Origin: Bacilli bacterium
GTDB lineage: Bacteria; Bacillota_I; Bacilli_A; RF39; UBA660
Assembly (NCBI GenBank): GCA_017617435.1
Contig: JAFZWF010000014.1
Location: forward strand, 573-64,572
Length of the DNA: 64,000 nucleotides
Direction of reading: 5' to 3'
In this document: positions 1-64,000 of the stretch, in pieces
Layout of the letters: every line of letters starts with the position of its first letter
Numbering within the stretch: the first letter of the stretch is position 1
The notes under the pieces: generated by a model
Database searches by the model: none
What the model was told of the DNA's origin: nothing
What the model saw: only the letters and a program-made list of their open reading frames with translations
Program-made: the position numbers and the translations under genes

Positions 1-301
1 CCTTTAAAGGATGAAGGTCTTTCATAAATTCTTCATTATCATAGTCTGCATCAATTAATTTAACTGGATAACTACCTTTAAATTCTTTAATAAATTTAAT
101 TTGTTCATTTTTTCTTTTTATATATTCTTCTTCTGGTTCTATATTTGGATTATAGTAAAGAACATCTACATAAAAATACTTACTTAAAATACTTATACAT
201 GTTGTTGAACATGGTCCACAACAACTATGAAGAAGAAGTTTTGGAACATAATTAAGTGAAGAAATGATTTCTTTCATTTTATTATTATAATTTTCATTCA
301 T
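1..301 (-). CDS. queH: epoxyqueuosine reductase QueH (DUF208) N-terminal part. The 3' end lies beyond the left edge of the window.
   Basis: Manual translation of the minus strand from ATG 301..299 gives MNENYNNKMKEIISSLNYVPKLLLHSCCGPCSTTCISIL..., the characteristic QueH LLLHSCC(A/G)PCS cysteine motif. The ATG overlaps the divIB TGA stop (ATGAATGA). Not in the ORF track because it has no stop inside the window. Confidence 0.55.
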   Translation of the reverse strand, partial: MNENYNNKMKEIISSLNYVPKLLLHSCCGPCSTTCISILSKYFYVDVLYYNPNIEPEEEYIKRKNEQIKFIKEFKGSYPVKLIDADYDNEEFMKDLHPLK

Positions 302-1043
302 TTATAACAACCTCTTCAGTACTTTTTGATCCATATATTTTAAACATAATATTATTACTATTAGAATCAAAATAAAACGTTCCTTTTGCACCATCAGGTA
401 AATAATCATATGCTTCAAAATAATTATTAAGCCTTTTTATATTTATTGGATTTATATAAACGCTATTTCCATCATTCATTCTTAAATAAAATCTTTCAGC
501 ATCTATTACTTTTTCATTTATAATGTTCGGACTATATTCAATTTCACTAATTTGTAAAATAATATTATAATCAACTTCATTAAATCTCTCTATTAATTTT
601 TCATAAACATCATTTGGAACGTTATTAATAAGCGTTGGAATATGTGCATTAATATTATCATCTACAGATTTACCATTAAGTAAAACAATTTTATTTGTTG
701 ATCTATTTATAAATAATGGTTTACTTTCTTTAACAGTAATTGTTATTTTTCCGAAAACATTTTTCTTTATACTAACATCATCGATAAATTCATTTTGTTT
801 TAATTTTTTACGTATTTTTCTTCGACTTACTTTCATAAGGGAAGGATAATTTTTTATTCCTGATGTTTCAATAATCGTTGCATCAGATAAATAAGTATTA
901 CCAAAAATATATATGTTTTTAATTGGAAGTGACCATAGGTAATAACCAAATGAAAAAACTAAATAAACAAAAAGAATAATAACTACTAAAGCTATTTTAT
1001 TAATTCTTGGTTTATTTGGCTTTTTCATATTAATTATCTCCAA
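294..1043 (-). CDS. divIB: cell division protein DivIB/FtsQ (N-terminal TM anchor plus POTRA-like region)
   Basis: 249 aa, N-terminal basic stretch and TM helix. Position directly downstream of murB in the dcw cluster. Ends with TGA. Confidence 0.7.
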   Translation of the reverse strand: MEIINMKKPNKPRINKIALVVIILFVYLVFSFGYYLWSLPIKNIYIFGNTYLSDATIIETSGIKNYPSLMKVSRRKIRKKLKQNEFIDDVSIKKNVFGKITITVKESKPLFINRSTNKIVLLNGKSVDDNINAHIPTLINNVPNDVYEKLIERFNEVDYNIILQISEIEYSPNIINEKVIDAERFYLRMNDGNSVYINPINIKRLNNYFEAYDYLPDGAKGTFYFDSNSNNIMFKIYGSKSTEEVVINE

Positions 1044-1921
1044 TCTATTAATTCTTGTTCTAAAACTAAATCAACTCCAGTTTTAGTTAATACTTCATCA
1101 TGAACTTCTTTAATAAGACTTCGAATATCATTAGGTGTTGCTTTATCATAATTTATGATAAAGTTTGCATGTTTCTCCGAAACCATTGCTCCACCAACTT
1201 TTTTTCCTTTTAAACCACACTCTTCGATTAGCCTTCCAGCATAATCATTTTCAGGATTTCTAAATGTACTACCTGCACTTGGATATTCAAGTGGTTGTGA
1301 TTCAAGTCTTCTTTCTCTTCTTTTTTTAATTATGTTAAGTGATTCATCACTATTACCTTTTCCTAATTTTAACTTAACACTTAAAATAATAGTGTCCTTT
1401 TTATTTTTAAATGATGAATAACGATAGCTATAATCTATATCTTTTTTTAATATGTCTTTTATAACTCCTTTATCAAGCACTCTTACAGAAATTATAAAGT
1501 CAAATATCTCTGATAGATAAGCACCAGCATTACCAACAACAGATCCACCTATAGTTCCTGGTATACCTGCTGCCCACTCTAAACCAGTTAAACAGTTGTT
1601 TACAACTTCACTTACTAGTTTAGGAAGCATAACTCCAGCACCAACTGTAACTTCATCATCATCTATTTCAATTTGATTAAATTCATTTAATTTAATTATT
1701 ACTCCACTAAAATCATTTTGTGGTAAAACTACATTAGATCCGTTTCCTAAAACAAAATAATCTACTTTGTTATCAGTTAAATATTTAATTAAATCAACAA
1801 GTGAATTTTCATCTTTAACCTCGATTAAATATTTAGCATGAGATGATATTTTGTATGTATTATAGTTAATTAAATCTATATTCTCTTTTACTTTGCCATA
1901 ATTTTTAAGTTCATTAATCAT
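1034..1921 (-). CDS. murB: UDP-N-acetylenolpyruvoylglucosamine reductase MurB
   Basis: 295 aa. FAD-binding N-terminal region (YFVLGNGSNVV), GGSVVGNAGAY and C-terminal MurB motifs. Adjacent to murG. Confidence 0.85.
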   Translation of the reverse strand: MINELKNYGKVKENIDLINYNTYKISSHAKYLIEVKDENSLVDLIKYLTDNKVDYFVLGNGSNVVLPQNDFSGVIIKLNEFNQIEIDDDEVTVGAGVMLPKLVSEVVNNCLTGLEWAAGIPGTIGGSVVGNAGAYLSEIFDFIISVRVLDKGVIKDILKKDIDYSYRYSSFKNKKDTIILSVKLKLGKGNSDESLNIIKKRRERRLESQPLEYPSAGSTFRNPENDYAGRLIEECGLKGKKVGGAMVSEKHANFIINYDKATPNDIRSLIKEVHDEVLTKTGVDLVLEQELIDWR

Positions 1922-2993
1922 TTAGTAACTTCCTTACTTCATCTATAAATACTTTTTCTGTATCTACGGTTTTGATATTTTTTAAATTTTTCTTAACTTC
2001 ATCAGAATTCTTTAGAAGTTTATCTATATCATTAAATAAAACATCTTCTTTAATATTTTTTTCTTCAATTAATAAAGCTGCGTTTTTTTCGACTAAATCA
2101 AGTGCGTTATAATACTGATGATTATTTGCAACATATGGTGAAGGAATAAATATTGTAGGTATTTTTAAAGCTATAACTTCACTCATCGTACTTGCACCAG
2201 ATCTAGATATTAATACATCTGTATTTTTTAATAAACCTGGAAGGTTATTAAAAAACGGAATTACTTTAACATTTTTAGGAAACTTTTCATTTTCAATAAA
2301 TGCATTATAGTGTTTTTTTCCAGTTATATATAATAGTTGATAGTTTTTATCTTCAATATTTTTTATTAAACCTTTAAATGCTCTATTTATAGATTCACTA
2401 CCTAAACTTCCAGCAACTACAACTACTAAAGGTTTTTTATCATCAAATCCAATTTCGGATTTTTTTATTGGTTTCATAAGCTCTGCTCGTTTTGAACATG
2501 GATTACCCATTAAAAAAGCTTTTCCAGTTGTTCCTTTAAAATCTTTTAAAGATTTTTCAAAAGAAACACCAATTAAAGATGCTTTTTTTCCAAGCGCAAC
2601 ATTTGTTTTGCCTGCAAAACTATTTTGTTCATGTATAAAAGTTTTTATTTTTAGTTTTTGAGCAACTTTTATTACAGGATATGTAACATATCCACCAGCT
2701 CCAACAACCAAATCAGGTTTAAATTCCTTCATTATTTTTCGACATTTTTTAAATGCTTTATTTATAAGAAAAACATTTTTTACATTATGAATAACTTTTT
2801 TAATATTAAAACCATAAATTTCTAGAGATTCGTACTTAATACCCATTTCTGGAATAATGTCCTTTTCCATACGATTATGGGTTCCAATATATAATATTTC
2901 AACGTCCTTATCAATTTTTTTAAGTAAATCAATAATTGCTAAAGCAGGATATATATGACCACCTGTACCACCGGCAGATACAATAACTTTCAT
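1914..2993 (-). CDS. murG: undecaprenyldiphospho-muramoylpentapeptide beta-N-acetylglucosaminyltransferase MurG
   Basis: N-terminus MKVIVSAGGTGGHIYPALAI is the canonical MurG glycine-rich motif. 359 aa. Confidence 0.9.
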   Translation of the reverse strand: MKVIVSAGGTGGHIYPALAIIDLLKKIDKDVEILYIGTHNRMEKDIIPEMGIKYESLEIYGFNIKKVIHNVKNVFLINKAFKKCRKIMKEFKPDLVVGAGGYVTYPVIKVAQKLKIKTFIHEQNSFAGKTNVALGKKASLIGVSFEKSLKDFKGTTGKAFLMGNPCSKRAELMKPIKKSEIGFDDKKPLVVVVAGSLGSESINRAFKGLIKNIEDKNYQLLYITGKKHYNAFIENEKFPKNVKVIPFFNNLPGLLKNTDVLISRSGASTMSEVIALKIPTIFIPSPYVANNHQYYNALDLVEKNAALLIEEKNIKEDVLFNDIDKLLKNSDEVKKNLKNIKTVDTEKVFIDEVRKLLND

Positions 2994-3118
2994 ATAAAGA
3001 TTCCTCCAATTTCTATTAAATTATACTATAAATTTCACTAATAATGCTCATGAATTGTAAAAACTTTACAATTTTTATCTTTATAAAAATAGTCAATAAA
3101 AAAAGTAATCTATAAAGA

Positions 3119-3859
3119 TTACTTTGTACGAACATGAGTTACTTCTCTTTCTTTTGGATTTGTTGCTATATACATATAATAGCCATCTTTTACTGTAGTT
3201 GAATTAACAATATATGGGTTAATGTAACCATTATTTTCACCAAAAGCTTTAAATACTGGAAGTAGTGATTCTATCATTGATATTTTTTTCTCGTAATCTT
3301 TGTCAGTTACTTGACCAGTAACAGCAAGTATTACATCACCAGTTTTAGTTTTATGAATTAGTGGAAGGTATCCGTATTCAAACTTAGGATAATGAGCATC
3401 ATATGGATTTGCAAGCATATATGTATCAATAGCATTATGTAAGCAAATTGGTTTTTCACCTTCAGTATTAATATATGGTAAGTTATTTTTTACTGAAAGA
3501 TAAACTAATCTATCATCACAAGTTATAATTCTATCTTTTAACTCTGTTTTAAAACCAACTTTTGAGTATGGTGTGATTATTTTACTATTTTTAGTTGGTA
3601 CTAATGGATTATTGAAAATTGAATCTTCAGCACCTTTTTGAATTTCTGCAAAATGTGGTGAATCAACGTCATAACCATCTTCAACTAACATTTCAAGTAA
3701 AACTGGATCAATTAAACATCTAGTTTCTTTCCACTCTTTATATTCCATCATTAATGATTTTAAATCATTAATATCTATTTTTTCTTTTGAATCCTCATCA
3801 AATTCAGCTTCTAAAAATTGTTTAAATGATTCTTTTTCGCTGTCATTAAAATATTTCAT
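3119..3859 (-). CDS. hypothetical cytoplasmic protein (246 aa) inserted between ftsW/spoVE and murG
   Basis: Long clean ORF with its own hairpin plus T-run terminator at 3104..3127. Acidic N-terminus. I recognise no family. Confidence 0.5.
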   Translation of the reverse strand: MKYFNDSEKESFKQFLEAEFDEDSKEKIDINDLKSLMMEYKEWKETRCLIDPVLLEMLVEDGYDVDSPHFAEIQKGAEDSIFNNPLVPTKNSKIITPYSKVGFKTELKDRIITCDDRLVYLSVKNNLPYINTEGEKPICLHNAIDTYMLANPYDAHYPKFEYGYLPLIHKTKTGDVILAVTGQVTDKDYEKKISMIESLLPVFKAFGENNGYINPYIVNSTTVKDGYYMYIATNPKEREVTHVRTK

Positions 3860-3934
3860 ATTTATGTCTCCTTTTATCTTTTAAATTTAACGCTGCAAGA
3901 GGAATTATAGCACTACTAATTATTAAAGTCAAAA

Positions 3935-5038
3935 TTATTTTTTATTTTCTGAAATATTTAAAATAAGACCTATAGATATTAAACTTACAACTAGTGATGA
4001 ACCTCCATAAGAAAAAAATGGAAGCGTTACTCCAGTAACAGGAAGCAAACCTACAACTACACATAAATTCATAAGTGTTTGAATTGCAAGAGACGATGAT
4101 ATACCAATTATAATAAATTTTTTAAACAAATCATTTTCTCTTATACTTATTTGATAAAAATTATAAAAAAGAAAAATAAATAAAATAATAATTACACCTG
4201 ATGCTAAAAAGCCTAATTCTTCACATAATATTGCAAATATAAAATCTGTTTGAGGCTCTGGAAGGTAAAAATATTTTTGTCTTGATGAAAATAAACCGTG
4301 ACCAAATAAACCACCTGGACCTATTGCATAAAGTGACTGAATAATTTGATATCCTGAACCAAGCGGATCTTTCCATGGATTTACAAATGAAATAATTCTC
4401 GCAAGTCTATATGGAGCTATCAGTATTAAACCTGTTATACTAGCTAAACCAAAAATACCGAGTATACCAAAAAATTTATACTTTAAACCTGAATTAAACA
4501 GCATTGAAATAATTGTTAATATTATTATCATTGAACTACCAAAATCAGGTTCTAACATAATGAGAAATATGCAAGTAAATATTACATATAATAATGGAAA
4601 CAAATTGTCTTTTATATTATTTATTTTTACGTGATATTTTTCTAAATACTTAGCAGTAAAAACAATAAGAATTATCTTCATAAGTTCACTAGGTTGAAAT
4701 CCAAGTGGACCTATACTAAACCATGATCTTGATCCATTTCTTACAACACCAATTCCAGGTACTATGACAAGGCCTAATAAAATAATACCAACTACTAATA
4801 ATAAATTAGTATTTTTCTTTATAATATTTATATCCATTTTTTTTATAAATTTTAATACTATAATACCAGCAAATAAAAATATTAATTGATATATTAAATA
4901 GTGATATTTATTACTAAATTTGTAATTTGACCACACATAACTTGATGAATATATCATAAGCATTCCAAAAAATATAAGTATTGATGTGATTAATTTTATA
5001 TATAAACTTGATTTTTTCAAATTAAGTTCACCTACCAA
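3935..5038 (-). CDS. ftsW: SEDS-family peptidoglycan glycosyltransferase FtsW/SpoVE/RodA
   Basis: About 10 TM helices with a conserved SEDS C-terminal region (PVTGVTLPFFSYGGSSL). The ORF-track start is TTG. The likely true start is the TTG or ATG a few codons downstream, preceded by the RBS-like taggtga. Confidence 0.8.
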   Translation of the reverse strand: MVGELNLKKSSLYIKLITSILIFFGMLMIYSSSYVWSNYKFSNKYHYLIYQLIFLFAGIIVLKFIKKMDINIIKKNTNLLLVVGIILLGLVIVPGIGVVRNGSRSWFSIGPLGFQPSELMKIILIVFTAKYLEKYHVKINNIKDNLFPLLYVIFTCIFLIMLEPDFGSSMIIILTIISMLFNSGLKYKFFGILGIFGLASITGLILIAPYRLARIISFVNPWKDPLGSGYQIIQSLYAIGPGGLFGHGLFSSRQKYFYLPEPQTDFIFAILCEELGFLASGVIIILFIFLFYNFYQISIRENDLFKKFIIIGISSSLAIQTLMNLCVVVGLLPVTGVTLPFFSYGGSSLVVSLISIGLILNISENKK

Positions 5039-5302
5039 TTAATCATATAAAAACTTTATGGTTTTTATTCTAATCTATTTAATATGCATGTCGAATATTG
5101 ACAAGTTATTAGAAGTTTTGTCGATGTTATTGCAATAAAAAAGATAGCATCTATAATACTATCCCAAGCAAAGGCATAAAAAAGATATACTTTGAAATGT
5201 CAGATATTTTAGTAACCACCCAATGTTCATACAAAGAGCGTTCCTTCTGTTTATATCTTTTTCACTTAAACTAAAGTATCTGACATTTGAGAGTATATCA
5301 AT

Positions 5303-6295
5303 TTATAACCAAACACCATATGTTATAGCTGCCATTGCAAGAAGTAAACCTATAGTCCAAAACATTTTTACAATGTCAGTTTCAAGCCAGCCTAAAACTT
5401 CAAAGTGATGATGAAGTGGAGCTCTTAAGAACACCTTGCGATGAAATTTTCTAATAGCAATAATTTGAATTAATGATGATAAAGTTTCAGCAACAAATAT
5501 ACCACCAATAAGAGCAAGTGATATTTCGTGTCTTGTAATAATTGCGATTGTTGCAAGTGCTCCACCTAGAGAAAGTGCTCCTAGATCTCCCATGAATACT
5601 TTAGCAGGATGTGTATTAAATACTAAAAATCCTAGTAAACTACCTACTAAACAAAATGAGAAGACACCTACTTCCTGATAGCCTTCCATCCAAGTAGTAT
5701 TCCATGCAATAATACCAAATGCAATAAATGCTATTGCAGATAAACCACCAGCAAGGCCATCAAGTCCATCAGTTATGTTAACAGCATTTGATGAACCAAC
5801 TAACATAAATAATATAAATAAACCATATGCCCAACCCATTGGTATTTCTAGGTGTAAAAATGAAATAGCTAGTGTTGGTTCTCCACCATTTTTCATAAAA
5901 ATATAGAAAAATACAAGTGCTATAACCATTTGAAGAATAAATTTAGTACTAATTGATAAACCATCATTATTTTTCTTTTTTAATTTTAGATAGTCATCTA
6001 CACCACCTAATATGGCATATGAAATAAATACCATTACTAAAACTAATAAGTTGTGACTAAATACTATACTTCCTTTTAAATATAAAAACAGTATTGCAAG
6101 AATGGTTGGTATTATAAATATTAATCCACCCATAGTTGGTGTTCCTTGTTTAGCTATATGTCTTTCACCAACAGTATGGCTAACATTTTGTCCAATTTTA
6201 TATTTTCTTAAAAGAGGAATAATAATAAGTCCAGCGATAATTGATAAACCAAATCCTAGCATCATTGCTAGTGTGGCTTTAGCTAAAATAAGCAT
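5303..6295 (-). CDS. mraY: phospho-N-acetylmuramoyl-pentapeptide transferase MraY
   Basis: 330 aa polytopic protein with MraY motifs (GTPTMGG, NAVNITDGLDGLA, HHHFE). Confidence 0.9.
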   Translation of the reverse strand: MLILAKATLAMMLGFGLSIIAGLIIIPLLRKYKIGQNVSHTVGERHIAKQGTPTMGGLIFIIPTILAILFLYLKGSIVFSHNLLVLVMVFISYAILGGVDDYLKLKKKNNDGLSISTKFILQMVIALVFFYIFMKNGGEPTLAISFLHLEIPMGWAYGLFILFMLVGSSNAVNITDGLDGLAGGLSAIAFIAFGIIAWNTTWMEGYQEVGVFSFCLVGSLLGFLVFNTHPAKVFMGDLGALSLGGALATIAIITRHEISLALIGGIFVAETLSSLIQIIAIRKFHRKVFLRAPLHHHFEVLGWLETDIVKMFWTIGLLLAMAAITYGVWL

Positions 6296-6380
6296 ACTCC
6301 ACCTCTTTCTTATTAATTTTAGTATACAATAAATAAGAAAATAAATCTTTGATGTTTATTTTATTTTACAAATTTTGACA

Positions 6381-8285
6381 TTAGTTCAAATAAACCATAA
6401 CTATTCCATTTTCTTTTGTCATTGTATCTGCTTTAGGAGTTTGTTTTACTATATTTGTTCCACTACCAACATATTTTACTTGAAAATTATTAAGTAACTT
6501 TTTTGCTTCTTTTATTTTTAGACCTGTTACATCTGGAACCATATAGTATTTTTCATCAAGCCATAAATATTCTTTTGGAATTACATCTTTGCTTTCTTTT
6601 ATATTTAATATTTTAGCAGCACTTTTAAAGACATTCTTTGCAATTGGAGCTGATACTGTTCCTCCATACTGTACAGTATTTTTAGGGTGATCAATTGCAA
6701 CATAAACAATAATTTCAGGATCATCTGCTGGCATAAATCCAATAAATGATAATATATAGTTTCCTTCCATATATATTCCGTTACTTACCTTTTGAGCAGT
6801 TCCAGTCTTTCCACCAATTCGATAATTTTCTAGATATGCGTTATGACCTGTTCCAAGGGCAACAACTGTTTCAAGAGCATACCTGACAAGATTACTTGTT
6901 TCTTCACTGATAACTTTATTTTCTAATTTTTTTGTGTTTTCCAAAACCATCTCATGTGAGTAAGAATCCTCTATACCTTTTACAATAAATGGTGTATATA
7001 AATAACCTCCATTTATAACTGCACTAACTGCTTTAACTTGCTGAATTGGTGTAACTGATATACCTTGACCGAATGCTGTTGTTGCAAGTTCAAGTTCACC
7101 CATTTTACTTTTTGTAAATAGTATACCTTTTCCTTCACCGCTTAGATCAACACCAGTTTTTTTCCCGAATCCAAATTTATCTATATACTCCATAAGTTTT
7201 TCTTTACCAAGTTTTTGACCTATAGCAACAAAACCTGGATTACACGAATTTTGTAAAACTTCTAGATAAGTTTGAAGTCCATGCCCTTCATGTTTCCAGC
7301 AGTGAAGTGTTGAACCAGACACTTTTACGCTCCCTGAATCGTAAAATGTATCATCAAAGATATTTATAAGATTTTCCTCAATTGCTGATGCATATGAGAT
7401 AATCTTAAATGTTGATCCAGGTTCATATGTCATCCAAATTGGTAAATTACGATTTATTGTTTCTATATCATAATCTTTATAGTTATTGCTATCAAAATTA
7501 GGTCTTGATGCCATTGCTAAAATCTCACCTGATTTAGGATTCATAGCTAAAATCATTGCGTGTTCGGGGCTATATTTTGAAACAGCAACATCAAGTTCGT
7601 TTTCGATTGCAAGTTGTAAATCTAAATCAATTGTTAAAACAACGTTCATTCCGTTATATGGTTCATGATATGATTCACTTATATTTAATCTTTTACCTTT
7701 ACCATCAGATAAATACTTTATTGCTCCATCAATGCCCATTAAATATTTATCATAATACGATTCAATACCCGATAATCCTTGGTTATCAATTCCAACGTAA
7801 CCTAAAACATGTGATAATACTTCTTTATAAGGATAATATCTTTTACCTTCTTTAAGTAAATATACGCCATCAAGATTCAGTTCATTTATTTTATCTGCTA
7901 TATCATATGATAAACTTCTTCCCTCCGGATGGATTCTTTCTATAGATGTATTTTTAGTTATATGTTTATAGATATCACTATATGAAACACCTAAGATATC
8001 TGATAACTTCTTAGCAGTATATTCTTTATCTTTAATTTGTCTTGGAACAACTATAAGTGATGTTGTTGTAATATTACCTGCAAGTAGTTTTCCGTTTCTA
8101 TCTAAAATTAATCCTCTATCAGCCATTATCGGAAGATCTCTATTCCATAAGTCATCAGCTAGTTTATTTATTTTTTTATATTTAAAAAACTGGATATAAA
8201 AGATTTTAATAATTACTGCTACAAAAACACATATAATTAAAGTAATAAATATTTTAGATCTTTGATATATTTTTTCGTAGTTCAT
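6381..8285 (-). CDS. class B penicillin-binding protein (FtsI/PBP2B/SpoVD type) with C-terminal PASTA domain
   Basis: 634 aa. N-terminal TM anchor, transpeptidase motifs STFK, SCN, KTGT and a C-terminal PASTA-like segment. First gene of the dcw block. murE is not located between this gene and mraY. Confidence 0.85.
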   Translation of the reverse strand: MNYEKIYQRSKIFITLIICVFVAVIIKIFYIQFFKYKKINKLADDLWNRDLPIMADRGLILDRNGKLLAGNITTTSLIVVPRQIKDKEYTAKKLSDILGVSYSDIYKHITKNTSIERIHPEGRSLSYDIADKINELNLDGVYLLKEGKRYYPYKEVLSHVLGYVGIDNQGLSGIESYYDKYLMGIDGAIKYLSDGKGKRLNISESYHEPYNGMNVVLTIDLDLQLAIENELDVAVSKYSPEHAMILAMNPKSGEILAMASRPNFDSNNYKDYDIETINRNLPIWMTYEPGSTFKIISYASAIEENLINIFDDTFYDSGSVKVSGSTLHCWKHEGHGLQTYLEVLQNSCNPGFVAIGQKLGKEKLMEYIDKFGFGKKTGVDLSGEGKGILFTKSKMGELELATTAFGQGISVTPIQQVKAVSAVINGGYLYTPFIVKGIEDSYSHEMVLENTKKLENKVISEETSNLVRYALETVVALGTGHNAYLENYRIGGKTGTAQKVSNGIYMEGNYILSFIGFMPADDPEIIVYVAIDHPKNTVQYGGTVSAPIAKNVFKSAAKILNIKESKDVIPKEYLWLDEKYYMVPDVTGLKIKEAKKLLNNFQVKYVGSGTNIVKQTPKADTMTKENGIVMVYLN

Positions 8286-8324
8286 ATATTTGTTTTCCTT
8301 TAAACAAATATATGAACTAATAAA

Positions 8325-8353
8325 TAAAAAAATGCATCACTAAAGTGATGCAT
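8325..8353 (-). terminator. rho-independent terminator after the FNT-like gene
   Basis: ATGCATCAC-taaa-GTGATGCAT stem + 7-nt T-run on the minus strand. Confidence 0.65.
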
Positions 8354-8362
8354 AAGTATATT

Positions 8363-8938
8363 TTAATTAGAGTCTTTTGAAATATACCACATTAATATTG
8401 AACCAACAAAATTTCCAATAATACATATTATTATTGATAAATCAAATCCTCTTGCAACTCCCATTGTTATGATATTTGCAATGCAGTGCTGAAAACCGCA
8501 GAATATAAATAGTGGAATTCCAAAGATTATTCCAAGAGGTGTTCCTTTTTTATACATAAGAACTGCAATATACATTATTATTCCACATAGAATTGATTTA
8601 ACAAAAAACGAATAACTTACTTCCCACGATGCAACTTTAGATATTGCTGCATTATATACATCAACATCAATTGATGAAAAAAGTAAACCAACTAAATAAC
8701 CTGCTAGTAAATTAACAATTAGAATAATTATTAAATCTAGTGGTTTGATTTTATCTTGAAATAAAAATCCACACTTTCCGGTAAATAAGTTTTGACCCAT
8801 ATAGCATACACCTAAAAGTCCTAGTGAAAAAATAACTGGTCCAATTGGACTTCCAAGTTTAAGTAATGCATAATCACCTAGTGCAATTAAAATAGCCGCC
8901 CCTATACTCTTTCTAATTAACTCTTCTTTCTTTTTCAT
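8363..8938 (-). CDS. short formate/nitrite transporter (FNT) family-like membrane protein
   Basis: 191 aa. Contains both FNT signature regions (GQNLFTGK and GFQHCIANI) but is about 70 aa shorter than canonical FNT channels. Terminator hairpin at 8325..8353. Confidence 0.4.
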   Translation of the reverse strand: MKKKEELIRKSIGAAILIALGDYALLKLGSPIGPVIFSLGLLGVCYMGQNLFTGKCGFLFQDKIKPLDLIIILIVNLLAGYLVGLLFSSIDVDVYNAAISKVASWEVSYSFFVKSILCGIIMYIAVLMYKKGTPLGIIFGIPLFIFCGFQHCIANIITMGVARGFDLSIIICIIGNFVGSILMWYISKDSN

Positions 8939-8997
8939 GCTTACTCCTTATAACAAAAGTATAACATATAAATTAAAAAATCAACATAAAGTTGATT

Positions 8998-9828
8998 TTA
9001 TTTTTTTTCTTCATAGTGATCTAAAAATGAAGTATACTCTCCATTTTTCTTTGTACCAAGTACACATTCTAAATTAACATTATCCATAGCTTTATAGATA
9101 TTTCTATCTACATCCGGATTATCTTTTCTAAGTTCAGTAATTAATTTTTTCATCATTTTTCTTTTGCTTGCACTTTCATCAATTTCTGATTTTTCTGTAA
9201 ACTTACAAGCACAATTTAAAAACTTAAGATCATTATAATTTTTCCAAGATATAATATCTTCTTCTTTTATATAGCACATTGGTCTTATTAACTCTAAACC
9301 TTCAAAATTATCTGAGTGAAGTTTTGGTAGCATAGTTTTAATTTCAGCTCCATAAAAAAGTGATAACAGTGTTGTTTCTATAACATCATCAAAATGATGA
9401 CCTAGTACAATTTTATTACAACCGAGTTCCTTTGCTTTATTATATAAGTGTCCTCTTCTCATTCTTGCGCACAAATAACATGGTGCTTTAGATGGAACGT
9501 TATAAACTACATCAAAGATATCTGTTTCAAACATTTCAAGGGGAATATTTAAAAGTTTTGCATTATTTATTATTAAATTTCTATTTTCCTCTTTATATCC
9601 TGGGTTCATTGAAACATATACGGCATCAAAATGAATCTTACCATGTTTTTTTAGTTCTTGAATACATTTAGCTAGTAAAAATGAATCTTTACCACCACTA
9701 ATACAAACCATAACTTTATCGTTTTTATTAATAAGTTTATAGTCTCTTACGGCTTTAGTAAATTTACACCAAATTTCTTTACGAAATTTTTTTATAATAC
9801 TTCTTTCTACTTCTTCATATTTTTCCAT
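8998..9828 (-). CDS. ttcA: tRNA 2-thiocytidine(32) synthetase TtcA-like PP-loop ATPase
   Basis: PP-loop SGGKDS and CxxC pairs (CYLCARMRRG, CACKF) typical of the TtcA family. Confidence 0.75.
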   Translation of the reverse strand: MEKYEEVERSIIKKFRKEIWCKFTKAVRDYKLINKNDKVMVCISGGKDSFLLAKCIQELKKHGKIHFDAVYVSMNPGYKEENRNLIINNAKLLNIPLEMFETDIFDVVYNVPSKAPCYLCARMRRGHLYNKAKELGCNKIVLGHHFDDVIETTLLSLFYGAEIKTMLPKLHSDNFEGLELIRPMCYIKEEDIISWKNYNDLKFLNCACKFTEKSEIDESASKRKMMKKLITELRKDNPDVDRNIYKAMDNVNLECVLGTKKNGEYTSFLDHYEEKK

Positions 9829-9911
9829 AATGTATTCCTCTTTTTTTCTTTATTAATTTTATATTTAAATATAAATTAATGCAAGAAAAAAACAACTTAT
9901 TTAAGTTGTTT

Positions 9912-10772
9912 TTATTTTTCACCTAATTTATATGAAATAATTGCTCCCACTCCTAAAAGAAGAACTCCAATTATAACTTCAAGTACTATAAACGAAATTG
10001 TTTGAGCTGAGAATATTGAAATTGGAATTGCAGCAACAGATGCAAATATAAATCCTAAAACTCCATAATATGTAATTGTTTCATGTTTTTTAAATAAATA
10101 TTCAAATAATCTTGCAATACCAACAATACCAACTACAATACCTACGCCAAAAATTAAAATTATAAATAAATTATGACCAACATTATTAAAGTGTGTTAGA
10201 TCTTTGATAGTTTTAATTACAGGTCTATAGTAACCAACAAGCATTAAAACAAGTGATCCACTAATTCCTGGAATAACCATTGTTCCAGCAGCAAGTATTC
10301 CTACTAAGAATAATAAAATAATTCCAAGTAATGATAAATGAGCAAAGCTTACAGCAAAACTAGATTTAAAAATAAATTCTGCACAAGACATAAAGATAAC
10401 TAAACTAAATGTAATTAAAAATACAATTATGTTATAAATCATTTTAGAATCAGTTTTACCTTCAACTTTACCTACTAAAAGTGGAATACCACCTAAAACT
10501 AAACCGACAAAGAATAAACATGTTGCTATAGGAAAGTGGTTAAATGAATAATCAATTAAACTACTCATTGATGCAATTGATGCAAGCATACCAAGTGCTA
10601 TAGGTATTATAAATTTTAAATTCTTTTTAAAGTTTTTAAATAAGTGACCTAAAGCACCAATAAATTCTTCATATATACCAAGAATTATTGCAAGGGTTCC
10701 TCCACTTACACCTGGAATAATATTAGCTATTCCCATAATGAATCCTTTAATAAATAAAATAATACTTTTCAT
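9912..10772 (-). CDS. DUF368 family membrane protein (putative polyprenyl/undecaprenyl-phosphate transporter, PopT-like)
   Basis: Internal duplication with PGVSGGT / PGISGS motifs characteristic of DUF368. 286 aa, polytopic. Confidence 0.65.
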   Translation of the reverse strand: MKSIILFIKGFIMGIANIIPGVSGGTLAIILGIYEEFIGALGHLFKNFKKNLKFIIPIALGMLASIASMSSLIDYSFNHFPIATCLFFVGLVLGGIPLLVGKVEGKTDSKMIYNIIVFLITFSLVIFMSCAEFIFKSSFAVSFAHLSLLGIILLFLVGILAAGTMVIPGISGSLVLMLVGYYRPVIKTIKDLTHFNNVGHNLFIILIFGVGIVVGIVGIARLFEYLFKKHETITYYGVLGFIFASVAAIPISIFSAQTISFIVLEVIIGVLLLGVGAIISYKLGEK

Positions 10773-10786
10773 AAATATACTCCTTA

Positions 10787-12577
10787 TTATTTTGTAAATT
10801 GAGAGTTATAAAGGTTTGCGTAAAAACCATTTTTCTTTAATAACTCGTTATGTTTTCCTTGCTCAACTATTTCTCCATCATTAACAACAAGTATTAAATC
10901 TGCATTTTTAATTGTTGATAATCTATGAGCAATAATAAAACTTGTTCTACCTTTCATAAGTTTGTCCATAGCTTTTTGAATTAAAACCTCTGTTCTCGTA
11001 TCAACAGATGAAGTAGCTTCATCTAAAATAAGAATTTTAGGATCTGCAAGAATTGCTCTTGCGATTGTTAGAAGTTGTTTTTGACCACCAGATATATTAT
11101 CCGTTTCTTCATTAATAACCATATCATATGTATCAGGTTGAGTTTGAATAAAGTGATGAACATATGCATCTTTAGATGCACTTATGATTTCATCATCTGT
11201 TGCATCAAGTTTACCATATTTTAGGTTATCTTTAATAGTTCCATTAAATAGCCATGTGTCTTGTAAAACCATACCAAACATGCTTCTTAAATCAGCTCTT
11301 TTATAATCAGTTATATTAACACCATCGATTTTAATATTTCCACCTTGAATGTCATAAAATCTCATTAATAATTTAACAAGAGTTGTTTTACCAGCTCCAG
11401 TTGGACCAACTATTGCAATTTTTTGACCACTTTTTACATTTAATGAGAAATCTTTAATAATAGTTTTATTTGGATCATAACCGAATTTAACATGACTAAA
11501 TTCAACATTTCCATCAACTATATCAGGTACACTTAAAATTCCATTATCACTTTCTTCTGGAGCATTTAAGAAATTAAATATTCTTTCAGAAGATGCAATC
11601 ATAGATTGAAGCATATTAGCAATTTGAGCAACTTCACTAATTGGTCTTACATACTGTCTTCCGTAAGCAATAAATGATTGAATATTACCAACAGTAATTT
11701 TACCTATAATTGCAAAATAACCACCAAGTATTGCTATTAAAGCATAGCCTATATTACCAATAAAATTCATTATTGGATGCATAAGTCCAGATAAAAATTG
11801 ACTTTTCCAGTTTGTTTCATAAAGAATATCATTATTCTTAGAGAACTTATCTACCATTTTATCCTGGGCATTAAATACTTTAATAACATCTTGTGCACCA
11901 TACATTTCTTCAATGTTTCCATTAACATCAGCAAGGTAATCTTGTTGTGCTTTAAAGTACTTTTGACTTTTTGAACTTATTGCTCCCATTATACCAACAC
12001 TAAGTGGAAGAATAATTAAAGCAACTAAAGTCATCGTTACATTAATTGAGAACATCATTATAATAATACCAATAACTGATATTACCGATGTAATAAGCTG
12101 TGTTGATACTTGATTCAAACTTTGAGTTAAATTATCAACATCATTTGTAATAATTGATAAAACTTGACCAGTTGTTTGTTTATCAAAATATTCCATTGGT
12201 AATTTTTTGATTTTACCGACTAATTCTTTTCTTAATTTATAACCACATTTTTGAGAAACATGATTCATAATCAAACCTTGAAGAAGTGAAAACATTAAAC
12301 TTACAAAGTATAAAATAAGTAAAAACACTAAGATAGAACCAATCTTTTTAAAATTAATTCCACCAATACCACTTATCTTTTTAACTACACCATTAAATAC
12401 TTCTGTTGTTGCATTACCAAGTATTTTGGGTCCTACAATTGCAAATACAGTTGAACCTATTGCAAAAAGTATTACAACAAGTATAAGTTTATAGTATGGT
12501 CTCATAAACTTAAGTAAGTTTTTTACAGCAAGTTTTGGGTTTGCTGCTTTATCAAAGTTGGGTTTTTTACCTTTCAT
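10787..12577 (-). CDS. ABC exporter fused permease/ATPase subunit (type I exporter, half-transporter)
   Basis: 6 TM helices plus NBD with Walker A GPTGAGKTT, signature SGGQKQ and Walker B ILILDEATS. Confidence 0.85.
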   Translation of the reverse strand: MKGKKPNFDKAANPKLAVKNLLKFMRPYYKLILVVILFAIGSTVFAIVGPKILGNATTEVFNGVVKKISGIGGINFKKIGSILVFLLILYFVSLMFSLLQGLIMNHVSQKCGYKLRKELVGKIKKLPMEYFDKQTTGQVLSIITNDVDNLTQSLNQVSTQLITSVISVIGIIIMMFSINVTMTLVALIILPLSVGIMGAISSKSQKYFKAQQDYLADVNGNIEEMYGAQDVIKVFNAQDKMVDKFSKNNDILYETNWKSQFLSGLMHPIMNFIGNIGYALIAILGGYFAIIGKITVGNIQSFIAYGRQYVRPISEVAQIANMLQSMIASSERIFNFLNAPEESDNGILSVPDIVDGNVEFSHVKFGYDPNKTIIKDFSLNVKSGQKIAIVGPTGAGKTTLVKLLMRFYDIQGGNIKIDGVNITDYKRADLRSMFGMVLQDTWLFNGTIKDNLKYGKLDATDDEIISASKDAYVHHFIQTQPDTYDMVINEETDNISGGQKQLLTIARAILADPKILILDEATSSVDTRTEVLIQKAMDKLMKGRTSFIIAHRLSTIKNADLILVVNDGEIVEQGKHNELLKKNGFYANLYNSQFTK

Positions 12578-14766
12578 GATAATTCCTCCTTACTTAACTG
12601 AGAAAGAGCTATCTCTTTATAAACATCACATTTTTTCATGAGTTTATCATGAGTACCAATTCCAACAATTTTTCCTGAATCTAAAACTATTATTTGATCC
12701 GCATCCATAATAGTCGAAATTCTTTGAGCAACGATAAATGTTGTAACGTCTTTTAAATTTTCTTTAATGCTTTTTCTAAGATTAGCATCAGTTTTATAAT
12801 CAACTGCAGAAAAAGAATCATCAAAAATTAAAACTTTTGGTTTAAATGCTAATGCTCTTGCAATTGCTAATCTTTGCTTTTGACCACCAGAAACATTAGT
12901 TCCACCTTCAGATATTTTTTCATGATATTTTTTATCTTTCTTTTCAATAAATTCTGTAGCTTGAGCAATCTTAGCTGCTTTTATCATATCTTCATTTGAT
13001 ATTTTCTCTTTAGAAAGTTTTAAGTTAGATTCAATATCACCAGTAAATAAATATCCTTTTTGTGGTACATAACCAATATTTTTTCTTAAATCTTCTAGTT
13101 TTAAGTTTCTAATATCTATATCATTTACTGTAATAGATCCTTCTGTTACATCAAAGAATCTTGGTATTAAATTAATAAGTGTTGATTTACCACAACCAGT
13201 TGAACCAATAATTGCTGTAATAGTTCCTGGTTTAGATTCAAAAGAGATATTTTCGATAACGTTTTCACTTGCATCATGATACATAAATGATACATTATTA
13301 AATCTAACACTTACACCTTTTTCTGTATTAATACTAAGTGGATTTTCCGGATCTTTAATAGATGTTTCTTTATTTAAAACTTCAATTATTCTTTTAAATG
13401 AAACTAATGCTCTTGGAAGAATAATTGAAACAAGTGAAAGCATTAAAAATGATATTATTACTTGCATTGAATATGTAATAAATGCCATTAAATCTCCAAC
13501 TTGAAGTGTTCCAACATTAACACTTTTAGCTCCAAACCAAACAATAAAGATAGCAACAGAGTTCATAATAAATGCCATAAATGGCATCATAAATACCATT
13601 ACTCTATTAACAAATAAATTAACACTTGTTAAATCTTTATTTGCTTTATCAAATCTTTTTTCTTCATGTTTTTCATTAGAAAAAGCTCTAATAACAGGAA
13701 GACCAGATAATATTTCTCTTGATATTAAATTTACTTTATCTATAACTGTTTGAATTCGTTTAAATTTAGGAAATGAAATAATAAATAAAGTAAGGATAAG
13801 TAAAAATAGTGCAAGAATAGCAAGACCTATAATCCAAGATAAACTACTTCCCCATACATTACCAAGTGCACCAAAACCAAGTATTGGAGCAAATATTACT
13901 ATTCGTAAAAACATTATTAAAAATAGTTGTACTTGCTGAACATCATTTGTTGTTCTTGTTATAAGTGATGCTGTTGAAAATTCTTCATATTCTCTATTAG
14001 AAAAACTCATAATTCGATCAACAAGTTTTTTTCTTAAATCATGTGAAAACTTTGAACTAATCATACTTGATAAGTAACAAACAATTATTGAAATAATCAT
14101 TACAACAAAAGCAATTATAAGCATTTTAAAGCCTGATGAATATAAGTAATTAAGTTGTCTTCTTCTTGTGTTAATTCCAATATTTTTATATTCATTAAAA
14201 ATACTTTGAACATTACTTTGTTTTTTAATACTTGATGAAACACTACTTGCAGTTTTATATAGTAACTCTATTATGCTAGTTGTATTAATTTCATCACTAT
14301 CTAAAAGCATATAAAGAGCATCAATATTTATAGCATCTAGATTCATACTTTCTGGTGTAAACATTGGATTATTCTCATCTAAATTATCAACCATATTTTT
14401 AATAAATATTGGATCTTCTAAAACAGTTTCCAGTTTGTTAATATCTACATCTTTTTTAAGAATATAGATATTCTCATTTTTTAGAAGTGGATATTTTTTT
14501 ATGTTAGATGATGTTTTTTTTAGTAAACTATAACTGTTTAAAATATATTCATCTTCATCAGTAAATAGCAAAAGTTTATCTAAAGTATCCTCAGATATTT
14601 CTTTATATACTGCTTTATCAATACCATTTTGTTGTATTCCAGTATTAACTACATCAGCTGTGTAATCAGGCAGTTTAAGTTCAAGTCTTGCTTGAACATA
14701 AAGTAGACACACAACTAAAATTATAAAAATTATAAGGGGTTTAAATAGTTTTAATATCTGTTTCAT
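12574..14766 (-). CDS. ABC exporter fused permease/ATPase subunit with an extracytoplasmic domain of about 190 aa between TM1 and TM2. Heterodimer partner of 10787..12577.
   Basis: Walker A GSTGCGKST, signature SGGQKQR. 4-nt ATGA overlap with the downstream partner gene. Confidence 0.85.
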   Translation of the reverse strand: MKQILKLFKPLIIFIILVVCLLYVQARLELKLPDYTADVVNTGIQQNGIDKAVYKEISEDTLDKLLLFTDEDEYILNSYSLLKKTSSNIKKYPLLKNENIYILKKDVDINKLETVLEDPIFIKNMVDNLDENNPMFTPESMNLDAINIDALYMLLDSDEINTTSIIELLYKTASSVSSSIKKQSNVQSIFNEYKNIGINTRRRQLNYLYSSGFKMLIIAFVVMIISIIVCYLSSMISSKFSHDLRKKLVDRIMSFSNREYEEFSTASLITRTTNDVQQVQLFLIMFLRIVIFAPILGFGALGNVWGSSLSWIIGLAILALFLLILTLFIISFPKFKRIQTVIDKVNLISREILSGLPVIRAFSNEKHEEKRFDKANKDLTSVNLFVNRVMVFMMPFMAFIMNSVAIFIVWFGAKSVNVGTLQVGDLMAFITYSMQVIISFLMLSLVSIILPRALVSFKRIIEVLNKETSIKDPENPLSINTEKGVSVRFNNVSFMYHDASENVIENISFESKPGTITAIIGSTGCGKSTLINLIPRFFDVTEGSITVNDIDIRNLKLEDLRKNIGYVPQKGYLFTGDIESNLKLSKEKISNEDMIKAAKIAQATEFIEKKDKKYHEKISEGGTNVSGGQKQRLAIARALAFKPKVLIFDDSFSAVDYKTDANLRKSIKENLKDVTTFIVAQRISTIMDADQIIVLDSGKIVGIGTHDKLMKKCDVYKEIALSQLSKEELS

Positions 14767-14820
14767 TTTTATACCTTCCGCTAGTTAATTATATAATAAA
14801 TTATATTCTTTATCAAATTA

Positions 14821-14852
14821 AAAAAGCATGTAATTATAAATTAATTACATGC
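14821..14852 (-). terminator. rho-independent terminator after the NUDIX gene
   Basis: GCATGTAATTA-taaat-TAATTACATGC, an 11-bp perfect stem, T-run on the minus strand. Confidence 0.65.
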
Positions 14853-15267
14853 TATTTCTTTTAATATAAAAATTTAATTTATCAAGTACTAATATATCTG
14901 CTGGTAGCCAATCTAAACTATATAATTCATCCTTATTAAGCCATTTATAGCTATCATGTTCAAGTTCATATTTATCATGATAAACTTTAGGAATATCATC
15001 TTCAAGCATATTACATAAGAATGTATGCATAATTAAGTGAAATGTTGGATAATCATATTCTATGGTGCATATTTGATCAAGAACATTAATGTGCACATTC
15101 ATTTCTTCTAGTATTTCTCTTTTTAAAGATATACCTAATGTTTCACCATGCTCTATTTTGCCACCTGGAAACTCCCACTTACCTTTAAGGTCTCCATATC
15201 CTCTTTGTGTTGCTAAATACATACCATCTTTTACAATTACAGCTGCAACTACTTCTATAGTTTTCAT
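14845..15267 (-). CDS. NUDIX hydrolase (MutT-like)
   Basis: Nudix box GGKIEHGETLGISLKREILEEMN. 140 aa. Confidence 0.8.
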   Translation of the reverse strand: MKTIEVVAAVIVKDGMYLATQRGYGDLKGKWEFPGGKIEHGETLGISLKREILEEMNVHINVLDQICTIEYDYPTFHLIMHTFLCNMLEDDIPKVYHDKYELEHDSYKWLNKDELYSLDWLPADILVLDKLNFYIKRNSM

Positions 15268-15372
15268 TTATATCATCCCTTTATTTTTATTGGTATGTTT
15301 TTATTATAACTATTAAATATTTTTAAATAAAATATTATAAAATTATAAAAGATATAACTAAAAGTTATATCT

Positions 15373-16287
15373 TTATGATTTAATACTATAATTAATATAT
15401 TCTTCTACAAATCTTTTAGGAGCTGCAGATAATAATTTTTTATTATAAACAATTTCAATGTCTACAGATGGAAGTTCTTCTTTAAAATCTAGAACACTTA
15501 TTTCATTATTTATCACATCATTTTTAATGACATCATAAATTATGTAACCTATACCAAGGTCCTTTTTAATAAATGACTCTATCATTTCAGATGTATGGAT
15601 ATTTATTACATTTTCAACAGAAACATTATTTTTAATAAATATTTCATCTAGGGCATTTCTGTTTGATGTTCCAACAATTGGAAGAATTAAAGGAACATCT
15701 TTAAGATCTTTTAATTTTTTTACCTTTTTAATATCAAATGATGATGTTCCAGTTTTATATGCAAAACAATATTTAACAGATTTTATTTTGTCACAAGTTA
15801 ATTCATCATTATTTTCTATATTAACAGGAGCCATATCGAACATTAAATCTATTTTATGTGAATCAAGTAGATCAAGCAAATATTTAGTACCACCGGTTAC
15901 AACTGATATTTCAATATTTGGATATTTCTTATGAAACTCTATTACTTTATCAAATAAATAGAATGTTCCAACATTTGATGGCATACCTAAGGATAATTTA
16001 CCTCTTTTTAAATCTTCTGTTTCAACCATTATACGTTCTGCTGTAACTAAATTGGCATATGATTTTTCAACATAGTATAGAAGTTCTTCACCTTTTGGTG
16101 TTAGAATCACACCATCTTTTTTACGATAAAAAAGTTGTGTACCTAATTCTTCTTCTAAATTCTTAATTGATTTACTTATTGCGGGTTGTGAAGTAAAAGT
16201 ACTTTGAGCTGCTTTAGAAATACTTCCATATTTTGCAACATCGTAAAATGTTTTGTATCTATTTAAATTAACATTGGTTTTGTACAT
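15373..16287 (-). CDS. LysR-family transcriptional regulator
   Basis: N-terminal HTH with the LysR signature (FYDVAKYGSISKAAQSTFTSQPAISKSIKNLEEELGTQLF) and a C-terminal substrate-binding domain. 304 aa. Confidence 0.85.
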   Translation of the reverse strand: MYKTNVNLNRYKTFYDVAKYGSISKAAQSTFTSQPAISKSIKNLEEELGTQLFYRKKDGVILTPKGEELLYYVEKSYANLVTAERIMVETEDLKRGKLSLGMPSNVGTFYLFDKVIEFHKKYPNIEISVVTGGTKYLLDLLDSHKIDLMFDMAPVNIENNDELTCDKIKSVKYCFAYKTGTSSFDIKKVKKLKDLKDVPLILPIVGTSNRNALDEIFIKNNVSVENVINIHTSEMIESFIKKDLGIGYIIYDVIKNDVINNEISVLDFKEELPSVDIEIVYNKKLLSAAPKRFVEEYINYSIKS

Positions 16288-16356
16288 AAAAGTTACACCC
16301 CCAAAATTTTCTTGTTATTATAACATAGCATTTATGATTAAACAACTTGAGTTTAT

Positions 16357-16803
16357 TTAATTTTCTAAAATAATTGTTACAGGTCCATCGTTTAAAAGTT
16401 CAACTTTCATGTCAGCACCGAACTTACCTGTTTCAACGTGAAATCCTCTTTTTTTACACTCTTCACAAAAATAATCATATAAAGGCATAGCTATATCAGG
16501 TTTTGCAGCATTTATAAATGATGGCCTATTACCATGATTTGTATCAGCATATAAAGTAAACTGTGAAATTATTAATAACTCTCCCCTTACTTTTTCTAAG
16601 TCATAATTCATCTTATCATTTTCATCATCAAAGACTCTTAACTTTAAAAGTTTATCAATAAGATAGTCGGCTTCTTTTTTTGTATCTGTATGAGTTACTC
16701 CAAGAAGAACCATAAAACCTTTATCTATCTTACCTATAATTTCATCATCAACCTTAACAGTTGCATGCTTTACTCTTTGAACAACAAGTTTCATTAGAAT
16801 CAC
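16357..16803 (-). CDS. dtd: D-aminoacyl-tRNA deacylase
   Basis: 148 aa. Conserved Dtd motifs ([21 protein letters not shown]). Confidence 0.9.
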
Positions 16804-16913
16804 CTAATAAAAATTATACAATATATTAGTTATAAAAAAAAGAAAGTTATCACTTTCTTTTTTTACATTTCAAGCTAATACTTAATTACAATTCAACAGC
16901 ATATGAATCTTGT

Positions 16914-17195
16914 TTATCGAACCATTAGCATATTATTTATCTTTTCGGAAATTAATTCAGGTGTATTGCAAGCCTTTTCTTCTTCTAGTTCTTTATTTAT
17001 TATACTTATTTCTTCACTATTAAAATTTAATGATTTAAAAAATTCATTAGTTTTTAAGGAAGTAAGTTTCTTTAAGTCATCCTCATTTAAAATTCTACCA
17101 GTTGCATTTTTTATTGCGTCCTTTAAACTTAACATCTCTGGCATATAACTATCAACCATGGTTTTGTCAACATCAAAAACTATACATTTTTTCAT
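16914..17195 (-). pseudogene. HAD-superfamily hydrolase remnant (motif I only). Probably a truncated gene.
   Basis: 93 aa ORF starting MKKCIVFDVDKTMVDS (HAD DxDxT motif I) but lacking motifs II-IV. No in-frame continuation in any frame before the terminator at 16831..16865. Confidence 0.35.
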
Positions 17196-17269
17196 AACTT
17201 TACCCTTTTTAGATATTTATATCCTGAATTAAAATATTTTTGATATATCTATTTTATATTTAGCTTCCG

Positions 17270-17893
17270 TTATAATTTCTTAGTAAGTTTACTACTTGGT
17301 ATTTTATAAACTTCATTTAGTAGATCTCTTAAATAAGGAAGAGTAATTGAATCATCTTTGAAAAAGTCTTTTGGCTTCAAATCATATGAAACCGCTTGAA
17401 GTATTGGTTCTAATTTATCAACCTGTTTTACAAAGATAGCCTCTTCGGTTAATTGGTTCTCGTACTCAAGCCAAAGTTTTTTAAAGTCAGTAATAAAATT
17501 AGCTTCGCCAAGTAAAATATCAACCGCTTTTTCTTCAAGTTTATGTTTTTGTTCACTGCTTATTTGATTAGGAATAAAATCACCAGCATATACTTCACCT
17601 AGTTCGTGAACAAGTGATAACTTCATACATTTTTCCAAATCTAAATTTAAATTATATTTTTGTATTATAGTCATTGAAAGCATTGTTACTGACCAGCTAT
17701 GGTCAGCAACAGATTCAACAATATTTTCCCCATTCATTCCAATAATGTGAGTAAGCCATCCTTGTCTATATAAATTCTTTAAATGAGTAAGTTGATAATA
17801 TAGTTTTAACACATCGTTATGTATATATTTTTTGTATTTAGTATATGCATTTTGATTCTTAACAAAATTTTTATTATTAATGTCTTTTTGCAT
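17270..17893 (-). CDS. HD-domain phosphohydrolase (YfbR-like 5'-deoxynucleotidase family)
   Basis: HD motif region VADHSWSV...LVHELGEVYAGD. 207 aa. Confidence 0.65.
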   Translation of the reverse strand: MQKDINNKNFVKNQNAYTKYKKYIHNDVLKLYYQLTHLKNLYRQGWLTHIIGMNGENIVESVADHSWSVTMLSMTIIQKYNLNLDLEKCMKLSLVHELGEVYAGDFIPNQISSEQKHKLEEKAVDILLGEANFITDFKKLWLEYENQLTEEAIFVKQVDKLEPILQAVSYDLKPKDFFKDDSITLPYLRDLLNEVYKIPSSKLTKKL

Positions 17894-17894
17894 A

Positions 17895-19082
17895 TTAATT
17901 CCCCCTATCTAATACGCATACTGTTTCTATATGATATGAATAACTAAACATATCAATCATATCAACACTTTTAATATTATATTTATCTTTAATTATTTTT
18001 AAATCTCTAACTAATGTTATAGGATTGCAAGATACATATATTATTTTTTTTGCATCACTATTTAAGATAAAATTTATTGTGTTTTGATCAAGTCCAGCTC
18101 TTGGTGGATCAACAATTATAGCATTAAAATCATTTTTTATTTTATCAAGGGATTTAGATACGTCACCCAAAATAAAATTAGCATTTGATATATTATTCAT
18201 CTTTGCATTAAATAATGCATTTTTTATAGCATTAGGTACAATTTCAATACCTAGAACTGACTTTACTTTATCTGATGCTGCAAGTCCTATAGAACCAACA
18301 CCACAATATAAATCTAATATATCATCATCTTTATCCAAGTTATTTTTAATTATATCAATAATTTTATTTGCACCTAAATTATTAACTTGAAAAAATGAAT
18401 TATAAGAAATTTTAAATAGTTTGTTATCTAGTTTATCAATTATAAAATCGTCATTTAAAATAGCTTTATTGTTTAGTACTACACCAGCAATTTTAAAATT
18501 TTCTTTCAATTTATCAAATTTATATTTAATTTCATCATCTGTATTAATAATAATTAATAGTTCATCGTTATAATTACATCTTATAACAATCGTCCCGTTA
18601 TTTATTTTAAATTCTTTAATAACTTTTAAAAAGTCATTAATAATATCTCTTGCAATTAAACATTCATCTATTTCTACAATGGAATTTGTTTTTTCTTCAT
18701 AGAAACCTATTTTTTTATTTTGAATCTTTAAGGAAATCTTATTTCGATAATTAAAGTAGTTAGAACTTTTATTAACTTTTATATCACCTGTATATAAATT
18801 ATCTTTTAAAAAAAGTTGTTTTAAATTGTTATATTTAAGTTTAACTGATTCATCATATGAAAAATGTCTTAAATAGCAACCACCGCATTCATAAAAATAA
18901 GGACAGTCGACATTTGTGTTAGGGCTTGTTACTTTCCCCCTAGCATATTTTGTTTTATCTTCTGTTACGGAAACATCAACAATGTCACCAACTTTTGTCT
19001 TTGGAACAAATATTACTTTTCCTCCTGTATAACCGACACCTTCGATTTGATTATTGTACCTTTCAATTTTAACTTTTACCAT
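17895..19082 (-). CDS. 23S rRNA (uracil-C5)-methyltransferase RlmD/RumA family (TRAM + 4Fe-4S + SAM methyltransferase)
   Basis: N-terminal TRAM-like region, cysteine cluster CPYFYECGGC, SAM-binding DLYCGVG. 395 aa. Confidence 0.75.
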   Translation of the reverse strand: MVKVKIERYNNQIEGVGYTGGKVIFVPKTKVGDIVDVSVTEDKTKYARGKVTSPNTNVDCPYFYECGGCYLRHFSYDESVKLKYNNLKQLFLKDNLYTGDIKVNKSSNYFNYRNKISLKIQNKKIGFYEEKTNSIVEIDECLIARDIINDFLKVIKEFKINNGTIVIRCNYNDELLIIINTDDEIKYKFDKLKENFKIAGVVLNNKAILNDDFIIDKLDNKLFKISYNSFFQVNNLGANKIIDIIKNNLDKDDDILDLYCGVGSIGLAASDKVKSVLGIEIVPNAIKNALFNAKMNNISNANFILGDVSKSLDKIKNDFNAIIVDPPRAGLDQNTINFILNSDAKKIIYVSCNPITLVRDLKIIKDKYNIKSVDMIDMFSYSYHIETVCVLDRGN

Positions 19083-19170
19083 ACTACTTTAACCTCTAAA
19101 TTTAATTATACTAGATTTTTCTGAAGTATACTAGATTTAAAAGGGTAAATAATATTATTGGTGAAAGTTA

Positions 19171-20481
19171 ATGGTTGATAAAATCAAAAAAATATATAAA
19201 AATAATCCAGATTTAATCATTAAGAATATCAGTGATGATGTAACAATTGTATATTTTGAATCTATTTGTTCATCTGATCGAATAAATGAATTTGTAACAA
19301 AACCATTAATTTATGAAAATAAAGTTAGTGCACCTCACATTATTTATATTAAAGAAAATGAAATCGAAAAATATTTAAATAATGCTTTTGCAATTATCAT
19401 AAGTAGTAACAATAATTTATGTGCTGCAGAAGTTAGAGGTGATTTATCAAGAAGTATTGATTCTCCTGAAACCGAACCATCAATTAATGGACCAAAAGAT
19501 GCATTAACTGAAAATATACAACTTAATTTAGGTTTAATTAAAAGACGAATTAAGACTAAAGATTTAAAAATAATAAATAAAAGCATAGGTAAATATACAG
19601 ATACTTTAGTTCAAGTACTTTATATTAAAAAAGAAGAAAACAAAAAAATAGTTAAGAGAGTTCTTGACAATCTTGATGAAATTAATATTTCAGGAATAAT
19701 TGATTCAAGCAATATATCTAATGCTCTTCAAGAAAAAGTAAAATCTGATTTTCCTACAATTATGCCTAGCGAAAGGCCAGATGAAATATCAAATGCTTTA
19801 ATAGAAGGTAAAATTGTTATTCTAGTTGATAATAGTCCTTTTGCTCTTATCACGCCAAGTTATTTTACTGATTTTATAAATCCTGTAGTTGATAGGTATA
19901 GCAAAGCTATACCTTCAAATTTTATAAAAGCTATAAGATATTTGTGTCTTATTATTACTTTAATAGAACCTGCATTTTATATTGCAACCATAAACTATAA
20001 TCAAGAGACAATACCAACAAGTTTATTAATTAATTTTATGATTCAAAGAGAAGGAGTTCCCTTCCCATCTGTTGCAGAAGCAATAATTATGTTAATTATT
20101 TACGAAATGCTTAGAGAAAGTGATATTAGATTTCCATCAAAATATGGAACTGCTATATCAATTTTAGGTGCACTTATACTTGGTGATGCAGCTGTTAAAG
20201 CAGGTATTGTAAGTCCAATTATGATTATAACTATTGCTATATGCTTTATATCATCATTAGTATTTACTAACCAGGATTTTTCAAACTCACTTAGAATTTA
20301 TCGTTTTTTATTTTTACTTGGTGCTGCTATTTTAGGTTTATACGGAATACTTTTAGTTTTTTTATATTTTCTTATTAAACTTTGTAGCACTTATACACTA
20401 GATAGATCATACACGATACCTATAGCGCCATATAAAGAAAAATACTTTTATAAATATATTTGGAGAAAAAGGGAAAAATGA
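19171..20481 (+). CDS. spore germination receptor A subunit (GerAA/GerKA family)
   Basis: 436 aa. Soluble N-terminal domain plus C-terminal TM bundle typical of GerA-family A subunits. First gene of an A-C-B operon. Confidence 0.7.
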   Translation: MVDKIKKIYKNNPDLIIKNISDDVTIVYFESICSSDRINEFVTKPLIYENKVSAPHIIYIKENEIEKYLNNAFAIIISSNNNLCAAEVRGDLSRSIDSPETEPSINGPKDALTENIQLNLGLIKRRIKTKDLKIINKSIGKYTDTLVQVLYIKKEENKKIVKRVLDNLDEINISGIIDSSNISNALQEKVKSDFPTIMPSERPDEISNALIEGKIVILVDNSPFALITPSYFTDFINPVVDRYSKAIPSNFIKAIRYLCLIITLIEPAFYIATINYNQETIPTSLLINFMIQREGVPFPSVAEAIIMLIIYEMLRESDIRFPSKYGTAISILGALILGDAAVKAGIVSPIMIITIAICFISSLVFTNQDFSNSLRIYRFLFLLGAAILGLYGILLVFLYFLIKLCSTYTLDRSYTIPIAPYKEKYFYKYIWRKREK

Positions 20482-21572
20482 AGATTAAAAAACTTATAAT
20501 TATTTTTGTTATATTAATTACTACTGGTTGTTTTAATTATGTTGAAATAAATAATTTAGTGATTGTTAGTGGTATTGGAATCGATTATAAAGATAATAAA
20601 TATGTTGTTACTTTTGAAAACTTATACCAAAATAAAGAATCATCAGATAGTAACTTTGCAACAGGCATTACAAAGACAGCAACTGGTGATACAATAGCAA
20701 ACGCTTTTGATAACATAACATTAAGTTTGGAAAAAAATCCTTATTATGCACATTTAAAAGTTGTAATTATTAGTAGTGAAATAGCAAATAATCATTTAGA
20801 TGAACTCTTTGATTTCTTTTTAAGAAATAATGATATACGAAATATCTTTTCTTTAGTTATATCAAAAGATATAACTCCTCAAGAAATATTTAATTCATCA
20901 AGCAAATACTATCCTGTTGTTAGCGAGCGTATTAAGAACCTTCTTGAAAATAATATTTACTCAAACTATATTTCTAAAAACAAATACTTTAAGAATATTG
21001 CAAGCAATTATTTAAGTGGTGAAAAAAATATTACGTTATCATCTATTTATAAAAAGGATGATGAATTAATTTTAGGTAATTTATTTGTCTTTGATAAGAA
21101 AAAAGTAGTTGGATCACTAAATCAAGAACAAGCATTAATTCTTTCAATTATCGATAATAATAAGCCATCATCTATAATTAAAGTACCATGTAAAATAGAT
21201 AGTGATAAGAAACTTGTTATCAGAATATATGAAAGTAAAACAAAATTTTCAATAAAGAAAAATGAATATAAAATCACAAATAATTTAAGTGCAGAGATCA
21301 TCGAAAATTCATGTAATATTAATTTGGAAAATAAAGAAAGTCAAAAACATATAACCGATAATTTTGAAAAAGAGATATCTAACCAAACAATAGATCTTAT
21401 AAACTATTTAAAAATAATAAATAGTGATATTTTAGGAATAAATAACAAATACTTTGTAAAATATCGTAGTAAAAATAGCAACTATTTTAAAGATAAAAAC
21501 TTTAAAGTTGATACAATTTTAAACATAAATAAAAAAGGATTAATTTTTGAGGTGAAAAATGATAACGAATAA
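20478..21572 (+). CDS. spore germination receptor C subunit (lipoprotein, GerAC/GerKC family)
   Basis: Lipoprotein signal ending TTGC (MKIKKLIIIFVILITTGC). Start ATG overlaps the upstream stop (ATGA). Ger(x)C-like length of about 365 aa. Confidence 0.7.
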   Translation: MKIKKLIIIFVILITTGCFNYVEINNLVIVSGIGIDYKDNKYVVTFENLYQNKESSDSNFATGITKTATGDTIANAFDNITLSLEKNPYYAHLKVVIISSEIANNHLDELFDFFLRNNDIRNIFSLVISKDITPQEIFNSSSKYYPVVSERIKNLLENNIYSNYISKNKYFKNIASNYLSGEKNITLSSIYKKDDELILGNLFVFDKKKVVGSLNQEQALILSIIDNNKPSSIIKVPCKIDSDKKLVIRIYESKTKFSIKKNEYKITNNLSAEIIENSCNINLENKESQKHITDNFEKEISNQTIDLINYLKIINSDILGINNKYFVKYRSKNSNYFKDKNFKVDTILNINKKGLIFEVKNDNE

Positions 21573-22536
21573 ACAAAAATTTTCTTTAATTTATTTTATT
21601 ACTAATAGTTTTTTTCTTGCATCAGGTTATTCTCTTATTTTTAAAGTTTCCGGTAAGGACACGTGGCTCTCGATGATTTTAGGAACACTAATTGGTGCTT
21701 TTTTTATATACCTAATGAATAAATACATATTTAATAAAAATAGTAACAACATATTAACAAAACTTGTAACATACTCTTTTCATATATTTATTATTTTTAT
21801 AAATATTCTTGTAGTAAGAATATTTGCAACTTCTTTTTTTCTTACTAAAACACCTGGGATAGTAATTACTTTACCATTTATATCTCTTGCCTTTATGTGT
21901 TCAAAAAAAGGAATTAATACAATAGTAAAAATGAGTGAATTACTGCTACCAATTAGTTTATTCTTAATAACAATTTCCATGATTGCTGTTTTAAAAGATG
22001 GATCTATTAATTCATTTCTTCCACTTTTAACAGTACCTAAACGTAAAATATTTATTTCAAGTCTATATTATGGTATTTTTACTGCTATTCCCCATTTAAT
22101 GTTATATAACATTAATATTGATGAAAAAATTCATATTAAATCGTATATTTATTCATCATTAATATCAATTTTTATCGGCATTATAATAATTTCAACACTT
22201 GGTCCTTATTTAATAAAAGTTTTTAGATTTCCTGAATATATGGTTCTTAAACAAATTAAACTATTTAACTTTATTGAAAAAATTGAAAACCTGATTGGTT
22301 TAGTATGGTTTTTTGATTTATTCATGTCATCAAGTGTTTGTTTTTATAATTTAAATAAAGTCATAAATAAAAACTTTATAATTGCAATAATTATTGCATC
22401 TATAGTATATTTTGTTGAGTTTGTTTCTAAAAACTATGAATATGCTAACTACATATATAAACATTTACCCATTTTATTATTTATTATAGGTTCTATATTT
22501 TTTATTATATTTTATAGAAATAAAAAAAGTAGCTAA
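21559..22536 (+). CDS. spore germination receptor B subunit (GerAB/GerKB, APC-like permease)
   Basis: 325 aa polytopic membrane protein. Overlaps the C-subunit gene. Third gene of the ger operon. Confidence 0.65.
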   Translation: MITNKQKFSLIYFITNSFFLASGYSLIFKVSGKDTWLSMILGTLIGAFFIYLMNKYIFNKNSNNILTKLVTYSFHIFIIFINILVVRIFATSFFLTKTPGIVITLPFISLAFMCSKKGINTIVKMSELLLPISLFLITISMIAVLKDGSINSFLPLLTVPKRKIFISSLYYGIFTAIPHLMLYNINIDEKIHIKSYIYSSLISIFIGIIIISTLGPYLIKVFRFPEYMVLKQIKLFNFIEKIENLIGLVWFFDLFMSSSVCFYNLNKVINKNFIIAIIIASIVYFVEFVSKNYEYANYIYKHLPILLFIIGSIFFIIFYRNKKSS

Positions 22537-22550
22537 CGCTACTTTATTTT

Positions 22551-22916
22551 TTAAATCCATCTAGCTATATAAACATTTCTAGTTGTGTATTCTTCATAGT
22601 TATTAAATATTGAAACAATACTTTCAACAATGGCTTTTAAAATGTTTGTACAACCCTTTTTAATTTTTACTTTAAGAATTGATTCTTTTAAATTTTTTCT
22701 AAATTCATAATCATCAATATATCTTGATAAAGCATTATCAATTTGATTAACTAGTTTAGTTTCTTCAACATTAGCAAGGTCAATATCAAAGATATAATCT
22801 TGATATATATTAATAAGCTTACGAGATATTTGATCATCTTGGTCGATGTCAAAATTAACAATTTTATGGAAATTAGGGCAATAATTTAAAACCATTTTGT
22901 TACTCATATATGACAC
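22551..22916 (-). CDS. hypothetical protein (121 aa)
   Basis: Clean ORF, convergent with the ger operon. No family recognised. Confidence 0.4.
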   Translation of the reverse strand: MSYMSNKMVLNYCPNFHKIVNFDIDQDDQISRKLINIYQDYIFDIDLANVEETKLVNQIDNALSRYIDDYEFRKNLKESILKVKIKKGCTNILKAIVESIVSIFNNYEEYTTRNVYIARWI

Positions 22917-23024
22917 CTACCTTGATCATAATTTAATAATACTACCTAAAGTTTAAGTTGTCAAAATATTTTCTGTTTTTTATAAAAAAAATTATGGTAT
23001 ACTTTATTTAAAGGTAGTGATTAT

Positions 23025-23996
23025 ATGAAAAAAAAGAAGTATAAATTAAAGATTGATGGCTTTTTATATCTTGCCTTTATTATTGTTGTAATAGTTTTAA
23101 TATTTAAAGGTATTAATGCTTATAAAACTTATAAATACCACAAAACTACCGAATATAAACTTATTACTGCTGGCTACACTGATAAAGAAATAAAGCTTTT
23201 GGATAAATATTTAGATGAAAAAGAACTACTTGCTTTATCAAGTAAGAAAAAGGATAAAAAATTAATTACTTTAATGAGTAATCAACATTATCTTCATAAA
23301 CATTATAATGACTATTTAGAATATATTAGTTTAAATCCTAACAAAGAAATTGATGATGTTGTTAAAACAATAAACCTTCATTTAAATTATGCATTCTATG
23401 AAGATACTACTCCTACTGATACATCAAAAGAATATTTAATTTTAGTAAATAAATATAATTATTTAGGTGAAGATTTTAAACCTGATGATTTAGTTACAAT
23501 ATCAACAAAATATTCTTGGGGAAACTATGGAACTCACACTATTAGAAAAGAAGTATTTGATGCCTTTTTAAAAATGCATGAAGATGCAAATCAAAATGGT
23601 ATATATTTAATGATTAACTCAAGTTATCGAGATTTTAATTCACAAACAATCGTATATAATAACTATTTAAAAAGACATGGTGAACCATATGCAGATAAAT
23701 ATGCAGCAAGACCCGGATTTTCAGAACATCAAACAGGACTTGCACTTGACATATTTAGCATTGAAGGAGCTTTAAGAGATACATTTAAAGATTCAAGTGC
23801 ATACTTATGGCTTAAAGATAACGCTTATAAATATGGTTTTATATTAAGATATCCTGAAGGAAAAGAAAACATTACTGGTTTTTCTTTTGAACCATGGCAC
23901 TATCGATATGTTGGTGTTGATGCTGCAAAATATATATATGAAAATCAAATAACATTTGAAGAATATTATGTATATAATATCGAAAATAAAAAATAG
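23025..23996 (+). CDS. D-alanyl-D-alanine carboxypeptidase, peptidase M15B (VanY-like), membrane-anchored
   Basis: N-terminal TM helix. M15 zinc-binding motifs SxHQTG...D (SEHQTGLALDI) and EPWHYRYVG. Confidence 0.8.
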   Translation: MKKKKYKLKIDGFLYLAFIIVVIVLIFKGINAYKTYKYHKTTEYKLITAGYTDKEIKLLDKYLDEKELLALSSKKKDKKLITLMSNQHYLHKHYNDYLEYISLNPNKEIDDVVKTINLHLNYAFYEDTTPTDTSKEYLILVNKYNYLGEDFKPDDLVTISTKYSWGNYGTHTIRKEVFDAFLKMHEDANQNGIYLMINSSYRDFNSQTIVYNNYLKRHGEPYADKYAARPGFSEHQTGLALDIFSIEGALRDTFKDSSAYLWLKDNAYKYGFILRYPEGKENITGFSFEPWHYRYVGVDAAKYIYENQITFEEYYVYNIENKK

Positions 23997-24026
23997 ATTC
24001 ATAACATAATTATGAATCTATTTTTT

Positions 24027-25082
24027 TTATTTAAATAATCTTAATATATCTTGCCATGTTATAAATAGCATTAATATTAATAGTAGTATGAAACCAATCA
24101 TATGAATAGTATTTTCTATTTTGCTATTTATTGGTTTTCTTCTTATCTTTTCTATAAGCATAAAGAATGCTCTTCCACCGTCAAATGCTGGAAATGGAAG
24201 TATATTAATAAATCCAACATTAATACTTAAAAATGCTGTAATATAGATTAAATATGAAATTCCAATAGAAAGCCCACTATTAACAACTTGATAAACACCA
24301 ACAGGACCAGATAAATTTTTAAGTGAAAGTTTTCCAATAAACAAGTTTGATATTGTTAACCACATGGTTTCAATTACACCAATAAATTTAGTAAATGCAA
24401 ATTTAACACTTGAAAGGAAACCTTTACTTACCTTTTCTTTTACACTAAACCCAAATACATATCGATCCATTTTGAGTTCTTCATCATAAATCTTTTTCGG
24501 TTTTATATTGTATGTATCAAACTCACCATTTTTATGTTTAACTTTAATACTATATGTATTATTTTTTGATTTTAATACTAAAAGTATCTGCGCTTTATCC
24601 CATGAGTTAACTTTCTTATTATTTATAGCAACAATTAAATCATCTTTTCTTATTCCTGCTTCATACATTGGATATGATTTTTCAACATGAGATATTATTG
24701 GTTTATCAGATGGAGAACCCCATATTAATGCATAAACAAAAAGCAAAACGATAGCCAAAATAAAATTATTAATAACTCCCGCAACAATGATTATAATTCT
24801 TTGATGCCATGGACGGTTACACATAAATTTTTCTTTAGGTATTTTGTTATCATCCTCATAAACTTCTCCAGCCATCTGGACAAAACCACCTATTGGTAAA
24901 AGACGAAGACGATATTTAATATCGTCTTTACCAGTATGTGTAAATATTACAGGACCCATACCTATTGAAAATTCATATATATGAACACCAAATTTACGAG
25001 CCCACATGTAATGACCAAATTCATGAACGAGAACAATTAGACCTAAAATAAAGATAAATACAATGATAGATAATAATGTCAA
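24027..25082 (-). CDS. rseP: site-2 zinc metalloprotease RseP/RasP (M50 family with PDZ domain)
   Basis: HEFGHY motif in TM1, central PDZ-like region, C-terminal LDGG-type motif (FPAFDGGR). Located downstream of cdsA as in Bacillus. Confidence 0.85.
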   Translation of the reverse strand: MTLLSIIVFIFILGLIVLVHEFGHYMWARKFGVHIYEFSIGMGPVIFTHTGKDDIKYRLRLLPIGGFVQMAGEVYEDDNKIPKEKFMCNRPWHQRIIIIVAGVINNFILAIVLLFVYALIWGSPSDKPIISHVEKSYPMYEAGIRKDDLIVAINNKKVNSWDKAQILLVLKSKNNTYSIKVKHKNGEFDTYNIKPKKIYDEELKMDRYVFGFSVKEKVSKGFLSSVKFAFTKFIGVIETMWLTISNLFIGKLSLKNLSGPVGVYQVVNSGLSIGISYLIYITAFLSINVGFINILPFPAFDGGRAFFMLIEKIRRKPINSKIENTIHMIGFILLLILMLFITWQDILRLFK

Positions 25083-25113
25083 TTTTTTCTCCTCCTATAC
25101 ATAATAATATAAA

Positions 25114-25920
25114 CTAAATATATGAAATAAAAATTAAATATGTTATAACTACAAAGCATAAACTATCAAGACGGTCAAGAATACCTCCGTGACCTGGCAT
25201 GATATTTGAAAAATCTTTAATATTATTTTCTCTTTTAATTTTACTAAAGAACAAATCTCCTAGCTGATCAATAACTGTTAAAAATAATGTTATTAATACA
25301 AGTTTATATGAAAATTTACCAACATAATTTATGTAGTATATTACGGGAATTATTGTTCCTAAAATGCTTCCCCCAATACATCCTTCAATTGTTTTCTTTG
25401 GACTTATATTTGGAGTTACTTTATGCTTACCTATAAGCATACCAGTAAACATCGCAAATGCATCTGTTAAAGTACATATTAATATTAAATATACAATTAA
25501 ATGGATGGACATTGAGCGAACTAAAATAAATGAATTAAATACAAGCCCTAGGAATAAAATAACACCTGTTAAATAAAAAGCTTCACGAGTAGTATACTCG
25601 TTATTCTTGTAGAAAAGTGTCGGAATAAGAAGCGTTAGTAAAGAAATAGCAACTATTTTATATGGTAAGGTAAATACAATTATTGACTCATCACATTCTG
25701 AAAAGATTAAAAGACATAAGTCAACTAAACCGATTGCTTTTATAACGTTTGGTATTTCACGTGAGTTTTCTTTTAAATCAAGTATTTCTTTATAAGCAAG
25801 AACTCCTAAAACACCAGCAAGAAATGAAAAATAATTTCCTCCTAGTATTAAAAGGGGTACTACAATAGCAAGAGCTACAATTGCAGATATTATTCTTTTT
25901 TTCATATTATCAATCTCCAT
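25114..25920 (-). CDS. cdsA: phosphatidate cytidylyltransferase CdsA
   Basis: C-terminal CdsA signature (KRENNIKDFSNIMPGHGGILDRLDS). 268 aa polytopic. Confidence 0.85.
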   Translation of the reverse strand: MEIDNMKKRIISAIVALAIVVPLLILGGNYFSFLAGVLGVLAYKEILDLKENSREIPNVIKAIGLVDLCLLIFSECDESIIVFTLPYKIVAISLLTLLIPTLFYKNNEYTTREAFYLTGVILFLGLVFNSFILVRSMSIHLIVYLILICTLTDAFAMFTGMLIGKHKVTPNISPKKTIEGCIGGSILGTIIPVIYYINYVGKFSYKLVLITLFLTVIDQLGDLFFSKIKRENNIKDFSNIMPGHGGILDRLDSLCFVVITYLIFISYI

Positions 25921-25979
25921 TAACCATAAAAAGTATACTATATTAATATTATTATAGTCAAATAATTAGATTCTTTTAA

Positions 25980-26993
25980 CTAATTACTTTTTTTTAATTT
26001 TTCTAAATAATTTATTGCATCATCTAAAGTTTCAACTTTAACAATGTTAATTTTAAGTTTATGTTTCTTTTTAATTTTTACAGCTTCTTTGTAATTTGCT
26101 TTTGGGACAAAGAAAACATCAACATTTTTCTTTTCTGCACCTAATAGTTTATATTTTATACCGCTTATTTCACCAACATAACCATCTAAATCTATTGTAC
26201 CAGTACCTGCTACTTTTAAACCTTTAGATAGATTAGATTTTGAAAAATAATCATATAAAGCAAGTGCATCCATGAATCCACCACTTGGTCCGGACTCACT
26301 TGATGAATTATTAAATTCAACTTTATATTCTGATGAAACAATATTATCGCGGTATATTCCAACACCTATTATTTTTCTATCACCTTGATCATGAAGTTTT
26401 TGGTTAAAAGATACTTTTTTACCATTTCTTATAACAACTAAATCTACATTATTATCTGTGCTGTTATAAATACAATTGCTTAAGTCATCATAACCAGATA
26501 TATCAGTTTCATCACACTTAATAATTTGATCATTATACTCTAAATCATTTTTAAAATCTTTATCTTTATAATAAACATATAATTTTTCATTCTTTAATGT
26601 ATATGGAATTGATAATTTATCAAATACAACCATTAAAGCTATACTATGTGATTCATTCATAGATAATTTTTCGAGTTTAAAATTCTCATCATAATCAATA
26701 TCATCATAAGTATATTCATTAAGTTTTACAATATCCCAGTTTGGCACTATTAACCCCATAACTACTGAAATAACTGTTCCTTTATTAACACTTACATAAG
26801 ATGAATTAAAGTTACCTTCTATACTTTTTCCATCAACTTTTATTTGATTTTTTAAATTAATAATTCCTCCAGGCCTTTCTACTATATATGGAAGTTTAAT
26901 ATTTAAAACTAATGTAAGTAATATTAAAAACAAAATAAAATTATGATTTTCGATAATATATTTTTTTATTTTTGTATATAATTTACTGAACAT
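25980..26993 (-). CDS. YlbL-like membrane-anchored S16 (Lon C-terminal-domain-like) serine peptidase
   Basis: N-terminal TM helix. C-terminal Lon-like proteolytic region with GPSGG plus a downstream Lys. 337 aa, the same size as B. subtilis YlbL. Confidence 0.55.
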   Translation of the reverse strand: MFSKLYTKIKKYIIENHNFILFLILLTLVLNIKLPYIVERPGGIINLKNQIKVDGKSIEGNFNSSYVSVNKGTVISVVMGLIVPNWDIVKLNEYTYDDIDYDENFKLEKLSMNESHSIALMVVFDKLSIPYTLKNEKLYVYYKDKDFKNDLEYNDQIIKCDETDISGYDDLSNCIYNSTDNNVDLVVIRNGKKVSFNQKLHDQGDRKIIGVGIYRDNIVSSEYKVEFNNSSSESGPSGGFMDALALYDYFSKSNLSKGLKVAGTGTIDLDGYVGEISGIKYKLLGAEKKNVDVFFVPKANYKEAVKIKKKHKLKINIVKVETLDDAINYLEKLKKSN

Positions 26994-27031
26994 AATATCA
27001 CCTCTATAATTATATCATTTAAGGGCTTAAT

Positions 27032-27778
27032 ATGAAGAAAATCGTAATTCAATTTATACTTATATTTACAATATTATTTGTTTTATTTAAATATAATTAT
27101 GAAATAAAAGTAAATTTATATAATACATTAATTAATATTATGAGAAATATACTTCCATCTATGTTTCCTATTTTGTTCATAACTAATTATATTAATGAAA
27201 ATATAAATATAAAAAATAAAGTAATTAAATTTATATCACTTTCGCTTTCTTTTTCACCTAGTAATATATTACTTTCATTAAATAATAAAGAAATTATATT
27301 TTCATCAAACATTAATACTTTATTTTCATTTATTATGTTAAAGCAAATGTTTAATAAATACACTGCCCTTAAAATAATTATGGTAAATTTAATTATAAAT
27401 TATATATTTTTATTTAAATCAATAATAATAGAAAATAAAAAAATAACTAATAAAGATATTTCATACTTAATTAAAAAAACTACTGAGGGAATGATTAACA
27501 TTTGTGGAACTATAGTGTTCTTTAATATTATTATTTCAATTTTTAATATATTTTTTAAAAGCAAAATAATTGTATTTGCTGAAATATGTAATGGATTTAA
27601 TATAATTAAAAAATTTAAAAAACATAAATTATTTTATGCAACACTACTTAATAGTTTTGGTGGTTTATCAATATATTTTCAAATGAAATCTATTAATAAT
27701 AATTTTAAATATAAAATTATTTTATATAAATTCATCATTTCATTATTAATCACTTGTATAACACTACTTATAATTTAA
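27032..27778 (+). CDS. polytopic membrane protein (possibly Gate/nucleoside-recognition-domain type, YlbJ-like)
   Basis: 248 aa, very hydrophobic. Divergent from the ylbL-like gene. Followed by the bidirectional terminator at 27775..27813. Confidence 0.4.
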   Translation: MKKIVIQFILIFTILFVLFKYNYEIKVNLYNTLINIMRNILPSMFPILFITNYINENINIKNKVIKFISLSLSFSPSNILLSLNNKEIIFSSNINTLFSFIMLKQMFNKYTALKIIMVNLIINYIFLFKSIIIENKKITNKDISYLIKKTTEGMINICGTIVFFNIIISIFNIFFKSKIIVFAEICNGFNIIKKFKKHKLFYATLLNSFGGLSIYFQMKSINNNFKYKIILYKFIISLLITCITLLII

Positions 27779-27813
27779 AAAAGATTTAAACTATTTTCAG
27801 TTTAAATCTTTTT
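27775..27813. terminator. bidirectional terminator between the convergent membrane-protein gene and the pilin-like giant gene
   Basis: AAGATTTAAACT-attttc-AGTTTAAATCTT, a 12-bp perfect stem with flanking A/T runs. Confidence 0.6.
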
Positions 27814-27816
27814 AAA

Positions 27817-30453
27817 TTATTCTACAAAGCGGTAATCAGCTTTTACTTCTTCTAATGTTTTAGTTGTAAATGATAGGTAGTATATTTTACCTGTATTATT
27901 ACTTTCAGTAGCATTTGTATAACAATCTGTATAGAATTTTAAGTCATTTCTTGTTTCACCACTAATATCAGCAGCATAAATATCAGATGCTACATTTTCA
28001 AAAGTAGGTTTATAGAATGTTCTTCCACTTAAATTTACATTATATGGATCACTACTAAAACCAATACGTCCACCAGTATAGAAGTTTTCTTTTCTTATTA
28101 TAACTGTATTATATAGTGATAAATCAATTGTATCAGTATATAAAATATTGTATACACCAACACCACCATTAAATATAATAGCATCGTTTGCAAATGTTGC
28201 ACGTTTTGCTGGATTATTATCATCAAGCCTATGTTCATTATGAAGTGATTCATATGAAATACCATTTGAATAATATACGTGGTTGGAATAATCTATTGTG
28301 TTTCCTCTTCCAACATATGTAACTTTTGCATAACCATTACCAATTTTCATCTTTTTAGGTGTTGGTTCGCGAGTTGCTTCTGATGCTGCAACAGCAACAG
28401 TTTTTGTAAGTGGAGATGTACTTGTAGTACAGTTAGTTGATGTGTTAATGCAAATCATTAAACCATCAGAAACATAACCGCTACCAATATAACTAGTTCC
28501 ACCACCAGCTCCAGCACAAGCTTTGCCAGAAGAACCTCCACCATATAGGCCTCCGCCACCACCGGCTCCACCATATGTTGGACTTAAGAATCTTGCACCA
28601 TTTCCAAATGTTCCAGAGTTATCAGGATTACTTGTTGTGTATCCACCAGATGATTGAGTTGCTCCAGTTCCAGATTCGTTAGTTGTACAAGCGTTTAAAC
28701 CTGTATTTCCAGTTATACCTCCAGCAGATCCACCTTTTGCATTTCCTTGAGTGGCACTACCTCCACCACCTCCAGCAGCAACAAGTAAATTATTTAAATC
28801 ATTTTCAAAATCTTCAAGTGGTCCAGATGTTAAAGCAATATGTGTTGCTCCTCCACCACCATAACCATTATATATATTAAAATCTTTACCAGCACCTCCG
28901 CCGTTATATCCACCGGATGATCCTGTAGGTTGACCACCAACATTAATATATAAAGTTTGACCAGTACTTAAATATACACTAGTAGTTGCGTAACCTCCAT
29001 AACCACCATCAGTATCGTTTGCGCCTCCACCTTGAGCACCCCAAGTTTCTAACTTATATGTTCCACTTGCAGGAACTGTGAAAGCTTGTTCTGATCCAGT
29101 ATAGTCATAATTATATTCTTTACTAATTAAAGTAATTTTTGCAGCTCCGCTTCCAAGTTTAGCATAACCACTAATTGGAAGAGCTGATTTATTATTTGTT
29201 GAAATAGTTTTAGTACTTGCTGCTGTACTTTCAGTACAGTGATAACAGTATACAACACCATTTGATAAATTAGCGTTACCAATGTAGCTAGATCCTCCAC
29301 CAGCTCCAGCGCTTGTTTTAGATGATCCACCACCGCCATATAGGCCTCCGCCACCTCCGGCTCCACCTAAAGGATTGTTACTTGAATCAGTTGTTGCATA
29401 GTAATTTGCACCTTTACCAAATGTACCAACATTTCCACTAAGTGATGCTGTTGTTCCACCTGCAGTTTGCGTTGCACCAATTCCATAATATGCTGTTGAT
29501 GATTCAGTGCTTATTCCACTTACACCAGTGATTCCACCACCAGATCCACCTTTAGATCCGTTAGTGTTACCACCTCCACCACCACCAGCAGCAGCGATAA
29601 GTAAATTTGTTTGATTTGTACTAAAGCTTGATAAAACACCAGATGATAAAGCTATACTTGTAGCTCCACCACCACCATAACCAATGACAGTGTTATTTGA
29701 TGTTGCTCCACCATTTCCACCACCATTATATCCACCGGTTAATCCATCTCCTTGGCCACCGATATTAATCATTAATCTTTGACCTTCGGTTAAACTTATT
29801 TCGCCAGCAGCGTAAGCTCCATATCCACCATCACCATCATATTTAGATGCTCCTTGAGCTCCCCATACTTCTAGTAGATATACTCCTGTTTTTGGTACTT
29901 CATATATTTGTTGTTCACCAGTTGATGACATGTAAGAATTTCCTATATTTCGAACCCAATAGATTTCAATATCATCAAGTGATGTTGAATCCATACCTTT
30001 TTTCTCTGTTTTAAATGTAATTCTGTAATAGTCATATCCATAATATGAACCATGTTTATAAATAAACATTGGATCGTACCATGCATTTGAATCACTCATA
30101 ACATATTTTTCTTTTAATAAGACAGTATTTCCATTTTTATGTAAAATACTAAAATATGTTTTCTCAACATTAATAGTTAGAGAGTTACCTGAACATAAAT
30201 TAAATACAATTACTGCTTTTGTTGAGCTAGAACCAGAAGTTGAGAAAGAACATATTCCTTCTTCCGAAACAATAGTTCCGATACTTCCCATTATTTGATT
30301 TCTTTTAACTTGGTTTGATCTAATATAACCAATAGATTTTTCATCATTTCTAACAGTATTTATTAATCTAAATAGGAAGACAACAACAACAGAAATAAGA
30401 GCAACGCAAATTAAAAGTTCAAGTAAAGTAAAACCTTTGTTTTTCTTTTTCAC
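27817..30453 (-). CDS. type-IV-pilin-like (prepilin N-terminal methylation motif) giant protein with two tandem glycine-rich repeat domains of about 250 aa
   Basis: GTG start with strong RBS (AGGGGGA). N-terminus MKKKNKG|FTLLELLICVALISVVVV is a class III signal sequence (G-1, F+1, E+5). Two internally homologous Gly-rich modules (YEVPKTGVYLLEVWGAQGA... and FTVPASGTYKLETWGAQGG...) each contain GGGGAT.IAL, LLxAAGGGGG, GGAGGGGGLYGGG and AGAGGGxSYIG blocks. Confidence 0.8.
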   Translation of the reverse strand: MKKKNKGFTLLELLICVALISVVVVFLFRLINTVRNDEKSIGYIRSNQVKRNQIMGSIGTIVSEEGICSFSTSGSSSTKAVIVFNLCSGNSLTINVEKTYFSILHKNGNTVLLKEKYVMSDSNAWYDPMFIYKHGSYYGYDYYRITFKTEKKGMDSTSLDDIEIYWVRNIGNSYMSSTGEQQIYEVPKTGVYLLEVWGAQGASKYDGDGGYGAYAAGEISLTEGQRLMINIGGQGDGLTGGYNGGGNGGATSNNTVIGYGGGGATSIALSSGVLSSFSTNQTNLLIAAAGGGGGGNTNGSKGGSGGGITGVSGISTESSTAYYGIGATQTAGGTTASLSGNVGTFGKGANYYATTDSSNNPLGGAGGGGGLYGGGGSSKTSAGAGGGSSYIGNANLSNGVVYCYHCTESTAASTKTISTNNKSALPISGYAKLGSGAAKITLISKEYNYDYTGSEQAFTVPASGTYKLETWGAQGGGANDTDGGYGGYATTSVYLSTGQTLYINVGGQPTGSSGGYNGGGAGKDFNIYNGYGGGGATHIALTSGPLEDFENDLNNLLVAAGGGGGSATQGNAKGGSAGGITGNTGLNACTTNESGTGATQSSGGYTTSNPDNSGTFGNGARFLSPTYGGAGGGGGLYGGGSSGKACAGAGGGTSYIGSGYVSDGLMICINTSTNCTTSTSPLTKTVAVAASEATREPTPKKMKIGNGYAKVTYVGRGNTIDYSNHVYYSNGISYESLHNEHRLDDNNPAKRATFANDAIIFNGGVGVYNILYTDTIDLSLYNTVIIRKENFYTGGRIGFSSDPYNVNLSGRTFYKPTFENVASDIYAADISGETRNDLKFYTDCYTNATESNNTGKIYYLSFTTKTLEEVKADYRFVE

Positions 30454-30465
30454 TTTCTTATCCCC

Positions 30466-31158
30466 CTATTCATTTAAGTTGACAACTTTGTTGTTGCCAC
30501 CAAATTTTACTGATGCAAATTGATGCATGCAGTTTTCACTTGAACACACACCATCTTTACCATTATCATAAAATTCAAAAATAACATAATAACCTTCAAC
30601 ACCAGGAACATAAGATAATTGTTTAAAATATCTTTTTGCTTGAGGATATAAACTATTATAATTTATACATGTATTTCTAGTTCCTCTTGCACATTCATCA
30701 ACATATGATAAATCATAAGTAGAAATATATATACGATATATTTGATTATCCAAAAAGAATTGTTGACACTCAGCCTTGCTTCCATCTTCAGTACTAAATA
30801 TATCATTTTCACAAGTGAAAATTCTCAAGTTATTATTAACCCCATCAATAACAGCTTGGCCATTTTGAGATATCTTTAGTAAATCTCCAAAACTTAAATA
30901 TTCACCAGGATTATCAATAGTTGTACTTGCTTTATTAACGATATTTTCAAACATTAAAGTTAAATAGTTTGCTCTATAAACATATAGTGGGTCATCATAA
31001 TATGATTTTCTTTTTTCTTTAATAATTACATTATTAAATAAAGAATATATAATTAGTAAAGCTGTTGATAGTATTACGATTGTAACCATTGTTTCAACAA
31101 ATACAAAACCATTTTTCTTTTTCATATTAATCATTCCATATCTATATAAGATTACCAT
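30466..31158 (-). CDS. type-IV-pilin-like protein (prepilin-type N-terminus). First gene of the two-gene pilin operon.
   Basis: MKKKNG|FVFVETMVTIVIL matches the prepilin peptidase consensus (F+1, E+5). The likely real start is the internal ATG at 31125. Only 12 nt separate its stop from the next gene. Confidence 0.65.
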   Translation of the reverse strand: MVILYRYGMINMKKKNGFVFVETMVTIVILSTALLIIYSLFNNVIIKEKRKSYYDDPLYVYRANYLTLMFENIVNKASTTIDNPGEYLSFGDLLKISQNGQAVIDGVNNNLRIFTCENDIFSTEDGSKAECQQFFLDNQIYRIYISTYDLSYVDECARGTRNTCINYNSLYPQAKRYFKQLSYVPGVEGYYVIFEFYDNGKDGVCSSENCMHQFASVKFGGNNKVVNLNE

Positions 31159-31230
31159 ATATGTTTACTATTCATCTATTATGTAATAAATTATATCATA
31201 CTAATTTATAATTATCAATTTTATAAAAAT

Positions 31231-31264
31231 AAAAAAACGTTAAGAATTTAACGTATTTTTTTTC
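31231..31264. terminator. bidirectional rho-independent terminator separating the ysxE-like gene from the pilin operon
   Basis: AAAAAAACGTTAAGAATTTAACGTATTTTTTTTT: 7-bp stem flanked by an A-run and a T-run. Confidence 0.6.
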
Positions 31265-31429
31265 TTAGAATAAAATATTATAGGTGTTGAAAAAATGTAT
31301 AAAAGACCAAACTATTTTTTTACGATAATCATTTTATTTTGTTTATCTGTATTAATATTTTATCAAATGATAATTACTTTTTTTATTCCTCTTAGATTCA
31401 ATATATTTATACTATTTTTAGAACTTGGA

Positions 31430-32332
31430 TTATTCTACTTTTTCATCTTGAGAATAATATGGCCACACTAACTCTTCTGTTTTATTTATATAATTAACTA
31501 ATTTATATACCTTAGATACATTATCAAAGTTATTATCAGTAAATTTTATTTCATATGGCATTGAAATAAGAATAAAGAATAGTTTAAGTTCATCATCATG
31601 ATAACTATAGTGATATAAATATGTTTTTAAAAGTTCACTAAAATTTAAATTATCATACTCTTTTTTATAAAGTTTAACCATATCAATAACAGGTGTATCA
31701 AATCTTGAATTATCAAAACTGATTAAATAATCATCATCATTTTTAATTAAATGATCTACTTCTAAATTATTATGAATTAAAGAAACTCTTTGAGTTTTTT
31801 TTTCGCTAATAAGATTAAAGTACGATTCTAAATTAGATTTACAAAATCCTATAGCGTTATTTATCTTACTATAATTATGTAAAAATAATATTTCGTGAGG
31901 TTTATGGTATTCATTTAGAAATAACTTATCATATATATCGCTATAATAATTTTCTAAATAATCACAATTATTTAATACATCATAATAAATCTTGTCGTAG
32001 ATATTTGAATCAACATCTTTTTCATATGATGTTTTTGCGTGCATAATAGCAACTAATCTTGCTAGATCATTACCTTTTTGTTGAACTGATACTTTTTTAT
32101 CTTCTACATAAGGAAAAATATCATAATTAGATCTTAATTCATCTTTTATTGGAATATAGTTATTAAAGTTTGATGCTTTTAAATATTCATAAGTGTTATT
32201 TAAATTTTTACATTTTGGTTTAATAACTAAATTCTCATCATCACAATAAAGTATTTTTACATTATTTTTAATTGTATACTTGTATGGTTTATATATTTTA
32301 TTTATAACTTCAAAATCATTCTTCTTTATCAT
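31430..32332 (-). CDS. CotS/YsxE-like (kinase-fold) spore coat associated protein
   Basis: 300 aa. Immediately downstream of and overlapping the SpoVID-like gene, mirroring the B. subtilis spoVID-ysxE operon. Assignment mostly by synteny. Confidence 0.4.
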   Translation of the reverse strand: MIKKNDFEVINKIYKPYKYTIKNNVKILYCDDENLVIKPKCKNLNNTYEYLKASNFNNYIPIKDELRSNYDIFPYVEDKKVSVQQKGNDLARLVAIMHAKTSYEKDVDSNIYDKIYYDVLNNCDYLENYYSDIYDKLFLNEYHKPHEILFLHNYSKINNAIGFCKSNLESYFNLISEKKTQRVSLIHNNLEVDHLIKNDDDYLISFDNSRFDTPVIDMVKLYKKEYDNLNFSELLKTYLYHYSYHDDELKLFFILISMPYEIKFTDNNFDNVSKVYKLVNYINKTEELVWPYYSQDEKVE

Positions 32333-32978
32333 TATTAATAGGAATTATTAATTTATCTCCTACATTTATAGTTGATGTATCATTAATTAATGTTAATTCT
32401 TCTTTGCTTATTTTATATTCACTACAAATTTTATCTATTGTTTCATCTATTTTTACTAAATGAACATGATATGTAATATAGTCTTCTTTTAAATCATCAC
32501 TTAAAATAAGTGATGTTTTTTCATCAACATTTTCATCTTTAATATCAACTTCATTTTGCAAGTCTTCTTGATTTATTTCTTCTTTTATATCTAAAACTAG
32601 ATCATCACGATTTAAATCTTCTTTTACTTCTTCAAAAATATCTAATTTTTCACTTATTTTTTTCTCTGCTTCAACGTGAAGAGAAATATTTACTTTTAAT
32701 ATATCTTCATTATTTATTTCATAATTAAAATCAACGACATCATATGTTAAAGAGTCAATATCAATATCATCATCAAGATTTACAGAAAAAGGTACAATAT
32801 GACTAAAAGGTATCGTATCAACGTTTATATCTAAATTTTTGTAATCTCCTGATATAATAAAATCACCTAGTAATTCACTTTCGTTAATACTTATATCATG
32901 CTCTAAAGAAATACTATTTATTTCAGCTATTTTACTTTTAAATACTATTTCTTTAGAAAAAGGTATCGTTAAATTCAA
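32316..32978 (-). CDS. SpoVID/SipL-like spore coat morphogenetic protein (N-terminal SpoVID-type domain, acidic linker, C-terminal LysM)
   Basis: N-terminal region resembles the B. subtilis SpoVID N-domain (SISLEHDI vs SISLDPDI, GDFIISGDY). Highly acidic middle. C-terminal LysM-like KISKEELTLINDTSTINVGDKLIIP. Confidence 0.55.
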   Translation of the reverse strand: MNLTIPFSKEIVFKSKIAEINSISLEHDISINESELLGDFIISGDYKNLDINVDTIPFSHIVPFSVNLDDDIDIDSLTYDVVDFNYEINNEDILKVNISLHVEAEKKISEKLDIFEEVKEDLNRDDLVLDIKEEINQEDLQNEVDIKDENVDEKTSLILSDDLKEDYITYHVHLVKIDETIDKICSEYKISKEELTLINDTSTINVGDKLIIPINNDKEE

Positions 32979-33058
32979 ACATTATCATCTCCTATATAAA
33001 ATTATGAAGATGAATTAAAAAATATGAAAAGAACCAGCTTTTTTAATCTGGTTCTTTT

Positions 33059-35344
33059 TTAAAATAAATCATTATATATTTCTTTATAGTCAGAAACTAA
33101 TTTAATATTTAGCTTTTCTTTAATTAGATCAGGTATCTCACTTAACTCTGATTCATTAGCTTTTGGTATATATACTTTTTTTACTTTATTATTATATGCA
33201 CCAATTAATTTTTCTTTTAATCCGCCTACTTTAAGAATATTTCCCGAAAGTGTGATTTCACCAGTCATGGCAACAGATCTTGGAATCATTTTGTTTTTAA
33301 ATAAACTAAGTAGTACTGTTACAGTTGAAACACCAGCACTTGGTCCTTCTTTTGGTGTTGATCCATCAAGAAAATGTACATGGACATTTCGATCAAGAAT
33401 ATTTTCTCTTAAATTAAATTCTTTTAGGTGACTATAAATGTATGAATTAACAACACTCACGCTTTCTTTCATTGCATTACCTAAAAGACCTGTTATCATA
33501 GATGATTTAGTGTAAGATGCTTCAACTGGAAGTACTTCTCCTCCAACAGCTGTATATGCAAGACAGTTAACGCATCCGGTATGCCAATTAGTAAAATCTA
33601 AGTGTTCATATTTAGGAGTACCTAAATATTTAATAATGTCATTTTGCATGATGATAAAAGGGTATTTTTTTCTGCTTATTAGTATTTTACGATATAAGGT
33701 TTCAAATGTTCTTTCAAGATCTCTTATACCTGGTTCTTTAGTATAACTATTAATAATAAATTTAATTTCTCTATCTTTAATTAAGATGTTTTCTTTTTTT
33801 ATTTTATACAAATCATATAGCTTTGGCAATAAATGTTTTTTTACGATATTAGCCTTATCAAATTCTGTATAACTACTAAGTTCTATTATTTCCAAGCGAT
33901 CACGTAGTTCAACAGGTATATTATATATATTATTTGCTGTTAATATAAAGAAAGTTTTCGATAAATCAAATGGTTCATCTAAATAATTATCAACAAAATT
34001 TTTGTTTTGATTTATATCTAAAATATCTAAAAGTGTTGATGCTGGATCACCTTTATAATCTTTTACCATTTTATCTACTTCGTCAATTAGTATTACAGGG
34101 TTATTGCTTTGACATTTTAAATATGCATTAATTATTTTTCCAGGTGCAGATCCAACATATGTTTTTCTATGACCTGTTAGCTCGGCACTATCATTAAGTC
34201 CACCTACACTAATTTTTACAAATTTTCTATTTATAGCGTTTGCAATAGATGCCGCAAATGTTGACTTACCAACACCTGGAGGACCAACTAAACAAAGTAC
34301 TGGAGTATTTATATCTGGATTAATCTTTTTTAAATATAAATATTCTAATACTCTTTTTTTTATATCTTCTAAACCATAATGAGTTTTATTTAATCTTTTT
34401 TCAACAAGGTTAATATCACTATCATCTTTTGTTGATTTATTCCATGGTAAATTTAAAAGAATATCTATATAATTTATAATCATTGATGATTCTGGAGAAA
34501 TTTCAGAAACCATTTCATATTTTTTAGTTTCTTTTTGAATTCTTTTATAAATATTATCAGGGAATTTTTTCTTATTTAATTCGTTATAGATATTTTGGAT
34601 ATCTACATCTTTTCCTGATTTCTCTCCAAGTTCTTGTTTAATTAATTTTATTTTTTCTTTTAAAATAAATTCTTTTTGAGAATTATCAAGTTCTATTTTT
34701 AAATCTTCATCAATTTTATTTTCAAGAGCGATTATTTCAAGTTCTACCATTATATCTTCAATTAAAATCTTGGCTCTTTTATTAGCATTTATTTCTTGCA
34801 TTAAATCAAGCTTCTTAGAAAAAGTAAGTGGCAAAAATGAAGCAATCATATCAGTTAAATTATCTAAATTTGTTACGTGACTTACTTGAGATAAAATACT
34901 ATTTGAAATTGCTGAATTATTTTTAATAAATTTTCTTAGAAGAGATATAAGTTTTCTTCTTGATGCTTCTTTTTCTTTTTGATTTAATTTTGGTAAATCA
35001 ATATCTTCTACTTTACTTAAAAGAATATCTCTACTTTTATCAGAATTATAGTATTTATTTACAGCGACTCTTTTAATACCTTTTAAAATAACTCTATCAT
35101 TTCCATTTGGAAGTTTAATAGATGACAAAACATTTGCAATAACTCCAACTTTTGGTAAATCACTTACATCTGGTTCTTCCTCTTTTTGATTTTTGGGACA
35201 AATAACAAGTACTTTAGAATCATATTTATCCTTTGATAGAGAAATAGTTTTTTTACTATATATATTATTAATTTCAAGTTTTATTTCTTGATCAGGAAGG
35301 GTGATGAGTCCTTTAAGAAGTACAACCGGTAGATTATATTTCAT
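33059..35344 (-). CDS. lon: ATP-dependent protease Lon (LonA type)
   Basis: 761 aa. Lon N-domain, AAA+ Walker A GPPGVGKS, proteolytic PKEGPSAGVS with a downstream Lys. Confidence 0.9.
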   Translation of the reverse strand: MKYNLPVVLLKGLITLPDQEIKLEINNIYSKKTISLSKDKYDSKVLVICPKNQKEEEPDVSDLPKVGVIANVLSSIKLPNGNDRVILKGIKRVAVNKYYNSDKSRDILLSKVEDIDLPKLNQKEKEASRRKLISLLRKFIKNNSAISNSILSQVSHVTNLDNLTDMIASFLPLTFSKKLDLMQEINANKRAKILIEDIMVELEIIALENKIDEDLKIELDNSQKEFILKEKIKLIKQELGEKSGKDVDIQNIYNELNKKKFPDNIYKRIQKETKKYEMVSEISPESSMIINYIDILLNLPWNKSTKDDSDINLVEKRLNKTHYGLEDIKKRVLEYLYLKKINPDINTPVLCLVGPPGVGKSTFAASIANAINRKFVKISVGGLNDSAELTGHRKTYVGSAPGKIINAYLKCQSNNPVILIDEVDKMVKDYKGDPASTLLDILDINQNKNFVDNYLDEPFDLSKTFFILTANNIYNIPVELRDRLEIIELSSYTEFDKANIVKKHLLPKLYDLYKIKKENILIKDREIKFIINSYTKEPGIRDLERTFETLYRKILISRKKYPFIIMQNDIIKYLGTPKYEHLDFTNWHTGCVNCLAYTAVGGEVLPVEASYTKSSMITGLLGNAMKESVSVVNSYIYSHLKEFNLRENILDRNVHVHFLDGSTPKEGPSAGVSTVTVLLSLFKNKMIPRSVAMTGEITLSGNILKVGGLKEKLIGAYNNKVKKVYIPKANESELSEIPDLIKEKLNIKLVSDYKEIYNDLF

Positions 35345-35457
35345 AAGAGGTCACCTCCATCAAAATAATTGTTTTTTATTATATATGCGGTTATTTCTTT
35401 TGTCTATCTCTTTTACACCTTTTTGACAATAAAAATAAGAAACCATTTTTTGGTTTC

Positions 35458-35670
35458 TTATTTCATTCCTCGATTCATTTGTTGCATTACTTGATTTATT
35501 TGCTTTTTATTTGGTTTTCTACCCATACTACTCATCATAACTTCAATCATTTTTTCATTGATTGGAGGATTTTTCTTTAAGTATTTTTCCATCATTTTTT
35601 TAGCAATTATAAAACCTGCAACAAGACCAATTACTAGTCCACCAAGACCACATAAAATATTACCTAACAT
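35458..35670 (-). CDS. yneF: UPF0154 family small membrane protein (YneF-like)
   Basis: 70 aa. TM helix plus KYLKKNPPINEKMIEVMMSSMGRKP, closely resembling B. subtilis YneF. Terminator at 35428..35461. Confidence 0.7.
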   Translation of the reverse strand: MLGNILCGLGGLVIGLVAGFIIAKKMMEKYLKKNPPINEKMIEVMMSSMGRKPNKKQINQVMQQMNRGMK

Positions 35671-35727
35671 ATATATCTTCTCCTAACTATTAAATATATT
35701 ACTATAAATATCTAAAAATTGCTATAA

Positions 35728-36543
35728 CTATTTATTATTCATTTTTGATTGCCTTAACATAAATTTTGAACGAGCAGTTCCATTATTATTTTCATTTTTA
35801 CCTTCTGATGCAGAATATATTTTATCTTTAAATCCTTCAGTTAGATCAACATAGCTCATTTCACCAATATTTTTTATTGGGTATAGTGTTCTTATTGAAT
35901 ATGGATTATCACTATTTGATATAACAAACACATAATCACAGATACCATTATTACGTATGCCAATCGAATTTATTTTTATAACTCTTAACTGACTATAATT
36001 ATTATAATATATTGGTAGTAAGTGCATGTTATTCATTACATATTCAACTATATCTTCTATGTTACAAAAGAACTCTTCTTTATGTTTTTTTGTAACATGT
36101 CTTATAATTTTTTCTTTAAAATATTTTTTATCGTCATCTGAATATTTAATTCCTTGATCTTCCAATATACGGGGTAAAATTACCTTTCTTACATTTTTAT
36201 TAGTAAATTTAGTATTTATTTTTGGTAAATCCTTTGTTAAATAAGTAAAATACTCTCTTCTATAAAAATGAATAGCACCTTTTAAATCATTACACAGAGC
36301 TATAAGATATTTATTATATTTATATTTTTTAAATAGTTCAAATGTATACTCATCTAGTACTTTTTCTGCTTCATCGAATCTTCCTAAGGCTACTAGACTT
36401 TTTGCTTCATAATACTGTGTATAAAAACTTTTTTTGTACTTTTGAAGATCATTTTCTTTTAATTCATTTGCATAATTAACTATTGAATAATAATTATTTA
36501 TAGAATCCGTAAATTTTGCTCTAGCATATGCGCCTAAGTCCAT
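35728..36543 (-). CDS. hypothetical protein (271 aa) with an N-terminal TPR-like helical region
   Basis: Clean ORF between the sirA-like gene and yneF. No family recognised. Confidence 0.4.
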   Translation of the reverse strand: MDLGAYARAKFTDSINNYYSIVNYANELKENDLQKYKKSFYTQYYEAKSLVALGRFDEAEKVLDEYTFELFKKYKYNKYLIALCNDLKGAIHFYRREYFTYLTKDLPKINTKFTNKNVRKVILPRILEDQGIKYSDDDKKYFKEKIIRHVTKKHKEEFFCNIEDIVEYVMNNMHLLPIYYNNYSQLRVIKINSIGIRNNGICDYVFVISNSDNPYSIRTLYPIKNIGEMSYVDLTEGFKDKIYSASEGKNENNNGTARSKFMLRQSKMNNK

Positions 36544-36597
36544 AATTTATAACTCCTTTTTTAGGTAAGTAGATGTATTTTATCATAAATAACCAAT

Positions 36598-37017
36598 CTA
36601 TTTCAAGATTATATCGTTTATCCAAAAATAATCCTTATTATCAAAATCACATACGAAAAGATTTTTCTTTTTTGATAAGCATTTAAAAAATTCTGGTTTA
36701 GGCATATTACTTTCTAGTTTTATGCATGAACTATTTACAATTAAAGTACTTTGTTCATCTTTATATTTATTTATATAAGTATGAGTATCATGGTATTTCA
36801 TATAAAAATCAGATTCAAGATAGTATTTATAAATATTTTTGTTTATCTTATCTTTTTCTATAGGCATGGCAATTTGCTCATATATATTTATTCCCATCGA
36901 TAAATCTTTTTTAGACATATTTTTTATTTTTAAAAATGATTTAAATAATGGATATGCATCATCTCGTATTAGATTTTCAACATAAGGATTTATATTAAAT
37001 ATGTGAAATGTTCTCAT
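36598..37017 (-). CDS. hypothetical protein, possibly SirA/YneE-like sporulation inhibitor of replication
   Basis: 139 aa. Position between tkt and yneF matches the B. subtilis tkt-yneE(sirA)-yneF order. Sequence similarity itself is weak. Confidence 0.3.
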   Translation of the reverse strand: MRTFHIFNINPYVENLIRDDAYPLFKSFLKIKNMSKKDLSMGINIYEQIAMPIEKDKINKNIYKYYLESDFYMKYHDTHTYINKYKDEQSTLIVNSSCIKLESNMPKPEFFKCLSKKKNLFVCDFDNKDYFWINDIILK

Positions 37018-37069
37018 ATAAAAATCACCAACTTCATAATATCAGTTGGTGATTTAAAATTATGTCGAA

Positions 37070-39043
37070 TTAGAAACTTCTAATTATTTTTTCTATTCTT
37101 GATTTTATAGTTTCGTAATTTACTAACATTTTTTCACAAACATCTGCTTTATTTCCGCTATAACCAAATTCATTTAAACCAATAATAAATTGGTTATATG
37201 TATATTTTTGATAATTATTTGTTGTGCTTAACTCAATTGCTATTGTTAAAACATTTCCTGGAAGAAGTTCACTTATATACTCTTTACTTTGTTTATCAAA
37301 TAACTCTTGAGAAACCATACTAACAACTCTTGTATGAATACCTATAGTGTCAAGTTCATCAGATATTTTTGTTGCAAGTTCTACTTCTGAACCACTTGCA
37401 ATTAAAATAGCATCTAGTTGTTTTTTCTCTTTTTTAATCATGTAAGCGCCATTTTTTACTAAGTCTGCTTTTGAACCTGATAACTTAGAAAGTTCTTTTC
37501 TAGCAACAACAACAACGTTTGTACCTTTAGTTTTAATAATTTGATTCCATGTACCAATTAATTCATTTATATCACAAGGTCTATATAAAGTTAAATTAGG
37601 TATAGATCTAAGACCTATTAATTGTTCAATTGGTTGATGTGTTGGTCCATCTTCACCAACTTGAATTGAATCATGTGTAAAAACATAATTTACATTTAAG
37701 TTTTGCATAGCACTTAGTCTTATTGCTGGCTTCATATAATCACTAAATGATAAGAATGTACTTCCAAAAACATTTAATTTACAAAGAGCCATACCATTTA
37801 GTATTCCACCCATAGCGTGCTCTCTTACACCAAATGGTATATTACGATTAAGTGGTTCATTTTCACTCATAAACTCTTCATTAAATATAAAAGTCTTAGT
37901 GCTTGATGATAAATCTGCAGCACCACCCAAGAAAAATGGTGTTTTACGAGCAATTATATTCATTATTTTTTGATTTGTATCTCTTAAATCTTCGACATAA
38001 TCATCGCTCACTTCGAAGTTTGATACATCAAAATCAACAACTAAGGTATCTTTTTCAATATTATTAAATATTTGTTTAATCATACGATTAGCATTTGATA
38101 TAACAATTTTTTCGTTTTCCCACTCTTCGTACATTTTAGTGCATCGTTCATCTATTTTTTTATGAACAAATTGCATAAGTTCTGCAGGAACAACAAATGG
38201 CTCAGTTGACAGTGCATATGATTTTCTAAGTTGAGCTATATCATCGCAGTCAAGCGGTTTACCATGAACTTTATTTGTATTTGCAAGTTTTGATCCTTCA
38301 CCAATAACTGATTCAACATATATAAATGTTGGTTTTGGAGATTTTTTTGCTTTTTTAATTGCTTTTTCTATTAAATCAGGATCACTTTCAATCATCTGAA
38401 TTGCAAAACCTAAAGCCTCCATACGATCTGGAACATTTTCGGTAAATGAAAGTGATGTAGGTCCATCTAAACTCATATGATTTGCATCATATAAAACAAT
38501 TAATTTATTTAAATTTTGAGTACCAGCAAATGAAAGGGCTTCGTAAGAAATACCTTCCATTAAGTCACCGTCTCCGCATAAAACATATGTGTAATAATCA
38601 ACAAGTGGTTTATCAGGATAGTATTTTAAAGTTAAATTGCGATAGTATCTTTCTGCTAGTGCCATACCAACTGCATTAGCAACACCTTGACCTAAAGGTC
38701 CTGTTGTTGCATCAACTCCAGGTGTAACTCCATGTTCTGGATGTCCTGGTGTTAAAGAATTTATTCGACGGAAGTTTTTTAAATCACTAATAGTTAAATC
38801 ATATCCACTCATATATAAAGTTGCATATAAAAGCGCAGAACCATGACCAGCTGACATAACAAATCTATCACGATTAAACCAGTTTGGGTCATGTGGATTA
38901 ATATTTAGACACTTTGCATATAAAGTATATAAAATATTTGCAGCGCCTAAAACAATTCCAGGATGTCCACTTCCTGCTTTATCAATCATATCTATGCCTA
39001 GCATCTTTAGTGCATTAATACAATTTGTATCACTTGGTTTCAT
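37070..39043 (-). CDS. tkt: transketolase
   Basis: TPP-binding motifs (GSGHPG, GDGDLMEG) plus pyrimidine-binding and C-terminal domains. The ORF-track start at 39100 overlaps the upstream gene, so the likely start is the internal ATG at 39043 (MKPSDTNCINAL...). Confidence 0.9.
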   Translation of the reverse strand: MKPSDTNCINALKMLGIDMIDKAGSGHPGIVLGAANILYTLYAKCLNINPHDPNWFNRDRFVMSAGHGSALLYATLYMSGYDLTISDLKNFRRINSLTPGHPEHGVTPGVDATTGPLGQGVANAVGMALAERYYRNLTLKYYPDKPLVDYYTYVLCGDGDLMEGISYEALSFAGTQNLNKLIVLYDANHMSLDGPTSLSFTENVPDRMEALGFAIQMIESDPDLIEKAIKKAKKSPKPTFIYVESVIGEGSKLANTNKVHGKPLDCDDIAQLRKSYALSTEPFVVPAELMQFVHKKIDERCTKMYEEWENEKIVISNANRMIKQIFNNIEKDTLVVDFDVSNFEVSDDYVEDLRDTNQKIMNIIARKTPFFLGGAADLSSSTKTFIFNEEFMSENEPLNRNIPFGVREHAMGGILNGMALCKLNVFGSTFLSFSDYMKPAIRLSAMQNLNVNYVFTHDSIQVGEDGPTHQPIEQLIGLRSIPNLTLYRPCDINELIGTWNQIIKTKGTNVVVVARKELSKLSGSKADLVKNGAYMIKKEKKQLDAILIASGSEVELATKISDELDTIGIHTRVVSMVSQELFDKQSKEYISELLPGNVLTIAIELSTTNNYQKYTYNQFIIGLNEFGYSGNKADVCEKMLVNYETIKSRIEKIIRSF

Positions 39044-40205
39044 TTGATTCACTTCCCTTTTTATTAATGATTTCATTATATAAGTTTTCAATACTATCAC
39101 GGAATTTTTCTTTAGAATAATTTGTAGAACTTTCTAAAGCATTCTTTTTAAGTTTACTATGTAATGATTTATCACCTAATATTTTAAATATATAGTTTCT
39201 ATATTCCTCTTTACTATTGTAAGTGTAACCATTATAACCATTTTCAATAACACCATCTAAACATTTATCGTATCTACATACTAATGGTATTCCGCAAGCT
39301 AAAGCTTCAATATATGTTATACCTTGTGTTTCACTAGTTGATGCACATACAAATATGTCTCCTAATTGATAGTATTTGTATGTATTTTGTGGAGGTATCA
39401 TACCTAAAAAACGAACATGATCTTCAAGTTTTAACTTTTTAACCTTTTGCTCTAAATTCTTTTTATATGGTCCATCTCCACCTATAAGTAAAACGATATT
39501 ATTATCTTTTTCAATTAACTCAGGTAAAAATTCAATTATTTCATCAAGATTCTTTTCTTTAGCAACACGACCAATTGAAACTAACACTTTAGACTTATTA
39601 GTTAAATTTAGTTTAGATTTTAGTTTTGATTTTTCTGTCATGGATAATTTTTTATAAAATCGATCTAAGTCTATTCCAGTTGGAATAATATAAATAGGTT
39701 TTTTAATTTCATATTTTAAAAGTAAATCTTTAATTTTTTGTGTTGGTGCAATAATAGCATCAGAATTTCTATATGATCTTTTTATAAATTTTCTAGCAAC
39801 TGCTTTTCCAATAGTTTTACTTGGAATAACATAACCTGAATAATCTTCATATAACGTGTGGCTTGTGTTTATGTAAGGACAATTACAAAGTTTTGCTATT
39901 TTCTTTGAAATTTTACCTATTGAAAACTCTGTTTGAATATGAATAATATCTGGATGCCAAGCTACAATATCTTTGATTATTTTATCGTGAAACTTAAGGG
40001 TTTGTCTGGCATCAGGATAAAATGGCACAGAAAATGAACCGATTAAATAATCTGTTTTAACCATTTTTGACTCTCTATTACTTGAAAGAGTTAAAACTCT
40101 TACGTCATGTCCTTTTTTACGAAGCTCATCACGAAGCGTTATAACTGAACATGAAACACCATTTATTTGATTTTCATATGTATCTGATGTAAGTAAAATC
40201 TTCAT
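39030..40205 (-). CDS. GT4-family glycosyltransferase (glycolipid or cell-wall glycosyltransferase)
   Basis: 391 aa. GT-B fold with the C-terminal GT4 EX7E-like region (ETQGITYIEALACGIP). Confidence 0.7.
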   Translation of the reverse strand: MKILLTSDTYENQINGVSCSVITLRDELRKKGHDVRVLTLSSNRESKMVKTDYLIGSFSVPFYPDARQTLKFHDKIIKDIVAWHPDIIHIQTEFSIGKISKKIAKLCNCPYINTSHTLYEDYSGYVIPSKTIGKAVARKFIKRSYRNSDAIIAPTQKIKDLLLKYEIKKPIYIIPTGIDLDRFYKKLSMTEKSKLKSKLNLTNKSKVLVSIGRVAKEKNLDEIIEFLPELIEKDNNIVLLIGGDGPYKKNLEQKVKKLKLEDHVRFLGMIPPQNTYKYYQLGDIFVCASTSETQGITYIEALACGIPLVCRYDKCLDGVIENGYNGYTYNSKEEYRNYIFKILGDKSLHSKLKKNALESSTNYSKEKFRDSIENLYNEIINKKGSESNETK

Positions 40206-40284
40206 GCGATAGCTCCCATCTATAATCTTTAATTAATTATACAACAATTTTGTAATTATTTATAGAAAAATTTTTATTTATATA

Positions 40285-40324
40285 TGAACATTTGTTTGAC
40301 TTTTTGGTTAAATAATGTTACCAT
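40285..40324 (+). promoter_or_regulatory. lexA promoter region with a degenerate Cheo/SOS-box-like palindrome (TGAACATTTGTTTG) overlapping the -35 TTGACT
   Basis: 11/14 match to the Firmicute LexA operator consensus CGAACRNRYGTTCG. A second half-site-like CGTTCG lies at about 40327. Confidence 0.35.
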
Positions 40325-40342
40325 ACGTTCGAGGGAAAAAGT

Positions 40343-40891
40343 ATGAAAGATATTAAATTAACAAAAAAACAAGAAAATGTTTTAAATTACATTAAAGAAT
40401 ACACAGCTAAGCATGGTTTTCCACCAGCTGTAAGAGAAATTGCTAAAGGTGTTGGTCTTAATAGTCCTTCCTCTGTTCACTCTCATATAAAAAGACTAGA
40501 AAAAAATGGATTTATCAAAAAAACAAACTCAAAATTTAGAACTTTAGAAGTTGTTGGAATTAACGAATTTAAAACTGATGAAACAAAAGCAGTAAAACTA
40601 AATATCTATACTGGATTAAATTTAAAAAAGACAAATGAAACATTTGATTATCCTGCATCAAGAATGCCAAAAAATGTTGAAGTATTTGCTTATAAATTAA
40701 AAGATAATTTAAATGAATTTAAAAAAGATGATATACTTATCATCTCTAAAGAAAAAACATATAATAAATTCGACGAACTATTACTTATAGAAAATGAACA
40801 GTTAACTATTAAAACGTTAATAGATAAAAAAGAAATTATAAGTAATGAATATATAATAGGAAAGCTAATTGAATTTTCAAGATTATTTTAA
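40343..40891 (+). CDS. lexA: LexA-family repressor paralogue, apparently non-cleavable (catalytic Ser to Asn, no Ala-Gly site)
   Basis: N-terminal winged-HTH matches LexA (TKKQENVLNYIKEYTAKHGFPPAVREIAKGVGLNSPSSVHSHIKRLEKNGFI). C-terminal S24-like region aligns with LexA, but GDSM reads KDNL and no AG cleavage site is present. The Lys of the dyad (LTIKTL) is retained. Confidence 0.6.
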   Translation: MKDIKLTKKQENVLNYIKEYTAKHGFPPAVREIAKGVGLNSPSSVHSHIKRLEKNGFIKKTNSKFRTLEVVGINEFKTDETKAVKLNIYTGLNLKKTNETFDYPASRMPKNVEVFAYKLKDNLNEFKKDDILIISKEKTYNKFDELLLIENEQLTIKTLIDKKEIISNEYIIGKLIEFSRLF

Positions 40892-40918
40892 AAAATATCA
40901 TCAATATGATGATATTTT

Positions 40919-42061
40919 TTATATGTAATAAAATAATAAATAACTTAAAAATCCTATAAGTAAGAACAAACAAATAGTTCCATTTATCATTGATGATTTG
41001 TTATTTTTTCCAGGAACACCTAAAGCCATAGTTACAAATATACCACCTATTAGGCCTCCTATATGAGCAAACATGTCTATTCCCGGAACAAGGAAACCAA
41101 TCAGTAAATTAATTAAAATTACTGGTATAATTTCATTTTTCAAACTATTTCCTAAAACTAGTCGATAGTGGTATGCAAAATATAGATATGATCCAAGAAG
41201 ACCAAATATAGCACCTGATGCTCCTACACTTACACTATTTGTTAAAATAGCACTAAATAAACTTCCGATGACACCACTTATGATAAATACTAAAGTGTAT
41301 CTTAATTTACCTAGATATGATTCTAACTGGTAACCTATTATTCTAAGAGCATACATATTTACTATTAAATGTAATATTGATGCGTGAATAAAGATACATG
41401 AAAACAATCTATACCATTCACCACTTTGAATATAAGCACGATAATTAGCTCCATAATAAACAAGATTAGGTGCAGTTAACTCTCCGTTTGTTTTAAAATA
41501 TATTAAGAAGAAGTATAAAAAACATACGCACATAATTATTTTTGTAATTATTATTTGTTTAGGTTTAAATATATCCTCATATACTTTATTTTTCTTCTCA
41601 GTTTTCTTGTTCACATCTTCTGTTTTGTTTATAATGTCTTCAATATCTATCTGATCAGTTTTTAAGTTTGTTTTGATCTTTTTAAAAGCGTTTAATAAAA
41701 CTTTATTTTCTGGAACATCTTTTAAAGAATCAATATATATAATGTCCATATCTTTAAAATCTTTATCTGGTAATTTATTAATATCTAAAAAGATATTTAG
41801 TACATTCATTGAAACAGAAAAAGTTTTCTTTTTTATTTGTTTTAATACACTTTTAGTTTTAAGCATATCAAAGTCAAATTGTTCATCATTATGAATATGA
41901 TTTGAATTAATACGGACAACACGATATGGTCCATCCATATTTTCAAGCCATATTTCATCTTTTGCACCTTTAACAACTATTGGTGTATAGTTTTCTTCTG
42001 TAATAAAATAGTGCACTAAAGACATTAGAATTTCGTCTTTATCGCTCATGATTAAACCCAT
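40919..42061 (-). CDS. rhomboid-family intramembrane serine protease with a cytoplasmic N-terminal extension of about 170 aa (GluP/YqgP-like)
   Basis: GASGAIFG (GxSG) and a downstream AHIGG histidine in the TM helices. 380 aa. Confidence 0.75.
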   Translation of the reverse strand: MGLIMSDKDEILMSLVHYFITEENYTPIVVKGAKDEIWLENMDGPYRVVRINSNHIHNDEQFDFDMLKTKSVLKQIKKKTFSVSMNVLNIFLDINKLPDKDFKDMDIIYIDSLKDVPENKVLLNAFKKIKTNLKTDQIDIEDIINKTEDVNKKTEKKNKVYEDIFKPKQIIITKIIMCVCFLYFFLIYFKTNGELTAPNLVYYGANYRAYIQSGEWYRLFSCIFIHASILHLIVNMYALRIIGYQLESYLGKLRYTLVFIISGVIGSLFSAILTNSVSVGASGAIFGLLGSYLYFAYHYRLVLGNSLKNEIIPVILINLLIGFLVPGIDMFAHIGGLIGGIFVTMALGVPGKNNKSSMINGTICLFLLIGFLSYLLFYYI

Positions 42062-42126
42062 ATGTATTCTCCTTTAACGAATAATATTTTACTATAAATC
42101 ATATTTTTAGTAAAGAGGCGCTACAA

Positions 42127-42447
42127 ATGAAAATAACACTTATACTAATATATTTACTTGGTATTATTACAATTAATTTTTTACAAATTAAAGATATTAA
42201 AAATGTTAATAATGATATTCTATTTGATAATCTATCACTTAACACCTTATTTATTTCACTACTAATATTTTATTTTAAATATAAATCAATTAGTTTATCT
42301 CTTTTAATGATATTTATTATGATTTTTATAAATTTTCTTTATATTAAAGATATAAAAAGTAAGTTACAAAAAACCATGCTTACATGGTTTTTTATAATTA
42401 ACATTATTACATTTATTTATGGAACACTAAAATATTTCTTCATCTAA
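42127..42447 (+). CDS. small hydrophobic membrane protein (106 aa), uncertain
   Basis: RBS aaagagg 8 nt before the ATG. Fills a 365-nt gap. Overlaps the rluD 3' end by 21 nt. Low-complexity hydrophobic sequence. Confidence 0.35.
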   Translation: MKITLILIYLLGIITINFLQIKDIKNVNNDILFDNLSLNTLFISLLIFYFKYKSISLSLLMIFIMIFINFLYIKDIKSKLQKTMLTWFFIINIITFIYGTLKYFFI

Positions 42448-43323
42448 CTTATCAAGATAGTCTTGAAACTCTTTTGGTAGTGGTGCTTCAAAATGCATCA
42501 CTTTTTTTGTTATTGGATGAGTAAAATCTACTTCACTTGAATGAAGAAATTGACCAAATGGTGTTGCATCTTTTGATCCATATAATGGATCGTTAAATAC
42601 TGGATAACCAATATATGACATATGAACACGAATTTGATGGGTTCTACCTGTATCTAGATTTAAACTAACTAAAGTATATTTATCATACCTTTTTATGACT
42701 TTTAAATGTGTAACTGCATTTTTACTATTTTCAGGTGTAACGCACATTTTTAAACGATTATTTTTATCTCTTCCAATTGGAGCATCGATTGTTGCACTTT
42801 GGTGTGGAAATTTACCTTTTAAAAGCGCAATATATGTTCTTTTAACTCTTTTATTTTTAAAGTCATCAGCAAGAAGTTCATGGCATTTATTTGTTTTTGC
42901 AACAAGCATAATTCCACTTGTGTCTTTATCTATTCTGTGAACAATACCAGGTCTTTCTTCTCCACCAACATCGCTTAACTCTTTATTATGATATATTAAT
43001 CCATTAACAAGTGTTCCACTTTTGTTACCATTTCCAGGATGAACAACTAAACCACTAGGTTTATCAATAACCATTAAATCATCATCTTCATATAAAATAT
43101 TAAATTCAACTTTTTCAGCTTCTAAATCAGTATCTATTTTAAATGATTCATCAATGGTTATTTCGTCATTTTCTATAACTAAATAACTTGGTTTTATAAT
43201 TTTACCATTAACTAGAATGCTTCCTGCTTTAATCATTTTACTAATTAGTTCTCTTGAATAATCAGTGTTTTGTGCAAGATACTTATCTATTCTTATATCA
43301 CTTTCATTACTTATTAACTTCAT
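42427..43323 (-). CDS. rluD: RluA-family 23S rRNA pseudouridine synthase (RluD-like, S4 domain + catalytic domain)
   Basis: S4-like N-terminus and the catalytic HRIDKDTSG motif. 298 aa. Confidence 0.85.
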   Translation of the reverse strand: MKLISNESDIRIDKYLAQNTDYSRELISKMIKAGSILVNGKIIKPSYLVIENDEITIDESFKIDTDLEAEKVEFNILYEDDDLMVIDKPSGLVVHPGNGNKSGTLVNGLIYHNKELSDVGGEERPGIVHRIDKDTSGIMLVAKTNKCHELLADDFKNKRVKRTYIALLKGKFPHQSATIDAPIGRDKNNRLKMCVTPENSKNAVTHLKVIKRYDKYTLVSLNLDTGRTHQIRVHMSYIGYPVFNDPLYGSKDATPFGQFLHSSEVDFTHPITKKVMHFEAPLPKEFQDYLDKLDEEIF

Positions 43324-43777
43324 TTTTTCTACCTTCTTTAAAAAGAGTAATTATTAATAATATAGCTCCTAAACAAATAGCTATATCTGCAACATTAAAA
43401 ATAGCAAAATCATAATTAAATATTTTGAAAGAGAAAAAATCTCTTACATATTTATATATTATACGATCGTATAAATTACCAAGTAATCCACCAATTAATA
43501 AACCATATGAAATAATGTTTAACTTATTAAAATTTATTTGTTTATTTAATAAATATAATAGATATACTAGTATTAATACTGATACTATTATTAAAAATAT
43601 ATTTGCATCAGAAAATATTGAAAATGCAGCTCCTGTATTTTTTGTTGGAACTAATGAAAAGAAATTTGAAATTATTGTTTTTGATTTACCATATAGTAAA
43701 TAACTAAACACCATTGATTTTGTTAATAAATCTAAAGTAAAAATAATTATAGCATTTAAAAAAACTTTAAATTTCAT
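43307..43777 (-). CDS. lspA: lipoprotein signal peptidase II
   Basis: 156 aa. NTGAAFS and FNVADIAI motifs. Confidence 0.85.
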   Translation of the reverse strand: MKFKVFLNAIIIFTLDLLTKSMVFSYLLYGKSKTIISNFFSLVPTKNTGAAFSIFSDANIFLIIVSVLILVYLLYLLNKQINFNKLNIISYGLLIGGLLGNLYDRIIYKYVRDFFSFKIFNYDFAIFNVADIAICLGAILLIITLFKEGRKNEVNK

Positions 43778-43810
43778 AAATCCTTCACCTACTCGTAATT
43801 ATACCATATT

Positions 43811-44035
43811 TTAAATACTTATTAAAATAACGTCATCACCTATTTTATTAATTTCTTGATACATAATATTTATTTGCGAACCACTATTAAAAAATCTTTT
43901 AAAGAATTTTCTTTTTTCAATCACAATATTTACTATTTTACCTTCACTATCTATTTCTACATCTACAATTCGGCCCAAGTTTTTTCCATCATTAATATTT
44001 ACAACATCTTTTGTTTGTAAATCACCTAAAAACAT
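43811..44035 (-). CDS. YlmC/YmxH-family PRC-barrel sporulation protein
   Basis: 74 aa. DLQTKDVVNINDGKNLGRIVDVEID matches the YlmC/YmxH family. Located downstream of sigG as in Bacillus. Confidence 0.7.
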   Translation of the reverse strand: MFLGDLQTKDVVNINDGKNLGRIVDVEIDSEGKIVNIVIEKRKFFKRFFNSGSQINIMYQEINKIGDDVILISI

Positions 44036-44062
44036 TTTAACAACTCCTTTTAAATAATTATA

Positions 44063-44839
44063 TTAATCAATCATCTTTTTTACTCTCTCTATTGCACTTT
44101 TTTCAATTCTTGAAACCTGAGCTTGACTAATGTTATATCTTTTTGCTAGTTCAATTTGTGTTTCACCAATAATATATCTTCTTAAAATAACTTCTTTTTC
44201 TCTATCTTTTAATTTTGTTAAAGCTCTTTTAAGTTCAATTAATTTATCTTTTAGTATATTTGATTCTTTATTATCTGATAACTGATCGAGCAAATATATT
44301 GGTTCTCCGGAATCTTGATAGATTGGTTCATAAATACTAACTGTTGGTGTAAGTGATTCTAGAGCATATGATACCATATACTCACTGATATTTAACTTTT
44401 TAGCAATAACATCATGGCTTGGTTCTAAGCCATAGTGTTTAATATATTCTTCTTTAAAAGATAAAATATCATAAGATAACTCTTTAATACTGCGAGACAC
44501 TCTAAATGGAGTATTATCCCTTATATATCTTCTTATTTCACCCATTATTAAAGTTACTGCGTAAGTTGAAAACATTAGATTATATGATAGATCGAAATTA
44601 TCAATTGCCTTTATTAAACCTATAACACCAACTTGAAACAAGTCATCAATGTTATGTTTTCCGTTGTTGTATTTTTTTAGAATACTTAAAACCAATTTTA
44701 AGTTCCCTTCAACGAGTTTTTCCTTAGCTTTTTCATCTCCATTTTGATACCTAATAAATAAATCATTCATTTCTTCTTTAGATAGAACTGGTATTAAACT
44801 TGTATCTAAATTGGTTATTTCTACTTTATAGTTTTTCAT
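44063..44839 (-). CDS. sigG: sporulation sigma factor SigG
   Basis: 258 aa. Close match to B. subtilis SigG throughout (FQVGVIGLIKAIDNFDL, RVSRSIKELSY, ISQAQVSRIEK). Confidence 0.85.
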   Translation of the reverse strand: MKNYKVEITNLDTSLIPVLSKEEMNDLFIRYQNGDEKAKEKLVEGNLKLVLSILKKYNNGKHNIDDLFQVGVIGLIKAIDNFDLSYNLMFSTYAVTLIMGEIRRYIRDNTPFRVSRSIKELSYDILSFKEEYIKHYGLEPSHDVIAKKLNISEYMVSYALESLTPTVSIYEPIYQDSGEPIYLLDQLSDNKESNILKDKLIELKRALTKLKDREKEVILRRYIIGETQIELAKRYNISQAQVSRIEKSAIERVKKMID

Positions 44840-44896
44840 AAAAAAATCCTTTCTTCTTTATATAATGAAGAAAGAATTTATTTTTTATTCATAAAT

Positions 44897-45580
44897 TTAA
44901 ACATCCATTGTAAATTTTAATTTACTTATTACTTTTTTCTCTATTCTTGAGATATATGACTGACTTATACCAAGTAGATCAGCAACTTCTTTTTGAGTAT
45001 ATTCTTTAGTATTAAATAAGCCGTATCTCATGATAATAATTTGTTTATCTCTTTCATCGAGTTTTAATATTTCATCACATAGTTTTAATCTATCAAATTT
45101 ATTTATTATTTCATCTGGCACTATAGTATCACTAGTTCCTAAAATATCTTCAAGATGAAGTTCATTACCCTCTGAATCAAAGTTAAGAGCATCTTCAAAG
45201 CTTATTTCCCCTTTTCTATTTTTATTTTTTCTTACATACATAAGTATTTCATTTGCAATACATCTAGATGCATAAGTTGCAAGTTTAATGTTTTTATCTA
45301 TCTTATATGTATTTATTCCCTTAATTAGACCAATAGAACCTATGCTTACTAAATCTTCAATATCATAACCTGTTGTTTCATATTTTTTAGCAATAAAGAC
45401 AACTAATCTTAAATTATGTTCAATTAAAATATCTTTAGCTTTTTCACTTCCATTTTGCATTTCAATTAAATATTTTAATTCATCCTCTTTTGAAAGTGGT
45501 GGTGGAAGTTTGTCTGTACTTCCCAAAAAGAAGCATCGATTAAATATTTTTCTAAATAATGATATTATTTTCTTTATCAT
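44897..45580 (-). CDS. sigE: sporulation sigma factor SigE (pro-sigma-E with N-terminal pro-sequence)
   Basis: PPPLSKEDE processing-region motif. Regions 2-4 match SigE. 4-nt overlap with upstream spoIIGA. Confidence 0.85.
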   Translation of the reverse strand: MIKKIISLFRKIFNRCFFLGSTDKLPPPLSKEDELKYLIEMQNGSEKAKDILIEHNLRLVVFIAKKYETTGYDIEDLVSIGSIGLIKGINTYKIDKNIKLATYASRCIANEILMYVRKNKNRKGEISFEDALNFDSEGNELHLEDILGTSDTIVPDEIINKFDRLKLCDEILKLDERDKQIIIMRYGLFNTKEYTQKEVADLLGISQSYISRIEKKVISKLKFTMDV

Positions 45581-46362
45581 AATATTTTATCTCCTATATA
45601 ACCAGATATGATGGCATCAATGCCATCATAAAAATTACTTTTATCCCATAATCCTATTAATGTGTTATTAATAACACGATTATTTACGACTAAAAGATTA
45701 GGTTTATAACACTTAAGTAAAATATGATTATTTATCATATTACAAGGAACATATATGGGACTTTTATTTTTTATATCACCATATAAAAGTTTTTCATTTA
45801 TTAGTATTACTGGTCTTCCTTTATACGGATCTTTTATTAAATTTCCAGTATCATAAAAAGCTGTTATGTCATATATTTTATTTTTAAGTGAAAACTTTAA
45901 ATTATAGTAATTTTTATGATTTACATTATTGTTTTTGTTTGCATATAAATAAAAAAAATAGATGATGGGACTTAAAATTATAATGCCAATAAAATTTGTC
46001 ATTATTTGAAAGTTGTATGCGTCACTAGAATTATAATGATGATTAAATTTTATATTGACTAAATATAAGAAACCACCAAAAATAACACTTATTAAATAAA
46101 AATATAAAAGATTGTTTTTCAAATATATTATGTCTTTAAAACCAAAGGTTAATAAAACCATAATAATACCAAGTAAAAGCGTTAAATATATATTATTAAG
46201 TAAAGGATAAAATATACCAAATGCAGAAATACTTCCAATAAATGATCCACAAAGTATTCTTTTTACTTTTATTCTTCTTCTTAAAACTATATTTACAGAA
46301 TTTAAAATCAAATAATCATAAATTAAGTTTATCAAAAAAATAATATCGACATATATCTTCAT
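45577..46362 (-). CDS. spoIIGA: sigma-E processing peptidase SpoIIGA
   Basis: N-terminal TM helices and a C-terminal aspartic protease region (AFYDTGNLIKDP). Immediately upstream of sigE. Confidence 0.8.
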   Translation of the reverse strand: MKIYVDIIFLINLIYDYLILNSVNIVLRRRIKVKRILCGSFIGSISAFGIFYPLLNNIYLTLLLGIIMVLLTFGFKDIIYLKNNLLYFYLISVIFGGFLYLVNIKFNHHYNSSDAYNFQIMTNFIGIIILSPIIYFFYLYANKNNNVNHKNYYNLKFSLKNKIYDITAFYDTGNLIKDPYKGRPVILINEKLLYGDIKNKSPIYVPCNMINNHILLKCYKPNLLVVNNRVINNTLIGLWDKSNFYDGIDAIISGYIGDKIL

Positions 46363-46425
46363 AGGATCACCTATTATAGGTTAACACTACTTTAAAAAGA
46401 TATATGTCGATATTAGTCATACATA

Positions 46426-47604
46426 TTAAATAAATTCTAAAGTCTCAAATATATAGTTACTGTTTTCATCTATTTCAAATGTCCATTTGAAATAATTAAT
46501 TTTATCTTTATTATTTAAAACATTAATAATATCAATTGAGCTAGCGGTAAAATCGTAGTAATTTCTTTCATCTTGATTAATTTCAGTGAATGGATAGAAC
46601 TTACATGTTCCACCAGAACATTCATAACCAACTGCTATTTCGTAAACATATAGTTTATTATCAATTATTTCATAGTTATATACTCTTTTTATATAACTAT
46701 TATTTAAGTTTTCAGTATTATCATTTATCTTATGGTAAGCATCGTTTTCATAATTGTAAACTTTACCATTATATTTAATATTTCCTAAATTATTAAAATT
46801 AATTTCAGTTTTAAAAATATTACGTACGTATTCATTAATAGTATTTGCGTTATAGTTATCTTCTGAAATATTAGGTAAAATAAATTCTAGAATATAATAT
46901 GGATTTATGTATCTTCTATAAATTGCATTACCACTATATATAGAACTATCACGAACAACATTACCTTCTGCTTGAAGAACTATATGATTACCTATTCTAT
47001 CAATAAATTTAATTACATTATATGGTGATGTTAAACTATAAATACTATTATAAATATTTTCATTATCGCTATCCATATAAGAATAATTTATTTGACTAGT
47101 ATTTATATTAACATTATTAAATCCTTTTGATTTAATATCACTTAAATTACTTTTCTTTAATCTATAATTTGATGTGTTATTTATAGAACTATTTAAAACT
47201 AAGTCATCATTTTCTATAGTTATAATAAATTCTTTAAATTCAGCTTTAACTTCTGATGAATAAAATTTATCAGTATATAAATATATAATATTATCTTTTT
47301 TTACGTATAATCCAGAATAACCATATTTTTTTTCATTTGATAATATAAGATTAAATTTATTATTATCACTTAGAACTAAAACAATGTTTTTTGAAGGGTT
47401 ACCAGATTCATCAGTAGTATCAACTGAAAGATAATATGATAAATTATCATCTATTTCTTTCATGGCAACTTCAGAGTTGTCATTTTCATGGTAGAAAACA
47501 CGGAACATAAATAAAGAACCAACAATAATACTTGTAAAAAAAATAAGAACTAATACTACGTTTGCAGGATTTTTAAGGAGTTCTCGTAATGTAGGTTTAT
47601 CCAT
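46426..47604 (-). CDS. hypothetical membrane-anchored extracytoplasmic protein (392 aa, Asn/Tyr-rich)
   Basis: Single N-terminal TM helix, then a long hydrophilic N/Y/S-rich domain ending with a Cys pair (GYECSGGTCKF). Occupies the slot between ftsZ and spoIIGA. Confidence 0.5.
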   Translation of the reverse strand: MDKPTLRELLKNPANVVLVLIFFTSIIVGSLFMFRVFYHENDNSEVAMKEIDDNLSYYLSVDTTDESGNPSKNIVLVLSDNNKFNLILSNEKKYGYSGLYVKKDNIIYLYTDKFYSSEVKAEFKEFIITIENDDLVLNSSINNTSNYRLKKSNLSDIKSKGFNNVNINTSQINYSYMDSDNENIYNSIYSLTSPYNVIKFIDRIGNHIVLQAEGNVVRDSSIYSGNAIYRRYINPYYILEFILPNISEDNYNANTINEYVRNIFKTEINFNNLGNIKYNGKVYNYENDAYHKINDNTENLNNSYIKRVYNYEIIDNKLYVYEIAVGYECSGGTCKFYPFTEINQDERNYYDFTASSIDIINVLNNKDKINYFKWTFEIDENSNYIFETLEFI

Positions 47605-47702
47605 GTTATCACCCTCTCTTATTATTAATTAAATTATACAATCAACTTATATTATATTCAATAAAAAAGATTAACCTTTTGGTTAATCTTTTTGTTCTTT
47701 AA

Positions 47703-48764
47703 TTAAAAATCATTACGATTTCTTAAAAATGATGGAATATCAATATCATCTTCAGGAGATCTTCTTTGAGGAAGGTCTGTATCTGGTGCTTTATATTCAG
47801 AATCTTCTTCTCGATTATTATCATCAAAACCAGTTGCAATTACTGTAACGATAACTTCATCAGTTAAGTTTTCATTTTTAATAGCACCGAAGATAATATT
47901 TAAATCATTATTTGCTGCTGCTCTAACAGTTTCAACAGCATCTTCGATTTCAAATAATGTAAGGTTTTTACCACCTGTAACATTAACGATAGCATTCTTA
48001 GCTCCATCAATTGTAGCTTCAAGTAAAGCATTTGAAACAGCTTGTTTAGCAGATTCAATAGCTCTATTTTCACCAGCATTACATCCGATACCAATAATAG
48101 CAGTACCTGAGTTTTCCATAACAGTTTTAACATCTGCAAAGTCTAGGTTGATAATTCCTGTTACAGCAATTAAATCAGATATTGATTGAACACCACGGTG
48201 AAGTACTTTATCAACTTCTTTGAATGCATCATCAAATCCTGTAGTTTTATCAATAATATCTCTTAATCTATCATTTGGAACAACGATTAGTGAATCAACA
48301 TGTTTTCTAAGTTCATCAAGACCCATTAAAGCATTTTCCATTCTTCTTTTTCCTTCAAATCTGAATGGTTTAGTAACAATTGCAACAGTAAGTGATCCAA
48401 GTTCTTGAGCAATTTCAGCAATTATTGGGGCAGCACCAGTACCAGTTCCTCCACCAAGACCACATGCAATAAAGATCATATCTGCGCCTTTTAATGACTC
48501 TTCTAGTAAAGCTTTACTTTCTAGTGCAGCAGCACGTCCTACTTCAGGATCAGCACCAGCACCAAGACCAGTTGTAATATTCTCTCCGATTTGAATTTTG
48601 TGTTCAGCGCGAGATGCGTTTAATGCTTGTAAATCTGTATTTACAACAATAAATTCTACTCCTTTAACACCTTCATCAATCATTCGGTTAACAGCGTTAC
48701 ATCCTCCGCCACCAACACCAACAACTTTAATTTTTGCAATTTGATCCATTTTTAATCCGTTCAT
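47703..48764 (-). CDS. ftsZ: cell division GTPase FtsZ
   Basis: GGGTGTG tubulin signature, T7 loop. 353 aa. Confidence 0.95.
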
Positions 48765-48775
48765 ATATATTCTCC

Positions 48776-50020
48776 TTACTTGTCAAAAAATATTCCAAAT
48801 ACTTTACCAAGTATTGAATTTTCAGATATTCCCTTTTTATTTTCTAAACCACTAAATTCTTCTTGCTCATCAAGAGTAAAGATGGAATAATCTTTATTTC
48901 GAAGTTTTAATTTTCGATTGTAAAATTTAATTAAGCCTACGGAAGAACTATAAATGTTATTTCTTGCACCAATTTCGTTTACGTTTGCTACTTTAGCAAC
49001 TGAACCAAAGGATTCATCAACTATAATTTCAAAATCAGCGGCTTCCGTTAAGCCTCCTGTAATAATTATATAACTTATTTCCTTTTTTGTTAAGAGATTT
49101 ATTTGTTTTTTCACCAAATTAAAAATTTCTTTAATACGTTCCATGACAATTTCACTGGCTTCGTATTGATTTATTCTTATTGTTTCTTCTTCTTCATTTG
49201 CAAGTTCTATAACTTCATTTGGTTGAGCCATTCTTGTATGACATAATGCTAAGTTTTCTTTAATATATTTAGCATCAGATAGTGAAATATGATAGATATA
49301 TGAAATGTCTTTATCAATGTTACTTGATCCCATATTAATAACATCTGCTGAATGAATAACGCCTTTATTAAAAATGCTTACTTCAGTTGTGTCGGCGCCA
49401 ATATTAACTATTGCACCAGTTTCTTCATCATCATATTGATCATGAAGTTCTTCATAATCACCAAATGAGCAAAATGCTAAATCAATAATTTCAATTTGAT
49501 TTTTTTCTAAAACTTTTATTATAGGTTCAATACCCTTTTTAGGCGCAGTAACTAAAATACATTTGCTAGTTAGTTTTTCAGCGCCTATTCCTAAAGGTTC
49601 TTTTGTTAAAATGTCACCATTTATTTTAAAAATAATAGGAATTAAATTAATAAGTTCCATATTATCAGGTACTTTATTATATACTGCAGATTGCATTGAT
49701 CTAACGATATCGTTAGGTCCAACTACATATTCTTCATTATTTATAGTTGTTGAACCTTCAACTAGTTCATATTTTGCATTGTAAATAGGAACGTTTACAA
49801 TAACTTTTTTTACCTTAATTCCAAGTAATTCTTCAGCTTTTTTAAATAAATCAACAATTACTTCATTAAAACTTTCTTGGTTAACTATAAAGCCATTTTT
49901 AATTCCTTGGCTTTCGGAATTAATTGCAAGAAGAACATTAAATTTATTCTTAGTCATTTCACCAACAACCAATTTTATAAGACTTGAACCAATATCTAAA
50001 CTAGCAATTATCTTACGCAT
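48776..50020 (-). CDS. ftsA: cell division protein FtsA
   Basis: Actin-fold ATPase. [22 protein letters not shown]-terminus. 414 aa. Perfect sigma-A type promoter upstream. Confidence 0.9.
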
Positions 50021-50037
50021 TTTATGTCCTCCTTACT

Positions 50038-50066
50038 ATCTAATTAATTATATCTAAATATTAATA
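50038..50066 (-). promoter_or_regulatory. sigma-A type promoter of ftsA-ftsZ (TTGAAA-17-TATAAT) with GGAGG RBS
   Basis: Minus-strand TTGAAA (50066..50061), 17-nt spacer, TATAAT (50043..50038). Located just downstream of the terminator at 50071..50105. Confidence 0.55.
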
Positions 50067-50108
50067 AACTTTCAAGAAATAAAAAAAATAACTAAAATAA
50101 AAATTTAG

Positions 50109-50732
50109 TTATTTTCTATGTGGATTACTCTCATTAAACATTTGACAATGAGTACCTTTTTGTAATTCATTTTCAAATAAATATTTAAATAAATTCGAAT
50201 CTAATTCTCCATATCTTTCTTTTAAAACTAAAGTTATATAATTAGCAACTTTAGGTGTTATGTTATTATAATTTATTGAGGTAAACTCAGGCTCATTTAT
50301 ATATTCATTTACTTGATCAGATGTAGTGCACTTTATCATTCTCATGTAACTTCTAGATGCATTAGTATTAGATATCAATTTTGGTTTATTACCACTAGAT
50401 ACAGCTTTTGGTTTCATATGACATTTTAAACAATATGTACCATACTTAGAAATAAACCAGATATGCTTACAATTATGGTATTTACACCATTTTGTTTTCA
50501 TATCATACTGTTTAATAAGTTGTTCAATACTGCTTAGATTTTCCTTGAACTGTTTAATACGTTCTGATGATCCACTTTTTAAAACAGTATAAAGTTTTTC
50601 TTTTTGTTCATTATAATGAATCAGATACTTATCTCTTAATTTTTCATATTTTTCTTTGTTTTCTAAGGTTAAAATATCTCTAATCTGTTCAATTTTCATA
50701 ATAGCACCTTCGTTTTTCAACAATATTATCAC
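50109..50732 (-). CDS. hypothetical protein with zinc-ribbon-like Cys/His cluster (207 aa)
   Basis: CKYHNCKH...CLKCH cluster. Own terminator at 50071..50105. Confidence 0.45.
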   Translation of the reverse strand: MIILLKNEGAIMKIEQIRDILTLENKEKYEKLRDKYLIHYNEQKEKLYTVLKSGSSERIKQFKENLSSIEQLIKQYDMKTKWCKYHNCKHIWFISKYGTYCLKCHMKPKAVSSGNKPKLISNTNASRSYMRMIKCTTSDQVNEYINEPEFTSINYNNITPKVANYITLVLKERYGELDSNLFKYLFENELQKGTHCQMFNESNPHRK

Positions 50733-50774
50733 TTTAAAATTATATCTTCAATAAAAAAATCTCTTTAAAAGAGA

Positions 50775-51338
50775 TTATTTTATAGCAGCAATTAAGTCAG
50801 CTTTTTTCATTGTAGAATATCCACTAACATTTTGTGCTTTAGCAACTTCTTTAAGTTCTGCTAAAGTCATTTTAGAGTAATCTTTTTTAGATTCTTCTTT
50901 TTTAGCAGGAGCTTCTTTTTTAACTTCTATTTTTTCAGCTTTAGGAGCTTCTTTTTTAGCTACTTCTTTTTTAGCAATTTTTCCATCATTTGCATCTTTA
51001 GCAATTTTTACTAAAGAAGCAAATGCTTTTGCATCATCAATAGCAAGTTCTGAAAGCATTTTTCTATTTACTTCAACACCAGCTTTGTTTAAACCTGAAA
51101 TGAATTTAGAATAACTAATTTCATTTAATCTACAAGCAGCATTGATTCTTGTAATCCAAAGTTTTCTAAAGTTTCTTTTATTTGCTCTTCTATCTCTATA
51201 AGCATATACTCCACTATGGAATACTTGTTCTTGAGCAGTTTTATAAAGTCTGTGTTTAGAACCAAAATATCCTTTAGCAGCTTTAAGTACTTTTCTTCTT
51301 CTAGTTTTAGATACTGTTCCGCCTTTAACTCTTGTCAT
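50775..51338 (-). CDS. rplT: 50S ribosomal protein L20 with a C-terminal extension of about 70 aa (Lys/Ala-rich linker plus Rho_N-like helix-hairpin)
   Basis: Residues 1-118 match L20 (MTRVKGG...[10 protein letters not shown]...NRKMLSELA). The extension is [31 protein letters not shown] followed by [31 protein letters not shown]. Confidence 0.8.
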
Positions 51339-51353
51339 ATTTATTCACCTCTA

Positions 51354-51551
51354 CTAGATAACAGATTTTAATCTGCTAGCTTCTCCTTTTCCTAAGATTC
51401 CTTTATTTCTTCTTTGTCTAACTGCTTTAGAAGAGTCTTTTGCAGTTTTATGGTTACCATTACCTTTTTTATAAGTAATAGTTCCGTTTTTCTTTTTAGT
51501 TAAAACTTTAGCACTTGCTTTATGAGTTTTTTGTTTTGGACCTTTTGCCAT
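51354..51551 (-). CDS. rpmI: 50S ribosomal protein L35
   Basis: 65 aa basic protein between infC and rplT. Confidence 0.7.
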   Translation of the reverse strand: MAKGPKQKTHKASAKVLTKKKNGTITYKKGNGNHKTAKDSSKAVRQRRNKGILGKGEASRLKSVI

Positions 51552-51587
51552 AATACATTCCTTCTTTCTTATTATTTAAATAAATTA

Positions 51588-52130
51588 TTATTTATCTTTT
51601 TTAGGGGCTAATAGCATATACATTTGTTTACCTTCAAGTTTAGGTTGTGTTTCAATTGTTGATTCTTCACTTAATGCATCAGCAAAACGAAGAAGAACTT
51701 CTTGACCTAATTCAGGGTGAGTAATACTTCTACCTTTAAATCTTAAAAAACCTTTTATTTTATGTCCCTTAAGTAAGTATTCACGAGCATTTTTTACTCT
51801 TGTATCAAAGTCATGAATATCTATATTTACTGATAAACGGTATTCTTTTACTTCCTTATTAGCAGCTCTTTGATTTTTTTGAGCTTCTTTTAACTTTTTA
51901 TTTCTTTCATATTTATATTTGTTATAATCCATAATTTTAGCAACAGCAGGAGTAGAATTACCATTCATTAAAACTAGATCTAAACCAGCATAGTTAGCTA
52001 GTGTTAATGCATCTGTAATATTTTTTATTCCCATCTGCTCTCCATTTGGACCTATAACCATCATTTCAGCAACCCTTATATTTTCATTAATAGGTAACTC
52101 ATTTTTGTTATTATTTGCTATTGTAATCAA
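51588..52130 (-). CDS. infC: translation initiation factor IF-3, non-ATG start
   Basis: IF-3 N- and C-domain motifs. The ORF-track start is TTG at 52130, directly abutting the GGAGG RBS. The real start is more likely the AUA/AUU a few codons downstream. Confidence 0.85.
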   Translation of the reverse strand: MITIANNNKNELPINENIRVAEMMVIGPNGEQMGIKNITDALTLANYAGLDLVLMNGNSTPAVAKIMDYNKYKYERNKKLKEAQKNQRAANKEVKEYRLSVNIDIHDFDTRVKNAREYLLKGHKIKGFLRFKGRSITHPELGQEVLLRFADALSEESTIETQPKLEGKQMYMLLAPKKDK

Positions 52131-52323
52131 CCTCCAAATTTAAATTATTAATACAAAAAAGTGGATACATAATATGTATCCACTTTAAAAACCTTAAATT
52201 ATAAATATATTATTATTTATTTTTTTATGGCCTTTTACCTATTACTACTTCGTAATCAGGTGGATGTGGATACATCGCTTTCCTTTTTCATATAACGATA
52301 TTAATTATATACTATTTTATGTA
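52131..52323 (-). promoter_or_regulatory. infC-rpmI-rplT leader: sigma-A-like promoter (TTGACA-16-TATAAT), then mutually exclusive antiterminator/terminator. Candidate L20-mediated attenuator.
   Basis: TTGACA at 52323..52318, TATAAT at 52301..52296. Terminator hairpin GTGGATACATATTATGTATCCAC + TTTTTT at 52184..52155. An upstream copy of ATGTATCCAC (52282..52273) can pair with the terminator 5' arm. Confidence 0.5.
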
Positions 52324-52338
52324 AATGTCAAGAATATA

Positions 52339-52686
52339 TTAGTGAATATTGTTAGATTTCTTAACATATGTTCTAACTTTTTGTTTTTCTGATTCTTTTT
52401 CGCTAGTATTATTTTCTTGTTCGTTGCGATTTATCACAGGTTCAATAGTATTTCCTGTTCTGCTAAAATATTTATTTCTTTCAAGCAAACACCAATCCTT
52501 TTTATATTCTGGTGTTATTTCTTCAGTTGTTGCAGTGCATGTGTCCTTTATTGGGCAAATGCCACACTCAAAATTTTTTTCTGAGTTCAATTCTACATCT
52601 ACTTTTCTATCTCTATTTATTGCAAATACATCTTCTAAAAGTTTAATTCTGAATTGTTTAAACTGCTCATCGGTCATTTTACTCAT
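52339..52686 (-). CDS. hypothetical small protein with 4 Cys (115 aa)
   Basis: ECGICP...CTATTEE...WC. No family recognised. Confidence 0.4.
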   Translation of the reverse strand: MSKMTDEQFKQFRIKLLEDVFAINRDRKVDVELNSEKNFECGICPIKDTCTATTEEITPEYKKDWCLLERNKYFSRTGNTIEPVINRNEQENNTSEKESEKQKVRTYVKKSNNIH

Positions 52687-52902
52687 TATTATTTCTCACT
52701 TTCTATTTTATTTTAGTAACTTTATTATCGACTTTCTTTTTGTCTATCATTTTCGTAAGGTGTTTCTTCACCTAAAAGATCGTGAAGTTTTTCATTTATA
52801 TCTTTACTTTCTTGTTGCTCTTTTTCTTTTACTTTTTCAATTATTTCTAAAATTTCAAGTTTAAGAAGAATTAAGTCTTCTTTTTTCATTTATAAAACCT
52901 CC

Positions 52903-53862
52903 CTAATAAAATTTTTTTCTTGTTCTTGTGTTGTTGTTTCCAATAACAAGTGAGAAGTGATCTAAACTTCCTTCTTTTATCTTGTTATTTTCATCAAAAA
53001 CATATTCTTGAACATGAATGCATGTAACTATATTACCTGATATATCAAAATCCCATCTTAAAAAGCCACTTGTAAAGCCATTAATTTCTGGAAGTCTTGA
53101 TACTGATGGGTTAATAATCCTTACTGCCAATCCTTTACCATAAGAATAAATATTTTTATCAAAATAATGACTATGTCCACTAATTAAAATCATGTTATCA
53201 GTTAATTTTTCTTTTATTCTTGGATCGTTTGCATTATGACATAGCATTATTTCTTTATTTGCTATTTTAATAATTCCATAACCACTGCTATACACCTTTA
53301 TATCGTGTCTATTTTTTCTTAAATATTCATTAAATGACATTCCACTAGATAATCTACTTCTTAAATCATGATCACCTAAAGCGCAAATTGTAACGAGTTC
53401 ACTTGCTTGTGGATATACTCTTATAAATTCTTCAGCTTGCTTATCTATAGAGGGAATTCTTCTTGGAAAACTATCTTTAGATTTTGGAAAACCGTCAATA
53501 TTATCTCCTGAATTTAAAATAAAGTGCAGGTCTTTAAATAATACATAATTTTGAATTTCATAAAGTCTTTTTTCATCATCATATACACTTCCGATATGAA
53601 TGTCAGAAAGGGATACAAATGATATACGGCCATGATCAGGGTTTATTGTAATAGGATCATCAGCATTTATTTTTTCTGTAGTATAAAATATTTCCCCTTT
53701 ACTATCATAAGATGGATAGTAAAAAATTCCTTTAGTTTTTAATTCGTTGATTTTGCAAAATAAATCTTTGTAATTCACATTGAGTTCATCACAAATTTGT
53801 GATGCACTAAAATTTGAATTAATTAATCTTAGTAATAGTTTTTCATCCATAAAAATTCCCAC
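52903..53862 (-). CDS. calcineurin-like metallophosphoesterase with an N-terminal extension of about 60 aa
   Basis: MPP motifs SDIHIGS (DxH), GDNID (GDxxD), GDHD, GHSH. Confidence 0.65.
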   Translation of the reverse strand: MGIFMDEKLLLRLINSNFSASQICDELNVNYKDLFCKINELKTKGIFYYPSYDSKGEIFYTTEKINADDPITINPDHGRISFVSLSDIHIGSVYDDEKRLYEIQNYVLFKDLHFILNSGDNIDGFPKSKDSFPRRIPSIDKQAEEFIRVYPQASELVTICALGDHDLRSRLSSGMSFNEYLRKNRHDIKVYSSGYGIIKIANKEIMLCHNANDPRIKEKLTDNMILISGHSHYFDKNIYSYGKGLAVRIINPSVSRLPEINGFTSGFLRWDFDISGNIVTCIHVQEYVFDENNKIKEGSLDHFSLVIGNNNTRTRKKFY

Positions 53863-53936
53863 AATCTTTTTTAAATAAAGTTCTTATTATTATATAAAAA
53901 CACATATGATTAATCAATAAAAAAACATAAATATTT

Positions 53937-55700
53937 CTATTTATGTTCTTTTATTTCGTTTTTTAGTAAATCGATGAATTCTTCATAAGTTACAGTTGTT
54001 GTTTCTTGAGAACCACGTCTTCTATAAGAAATTAACTTCTCATCAACTTCTTTTTGACCAAGAACAAGCACTATAGGTACCTTTTGCATTACAGCTTCTC
54101 TCATTCTATAACCAACTTTTTCTTCTCTATCATCAAGTTCAACTCTTATATCTTCATCAATTAATTTATTTAATATCTCGTTAGCATAATCTAAATGATA
54201 TTCATTATTAACTGGAAGTATTTTAACTTGAACTGGTGATAAGAATAGTGGAAGGTTTCCTTTAGTTTCCTCTAAATAGAATGCAATTGTTCTATCAAGA
54301 GAACCAAGAATAGCTCTATGTAGTACTACTGGAGTTTTCTTAGATCCATCTTTATCAATGTATTTTAAATCAAATTTCATAGGTAAACAGAAATCTATTT
54401 GACAAGTTGATAATGTTATTTCATTTCCAACAGCAGGTTGAACTTGAACATCACATTTAGGTCCATAGAAAGCTGCTTCACCTTTTTTCTCAACATATGG
54501 AATATTTAAATCATCCATTATTTTTCTTAAAGCATCTTCTGCAGTATTCCACATTTCATCATCTTGATGATATTTAACTTTATCTTCAGGATCTCTTAAA
54601 GAAAGTTCAAAGCGATAATTTTTAATTCCTAATTCTTTATAAACTTCTAAAATTAAATCTATAACATCTTTGAATTCAGCTTCAATTTGATCAGGAGTAC
54701 AGAAAATATGTGAGTCATTTTGACAGAATGTTCTAACTCTTTCAATACCTTTTAAAGCACCTGATGCTTCATATCGACAATCTCTTGCAATTTCAGCAAT
54801 TCTTAAAGGTAAATCTCTATAAGAATGAATGTCATTAGCATACATTACCATGTGATGAGGACAGTTCATAGGTCTTAAAACATATTCTTCATCTTCAACT
54901 TGCATAATTGGGAACATTGATTCTTTATAATGCTCTAGATGTCCAGAAGTCTTATATAGATTTACATTACCAAGTGGTGGAGTTTGAACATGTTTATATC
55001 CTCTTTTAAGTTCTTTATTTCTAATATAATTTTCAAATTCATTCCATAAAATAAAACCGTTAGGTAAATACATTGGAAGTCCACGACCAACTAAATCAGA
55101 CATCATATAAATACCTAAATCTTTACCAATTTTTCTATGATCTCTTTCTTTGGCTTCTTCAAGTTCTTGTAGATGTTTATTTAAATCTTCTTCATTATCA
55201 AAACAAATACCATAGATTCTTTGAAGCATTTTATTGCTTGCATCACCTTTCCAGTAAGCTCCGCTAAACTTTAAAAGTTTAAAGTTTTTAAGTTCTTTAA
55301 CAGTATCAACATGTGGTCCTCGGCATAAATCAGTGAAGTCTCCTTGAGTATAACAAGAAATTACGGTATTATCTTCATCCATATTATTAATTAAGTCTAA
55401 TTTGTATGGATCGTTTTTAAACATTTCTAGAGCTTCATCTTTAGATATTTCTTGTCTTACTATTCTTTTGCCATCTTTAGCTAGTTTTTTCATCTCTTTA
55501 GATATTGCTTCAATATCTTGATCAGTTAATACTTTATCTCCTAGATCAATATCATAGTAGAAACCTTCTTCAATAACTGGTCCTACCCAGAATTTTGCAT
55601 CAGGAAATAAATGTTTAACTGCTTGTGCCATAAGGTGAGCACATGAGTGATTAAGCTTAGTTAATCTTTCATCTTCTTTAATGTTTATCATATCAATCAT
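53937..55700 (-). CDS. thrS: threonyl-tRNA synthetase, short form lacking the N-terminal TGS domain
   Basis: Editing (N2) domain HxxxH...CxxxH, class II core motifs, C-terminal anticodon-binding domain. 587 aa versus about 640 for Bacillus ThrS. It cannot extend upstream because the T-box terminator sits there. Confidence 0.9.
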   Translation of the reverse strand: MIDMINIKEDERLTKLNHSCAHLMAQAVKHLFPDAKFWVGPVIEEGFYYDIDLGDKVLTDQDIEAISKEMKKLAKDGKRIVRQEISKDEALEMFKNDPYKLDLINNMDEDNTVISCYTQGDFTDLCRGPHVDTVKELKNFKLLKFSGAYWKGDASNKMLQRIYGICFDNEEDLNKHLQELEEAKERDHRKIGKDLGIYMMSDLVGRGLPMYLPNGFILWNEFENYIRNKELKRGYKHVQTPPLGNVNLYKTSGHLEHYKESMFPIMQVEDEEYVLRPMNCPHHMVMYANDIHSYRDLPLRIAEIARDCRYEASGALKGIERVRTFCQNDSHIFCTPDQIEAEFKDVIDLILEVYKELGIKNYRFELSLRDPEDKVKYHQDDEMWNTAEDALRKIMDDLNIPYVEKKGEAAFYGPKCDVQVQPAVGNEITLSTCQIDFCLPMKFDLKYIDKDGSKKTPVVLHRAILGSLDRTIAFYLEETKGNLPLFLSPVQVKILPVNNEYHLDYANEILNKLIDEDIRVELDDREEKVGYRMREAVMQKVPIVLVLGQKEVDEKLISYRRRGSQETTTVTYEEFIDLLKNEIKEHK

Positions 55701-55704
55701 TCCT

Positions 55705-55950
55705 TTCTTATTAATTAAAAAACCGCATAGCTATGCAAAGGAGCATAGATACGCGGTACCATCCTTAATTATACTTAATTATTAATAACGGCTAATAATA
55801 ATAACCGGGATTTATTAATCCTCTCTAAAAGTAGTAATTTATATAACTTCTTGTTAATTTACACCAGCCATTAACTCTCTATATTTCCATTATATAAATC
55901 GTGTCTTTCTTCATCGATTTACAATTAAAATGTTAATACTTATATTATAA
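55705..55950 (-). promoter_or_regulatory. T-box riboswitch leader of thrS
   Basis: Minus-strand sequence AATTAAGGATGGTACCGCG (plus 55771..55753) matches the T-box consensus, with a UGGU bulge. It is followed by a 14-bp terminator (CCGCGTATCTATGC / GCATAGCTATGCGG) + TTTTTT ending about 20 nt before the thrS ATG. Confidence 0.8.
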
Positions 55951-55954
55951 AAAG

Positions 55955-56857
55955 TCAATTATTTTTATTTTTTACCCTTACAGGATCTTTGTCAAGTTTA
56001 TACTTTCCACTTACCATATCTGCAAAATCAACACAGTAATATCCACTCTTTAAATATTTACGTGCAACATCTGGTCTACAGATAACAACAGCATTATTTC
56101 CCTCTTTATATGATCCTAAAAACTTGAATTCTAAAGTCTTATCATCATGATTTTTAACCATATTAAGATGTAAATGAAACCAATCCCTATATTCTTTAGT
56201 TCCAGGAAATGAAACAACTATTTTATCTTTACCACTATTTTTTAACTGTTTAATAAAAGCTATAAATCTAAGAGCTATTAAACTTGTTTCATTTATTTTA
56301 TAAATGTCAGTATCACTTAAACTTACTATACCTTCAGCTTCATCGATAACATGACTACTACACCTAGCAAAATTTTTCATAATAAAGCTGTTTGATAGTG
56401 CGAAAACATAATCATCAGATAAATCCTCCACTGGAACAACTAGTTGTTCTATTGATCCATCAGGGTAAAAACCTATCTTTTTATCTTCACTTACTAAATC
56501 TCCATAAAATTGAGGATTAATATTAACAGCATATGCATTTCCATCGTAGCTTTTAACTACAATATAAAATCTATGATCCCATGATATTTCCATTGGATAA
56601 TCATTATCATTTTCCCACTCTTGTTCTAAAAACTTATCATATTTAAACCAATCTTTATGACATATTATATCCCCATCAATTACATCATCATTTTTGTAAA
56701 CATTTTTTCTTACTAAATTAAATGGTTCAAGTGTAGCAATTTCAAAAGCATGTCTTTTATCAAAACCAAAACTTTTATATTCAAATACCATATTTCCATT
56801 ATCAATTTCATTTTCTTTTAACTTCGTAAATTCATTAAGTATTATTGTTCTCATCAA
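55955..56857 (-). CDS. YtxC-like putative sporulation protein
   Basis: 300 aa. Position between dnaI and thrS equals the B. subtilis dnaB-dnaI-ytxB-ytxC-thrS arrangement. Assignment mainly by synteny and size. Confidence 0.4.
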   Translation of the reverse strand: MMRTIILNEFTKLKENEIDNGNMVFEYKSFGFDKRHAFEIATLEPFNLVRKNVYKNDDVIDGDIICHKDWFKYDKFLEQEWENDNDYPMEISWDHRFYIVVKSYDGNAYAVNINPQFYGDLVSEDKKIGFYPDGSIEQLVVPVEDLSDDYVFALSNSFIMKNFARCSSHVIDEAEGIVSLSDTDIYKINETSLIALRFIAFIKQLKNSGKDKIVVSFPGTKEYRDWFHLHLNMVKNHDDKTLEFKFLGSYKEGNNAVVICRPDVARKYLKSGYYCVDFADMVSGKYKLDKDPVRVKNKNN

Positions 56858-56874
56858 AACCCACCTATTTTTAC

Positions 56875-57762
56875 TTATTTTTCTCTTCTGTTTACACTAA
56901 TTAATTCTAAATCATTAGTTAACTGTTTAATTCTTTCAATTATTCTTCTAGCTTTAACCAAATCATCACTTTTATTTGAAAGTGCTAAATGACTTTCAAG
57001 TTCTTTAATAGTTAAGTTTGATGTAAAGAATGTTGCAAGTTGTTTATCCATTCTTGCTTGTAAAATAGTTCCAAGAACTTCATCTCTTCCCCATTCAGTT
57101 ACTTTTTCAGCACCAATATCATCAATAAGTAAAATATCAACACTTTTTAAATACTCTATCTTACTTCCAAAATTATCCCAGTCATCTTTTAAAGTTCTTA
57201 AAGCTTCTGGAAAATAAATCATGCAAACAGATGCTTTTTTCTTTTCATGAAGTTCATTTAAAAGTGCTGAAACTAAAAAACTTTTACCTGAACCAAAAGA
57301 ACCATGTAAATATAAACCTACATTATTTTTAGAAGGACTATAATTATTAAAAAATTCATCTAAATAACAAATAACTTCTTGTCTTTTTTTATCTGTTATG
57401 TCAATATCCTTCATTCTTACATCTTCTAAAGGATTGTGATTTTTTTTATCTATTTCATCATCAATGGCTTTAGTATATTTACAAGGTATATAACTAAATA
57501 TAAGTCTATTTCCTTCTTTTTTAGGATATGAAACATATCCTTCAAGTTTATTCTTGCACTGAAATATACCCTTACAATTTTTACAATTAGATAGTTCACA
57601 TAACGTATCTTCTAACTTTGATGTATACTTTGCAGCAACACTATCATCAATATCTAGTTTTTGACAAAGCTTAATGAACTTTTCATCTTTTTTTGCAGAT
57701 GATAATTCTTTTTTTAGTTCACTAACAATTTTTTTATTATAACTTAAATTCACATTTTCCAT
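56875..57762 (-). CDS. dnaI: primosomal protein DnaI (helicase loader, AAA+)
   Basis: N-terminal zinc-binding region (CKNCKG...C), Walker A GSFGSGKS, Walker B LLIDDIG. 295 aa. Confidence 0.8.
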   Translation of the reverse strand: MENVNLSYNKKIVSELKKELSSAKKDEKFIKLCQKLDIDDSVAAKYTSKLEDTLCELSNCKNCKGIFQCKNKLEGYVSYPKKEGNRLIFSYIPCKYTKAIDDEIDKKNHNPLEDVRMKDIDITDKKRQEVICYLDEFFNNYSPSKNNVGLYLHGSFGSGKSFLVSALLNELHEKKKASVCMIYFPEALRTLKDDWDNFGSKIEYLKSVDILLIDDIGAEKVTEWGRDEVLGTILQARMDKQLATFFTSNLTIKELESHLALSNKSDDLVKARRIIERIKQLTNDLELISVNRREK

Positions 57763-57768
57763 AAATTA

Positions 57769-59040
57769 TCACCTGTATTTTTCCATCATTTCTTGCATTT
57801 TCTTTTCTTCTTCTTCAGTAATTTCTTTTTTCTCTATTTTTTCATCAAACCATTCTGGTTGTTTTTTAGTAGAAATTATTTTCTTTTCAGATATTTTTTT
57901 AGATTTACGATGTTCTTCTTCTGCAAATGCCATTGCATCTGCTGCTGTTTCAATGTTTTGTCTTTTCCACTGACCTGCAATAGTTTCAACAAAACCAGTT
58001 GTTAATTTATTATTATTTTTCTTTAAAACATAATCGATTAATACGTTTACTACAGCAGGTTTTAAATCTAGATCAATAAGTAAACTTTCAAGAAGTTTTA
58101 AATCTCTTGCTGTTGGTTTTGAATTGTTATATTTACTTTTAAGAAAATCATAAGGTGTTGTATTTTCAAAGACAGCTATTAATTTACCACGCTTAGAATT
58201 ATCTCCTTGTGGTGATTTTAAATATTCTGGTTGAATGCGATATATAAGTGATGGTAATGCTCCATTTTGAGATTGATATCTACTTCTAGCATTCTTTCTT
58301 AAATCATTTATATTAATAATTCCTTTTTCTGAAATAGATTCACGTATAAGTTCACACATTTTTATATTATCAAAATTATATATATAAGATAACTGATTAA
58401 TAAGTTTTCTTATTTCTAAAGTAAATGTTCGTTGATTTACTAATCCCTTTGGTAAAGATGAAACTATAAAATCAAAATCAATTATATTTTCTGAATTTAT
58501 ACCTAAAAATTCTCTTTTAATAATATTTTCTGGAATTGGTGCATCAACTGATTGATAAACCTCATTAATTTTTTTTGTTATGTCATCATAACCTGTTAAA
58601 TCAATATCAATCTTTTGATATTTTTTTACTAAATTATCGTACTCACCTTTTCCAATATTGTTATATAAAACTACATTATATATTGCATTATTAAAAAAGT
58701 CTGATGGAAGAAGTGGCGAATATAATTCGTAGATATATTCATTTATATCTCCTTCTTTATAATATGTTTTAACTAATCCCATGGCTTCTAAAGCTTCCCT
58801 TGCTTTTTTTATGTCTTCTAAACTTAGTTTAAGAAGAGTCATTAAATGGTGATGAGAATGGTCTTTACTTTTTAAGGATATACTATTTAAGTCATTCCAA
58901 AAAGCTAGGTATAAACCTACTGCTGTTGCACCAATTATTGGTTCATAAAGATTAATAAGGGTTTCACGATCCTGATCTGATAATATCGTTTTATTAATAA
59001 TTAAGTATTTATCAGCTGGAAGTAATGTTACTAACTTCAT
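57769..59040 (-). CDS. dnaB: replication initiation and membrane attachment protein DnaB (Bacillus-type, DnaD-like domains)
   Basis: N-terminus LPADKYLIINKTILSDQDRETLINLYEPIIGATAVGLYLAFW parallels B. subtilis DnaB. 423 aa. Confidence 0.75.
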   Translation of the reverse strand: MKLVTLLPADKYLIINKTILSDQDRETLINLYEPIIGATAVGLYLAFWNDLNSISLKSKDHSHHHLMTLLKLSLEDIKKAREALEAMGLVKTYYKEGDINEYIYELYSPLLPSDFFNNAIYNVVLYNNIGKGEYDNLVKKYQKIDIDLTGYDDITKKINEVYQSVDAPIPENIIKREFLGINSENIIDFDFIVSSLPKGLVNQRTFTLEIRKLINQLSYIYNFDNIKMCELIRESISEKGIININDLRKNARSRYQSQNGALPSLIYRIQPEYLKSPQGDNSKRGKLIAVFENTTPYDFLKSKYNNSKPTARDLKLLESLLIDLDLKPAVVNVLIDYVLKKNNNKLTTGFVETIAGQWKRQNIETAADAMAFAEEEHRKSKKISEKKIISTKKQPEWFDEKIEKKEITEEEEKKMQEMMEKYR

Positions 59041-59129
59041 ATTGATCCACCCTCCTTGTATTTTTTATTATACATAATAATAATTATTTATTGCAACAAA
59101 AAATACAAGATTTTTAACCTTGTATTTTA

Positions 59130-59858
59130 TTAACAACCTTCATTAGTACAAACTGTATTAGATACCTTTGCAAACATGTTAGTTAAATTCTTTTTTAAAG
59201 ATACTATTTCATCATCTGTTAGAGGAACAAATTTTTCTTGAGTATCTACAGTACCTTTAAGAAAATCTACAATTTTACCATTATTTACAACTACAGTAGT
59301 TGGAGCATATAATCTTTTAACTCCTGTATCTATCTTTTTACCATTTTCATTTGTTAAATAATATTCATCTAAGTATTTATCTAAAACTTCTAAAAGTTCA
59401 TAGTATTCTTTAGATCCTTCTTTAGTCATAATTGCTTTTTTACCATCAATTTCGTAAGTATCACGCATTTCAGAAATATTTAAATAATATATTTTCTTAA
59501 CACCAATATTTTTACCTACTTCTTCAAGGTATGGAACTAAAGTACGGCACCATGGACATTGTGGAAAACCAAAATAAATAACTCCTGTATCTTCTTTTAA
59601 AAATTTAACGGCATCTTCTGCTTTAATATATTTAAATAAATTATTTGTTGAAAGATTAACATCAAAATATGATATTTCTGTATTATCATATTTTTTACCA
59701 TTAAATTCTTCATACTCTCTTTTAAATTTTATTGCATCAGTTTCTTCGGCTTTACATGTTTTTTCACCCTTATGTAAAAAAGCATACACTCCAAATCCTC
59801 CTGCAAGTAATACTATTAATATAATGATTGCTAAAAAATGTTTTTGTTCTTTTGTCAT
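59130..59858 (-). CDS. membrane-anchored thioredoxin-fold protein (CxxC)
   Basis: N-terminal TM helix. FGFPQCPWC redox motif. An additional C-terminal Cys pair (CTNEGC). Confidence 0.6.
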   Translation of the reverse strand: MTKEQKHFLAIIILIVLLAGGFGVYAFLHKGEKTCKAEETDAIKFKREYEEFNGKKYDNTEISYFDVNLSTNNLFKYIKAEDAVKFLKEDTGVIYFGFPQCPWCRTLVPYLEEVGKNIGVKKIYYLNISEMRDTYEIDGKKAIMTKEGSKEYYELLEVLDKYLDEYYLTNENGKKIDTGVKRLYAPTTVVVNNGKIVDFLKGTVDTQEKFVPLTDDEIVSLKKNLTNMFAKVSNTVCTNEGC

Positions 59859-59981
59859 ATATACACCTCACTTCTAACATTTTACTTTATTCGACATAAT
59901 ATGGCAAGTTATAATTAATAGTAAATAAATAGTTGTATTTAAATAAATTATTTGTTATAATTCATATTGTCAAATGACAAA

Positions 59982-60058
59982 TGGCGATGTAGCTCAGTTG
60001 GCTAGAGCATCCGGTTCATACCCGGCAGGTCGTGTGTTCGAATCACACCGTCGCTACC
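59982..60058 (+). tRNA. tRNA with anticodon CAU (elongator tRNA-Met or lysidine-modified tRNA-Ile2)
   Basis: 77 nt cloverleaf. Acceptor GGCGATG/CGTCGCT, D-stem GCTC/GAGC, anticodon loop TTCATAC, T-arm GTGTG-TTCGAAT-CACAC, encoded CCA end. Confidence 0.85.
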
Positions 60059-60068
60059 AATATGAAAA

Positions 60069-60107
60069 TAACACGAACTATTTAGTTCGTGTTTTTCTTT
60101 TTTTTAA
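60069..60107 (+). terminator. rho-independent terminator after the tRNA (AACACGAACTATTTAGTTCGTGTT + T-run)
   Basis: Perfect 9-bp stem followed by TTTTTCTTTTTTTT. Confidence 0.75.
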
Positions 60108-60495
60108 GTTTTCTTTGTAATGATGAAATTTGTTTTTCAATATCTATAATATCTTTTTCTTTATTTTTCTTATTTTTATCTCCATCAATTTTTTTTATAT
60201 ATTTTTCTAAGTCACTATATACTTTATTTAAGAATGCTTCTCTTTTCTTGTGTGAAAGATTAGCAAATCTTTCTAATGTTTTATGCATAGCACTAAGTTT
60301 TACTTTATCTTTTGTGTTGATAATATACTCATTAAAAAATTTCCTTATTTCTTCCGACTTTTCATTATCGTATCCTTCACCATCAAACAAAAACTCATTT
60401 TCTTTTAATTCTGCTACTATTCTCTCTGCGATCTTTAATTGATCATTTGGATCAATCATTTTATATTTTTCTACCCATTTTTCATTTTTTTTCAT
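60082..60495 (-). CDS. hypothetical Lys/Glu-rich protein (137 aa)
   Basis: Clean ORF. Predicted helical/coiled-coil. No family recognised. Confidence 0.4.
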   Translation of the reverse strand: MKKNEKWVEKYKMIDPNDQLKIAERIVAELKENEFLFDGEGYDNEKSEEIRKFFNEYIINTKDKVKLSAMHKTLERFANLSHKKREAFLNKVYSDLEKYIKKIDGDKNKKNKEKDIIDIEKQISSLQRKLKKKKNTN

Positions 60496-60511
60496 AATTA
60501 ATAATCCTTCT

Positions 60512-60958
60512 TTACATACTACTTACTGAATCCTTTTTATATTTAAAGTAATATTTCCATAGTATTATTCCAGAAGTTCCTAAAAGAATGATACCTACAC
60601 CTGGACCTATAAGCCATAAAAATCTCATATTTGCAACAAATGAATCAGATGGATTTGATTTATCATAATATATTTTTATTGTTTTACCATCATAATATGT
60701 TGAACTATAAAAGCTATATGTTTTAATATATGTTTTTCCATTTACTACATACTTTACTTTAGTATAATTCCTTGCTTCTAAAATAGTTGCTGTTGTTTTT
60801 CCTTTATTTATTGGTGCTATAACTACAAATCTAATTGCAAGAACAAGACCTACTATAAATACAACTAAACTACAAAGCATAAATATTATTGGAAATCTTA
60901 AATCTTTAACTTGTAACATATTTTTACATCGCCTTTCTAGATGCTTTAATACTTTCAA
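60512..60958 (-). CDS. DUF3592-like membrane protein (two TM helices flanking a beta-rich domain)
   Basis: 148 aa. TM helix, a hydrophilic segment of about 70 aa, second TM helix. Confidence 0.45.
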   Translation of the reverse strand: MKVLKHLERRCKNMLQVKDLRFPIIFMLCSLVVFIVGLVLAIRFVVIAPINKGKTTATILEARNYTKVKYVVNGKTYIKTYSFYSSTYYDGKTIKIYYDKSNPSDSFVANMRFLWLIGPGVGIILLGTSGIILWKYYFKYKKDSVSSM

Positions 60959-61496
60959 CCGTATTATTTATTTTATTTCTATTTTTTTTATATTTTTTTA
61001 AGAATATAGTCATTGAAATGCTCATAGATATACCACCCACTATAAAACCTATAAAAGATACAAATATAGGAAATAAAATTATTGCCCATCCTTTTGTATC
61101 GTCATTAGATATGCTTTTTAAGCTATAAAAAAACCATATTGTTGCTATAATAACAGCTATCATTGTAATAGTACCTGTTATAGTGTAATATCTATCTTTT
61201 ATCTTTTTTAGTTTTCTTGCATCATCTAATACTTGTTTTTCTTCATTATTTAAAATACTTTCATGTTTTGTTAAGAACTTGAAACTATCTTTGTCTTTTT
61301 TCATATTTTTAATTAGTTTTATATATAAAACTAATGATATAACTAATAGTATTGTACTAATAATACCCAAATATTTATTTATTTTTGTTAAATAACTGTC
61401 TAAATATATAAAACCACATAATATTAAACCTAGTAAGGTAATATAAGCTAATATTTTTAGTTCGAATTTCGTAAATTTATTTAATTTATTTCTCAA
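60924..61496 (-). CDS. hypothetical membrane protein (190 aa, 4 TM helices)
   Basis: Clean ORF overlapping the downstream gene by 35 nt. Confidence 0.4.
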   Translation of the reverse strand: MRNKLNKFTKFELKILAYITLLGLILCGFIYLDSYLTKINKYLGIISTILLVISLVLYIKLIKNMKKDKDSFKFLTKHESILNNEEKQVLDDARKLKKIKDRYYTITGTITMIAVIIATIWFFYSLKSISNDDTKGWAIILFPIFVSFIGFIVGGISMSISMTIFLKKYKKNRNKINNTVESIKASRKAM

Positions 61497-61570
61497 CTAT
61501 TACACCTTCTCAAAGTTATTATATCACTTTATATAATATGGTATAATAATTAAGAAAGAATGATGTAAAG

Positions 61571-62188
61571 ATGAAAAAGATATTAATTATATTTATTTGT
61601 TTAATAGCACTTCCACTTTGTGTAAGTGCTAAAAAAATTAAAGTTGAACTCGAAAAATGTATTGATGGAGATACGATATCAATTAAAAAAGATGAAATAA
61701 TAACAAAGGTCAGATTTTTAGCTATAGATGCGCCAGAAATTGATAAAGACGAACCATACTCAGTTGAGGCAAAAGATTATTTATGTAACTTAATAAAAAG
61801 TGGAAAGAACTTATATATAGAATATGATAATAAGGCAGACAAAACAGATAAATACGATCGCACACTAGCTTGGGTATGGATTGATAATACTTTTCTTCAA
61901 GGAGAATTGGTTAAAAATGGTTATGCTAAGGTTGCATATTTATATGACGAATATAAATATGCATCTGAACTAAAAGAATTTGAAAAATATGCAAAAGATG
62001 AAAAATTAAATATATGGTCAAACTATGTTCCAAAACAAAAAACAAAAAAAGTTAAAAAAAGTAAGAAAGATGAAATCCTTGATAAAATAAACAAGTATTA
62101 TGATATTATTGCAATTACACTTGCATTAATACTTGCTCTTATTACATTTAATATAACAAGTAAAAAGAAGAATAAATCTCATAAATAG
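61571..62188 (+). CDS. secreted/membrane-anchored thermonuclease (staphylococcal nuclease, SNase fold)
   Basis: Signal peptide. SNase motifs CIDGDTI, RFLAIDAPE, DRTLAWVW. C-terminal TM anchor. Confidence 0.8.
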   Translation: MKKILIIFICLIALPLCVSAKKIKVELEKCIDGDTISIKKDEIITKVRFLAIDAPEIDKDEPYSVEAKDYLCNLIKSGKNLYIEYDNKADKTDKYDRTLAWVWIDNTFLQGELVKNGYAKVAYLYDEYKYASELKEFEKYAKDEKLNIWSNYVPKQKTKKVKKSKKDEILDKINKYYDIIAITLALILALITFNITSKKKNKSHK

Positions 62189-62190
62189 AT

Positions 62191-63606
62191 TTATTCTTCT
62201 TTTAATTTACCATCTAAACTAAAGCTTTTTGCATCAATGATTTCAACATTAATAATCTTACCAATTAAATCTTTATCTCCAGTAAAATTTACTAATTTCA
62301 TGGTTTCAGTATATCCGAAAAGTTTAGTTTGGTCTTTATCATTAACTCCTTCAACTAATACTTTTTCAGTTTTTCCAACATATTTTTGATTGTTCATTAA
62401 GGAATAATCATTAATAATTTCATTAAGTTTATATAATCTTTGTTCTTTTTCTTCAAGAGATACTTTATCATCCATTTTTGCAGCAGGAGTTCCTTCCCTT
62501 TTAGAATATATAAATGTAAATGCACTATCAAACTTGCATGTATTAACAACGTCTAAAGTTTCATTAAAATCTTCTTCTGATTCATTTGGAAAACCAACAA
62601 TAATATCAGTTGTAATTGCAGCATTTTCAACTTTGTCTTTAATCTTATTAAATAAAGCAATATATTCTTTTTTAGTATATCTTCTACCCATTAATTTAAG
62701 TATTCTATCTGAACCAGATTGAAGTGGTAAATGAATATAATTCATAATATTTTCGTTATTTGCTATAACATCTATCATTTCATCTGTAAAATCCCAAGGG
62801 TGTGATGTAACAAATCTAACTCTTTCGATTTTAGTATCTGCAACCTTTTGTAAAAGTTCAGCAAAACTTACTTCACCTTCTAAGTCTTTACCATAAGCAT
62901 TAACGTTTTGACCCAAAAGAGTTACTTCTTTATATCCATCTTTAACGAGCTCTTTTACTTCTTTTAATATATCTTCTGATTTTCTGCTTCTTTGTTTTCC
63001 TCTTGTGTATGGAACAATGCAATATGTGCAAAACTTATCACAGCCATACTGAATATTAACCCATGCTTTAAAATTTGAGTCACGATGATATTTAACATTT
63101 TCGTAAACATTACCTTCGCATGAATATACTTCGATATTTTGTTTATTATCTTTTTTATTAATCAACAATTTTTCTAAATCAGCTATATTATGAGTTCCAA
63201 ATACAAGGTCAACATATGGATGCTTTTCCATAATAAATTTACATACGTTTTCTTCTTGAGCCATACACCCACATATACATATGATTAAATTATTATTAAT
63301 TGATTCTTTTATATGTTTACATCTACCTAAAAAGCCATATAGTTTATCATGAGCATTTTCCCTAATTGCACATGTATTTAAAATAACTAAATCAGCATTT
63401 TCTAAATCATCTGTTTTTTCAAAACCAATAGATTCAAGGTGAGCTGATATTTCTTCACTATCATGCACATTCATTTGACAACCATATGTTCTTAGATAAT
63501 ATTTTTTACTACTAAATGTTGATTTATCGTATTCTTCATTTAGATATATATATTCTGTTTTTTTATCTGTTCTTTTTCTTGCATCTAATATATTTGGTAA
63601 ATTCAT
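62191..63606 (-). CDS. miaB: tRNA-i6A37 methylthiotransferase MiaB (radical SAM + TRAM)
   Basis: N-terminal MTTase motif TYGCQMN, radical-SAM CxxxCxxC (CDKFCTYC), C-terminal TRAM. 471 aa. Confidence 0.8.
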   Translation of the reverse strand: MNLPNILDARKRTDKKTEYIYLNEEYDKSTFSSKKYYLRTYGCQMNVHDSEEISAHLESIGFEKTDDLENADLVILNTCAIRENAHDKLYGFLGRCKHIKESINNNLIICICGCMAQEENVCKFIMEKHPYVDLVFGTHNIADLEKLLINKKDNKQNIEVYSCEGNVYENVKYHRDSNFKAWVNIQYGCDKFCTYCIVPYTRGKQRSRKSEDILKEVKELVKDGYKEVTLLGQNVNAYGKDLEGEVSFAELLQKVADTKIERVRFVTSHPWDFTDEMIDVIANNENIMNYIHLPLQSGSDRILKLMGRRYTKKEYIALFNKIKDKVENAAITTDIIVGFPNESEEDFNETLDVVNTCKFDSAFTFIYSKREGTPAAKMDDKVSLEEKEQRLYKLNEIINDYSLMNNQKYVGKTEKVLVEGVNDKDQTKLFGYTETMKLVNFTGDKDLIGKIINVEIIDAKSFSLDGKLKEE

Positions 63607-63651
63607 ATATAATCACTTCCGTTTAACACGATTAATTATAACAAAAATATA

Positions 63652-63684
63652 TAAAAAAAAGAATAAGATTTTCATCTTATTCTT
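63652..63684 (-). terminator. rho-independent terminator after the surface-protein gene
   Basis: AAGAATAAGAT-tttc-ATCTTATTCTT with an 8-nt T-run on the minus strand. Confidence 0.7.
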
Positions 63685-63696
63685 AATTTAAATTAA

Positions 63697-64000
63697 TTAT
63701 ATTTTTCTTAATTTATTTTTAGATTTTATAATAAAGAATATAGAAGCTGCACTTAAAAGTCCACCAAGGATCATTACATATGGAACTGAATCTCCAGTTG
63801 GAACAGGTTTTTCACATTGTTCTTTGTATTGATCTGCAGTAATTTCTTCATTTTTATCATTGTAATAAACTTTTTGTCCGTCTTTACCATCTTCTACACG
63901 GCACATACAAATCTTTTTATAGTCGTCGTATGAAATTTCTTTTCCTTCGAAACCATAATATTTAGTTTCTTCACCATTTTTTTCAACGCGACATACAGGT
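63697..64000 (-). CDS. repeat-containing surface protein, C-terminal part, with a sortase-like sorting signal. The 5' end is beyond the right edge.
   Basis: Manual translation upstream of the ORF-track Met continues in frame to the window edge. At least two ~29-aa repeats (CRVEKNGEETKYYGFEGKEISYDDYKKI / CRVEDGKDGQKVYYNDKNEEITADQYKEQ), then VPTGD + hydrophobic helix + KSKNKLRKI tail. Strong terminator at 63652..63684. Confidence 0.55.
   Translation of the reverse strand, partial: PVCRVEKNGEETKYYGFEGKEISYDDYKKICMCRVEDGKDGQKVYYNDKNEEITADQYKEQCEKPVPTGDSVPYVMILGGLLSAASIFFIIKSKNKLRKI

Follow-up and report, generated by a model that had tools for sequence, protein, structure and literature searches.

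A two-gene operon in the 64-kb stretch of DNA analyzed here (the window) probably encodes two minor subunits of a type IV-class filament that form a tip-located adhesin complex. Its host, a spore-forming gut bacterium of the Bacilli that is known from ruminant metagenomes, is uncultured. Judged from its sequence, the larger product (pilin 2) is a modular pilin, in which an intact pilin module carries a payload grafted onto its last strand, and this payload includes two copies of the glycine-rich domain (GRD) of the receptor kinases ALK and LTK. The smaller product (pilin 1) is a minor-pilin-like partner whose gene accompanies that of pilin 2 in related genomes. A rare fold is thus placed on a predicted bacterial filament subunit.

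Operon structure and regulatory signals

Both open reading frames were present as described in the original prediction (Table 1). The full ORF of pilin 1 spans 30466..31158, and its likely start is the ATG at 31125 (leader MKKKNG, then FVFVETM), which gives a 219-aa protein in agreement with NCBI protein MBO4601124. Pilin 2 is identical to MBO4601123, labelled as a prepilin-type N-terminal cleavage/methylation domain-containing protein, and the NCBI annotation is prepilin-type for both. The GTG start of pilin 2 and its SD sequence were also found where they had been proposed.

Table 1. Features of the pilin operon and its flanks (positions in the window)
Feature	Position	Strand	Description
Bidirectional terminator	27778..27813	.	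AAAAAGATTTAAAC-tgaaaata-GTTTAAATCTTTTT; between convergent pilin 2 and ylbJ-like genes
Pilin 2 gene	27817..30453	-	878 aa, modular pilin; GTG start
C-terminal domain of pilin 2	27820..28305	-	aa 717-878; predicted beta-sandwich; least conserved part
GRD2	28306..29100	-	aa 452-716; best PF12810 stretch aa 463-713; ALK/LTK GRD fold, pLDDT ~85-95
GRD1	29101..29922	-	aa 178-451; one of two PF12810 stretches; ALK/LTK GRD fold, pLDDT ~85-95
Pilin module of pilin 2	29944..30453	-	aa 1-170; leader MKKKNKG, alpha1N with Glu5, beta-sheet ending in strand LDDIEIYWV
SD of pilin 2	30461-30466	-	GGGGGA, 7 nt 5' of GTG; overlaps pilin 1 stop codon
Pilin 1 gene	30466..31125	-	219 aa, class III signal; small minor-pilin-like partner
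Sigma-A-type promoter	31190..31218	-	-35 TTGATA, 17-nt spacer, extended -10 TGaTATAAT
ysxE terminator	31230..31262	.	A-run / ACGTTAA-attc-TTAACGT hairpin / T-run; insulates pilin operon from upstream gene

The operon is predicted to be expressed from a conserved sigma-A-type promoter and to have its own terminators. The promoter matches the consensus at 11 of 12 positions, plus the TG, and its -35 TTG and TATGnTATAAT are invariant across seven syntenic loci, although protein identity among these loci is only 44-65%. Terminators had been proposed on both sides. The downstream hairpin is strong, with a perfect 14-bp stem (-15.1 kcal/mol, z = -6.8) that none of 200 shuffled sequences equalled in folding, whereas the upstream one (31237-31254; -7.4 kcal/mol, z = -2.2) is present and, with its T-run, kept in relatives, but is weaker. 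The proposed location between the ylbL-like and spoVID-ysxE genes was confirmed as well: ysxE and a spoVID-like gene lie upstream, and a ylbJ-like membrane ORF (convergent, + strand) and a SepM/YlbL-like S16 protease gene are located downstream.

Class III signals and modular architecture

A class III signal consists of a short hydrophilic leader ending in Gly-1, about 20 hydrophobic residues and Glu+5. Both N-termini, MKKKNKG before FTLLELLICVALISVVVVFLF in pilin 2 and MKKKNG before FVFVETMVTIVILSTALLIIY in pilin 1, have Gly-1, Phe+1, Glu+5 and about 21 hydrophobic residues, which confirms the signals proposed for the two genes; no further signal of this kind occurs in the window. Gly-1 and Glu5 are invariant in 17/17 pilin-2 homologues and 15/15 pilin-1 homologues, and Phe+1 is also invariant across the 17 pilin-2 orthologues. 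In type IV pilins, Glu5 is required for assembly, not for cleavage, and these invariant residues are expected of a polymerization-competent signal.

In profile searches, pilin 2 scored above the cut-offs of both PF07963 N_methyl (31.7-34.4 vs 21.2 bits) and TIGR02532 (25.3 vs 16.3), in line with the original prediction. Its first 170 residues align over their whole length with complete orthologues of 157-215 aa, which end right behind the conserved last strand, and the two PF12810 stretches follow, so that a complete pilin module is succeeded by a recognizable non-pilin domain. The PDB matches of the pilin module profile were type IV pilins, including Thermus PilA over 84 residues (E = 0.0027). 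Type IV pilins have a lollipop fold, in which a long alpha1 helix packs on an antiparallel beta-sheet. The AF2 model of pilin 2 has a helix at residues 10-38 and strands at 67-148 with pLDDT 60-84, but values of 27-73 after the helix, the globular portion being modelled with only moderate to low confidence. Pilin 1 scored below the cut-offs (N_methyl 16.9 vs 21.2; TIGR02532 16.1 vs 16.3, borderline). Because its N_methyl score is sub-threshold, its assignment as a prepilin rests on the predicted alpha1 helix and on the invariant G-1, F+1 and E+5, which are conserved together with six Cys across 15 homologue clusters. Its AF2 model comprises a helix at residues 5-41 and then a 4-stranded alpha/beta domain (pLDDT 75), and the globular part had no significant PDB relative by fold or sequence, with no solved pilin matched.

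The payload of pilin 2 matched Pfam PF12810 (ALK_LTK_GRD) in two stretches at 211.6 bits against a cut-off of 24.5 (E = 2.3e-62), which bears out the predicted Gly_rich identity. GRD1 and GRD2 are 49-51% identical (BLASTP E = 5e-89), each contains about 25% Gly, and the DNA repeat blocks are spaced 795-822 nt; the original prediction of two diverged copies therefore stands, with a module of about 270 aa rather than 250 aa. The local GC spikes it described at the copies were also seen (0.40-0.45 within the repeat vs 0.15-0.29 in the flanks). The GRD family profile matched the GRD of C. elegans ALK (scd-2) in the PDB (E = 4.5e-8), and fold comparison with solved ALK/LTK TG domains gave matches, as foreseen. 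The Gly blocks were confidently modelled as non-alpha, non-beta segments with isolated bridges and superpose on ALK. A collagen-like protein was rejected, as it had been from the start: the sequence has GG, GGG and GGGGG blocks instead of Gly-X-Y triplets and has no collagen Pfam match. By its model, the C-terminal domain is possibly lectin- or carbohydrate-binding-module-like.

ALKAL1/2, the cytokine ligands of ALK/LTK, are metazoan, and the ligand of the pilin 2 GRDs must therefore differ from that of ALK. We know of no bacterial GRD with a known function or demonstrated ligand, and of no GRD pilin that has been studied experimentally. Compared with the ALK/LTK GRD (PDB 7LRZ, 7NX1, 7N00, 7LIR; PF12810), those of pilin 2 come from a bacterium, occur as a tandem duplication and are joined to a pilin, not to a receptor kinase, and they lack an EGF-like domain. 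The long-tail-fibre adhesin gp38 of phage S16 (PDB 6F45) has been grouped with ALK as a Gly-rich PPII bundle (PMC13243192). The snow flea antifreeze protein is another polyglycine-II (PGII) bundle protein. The likeness of gp38 to pilin 2 is by analogy only, as a PGII lattice recognizing a receptor at a fibre tip; gp38 belongs to another Pfam family and was not among the PDB matches of the pilin 2 GRDs.

Thousands of GRD homologues were found. About one quarter of the best 120 carry class III signals, and others bear the same payload on plain signal anchors or TasA/SipW-like signals. Modular pilins are a class defined by Raynaud et al. (2021, PNAS, PMC8179133), with Streptococcus sanguinis PilB (pilin + vWA) as the prototype, and their Dataset S1 already lists the architectures IPR012902-PF12810 (two proteins) and IPR012902-PF12810x3 (one protein), while Dataset S2 includes one PilY1 with a PF12810 module. 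In view of these N_methyl-PF12810 proteins and the frequency of class III signals among GRD homologues, the original description of the display as unusual was overstated. Pilin 2 shares with this class a class III signal and a small pilin module to whose C-terminus a bulky functional module has been grafted. It differs in that its payload is two GRDs and an extra beta-sandwich instead of vWA, its gene lies outside a pil locus, and its host is an uncultured gut Bacilli bacterium. Because modular pilins have already been described, the pair is a nice example and not a new kind of system; the gain is incremental, not conceptual, since the concept and the domain architecture had both been recorded before and NCBI annotates the two proteins correctly.

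Conservation of the pair and candidate assembly machinery

The pair is kept at the same chromosomal site, next to spoVID-ysxE, in related gut Bacilli MAGs, which settles whether the cassette is conserved there. Pilin 1 and pilin 2 are adjacent in 16/16 species-representative loci and are, by this measure of synteny, an obligate pair. At least 12 independent contigs carry identical, intact copies of both ORFs. Pilin 2 is ordinary-sized (157-250 aa) in most relatives, and one or two GRDs occur on it only in the close clade of the window; a minor pilin that was already there has therefore acquired the payload by grafting. Same-site orthologues carry no payload, a GRD with a replaced Gly core, one GRD or two GRDs, and those with zero, one and two at one site illustrate how a minor pilin gains a payload. 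Conservation of pilin 2 drops from alpha1N (83-85%) to the C-terminal domain (47-53%), which is consistent with a payload that would face outward. Related genomes also hold many GRD pilins of up to 1480 aa, at least eight of them in tandem in one relative (L013). These are typically orphan genes among housekeeping or sporulation genes (spoVIF, spoIVA and yqfD among the latter) with machinery not nearby, and some paralogues lack Glu5.

The 64-kb window lacks genes for a pilus ATPase, a platform protein and a prepilin peptidase, as the original prediction had stated for pilB, pilC, pilD and comG; nor was a major pilin found in it, and none of the four was found within 10 kb in six close relatives. 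An A24-like prepilin peptidase motif was absent from the window and from 32 loci, tad genes were absent from the window, and no CpaF of this MAG was among the matches checked. In the relative L026, the homologous pair directly follows genes for a ParA/TadZ-like protein, a CpaF/TadA-family ATPase (PF00437, 104 bits; TIGR03819, 164 bits) and two T2SSF-like membrane proteins, and the pair of L023 has a complete Flp-TadE-TadE-TadZ-CpaF-TadB-TadC locus 3.7 kb upstream; both pairs are away from spore genes. Bacilli MAGs from the same ruminant datasets contain Tad loci, in one case with genes for N_methyl proteins downstream of the locus. We infer that a Tad/CpaF-type (type IVc) system is the best candidate machine, with a Com-type system as the alternative.

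Tad systems are normally built from Flp and TadE/F subunits. Because neither window protein matches PF07811 and the Tad locus of L023 has Flp and TadE-like genes of its own, the Tad linkage may be coincidental. Gly-1 and Glu5 are common to the window proteins and TadE/TadF pseudopilins, but pilin 2 matches N_methyl (GFxxxE type). Identity as TadE/TadF pseudopilins was rejected, as PF07811 gave no match to either protein at E up to 1; genuine TadE matches were seen in L031 and L032. To our knowledge, Tad pseudopilins are small and are not known to carry large modules, nor is a Tad-type machine known to carry GFxxxE-type modular pilins. ComGD-ComGG minor pilins were rejected as well (ComGE 28.8 vs 49, ComGF 18.5 vs 80, ComGD 13.8 vs 70); ComG-family matches cover only the N-terminal 35-40 residues, and no comGA or comGB was found nearby.

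Proposed role and alternative explanations

A tip-located adhesin complex appears to be the most likely role of the operon. A prepilin peptidase encoded elsewhere would cleave both products after Gly, and the alpha1N helices would keep both pilins in the membrane until the filament machine incorporates them, Glu5 making the usual subunit-subunit contact. Pilin 1 would probably pair with pilin 2 and stabilize its pilin module, and the resulting tip complex would start filament assembly and present the ~700-aa payload outward as an adhesin, like PilA-PilC of S. sanguinis. In that species, the small minor pilin PilA is paired with the large modular pilin PilC (Ig-like and lectin modules), with or without PilB, and PilA stabilizes the pilin moiety of PilC in a model of a tip-located adhesive complex (Shahin et al., 2023, PNAS, PMC9934059). 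The window likewise has a small pilin and a large multi-module pilin whose distal domain is possibly lectin/CBM-like. However, pilin 1 has no sequence or detectable fold relationship to PilA, and the S. sanguinis genes are inside a pil locus with machinery whereas those of the window are not. If the payload is an adhesin, the GRD family could largely determine the attachment of these uncultured gut bacteria to host mucus, plant fibre or other microbes, and it would also offer a bacterial system in which polyglycine-II domains are amenable to study. For such folds we know of only two functional precedents: cytokine capture by a human receptor kinase and, by analogy, receptor recognition at a phage tail-fibre tip.

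Pilin-like surface display without a long pilus is possible, if rather unlikely. Here the class III signal would be an export and anchor device, and the peptidase-cleaved proteins would stay in the membrane through alpha1N or on a very short pseudopilus, as with T2SS pseudopilins or the archaeal bindosome, with the GRDs at the cell surface instead of a filament tip. Class III signals are indeed known on non-filament surface proteins of archaea. The scattered orphan GRD pilins without nearby machinery and the paralogues without Glu5 suit this explanation; the sheer number of orphans, with the tandem array in L013, is hard to place on pilus tips alone, and the GRD, which in other homologues is joined to plain signal anchors or TasA/SipW-like signals, has the look of a generic surface module. 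Nevertheless, the invariance of Glu5 in both orthologue sets is expected of polymerizing subunits, the constant adjacency of a small second pilin and the Tad machinery near the L026 and L023 pairs suit a filament, and anchoring in the membrane would require the protein to span the Gram-positive wall with a payload that has no obvious stalk.

A broader version of the filament reading strikes us as doubtful: in this lineage of gut Bacilli, the pilin module would have become a general handle for a large and rapidly diversifying family of PGII-lattice GRD adhesins on a Tad pilus. The window operon would encode its conserved founder, a tip pair that exchanges payloads from one species to another. 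As a corollary, the ALK/LTK ligand-binding domain of metazoans may have evolved from bacterial surface GRDs.

It is very unlikely that the pair is an evolutionary relic that was parted from its machinery in this clade, outlived it and has ceased to be assembled, being non-functional or repurposed. The machinery missing from the window and the neighbourhoods of six close relatives, and the lack of a CpaF of this MAG among the matches checked, would fit; that search, however, covered only a small fraction of the genome, the ORFs are intact and identical in independent contigs, and conservation extends to the class III residues, the cysteines, the promoter and the SD. Moreover, the payload (two GRDs and the extra domain) was elaborated within the window's own clade, which argues for ongoing selection.

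Even less credible is a sporulation-associated structure, in which both proteins would be spore-surface or mother-cell components such as spore appendages. The site between the ysxE/spoVID-like and ylbJ-like genes is kept in most relatives and other GRD pilins adjoin sporulation genes, but such adjacency is weak evidence because sporulation genes are densely spaced in these small genomes. The conserved promoter, TTGATA-17-TGnTATAAT, resembles those of sigma-A and not those of sigma-E, -K, -F or -G, the operon has terminators of its own on both sides, and the L026 and L023 pairs lie near Tad machinery instead of spore genes. Finally, an ordinary Sec-dependent secreted or wall protein whose N-terminus merely mimics a prepilin signal is extremely improbable: a charged N-region and hydrophobic stretch also fit a Sec signal or signal anchor, and many GRD homologues have such N-termini, but pilin 2 scores above both prepilin cut-offs, G-1, F+1 and E+5 are invariant across 17 orthologues, a charged Glu within the hydrophobic core is atypical of Sec signals, and the PDB profile matches are type IV pilins.

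Organization of the pilin operon

Both reading frames were found exactly at the positions given in the original prediction, whose overall interpretation of the operon was supported by our analysis. The ORF of gene 1 reaches 31158, and its ATG at 31125 gives a small pilin of 219 aa (pilin 1) with a normal prepilin leader (MKKKNG/FVFVETM; the slash marks the predicted cleavage site), the same form as that deposited at NCBI. After a gap of 12 nt follows gene 2 for the large modular pilin (pilin 2), with the proposed GTG start and Shine-Dalgarno (SD) sequence confirmed. This SD overlaps the TAG that ends gene 1, and the two genes are probably translationally coupled; the NCBI accessions of their products are consecutive (MBO4601123 and MBO4601124). 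The terminators expected on both sides of the operon could be folded as hairpins. The sigma-A promoter and the upstream hairpin are kept across loci whose proteins share only 44-65% identity, and the pilin pair forms a self-contained two-gene operon that is probably driven by sigma-A. The window has a GC content of 26% and contains division/cell-wall, sporulation sigma, and germination genes. An Rfam search of the whole window returned one tRNA and nothing else, and the PADLOC defence models gave no match.

Coordinates of the pilin operon, its flanking features, and loci of related MAGs
Feature	Sequence	Coordinates	Strand	Description
Pilin 2 (gene 2)	window	27817..30453	minus	878 aa; GTG start; SD GGGGGA at 7 nt
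Sigma-A promoter, near-consensus, extended -10	window	31218-31190		upstream of gene 1; TTGATA-17-TGaTATAAT
AT-rich hairpin + T-run	window	31237-31254		end of ysxE, before pilin promoter; -7.4 kcal/mol, z=-2.2
Perfect 14-bp hairpin	window	27778-27813		between convergent genes, downstream of gene 2; -15.1 kcal/mol, z=-6.8
Hydrophobic ORF	window	31295-31471	plus	58 aa
Polytopic membrane ORF	window	27032-27778	plus	248 aa
Pilin 2 orthologue	L007	5125-6291		syntenic, 388 aa; retains only first (HMM 9-56) and last (HMM 215-270) beta-strand segments of the GRD
Tad-type locus	L026	6234-11378		TadZ-CpaF-TadB-TadC; adjoins GFxxxE-type N_methyl pilin pair
Complete Tad locus	L023	358-10058		ends 3.7 kb upstream of GFxxxE-type N_methyl pilin pair

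The unannotated 58-aa ORF (MYKRPNYFF...LIFYQMIITFFIPLRFNIF...RIIWPH), which has a conserved SD (TAGGTG), sits between ysxE and the divergent pilin operon, with a convergent overlap of about 40 nt with the 3' end of ysxE. Its motif LIFYQ.I.T...PLRFN.F.L..E...RI.WP is kept in 10 syntenic loci, and the public records of L001-L010 have no gene called at this position. The convergent 248-aa ORF has a GC content of only 15% and gave no Pfam or NCBIfam match. Its position is conserved in all relatives (248-311 aa), and it may be a diverged YlbJ because it adjoins a YlbL/SepM-like protease.

Pilin modules and glycine-rich domains

Both proteins carry the predicted class III (prepilin) signals, with Gly at -1, Phe at +1, Glu at +5, and about 21 hydrophobic residues, and a six-frame scan of the 64-kb window detected no other GFxxxE-type prepilin signal or Flp-type signal. 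Pilin 2 scored 31.7 bits against N_methyl in Pfam (cut-off 21.2) and also matched TIGR02532 in NCBIfam, where ComG and Gsp minor pilins gave sub-threshold matches to its N-terminus only. N_methyl was matched by all 17 pilin 2 orthologues, and the PDB matches of the pilin 2 profile were type IV pilins. Pilin 1 fell slightly below the N_methyl and TIGR02532 cut-offs. In the 15 clusters of its family, G-1, F+1, E+5, and six cysteines are invariant, and its model (pLDDT 75) combines an alpha1 helix of 37 residues with an alpha/beta head. A Foldseek comparison with PDB structures gave no solved relative of pilin 1 (best E=0.76), nor did its profile match any PDB sequence at E up to 10.

The poly-glycine part of pilin 2 was identified, in line with the original prediction, as the glycine-rich domain (GRD) ALK_LTK_GRD (PF12810), which matched in two stretches with 211.6 bits (cut-off 24.5). 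The predicted internal repeat was recovered as GRD1 (aa 178-451) and GRD2 (aa 452-716), which share 49-51% identity (E=5e-89) and each contain approximately 25% Gly; the GC spike over the repeat is likewise real (0.40-0.45 vs 0.15-0.29 in the flanks). Gly-rich PPII bundles are present in ALK, LTK, and phage S16 gp38 (PMC13243192). A recent in situ duplication was rejected: GRD1 resembles its partner GRD2 (51%) no more than it does GRDs in other proteins (47-55%), so the duplication is old and not local, and members of the family typically have two to four GRDs in tandem. The pilin module of pilin 2 (aa 1-170) aligns end-to-end with complete short orthologues, which stop right behind a conserved last strand xDDIExxY (LDDIEIYWV, aa 159-167, in the window). 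When the C-terminal domain (aa 717-878) and the pilin globular part were each searched alone, neither matched Pfam at E up to 10. The operon encodes two class III-signal proteins, and in pilin 2 an intact pilin module bears a payload made up of two ALK-type GRDs and, distally, a variable domain predicted to be a beta-sandwich.

Orthologous loci and candidate assembly machinery

The host is an uncultured Bacilli MAG, and identical copies of the locus are present in at least 12 contigs of ruminant gut metagenomes. Conservation of the cassette, for which the original prediction had proposed a comparison, was seen in a 58%-identical relative that has the pair between ysxE and a ylbJ-like gene. In species-representative genomes we found 16 loci with the pilin 1 family, all from gut MAGs labelled Bacilli, Tenericutes, or Erysipelotrichaceae. 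In every one, a pilin of the GFVFVETM type precedes one of the GFTLLEL type, with synteny kept in most; the two pilins are strictly paired across species. Pilin 2 is 157-250 aa long in most of these loci and 388 aa in L007; L009, L016, and L017 have forms of 436-481 aa with a single GRD, and those of 878-888 aa with two GRDs occur only in the clade of the window. The L007 orthologue, in which a Gly-rich core of approximately 160 residues is swapped for approximately 95 non-Gly residues, represents a naturally occurring 'GRD without polyglycine'. Identity to orthologues is 83-85% in alpha1N, 58-66% in the pilin head and GRDs, and 47-53% in the C-terminal domain. Pilin 2 follows a 'module grafted onto a pilin' design, and species that are close relatives have swapped or elaborated its payload. 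A 156-aa 'minimal' orthologue of L008 was discarded as cut off by an assembly gap.

Additional pilin-like genes adjoin the pair in some species (L018, 1930-3617; L019, 8183-9954; L022, 9679-11154; L025, 10717-11910; L027, 1250-2293). Their products have N-termini of the form KNGF(I/A)xxSxxYSFF (G/F without Glu5), several end in a conserved ...RPVVYLKS...G.G...P, and none matched the Pfam families tested. A possible role for them is that of a cap (GspK/PilX-like) subunit within a larger set of minor pilins. L029 encodes a 710-aa two-GRD protein (7856-9988), in which a class III signal was not detected, directly upstream of two short paired pilins of 160 and 187 aa; the GRD gene there is separate from the pilins rather than fused.

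In line with the original prediction, no assembly genes were found in the window: tblastn for a T2SSE-family ATPase was negative, and a Pfam search of the window ORFs not named by eye gave no match suggestive of pilus genes. The tblastn search replaced a strict motif screen (PilB-type Walker/GE[IM]RD, A24 GGGDxK), which misses the divergent ATPase of L026. In this relative, four genes directly before the pair encode a ParA/MinD/CpaE-like ATPase, a CpaF/TadA-family ATPase (PF00437, 104 bits; best NCBIfam TIGR03819, 164 bits, under the cut-off of 373), and two membrane proteins, both of which match T2SSF weakly. The Walker A motif of the L026 ATPase is degenerate (GTPFSGRTT). The L023 locus comprises a Flp-type pilin (KG/QALVEY), two TadE-like genes, TadZ, CpaF, TadB, and TadC. 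The pilin pair is linked to Tad machinery in these two species. Further canonical Tad loci are present in Bacilli MAGs of the same ruminant datasets, and N_methyl proteins are encoded right behind one of these loci. Of ten NCBI-sourced matches to the CpaF-like ATPase of L026, two carried an accession (MBQ6841200 and MBP3920629), neither near MBO46011xx and together too few to speak to a CpaF of the window MAG. We regard a Tad-type system as the best candidate machine, with a Com-type system as the alternative.

Proposed function and the wider GRD family

We propose that an A24 peptidase would cleave both prepilins after Gly, upon which alpha1N would leave the membrane and the subunits would enter a filament; polymerization rather than mere cleavage is suggested because Glu5 is invariant. 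Pilin 1 would stabilize the pilin moiety of pilin 2, and the resulting tip complex would prime assembly and display the payload as an adhesin. Precedents in S. sanguinis are PilA-PilC-PilB for the tip complex (PMC9934059) and PilB for the modular pilin (PMC8179133).

The main rival explanation is surface display of the GRDs with no long pilus involved; it is favoured by the many orphan paralogues in the wider family and by the non-pilin anchors that also carry this payload. Among 8000 candidates scored, 3018 GRD homologues had E<=1e-5, all from metagenomes or MAGs. The best 120 most commonly have two tandem GRDs (90), followed by three (21) and four (10). A G/FxxxE signal is present in at least 26 of these 120, further ones have A/F or G/F without Glu5, and the remainder have signal anchors or TasA/SipW-like N-termini. 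In other relatives, single orphan GRD pilins lie between housekeeping and sporulation genes. A role in sporulation is unlikely given the type of promoter and, in L026 and L023, the position of the pair away from spore genes, and an evolutionary relic is unlikely in light of the conservation and clade-specific elaboration.

The label 'unusual' given to the pilin in the original prediction was too strong. Its N_methyl-PF12810 architecture is already on record among modular pilins (Raynaud et al., 2021; PMC8179133), where Dataset S1 lists IPR012902-PF12810 (2 proteins) and IPR012902-PF12810x3 (1 protein) and Dataset S2 a PilY1 with PF12810, and the two proteins are annotated at NCBI as 'prepilin-type N-terminal cleavage/methylation domain-containing protein'. 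Our literature search found no study of what any bacterial PF12810 protein does, and a main-text mention of PF12810 only in a single, unrelated paper. What the present analysis adds is a natural orthologue series showing payload acquisition, a conserved small partner pilin, the Tad linkage of the pair, and the extent to which GRD pilins have expanded in gut Bacilli.

Many two-GRD homologues (P0025, P0040, P0077, P0099, P0109, and others) have N-termini such as ...MVIGYAAYNTTINIYGNGKL or ...GVTYAFF/TYAIFT in place of a prepilin signal. Since these N-termini resemble TasA/camelysin (SipW-type) signals, the GRD payload may also be carried on a second kind of Gram-positive fibre. Another Bacilli MAG locus, L013 (1-12106), contains at least eight consecutive GRD genes in tandem (402-747 aa), six of them with an N_methyl match, and looks like a paralogous adhesin repertoire; no pilus machinery adjoins this array or the orphan GRD-pilin genes. 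One protein of the array, P0114, is also encoded on a 1.04-Mb contig of MAG RGIG7548, which carries the pilin-pair orthologue L017.

Follow-up and report, generated by a model that had tools for sequence, protein, structure and literature searches.

A helix-extended-helix module of the Rho_N family (PF07498) forms the N-terminal hairpin of transcription termination factor Rho, and a module of the same type, some 40 aa long, is found at the extreme C-terminus of the non-Rho protein RHON1. In Arabidopsis, this C-terminal 40-aa Rho-N module of RHON1 binds single-stranded RNA, including fragments of the 16S and 23S rRNA, and does not bind double-stranded RNA, while the protein as such supports rRNA processing and is found in a complex with RNase E (PMC3458557). 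The same helix-extended-helix topology recurs in the SAP and HeH/LEM domains (e.g., of Ku70, FAN1, and PIAS), which are for the most part binders of double-stranded DNA in eukaryotes and share a similar motif (L..L.V.ELK....RGL...G.K.ELI..L). Among ribosomal proteins, L20 with an added C-terminal domain has been catalogued under two headings, these being the ‘L20/unknown domain fusion protein’ (NF011109/PRK14537), which consists of an L20 core, a long low-complexity linker, and a C-terminal module, and the ‘L20, sunset domain variant’ (NF051450). In marine Flavobacteriaceae (e.g., Flavobacteria bacterium MS024-3C), it is bL21 that is extended, with the bL21 core, a linker, and a Rho_N module making up a protein of 169–187 aa (PF00829 plus PF07498), and one such sequence was seen on 773 contigs, annotated simply as L21. 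Within the bacterial ribosome, bL20 and bL21 are described as a connected pair (PMC7804294). Our literature search for an L20, or any other ribosomal protein, with a Rho_N or helix-extended-helix tail returned nothing beyond RHON1, and it likewise yielded no paper on either of the two catalogued L20 fusions.

Here, we describe an rplT gene whose product combines a bL20 core, a linker, and a C-terminal Rho_N-type module. In the window, by which we mean the whole 64,000-nucleotide stretch of DNA that was analysed (G+C ~25%), this open reading frame occupies positions 50775..51338 of the minus strand, and both the ORF list and the translation of the window have it unbroken from the ATG at 51338 to the TAA at 50775–50777 (187 aa). 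It is the third and last gene of an infC-rpmI-rplT operon, with rpmI (bL35, 65 aa; 51354..51551, minus strand) directly upstream, preceded by infC (IF3, 180 aa, TTG start; 51588..52130, minus strand). The same gene order is seen in related loci, where the upstream genes match Ribosomal_L35p and, at the position orthologous to infC, IF3_N plus IF3_C in Pfam, and the genes that flank the operon vary from locus to locus. Taken together, the locus is the genuine rplT of an uncultured low-GC member of the gut Bacilli, for which we infer a lineage of the RF39/RFN20 type on the basis of CAG and UMGS genome names together with PMC7301438; Ca. Ventrenecus, a genus among the relatives, is listed by the NCBI taxonomy as incertae sedis.

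As for the core (residues 1–117; 50988..51338, minus strand), the Pfam family Ribosomal_L20 (PF00453) is matched at residues 3–109 over profile positions 1–107 of 107 (151.9 bits against a cutoff of 30.8, E 7.4e-45), and the NCBIfam model TIGR01032 (rplT_bact) over positions 1–114 of 114 (155.3 bits against a cutoff of 65.65). Moreover, residues 1–116 align to the bL20 chain of the Staphylococcus aureus ribosome (4wce_N) with an E-value of 1.9e-47. With the Pfam and NCBIfam cutoffs both passed, the product is classed as the bacterial ribosomal protein bL20. Solved bacterial bL20 chains are 112–129 aa long, and their alignment to the window protein is confined to residues 1–116; therefore, the extension of about 70 residues past the normal length of L20, first pointed out in the earlier note, is real. 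In the full-length AlphaFold2 (AF2) model, the core has a pLDDT of ~80–89, and among relatives it shows a mean pairwise identity of 0.79 and a median dN/dS of 0.08 (here and below, dN/dS medians are from 128 pairs at ≥80% identity).

The last 35 residues of the protein (153–187; 50778..50882, minus strand) form a predicted Rho_N-type helix-extended-helix module, for which Pfam, AF2, and Foldseek all speak. In the whole protein, Rho_N (PF07498) is found at residues 155–187 with 40.6 bits (gathering score 24.9, E 2.5e-10), whereas the tail by itself attains 45.1 bits (E 9.6e-12), and so the resemblance lies far beyond chance. A likeness to both Rho_N and SAP had been suggested from the sequence beforehand; the former is thus upheld above the curated Pfam threshold, and the latter, though real, proves the weaker of the two, as SAP (PF02037) scores 17.6 bits with the whole protein and 24.1 bits with the tail alone (gathering score 23.9), where the match extends over only profile positions 1–18 of 37. 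HeH/LEM (PF12949) stays below its threshold (16.3–21.4 bits against 28.9). The full-length Rho models (TIGR00767/PRK09376) are matched at positions 3–38 by residues ~151–186 (15.6 bits against a cutoff of 315), and our Pfam search of the window protein for other Rho domains found none. Rho itself was accordingly dismissed as the identity of the protein, which is without a match to either the OB-fold primary RNA-binding domain or the RecA-type hexameric ATPase, and in which the module is C-terminal rather than N-terminal and ~24% identical to that of Rho.

AF2 predicts the tail as a helix, an extended loop, and a second helix, with a pLDDT of 87–91 when the 68-sequence tail alignment is used and 74–80 in the full-length model, and the latter has the look of a bead on a string, in which the core and tail are confident and the linker is at ~33. 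Structural comparison of the tail with Foldseek gave as the best PDB matches the Rho RNA-binding domain (1a8v/2a8v), onto which the predicted fold superposes with a rmsd of 0.8–0.9 Å over 34 columns and a TM-score of about 0.70. The SAP domains of FAN1 and Ku70 came next, and the C-terminal SAP-like domain of CDNF in complex with BiP was also among the matches. With a query as short as 45 aa, the Foldseek E-values exceed 1. In a profile search of the PDB with the tail, the SAP region of Ku70 came out on top (E 9e-6), along with the N-termini of three Rho proteins, though the Ku70 match amounts to ~15 bits per SAP copy, whereas one Rho N-terminus by itself reaches 26 bits. No ribosomal chain was matched by the tail profile in the PDB, nor was any solved ribosome with such a tail found among the PDB chains.

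Across relatives, the tail has a mean pairwise identity of 0.65 and a median dN/dS of 0.18, the latter value excluding neutrality and placing the tail, as judged from these substitution rates, under purifying selection; conservation by alignment column gives the same picture as the pairwise identities. Twelve positions are invariant in 58 close homologues (Asp153, Thr158, Glu161, Leu162, Lys163, Ala166, Lys167, Gly173, Tyr174, Met177, Lys178, and Lys179), and the family consensus reads D[YL]SK.T[LV]AELK..AKE.G[IV]KGYS[TS]MKK.EL[IL]..LK. The net charge of the tail is ~+2, with a range of −2 to +5 among relatives, which is modest for a nucleic-acid binder. A search of the window for a second copy of the module found none.

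Between core and tail lies a spacer rich in K, E, V, A, and T (residues 118–152; 50883..50987, minus strand), whose predicted disorder is suggested by its AF2 pLDDT (~32–34 over residues 129–151), composition, and variation in length. In 79 sequences, it measures 20–49 aa (median 29) and is made up of 31% K, 21% E, 12% V, 10% A, and 9% T, with a mean net charge of ~+2.7. By composition, then, it is best described as a K/E-rich polyampholyte spacer, and the ‘histone-H1-like’ label given to it at the outset does not hold, as the linker is not strongly basic. Its mean pairwise identity is 0.30 and its median dN/dS 0.65; as far as these comparisons go, the sequence of the linker drifts, yet a linker is always present.

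The bL20-linker-Rho_N architecture is already in the databases, in the form of the exact NCBI protein, Pfam domain pairs, PRK14537, and the L21 analogue. Against PRK14537, the 35-aa tail without linker matches positions 191–224 of 232 (27.6 bits, E 2.1e-6), which is better than its match to the Rho models, and the family consensus tail does so with an E-value of 4.3e-7. It follows that the ‘unknown domain’ of this family is the same module and can be named Rho_N-type (helix-extended-helix). In the full-length comparison, only the core and linker align, the 232-position model having a longer linker, and the model cutoff of 187 bits is missed by the window protein (166.1 bits) and by six relatives (170.9–186.8 bits). 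With NF051450 (cutoff 375), the window protein scores 151 bits and relatives 139–144, all from the core and linker; the tail alone gave no match to this model, whose added domain is a different one. Since NF051450 is likewise fused at this end of the protein, the C-terminus of L20 is a recurrent point of fusion. The Flavobacteriaceae bL21 proteins have an identical architecture and a very similar tail sequence (EDLSSKTVAELKDMAKAKGIEGISAMKKAELIAALS), again C-terminal and behind a low-complexity linker, but the host protein is bL21 instead of bL20, the organisms are Bacteroidota, and the linker is rich in A, K, and P instead of K and E. In the lineage of the window, bL21 is plain (~100 aa). RHON1, likened here by description, differs in being a eukaryotic chloroplast protein with RNase E as its partner, and is not ribosomal.

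The module is also widespread outside of ribosomal proteins. At E ≤ 1e-3, an exhaustive profile search with the tail matched 9,115 cluster representatives, many of which have the module in tandem copies, and Rho_N was recognised by Pfam in all of the best 104 that were scanned. Co-occurring families in these 104 were SAP (53), HeH (25), Ribosomal_L20 (4), RlmM_FDX (2), Ribosomal_L21p (1), and Ribosomal_L7Ae (1), and kinases, HMG boxes, and phage domains (phage head modules included) are found with the module as well. Common as it is to many unrelated proteins, the domain alone does not allow function to be read. Annotation has its pitfalls here, as Rho_N mini-proteins of phages are wrongly labelled L21 by pipelines.

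On the minus strand upstream of infC, we identified in this order a sigma-70-type promoter (TTGACA-16-TATAAT, 52304..52331; 12/12 consensus matches), a candidate L20 leader resembling the RF00558 attenuator (52147..52286) with a terminator hairpin inside it (52158–52186; 13 stem pairs and then a T-run, the U-run of the transcript), a GGAGG Shine-Dalgarno sequence, and the infC start. The leader match, obtained with cmscan, scores 38.4 bits, below the Rfam gathering score of 58.7 (E 1.9e-5 to 2.2e-6), and extends over the full model (1–127) with no non-canonical pairs. At permissive sensitivity, similar sub-threshold matches were found upstream of infC in two of eight relatives (L011, 43.8 bits; L014, 37.3 bits), while at the gathering threshold neither the window nor any of 15 relatives has an L20 leader. 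A Bacillus-type L20 feedback attenuator has probably been retained upstream of infC. At the other end of the operon, a terminator-like hairpin with a U-run overlaps the rplT stop codon (50750..50777, minus strand), and therefore the tail ends the transcription unit. RNA folding of 50745–50790 (minus strand) gave an inner stem of 8 bp (AAUCUCUU/AAGAGAUU) and UUUUUU directly after it, with −11.2 kcal/mol and z = −3.08, and none of 200 shuffles folded as well. Its G-C pairs are too few for the consensus terminator scan, which therefore missed this hairpin.

As for how widely the extension occurs, NCBI holds an identical protein (‘MAG: 50S ribosomal protein L20 [Bacilli bacterium]’), and the best 120 homologues, with 73–100% identity and 176–194 aa, all combine PF00453 with PF07498. 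When one genome per species was scanned, matches came from more than 541 uncultured gut Bacilli at the species level, which bears out the suggestion in the earlier note of a lineage-specific ribosome feature. The fused reading frame (163–202 aa) is present in all 80 of the best loci from these species matches, which are labelled by source as gut metagenome-assembled genomes (MAGs) of Bacilli, Tenericutes, Mycoplasma sp. CAG:776, Firmicutes CAG:582, Clostridium sp. CAG:609, and Ca. Ventrenecus. One reading of the extension would make it an artefact (a frameshift, a missed stop, or a separate small gene merged with rplT) or else a functionless neutral addition, and in some related MAGs NCBI indeed annotates a separate ‘Rho termination factor N-terminal domain-containing protein’ of 45–69 aa after rpmI. 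However, these small genes are in-frame C-terminal pieces of intact L20 fusion ORFs of 178–189 aa in which rplT was not called, i.e., the annotation pipelines lose rplT and turn its tail into a separate ‘Rho N-terminal domain protein’ that is spurious. Moreover, the frame is open in all 80 loci, which come from independent assemblies, and neither a stop nor a frameshift after residue ~118 is seen in any relative examined (120 homologues and 80 loci). With the dN/dS of the tail and the lack of a second module copy in the window also speaking against it, the artefactual or neutral reading has a probability close to nil and, on the sequence evidence, is effectively refuted. Separately, an internal start at Met156 was considered and rejected as unlikely, since this residue is not conserved (position 156 is M, L, or K).

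L20 is an early assembly protein of the 23S rRNA. By analogy with RHON1, we propose that its tail in these bacteria acts as a tethered arm on the 50S subunit that binds single-stranded RNA, for example to hold or chaperone rRNA or to retain RNAs or partners, and we give this reading a probability of roughly 0.5. Here, the bL20 core would anchor the protein at its usual 50S site beside bL21, and the disordered spacer, starting from the position that we take the bL20 C-terminus to have on the 50S, would let the module sweep several nanometres across the solvent face. Through the invariant Lys163, Lys167, Lys178, and Lys179, the module itself may have a weak affinity for single-stranded RNA, with low specificity for its sequence. 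It could then hold or chaperone segments of the 23S rRNA early in 50S assembly, or alternatively keep RNA of other kinds, or partners in RNA processing, at the surface of the ribosome. The choice of single-stranded RNA as the ligand is drawn from the C-terminal Rho-N module of Arabidopsis RHON1, which binds it. In all, we infer RNA as the ligand, the ribosome as the location of the tail, and assembly or RNA holding as its role. The classical functions of L20 and the leader feedback are probably unchanged.

Quite another ligand would be at issue were the tail a SAP-like binder of double-stranded DNA, tethering ribosomes or free L20 to an AT-rich nucleoid, either to bring translation near to transcription or as a moonlighting nucleoid-associated protein. 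SAP and SAF-box domains favour AT-rich DNA, and the genome has a G+C of ~25%. The tail alone does reach the SAP gathering score (24.1 against 23.9 bits), the Ku70 SAP is its best PDB sequence match, and the structural comparison, too, brought up SAP domains, from both FAN1 and Ku70. Yet the Rho_N score is about twice that for SAP (45 versus 24 bits), the Ku70 match is at ~15 bits per copy against 26 for Rho, and the linker is a polyampholyte and not a strongly basic, DNA-condensing tail. Moreover, the sole Rho-N module to have been tested experimentally, that of RHON1, binds single-stranded RNA (PMC3458557). On balance, we consider DNA binding unlikely.

Alternatively, the tail might serve L20 away from the ribosome by altering or strengthening the binding of free L20 to the leader RNA of infC-rpmI-rplT, with the result that the feedback of the operon is retuned. 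The leader-like element and terminator between the consensus promoter and infC are in keeping with this idea, as is their recurrence in relatives, and the leader may have diverged (37–44 bits against 58.7) because it co-evolved with a repressor that had been modified. Such divergence, however, is expected anyway at a G+C of ~25%, and there is no direct link between tail and leader; moreover, the same tail on the bL21 of Flavobacteriaceae, a different protein from a different operon, suggests that the role belongs to the ribosomal site. A retuned feedback is distinctly improbable. Nor is there much to be expected of the tail as a protein–protein docking tag that would draw a partner to the surface of the 50S, for instance an RNase, helicase, or assembly factor, a role for which we see little likelihood. 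It would be consistent with the complex between RHON1 and RNase E (PMC3458557), with the CDNF SAP-like domain bound to BiP among the fold matches, and with the very diverse protein contexts of the module, phage head modules among them. Against this, no candidate partner gene is conserved beside rplT, in RHON1 the Rho-N module itself is the RNA-binding part, and the invariant lysines fit with the binding of nucleic acid.

Returning to the single-stranded RNA-binding arm, its wider significance lies in lineage-specific appendages on ribosomal proteins marking where ribosomes were adapted. As assessed from sequence comparison, the rplT tail is a genuine, lineage-wide, and selected decoration of the ribosome, one that is not surprising in kind and whose function is predicted, and it is conserved under selection across hundreds of species in an abundant, uncultured gut lineage with reduced genomes. 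If the tail does bind RNA, it would constitute a ribosome-borne RNA-holding arm, which could help to explain how rRNA is assembled in reduced genomes. Furthermore, in marine Flavobacteriaceae, themselves abundant, a near-identical tail is attached to the neighbouring bL21, a recurrence that suggests a functional 50S site absent from the ribosomes of model organisms. Taken further, and as a speculation that we hold to be rather unlikely, the solvent-face patch of bL20 and bL21 might be a recurrent attachment point for an RNA-binding arm of the Rho_N type with a specific, so far unrecognised ribosomal function, gained independently on bL20 (in gut Bacilli and in the organisms of PRK14537) and on bL21 (in Flavobacteriaceae). 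Candidate roles for an arm of this sort, again by analogy, would be capture of nascent 23S rRNA in co-transcriptional assembly, or recruitment of RNA-processing or degradation machinery or of transcripts, in the manner of RHON1 and RNase E in chloroplasts. On this speculative view, the arm may make up for assembly factors that reduced genomes have lost.

As a separate observation on the organism, a gene for a GerA germinant receptor is present in the window, which gives some support to the guess in the earlier note that this is a spore former.

In the public annotations of three loci from related metagenome-assembled genomes, L081, L082 and L087, the Rho_N tail of L20 is listed as a separate protein of 45-69 aa, which carries the label 'Rho termination factor N-terminal domain-containing protein'. 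Moreover, rplT is absent from the public gene lists at all three loci, though the ORF encoding the L20-Rho_N protein is intact in each (L081, 2400-2939; L082, 4641-5177; L087, 2641-3210). The split tail call and the missing rplT in these related genomes are a systematic gene-calling artefact, which arises because L20 and Rho_N are fused. In L081, a protein with an N-methylation motif (2980-4626) adjoins rplT on its downstream side, and is distinct from the 878-aa protein encoded in the window (27817-30453, minus strand), in which a type IV pilin-like N-terminal methylation motif is combined with an ALK/LTK glycine-rich domain.

The same linker and Rho_N tail are also found on bL21 of marine Flavobacteriaceae, in proteins of 169-187 aa (locus L083, 2361-3171; database proteins P0384-P0503). 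These are very abundant, with one sequence being present on 773 contigs, Tara samples among them. A genuinely stand-alone Rho_N mini-protein of 67 aa is encoded at two loci in a phage head module, where the scaffold and major capsid genes directly precede it (L085, 1458-1661; L086, 3001-3204). Its JGI label, 'large subunit ribosomal protein L21', was apparently transferred from L21-Rho_N fusions. In the 60-aa database protein P0186, retrieved with the Rho_N tail alignment, the N-terminus of bL27 (MAHKKGVGSSKNGRES) comes first and is followed by a linker and Rho_N module; here, a misassembly or deletion may have joined rpmA to the L21 tail, or else this may be a rare bL27 fusion.

As for the genomic surroundings of rplT in the window, ftsA-ftsZ lies downstream, while thrS, with its threonyl-tRNA synthetase domains, is located upstream together with DnaI/DnaB-like replication loader genes (47703-50020, 53937-55700 and 56875-59040, all on the minus strand). 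Such a housekeeping neighbourhood fits a core part of the chromosome rather than a mobile element. Two Cys-containing ORFs on the minus strand, both without a Pfam match, border the infC-rpmI-rplT operon, one of 207 aa between rplT and ftsA (50109-50732) and the other of 115 aa upstream of the operon promoter (52339-52686). Among the related loci, L024 has a 6S RNA (6585-6764; 65 bits) on the downstream side of rplT, at a distance of about 2 kb. In L021, a plain rplU-ysxB-rpmA cluster is situated directly upstream of infC and is itself preceded by an L21 leader (2066-2144; 41.8 bits, above the gathering score).

Elsewhere in the window, the plus strand at 19171-22536 encodes a GerA-family spore germinant receptor (Pfam GerA, E 4e-124) and, after it, two products of 370 and 325 aa whose ORFs resemble the B and C subunits. 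Together, these genes suggest that this low-GC, Tenericutes-like gut lineage sporulates.
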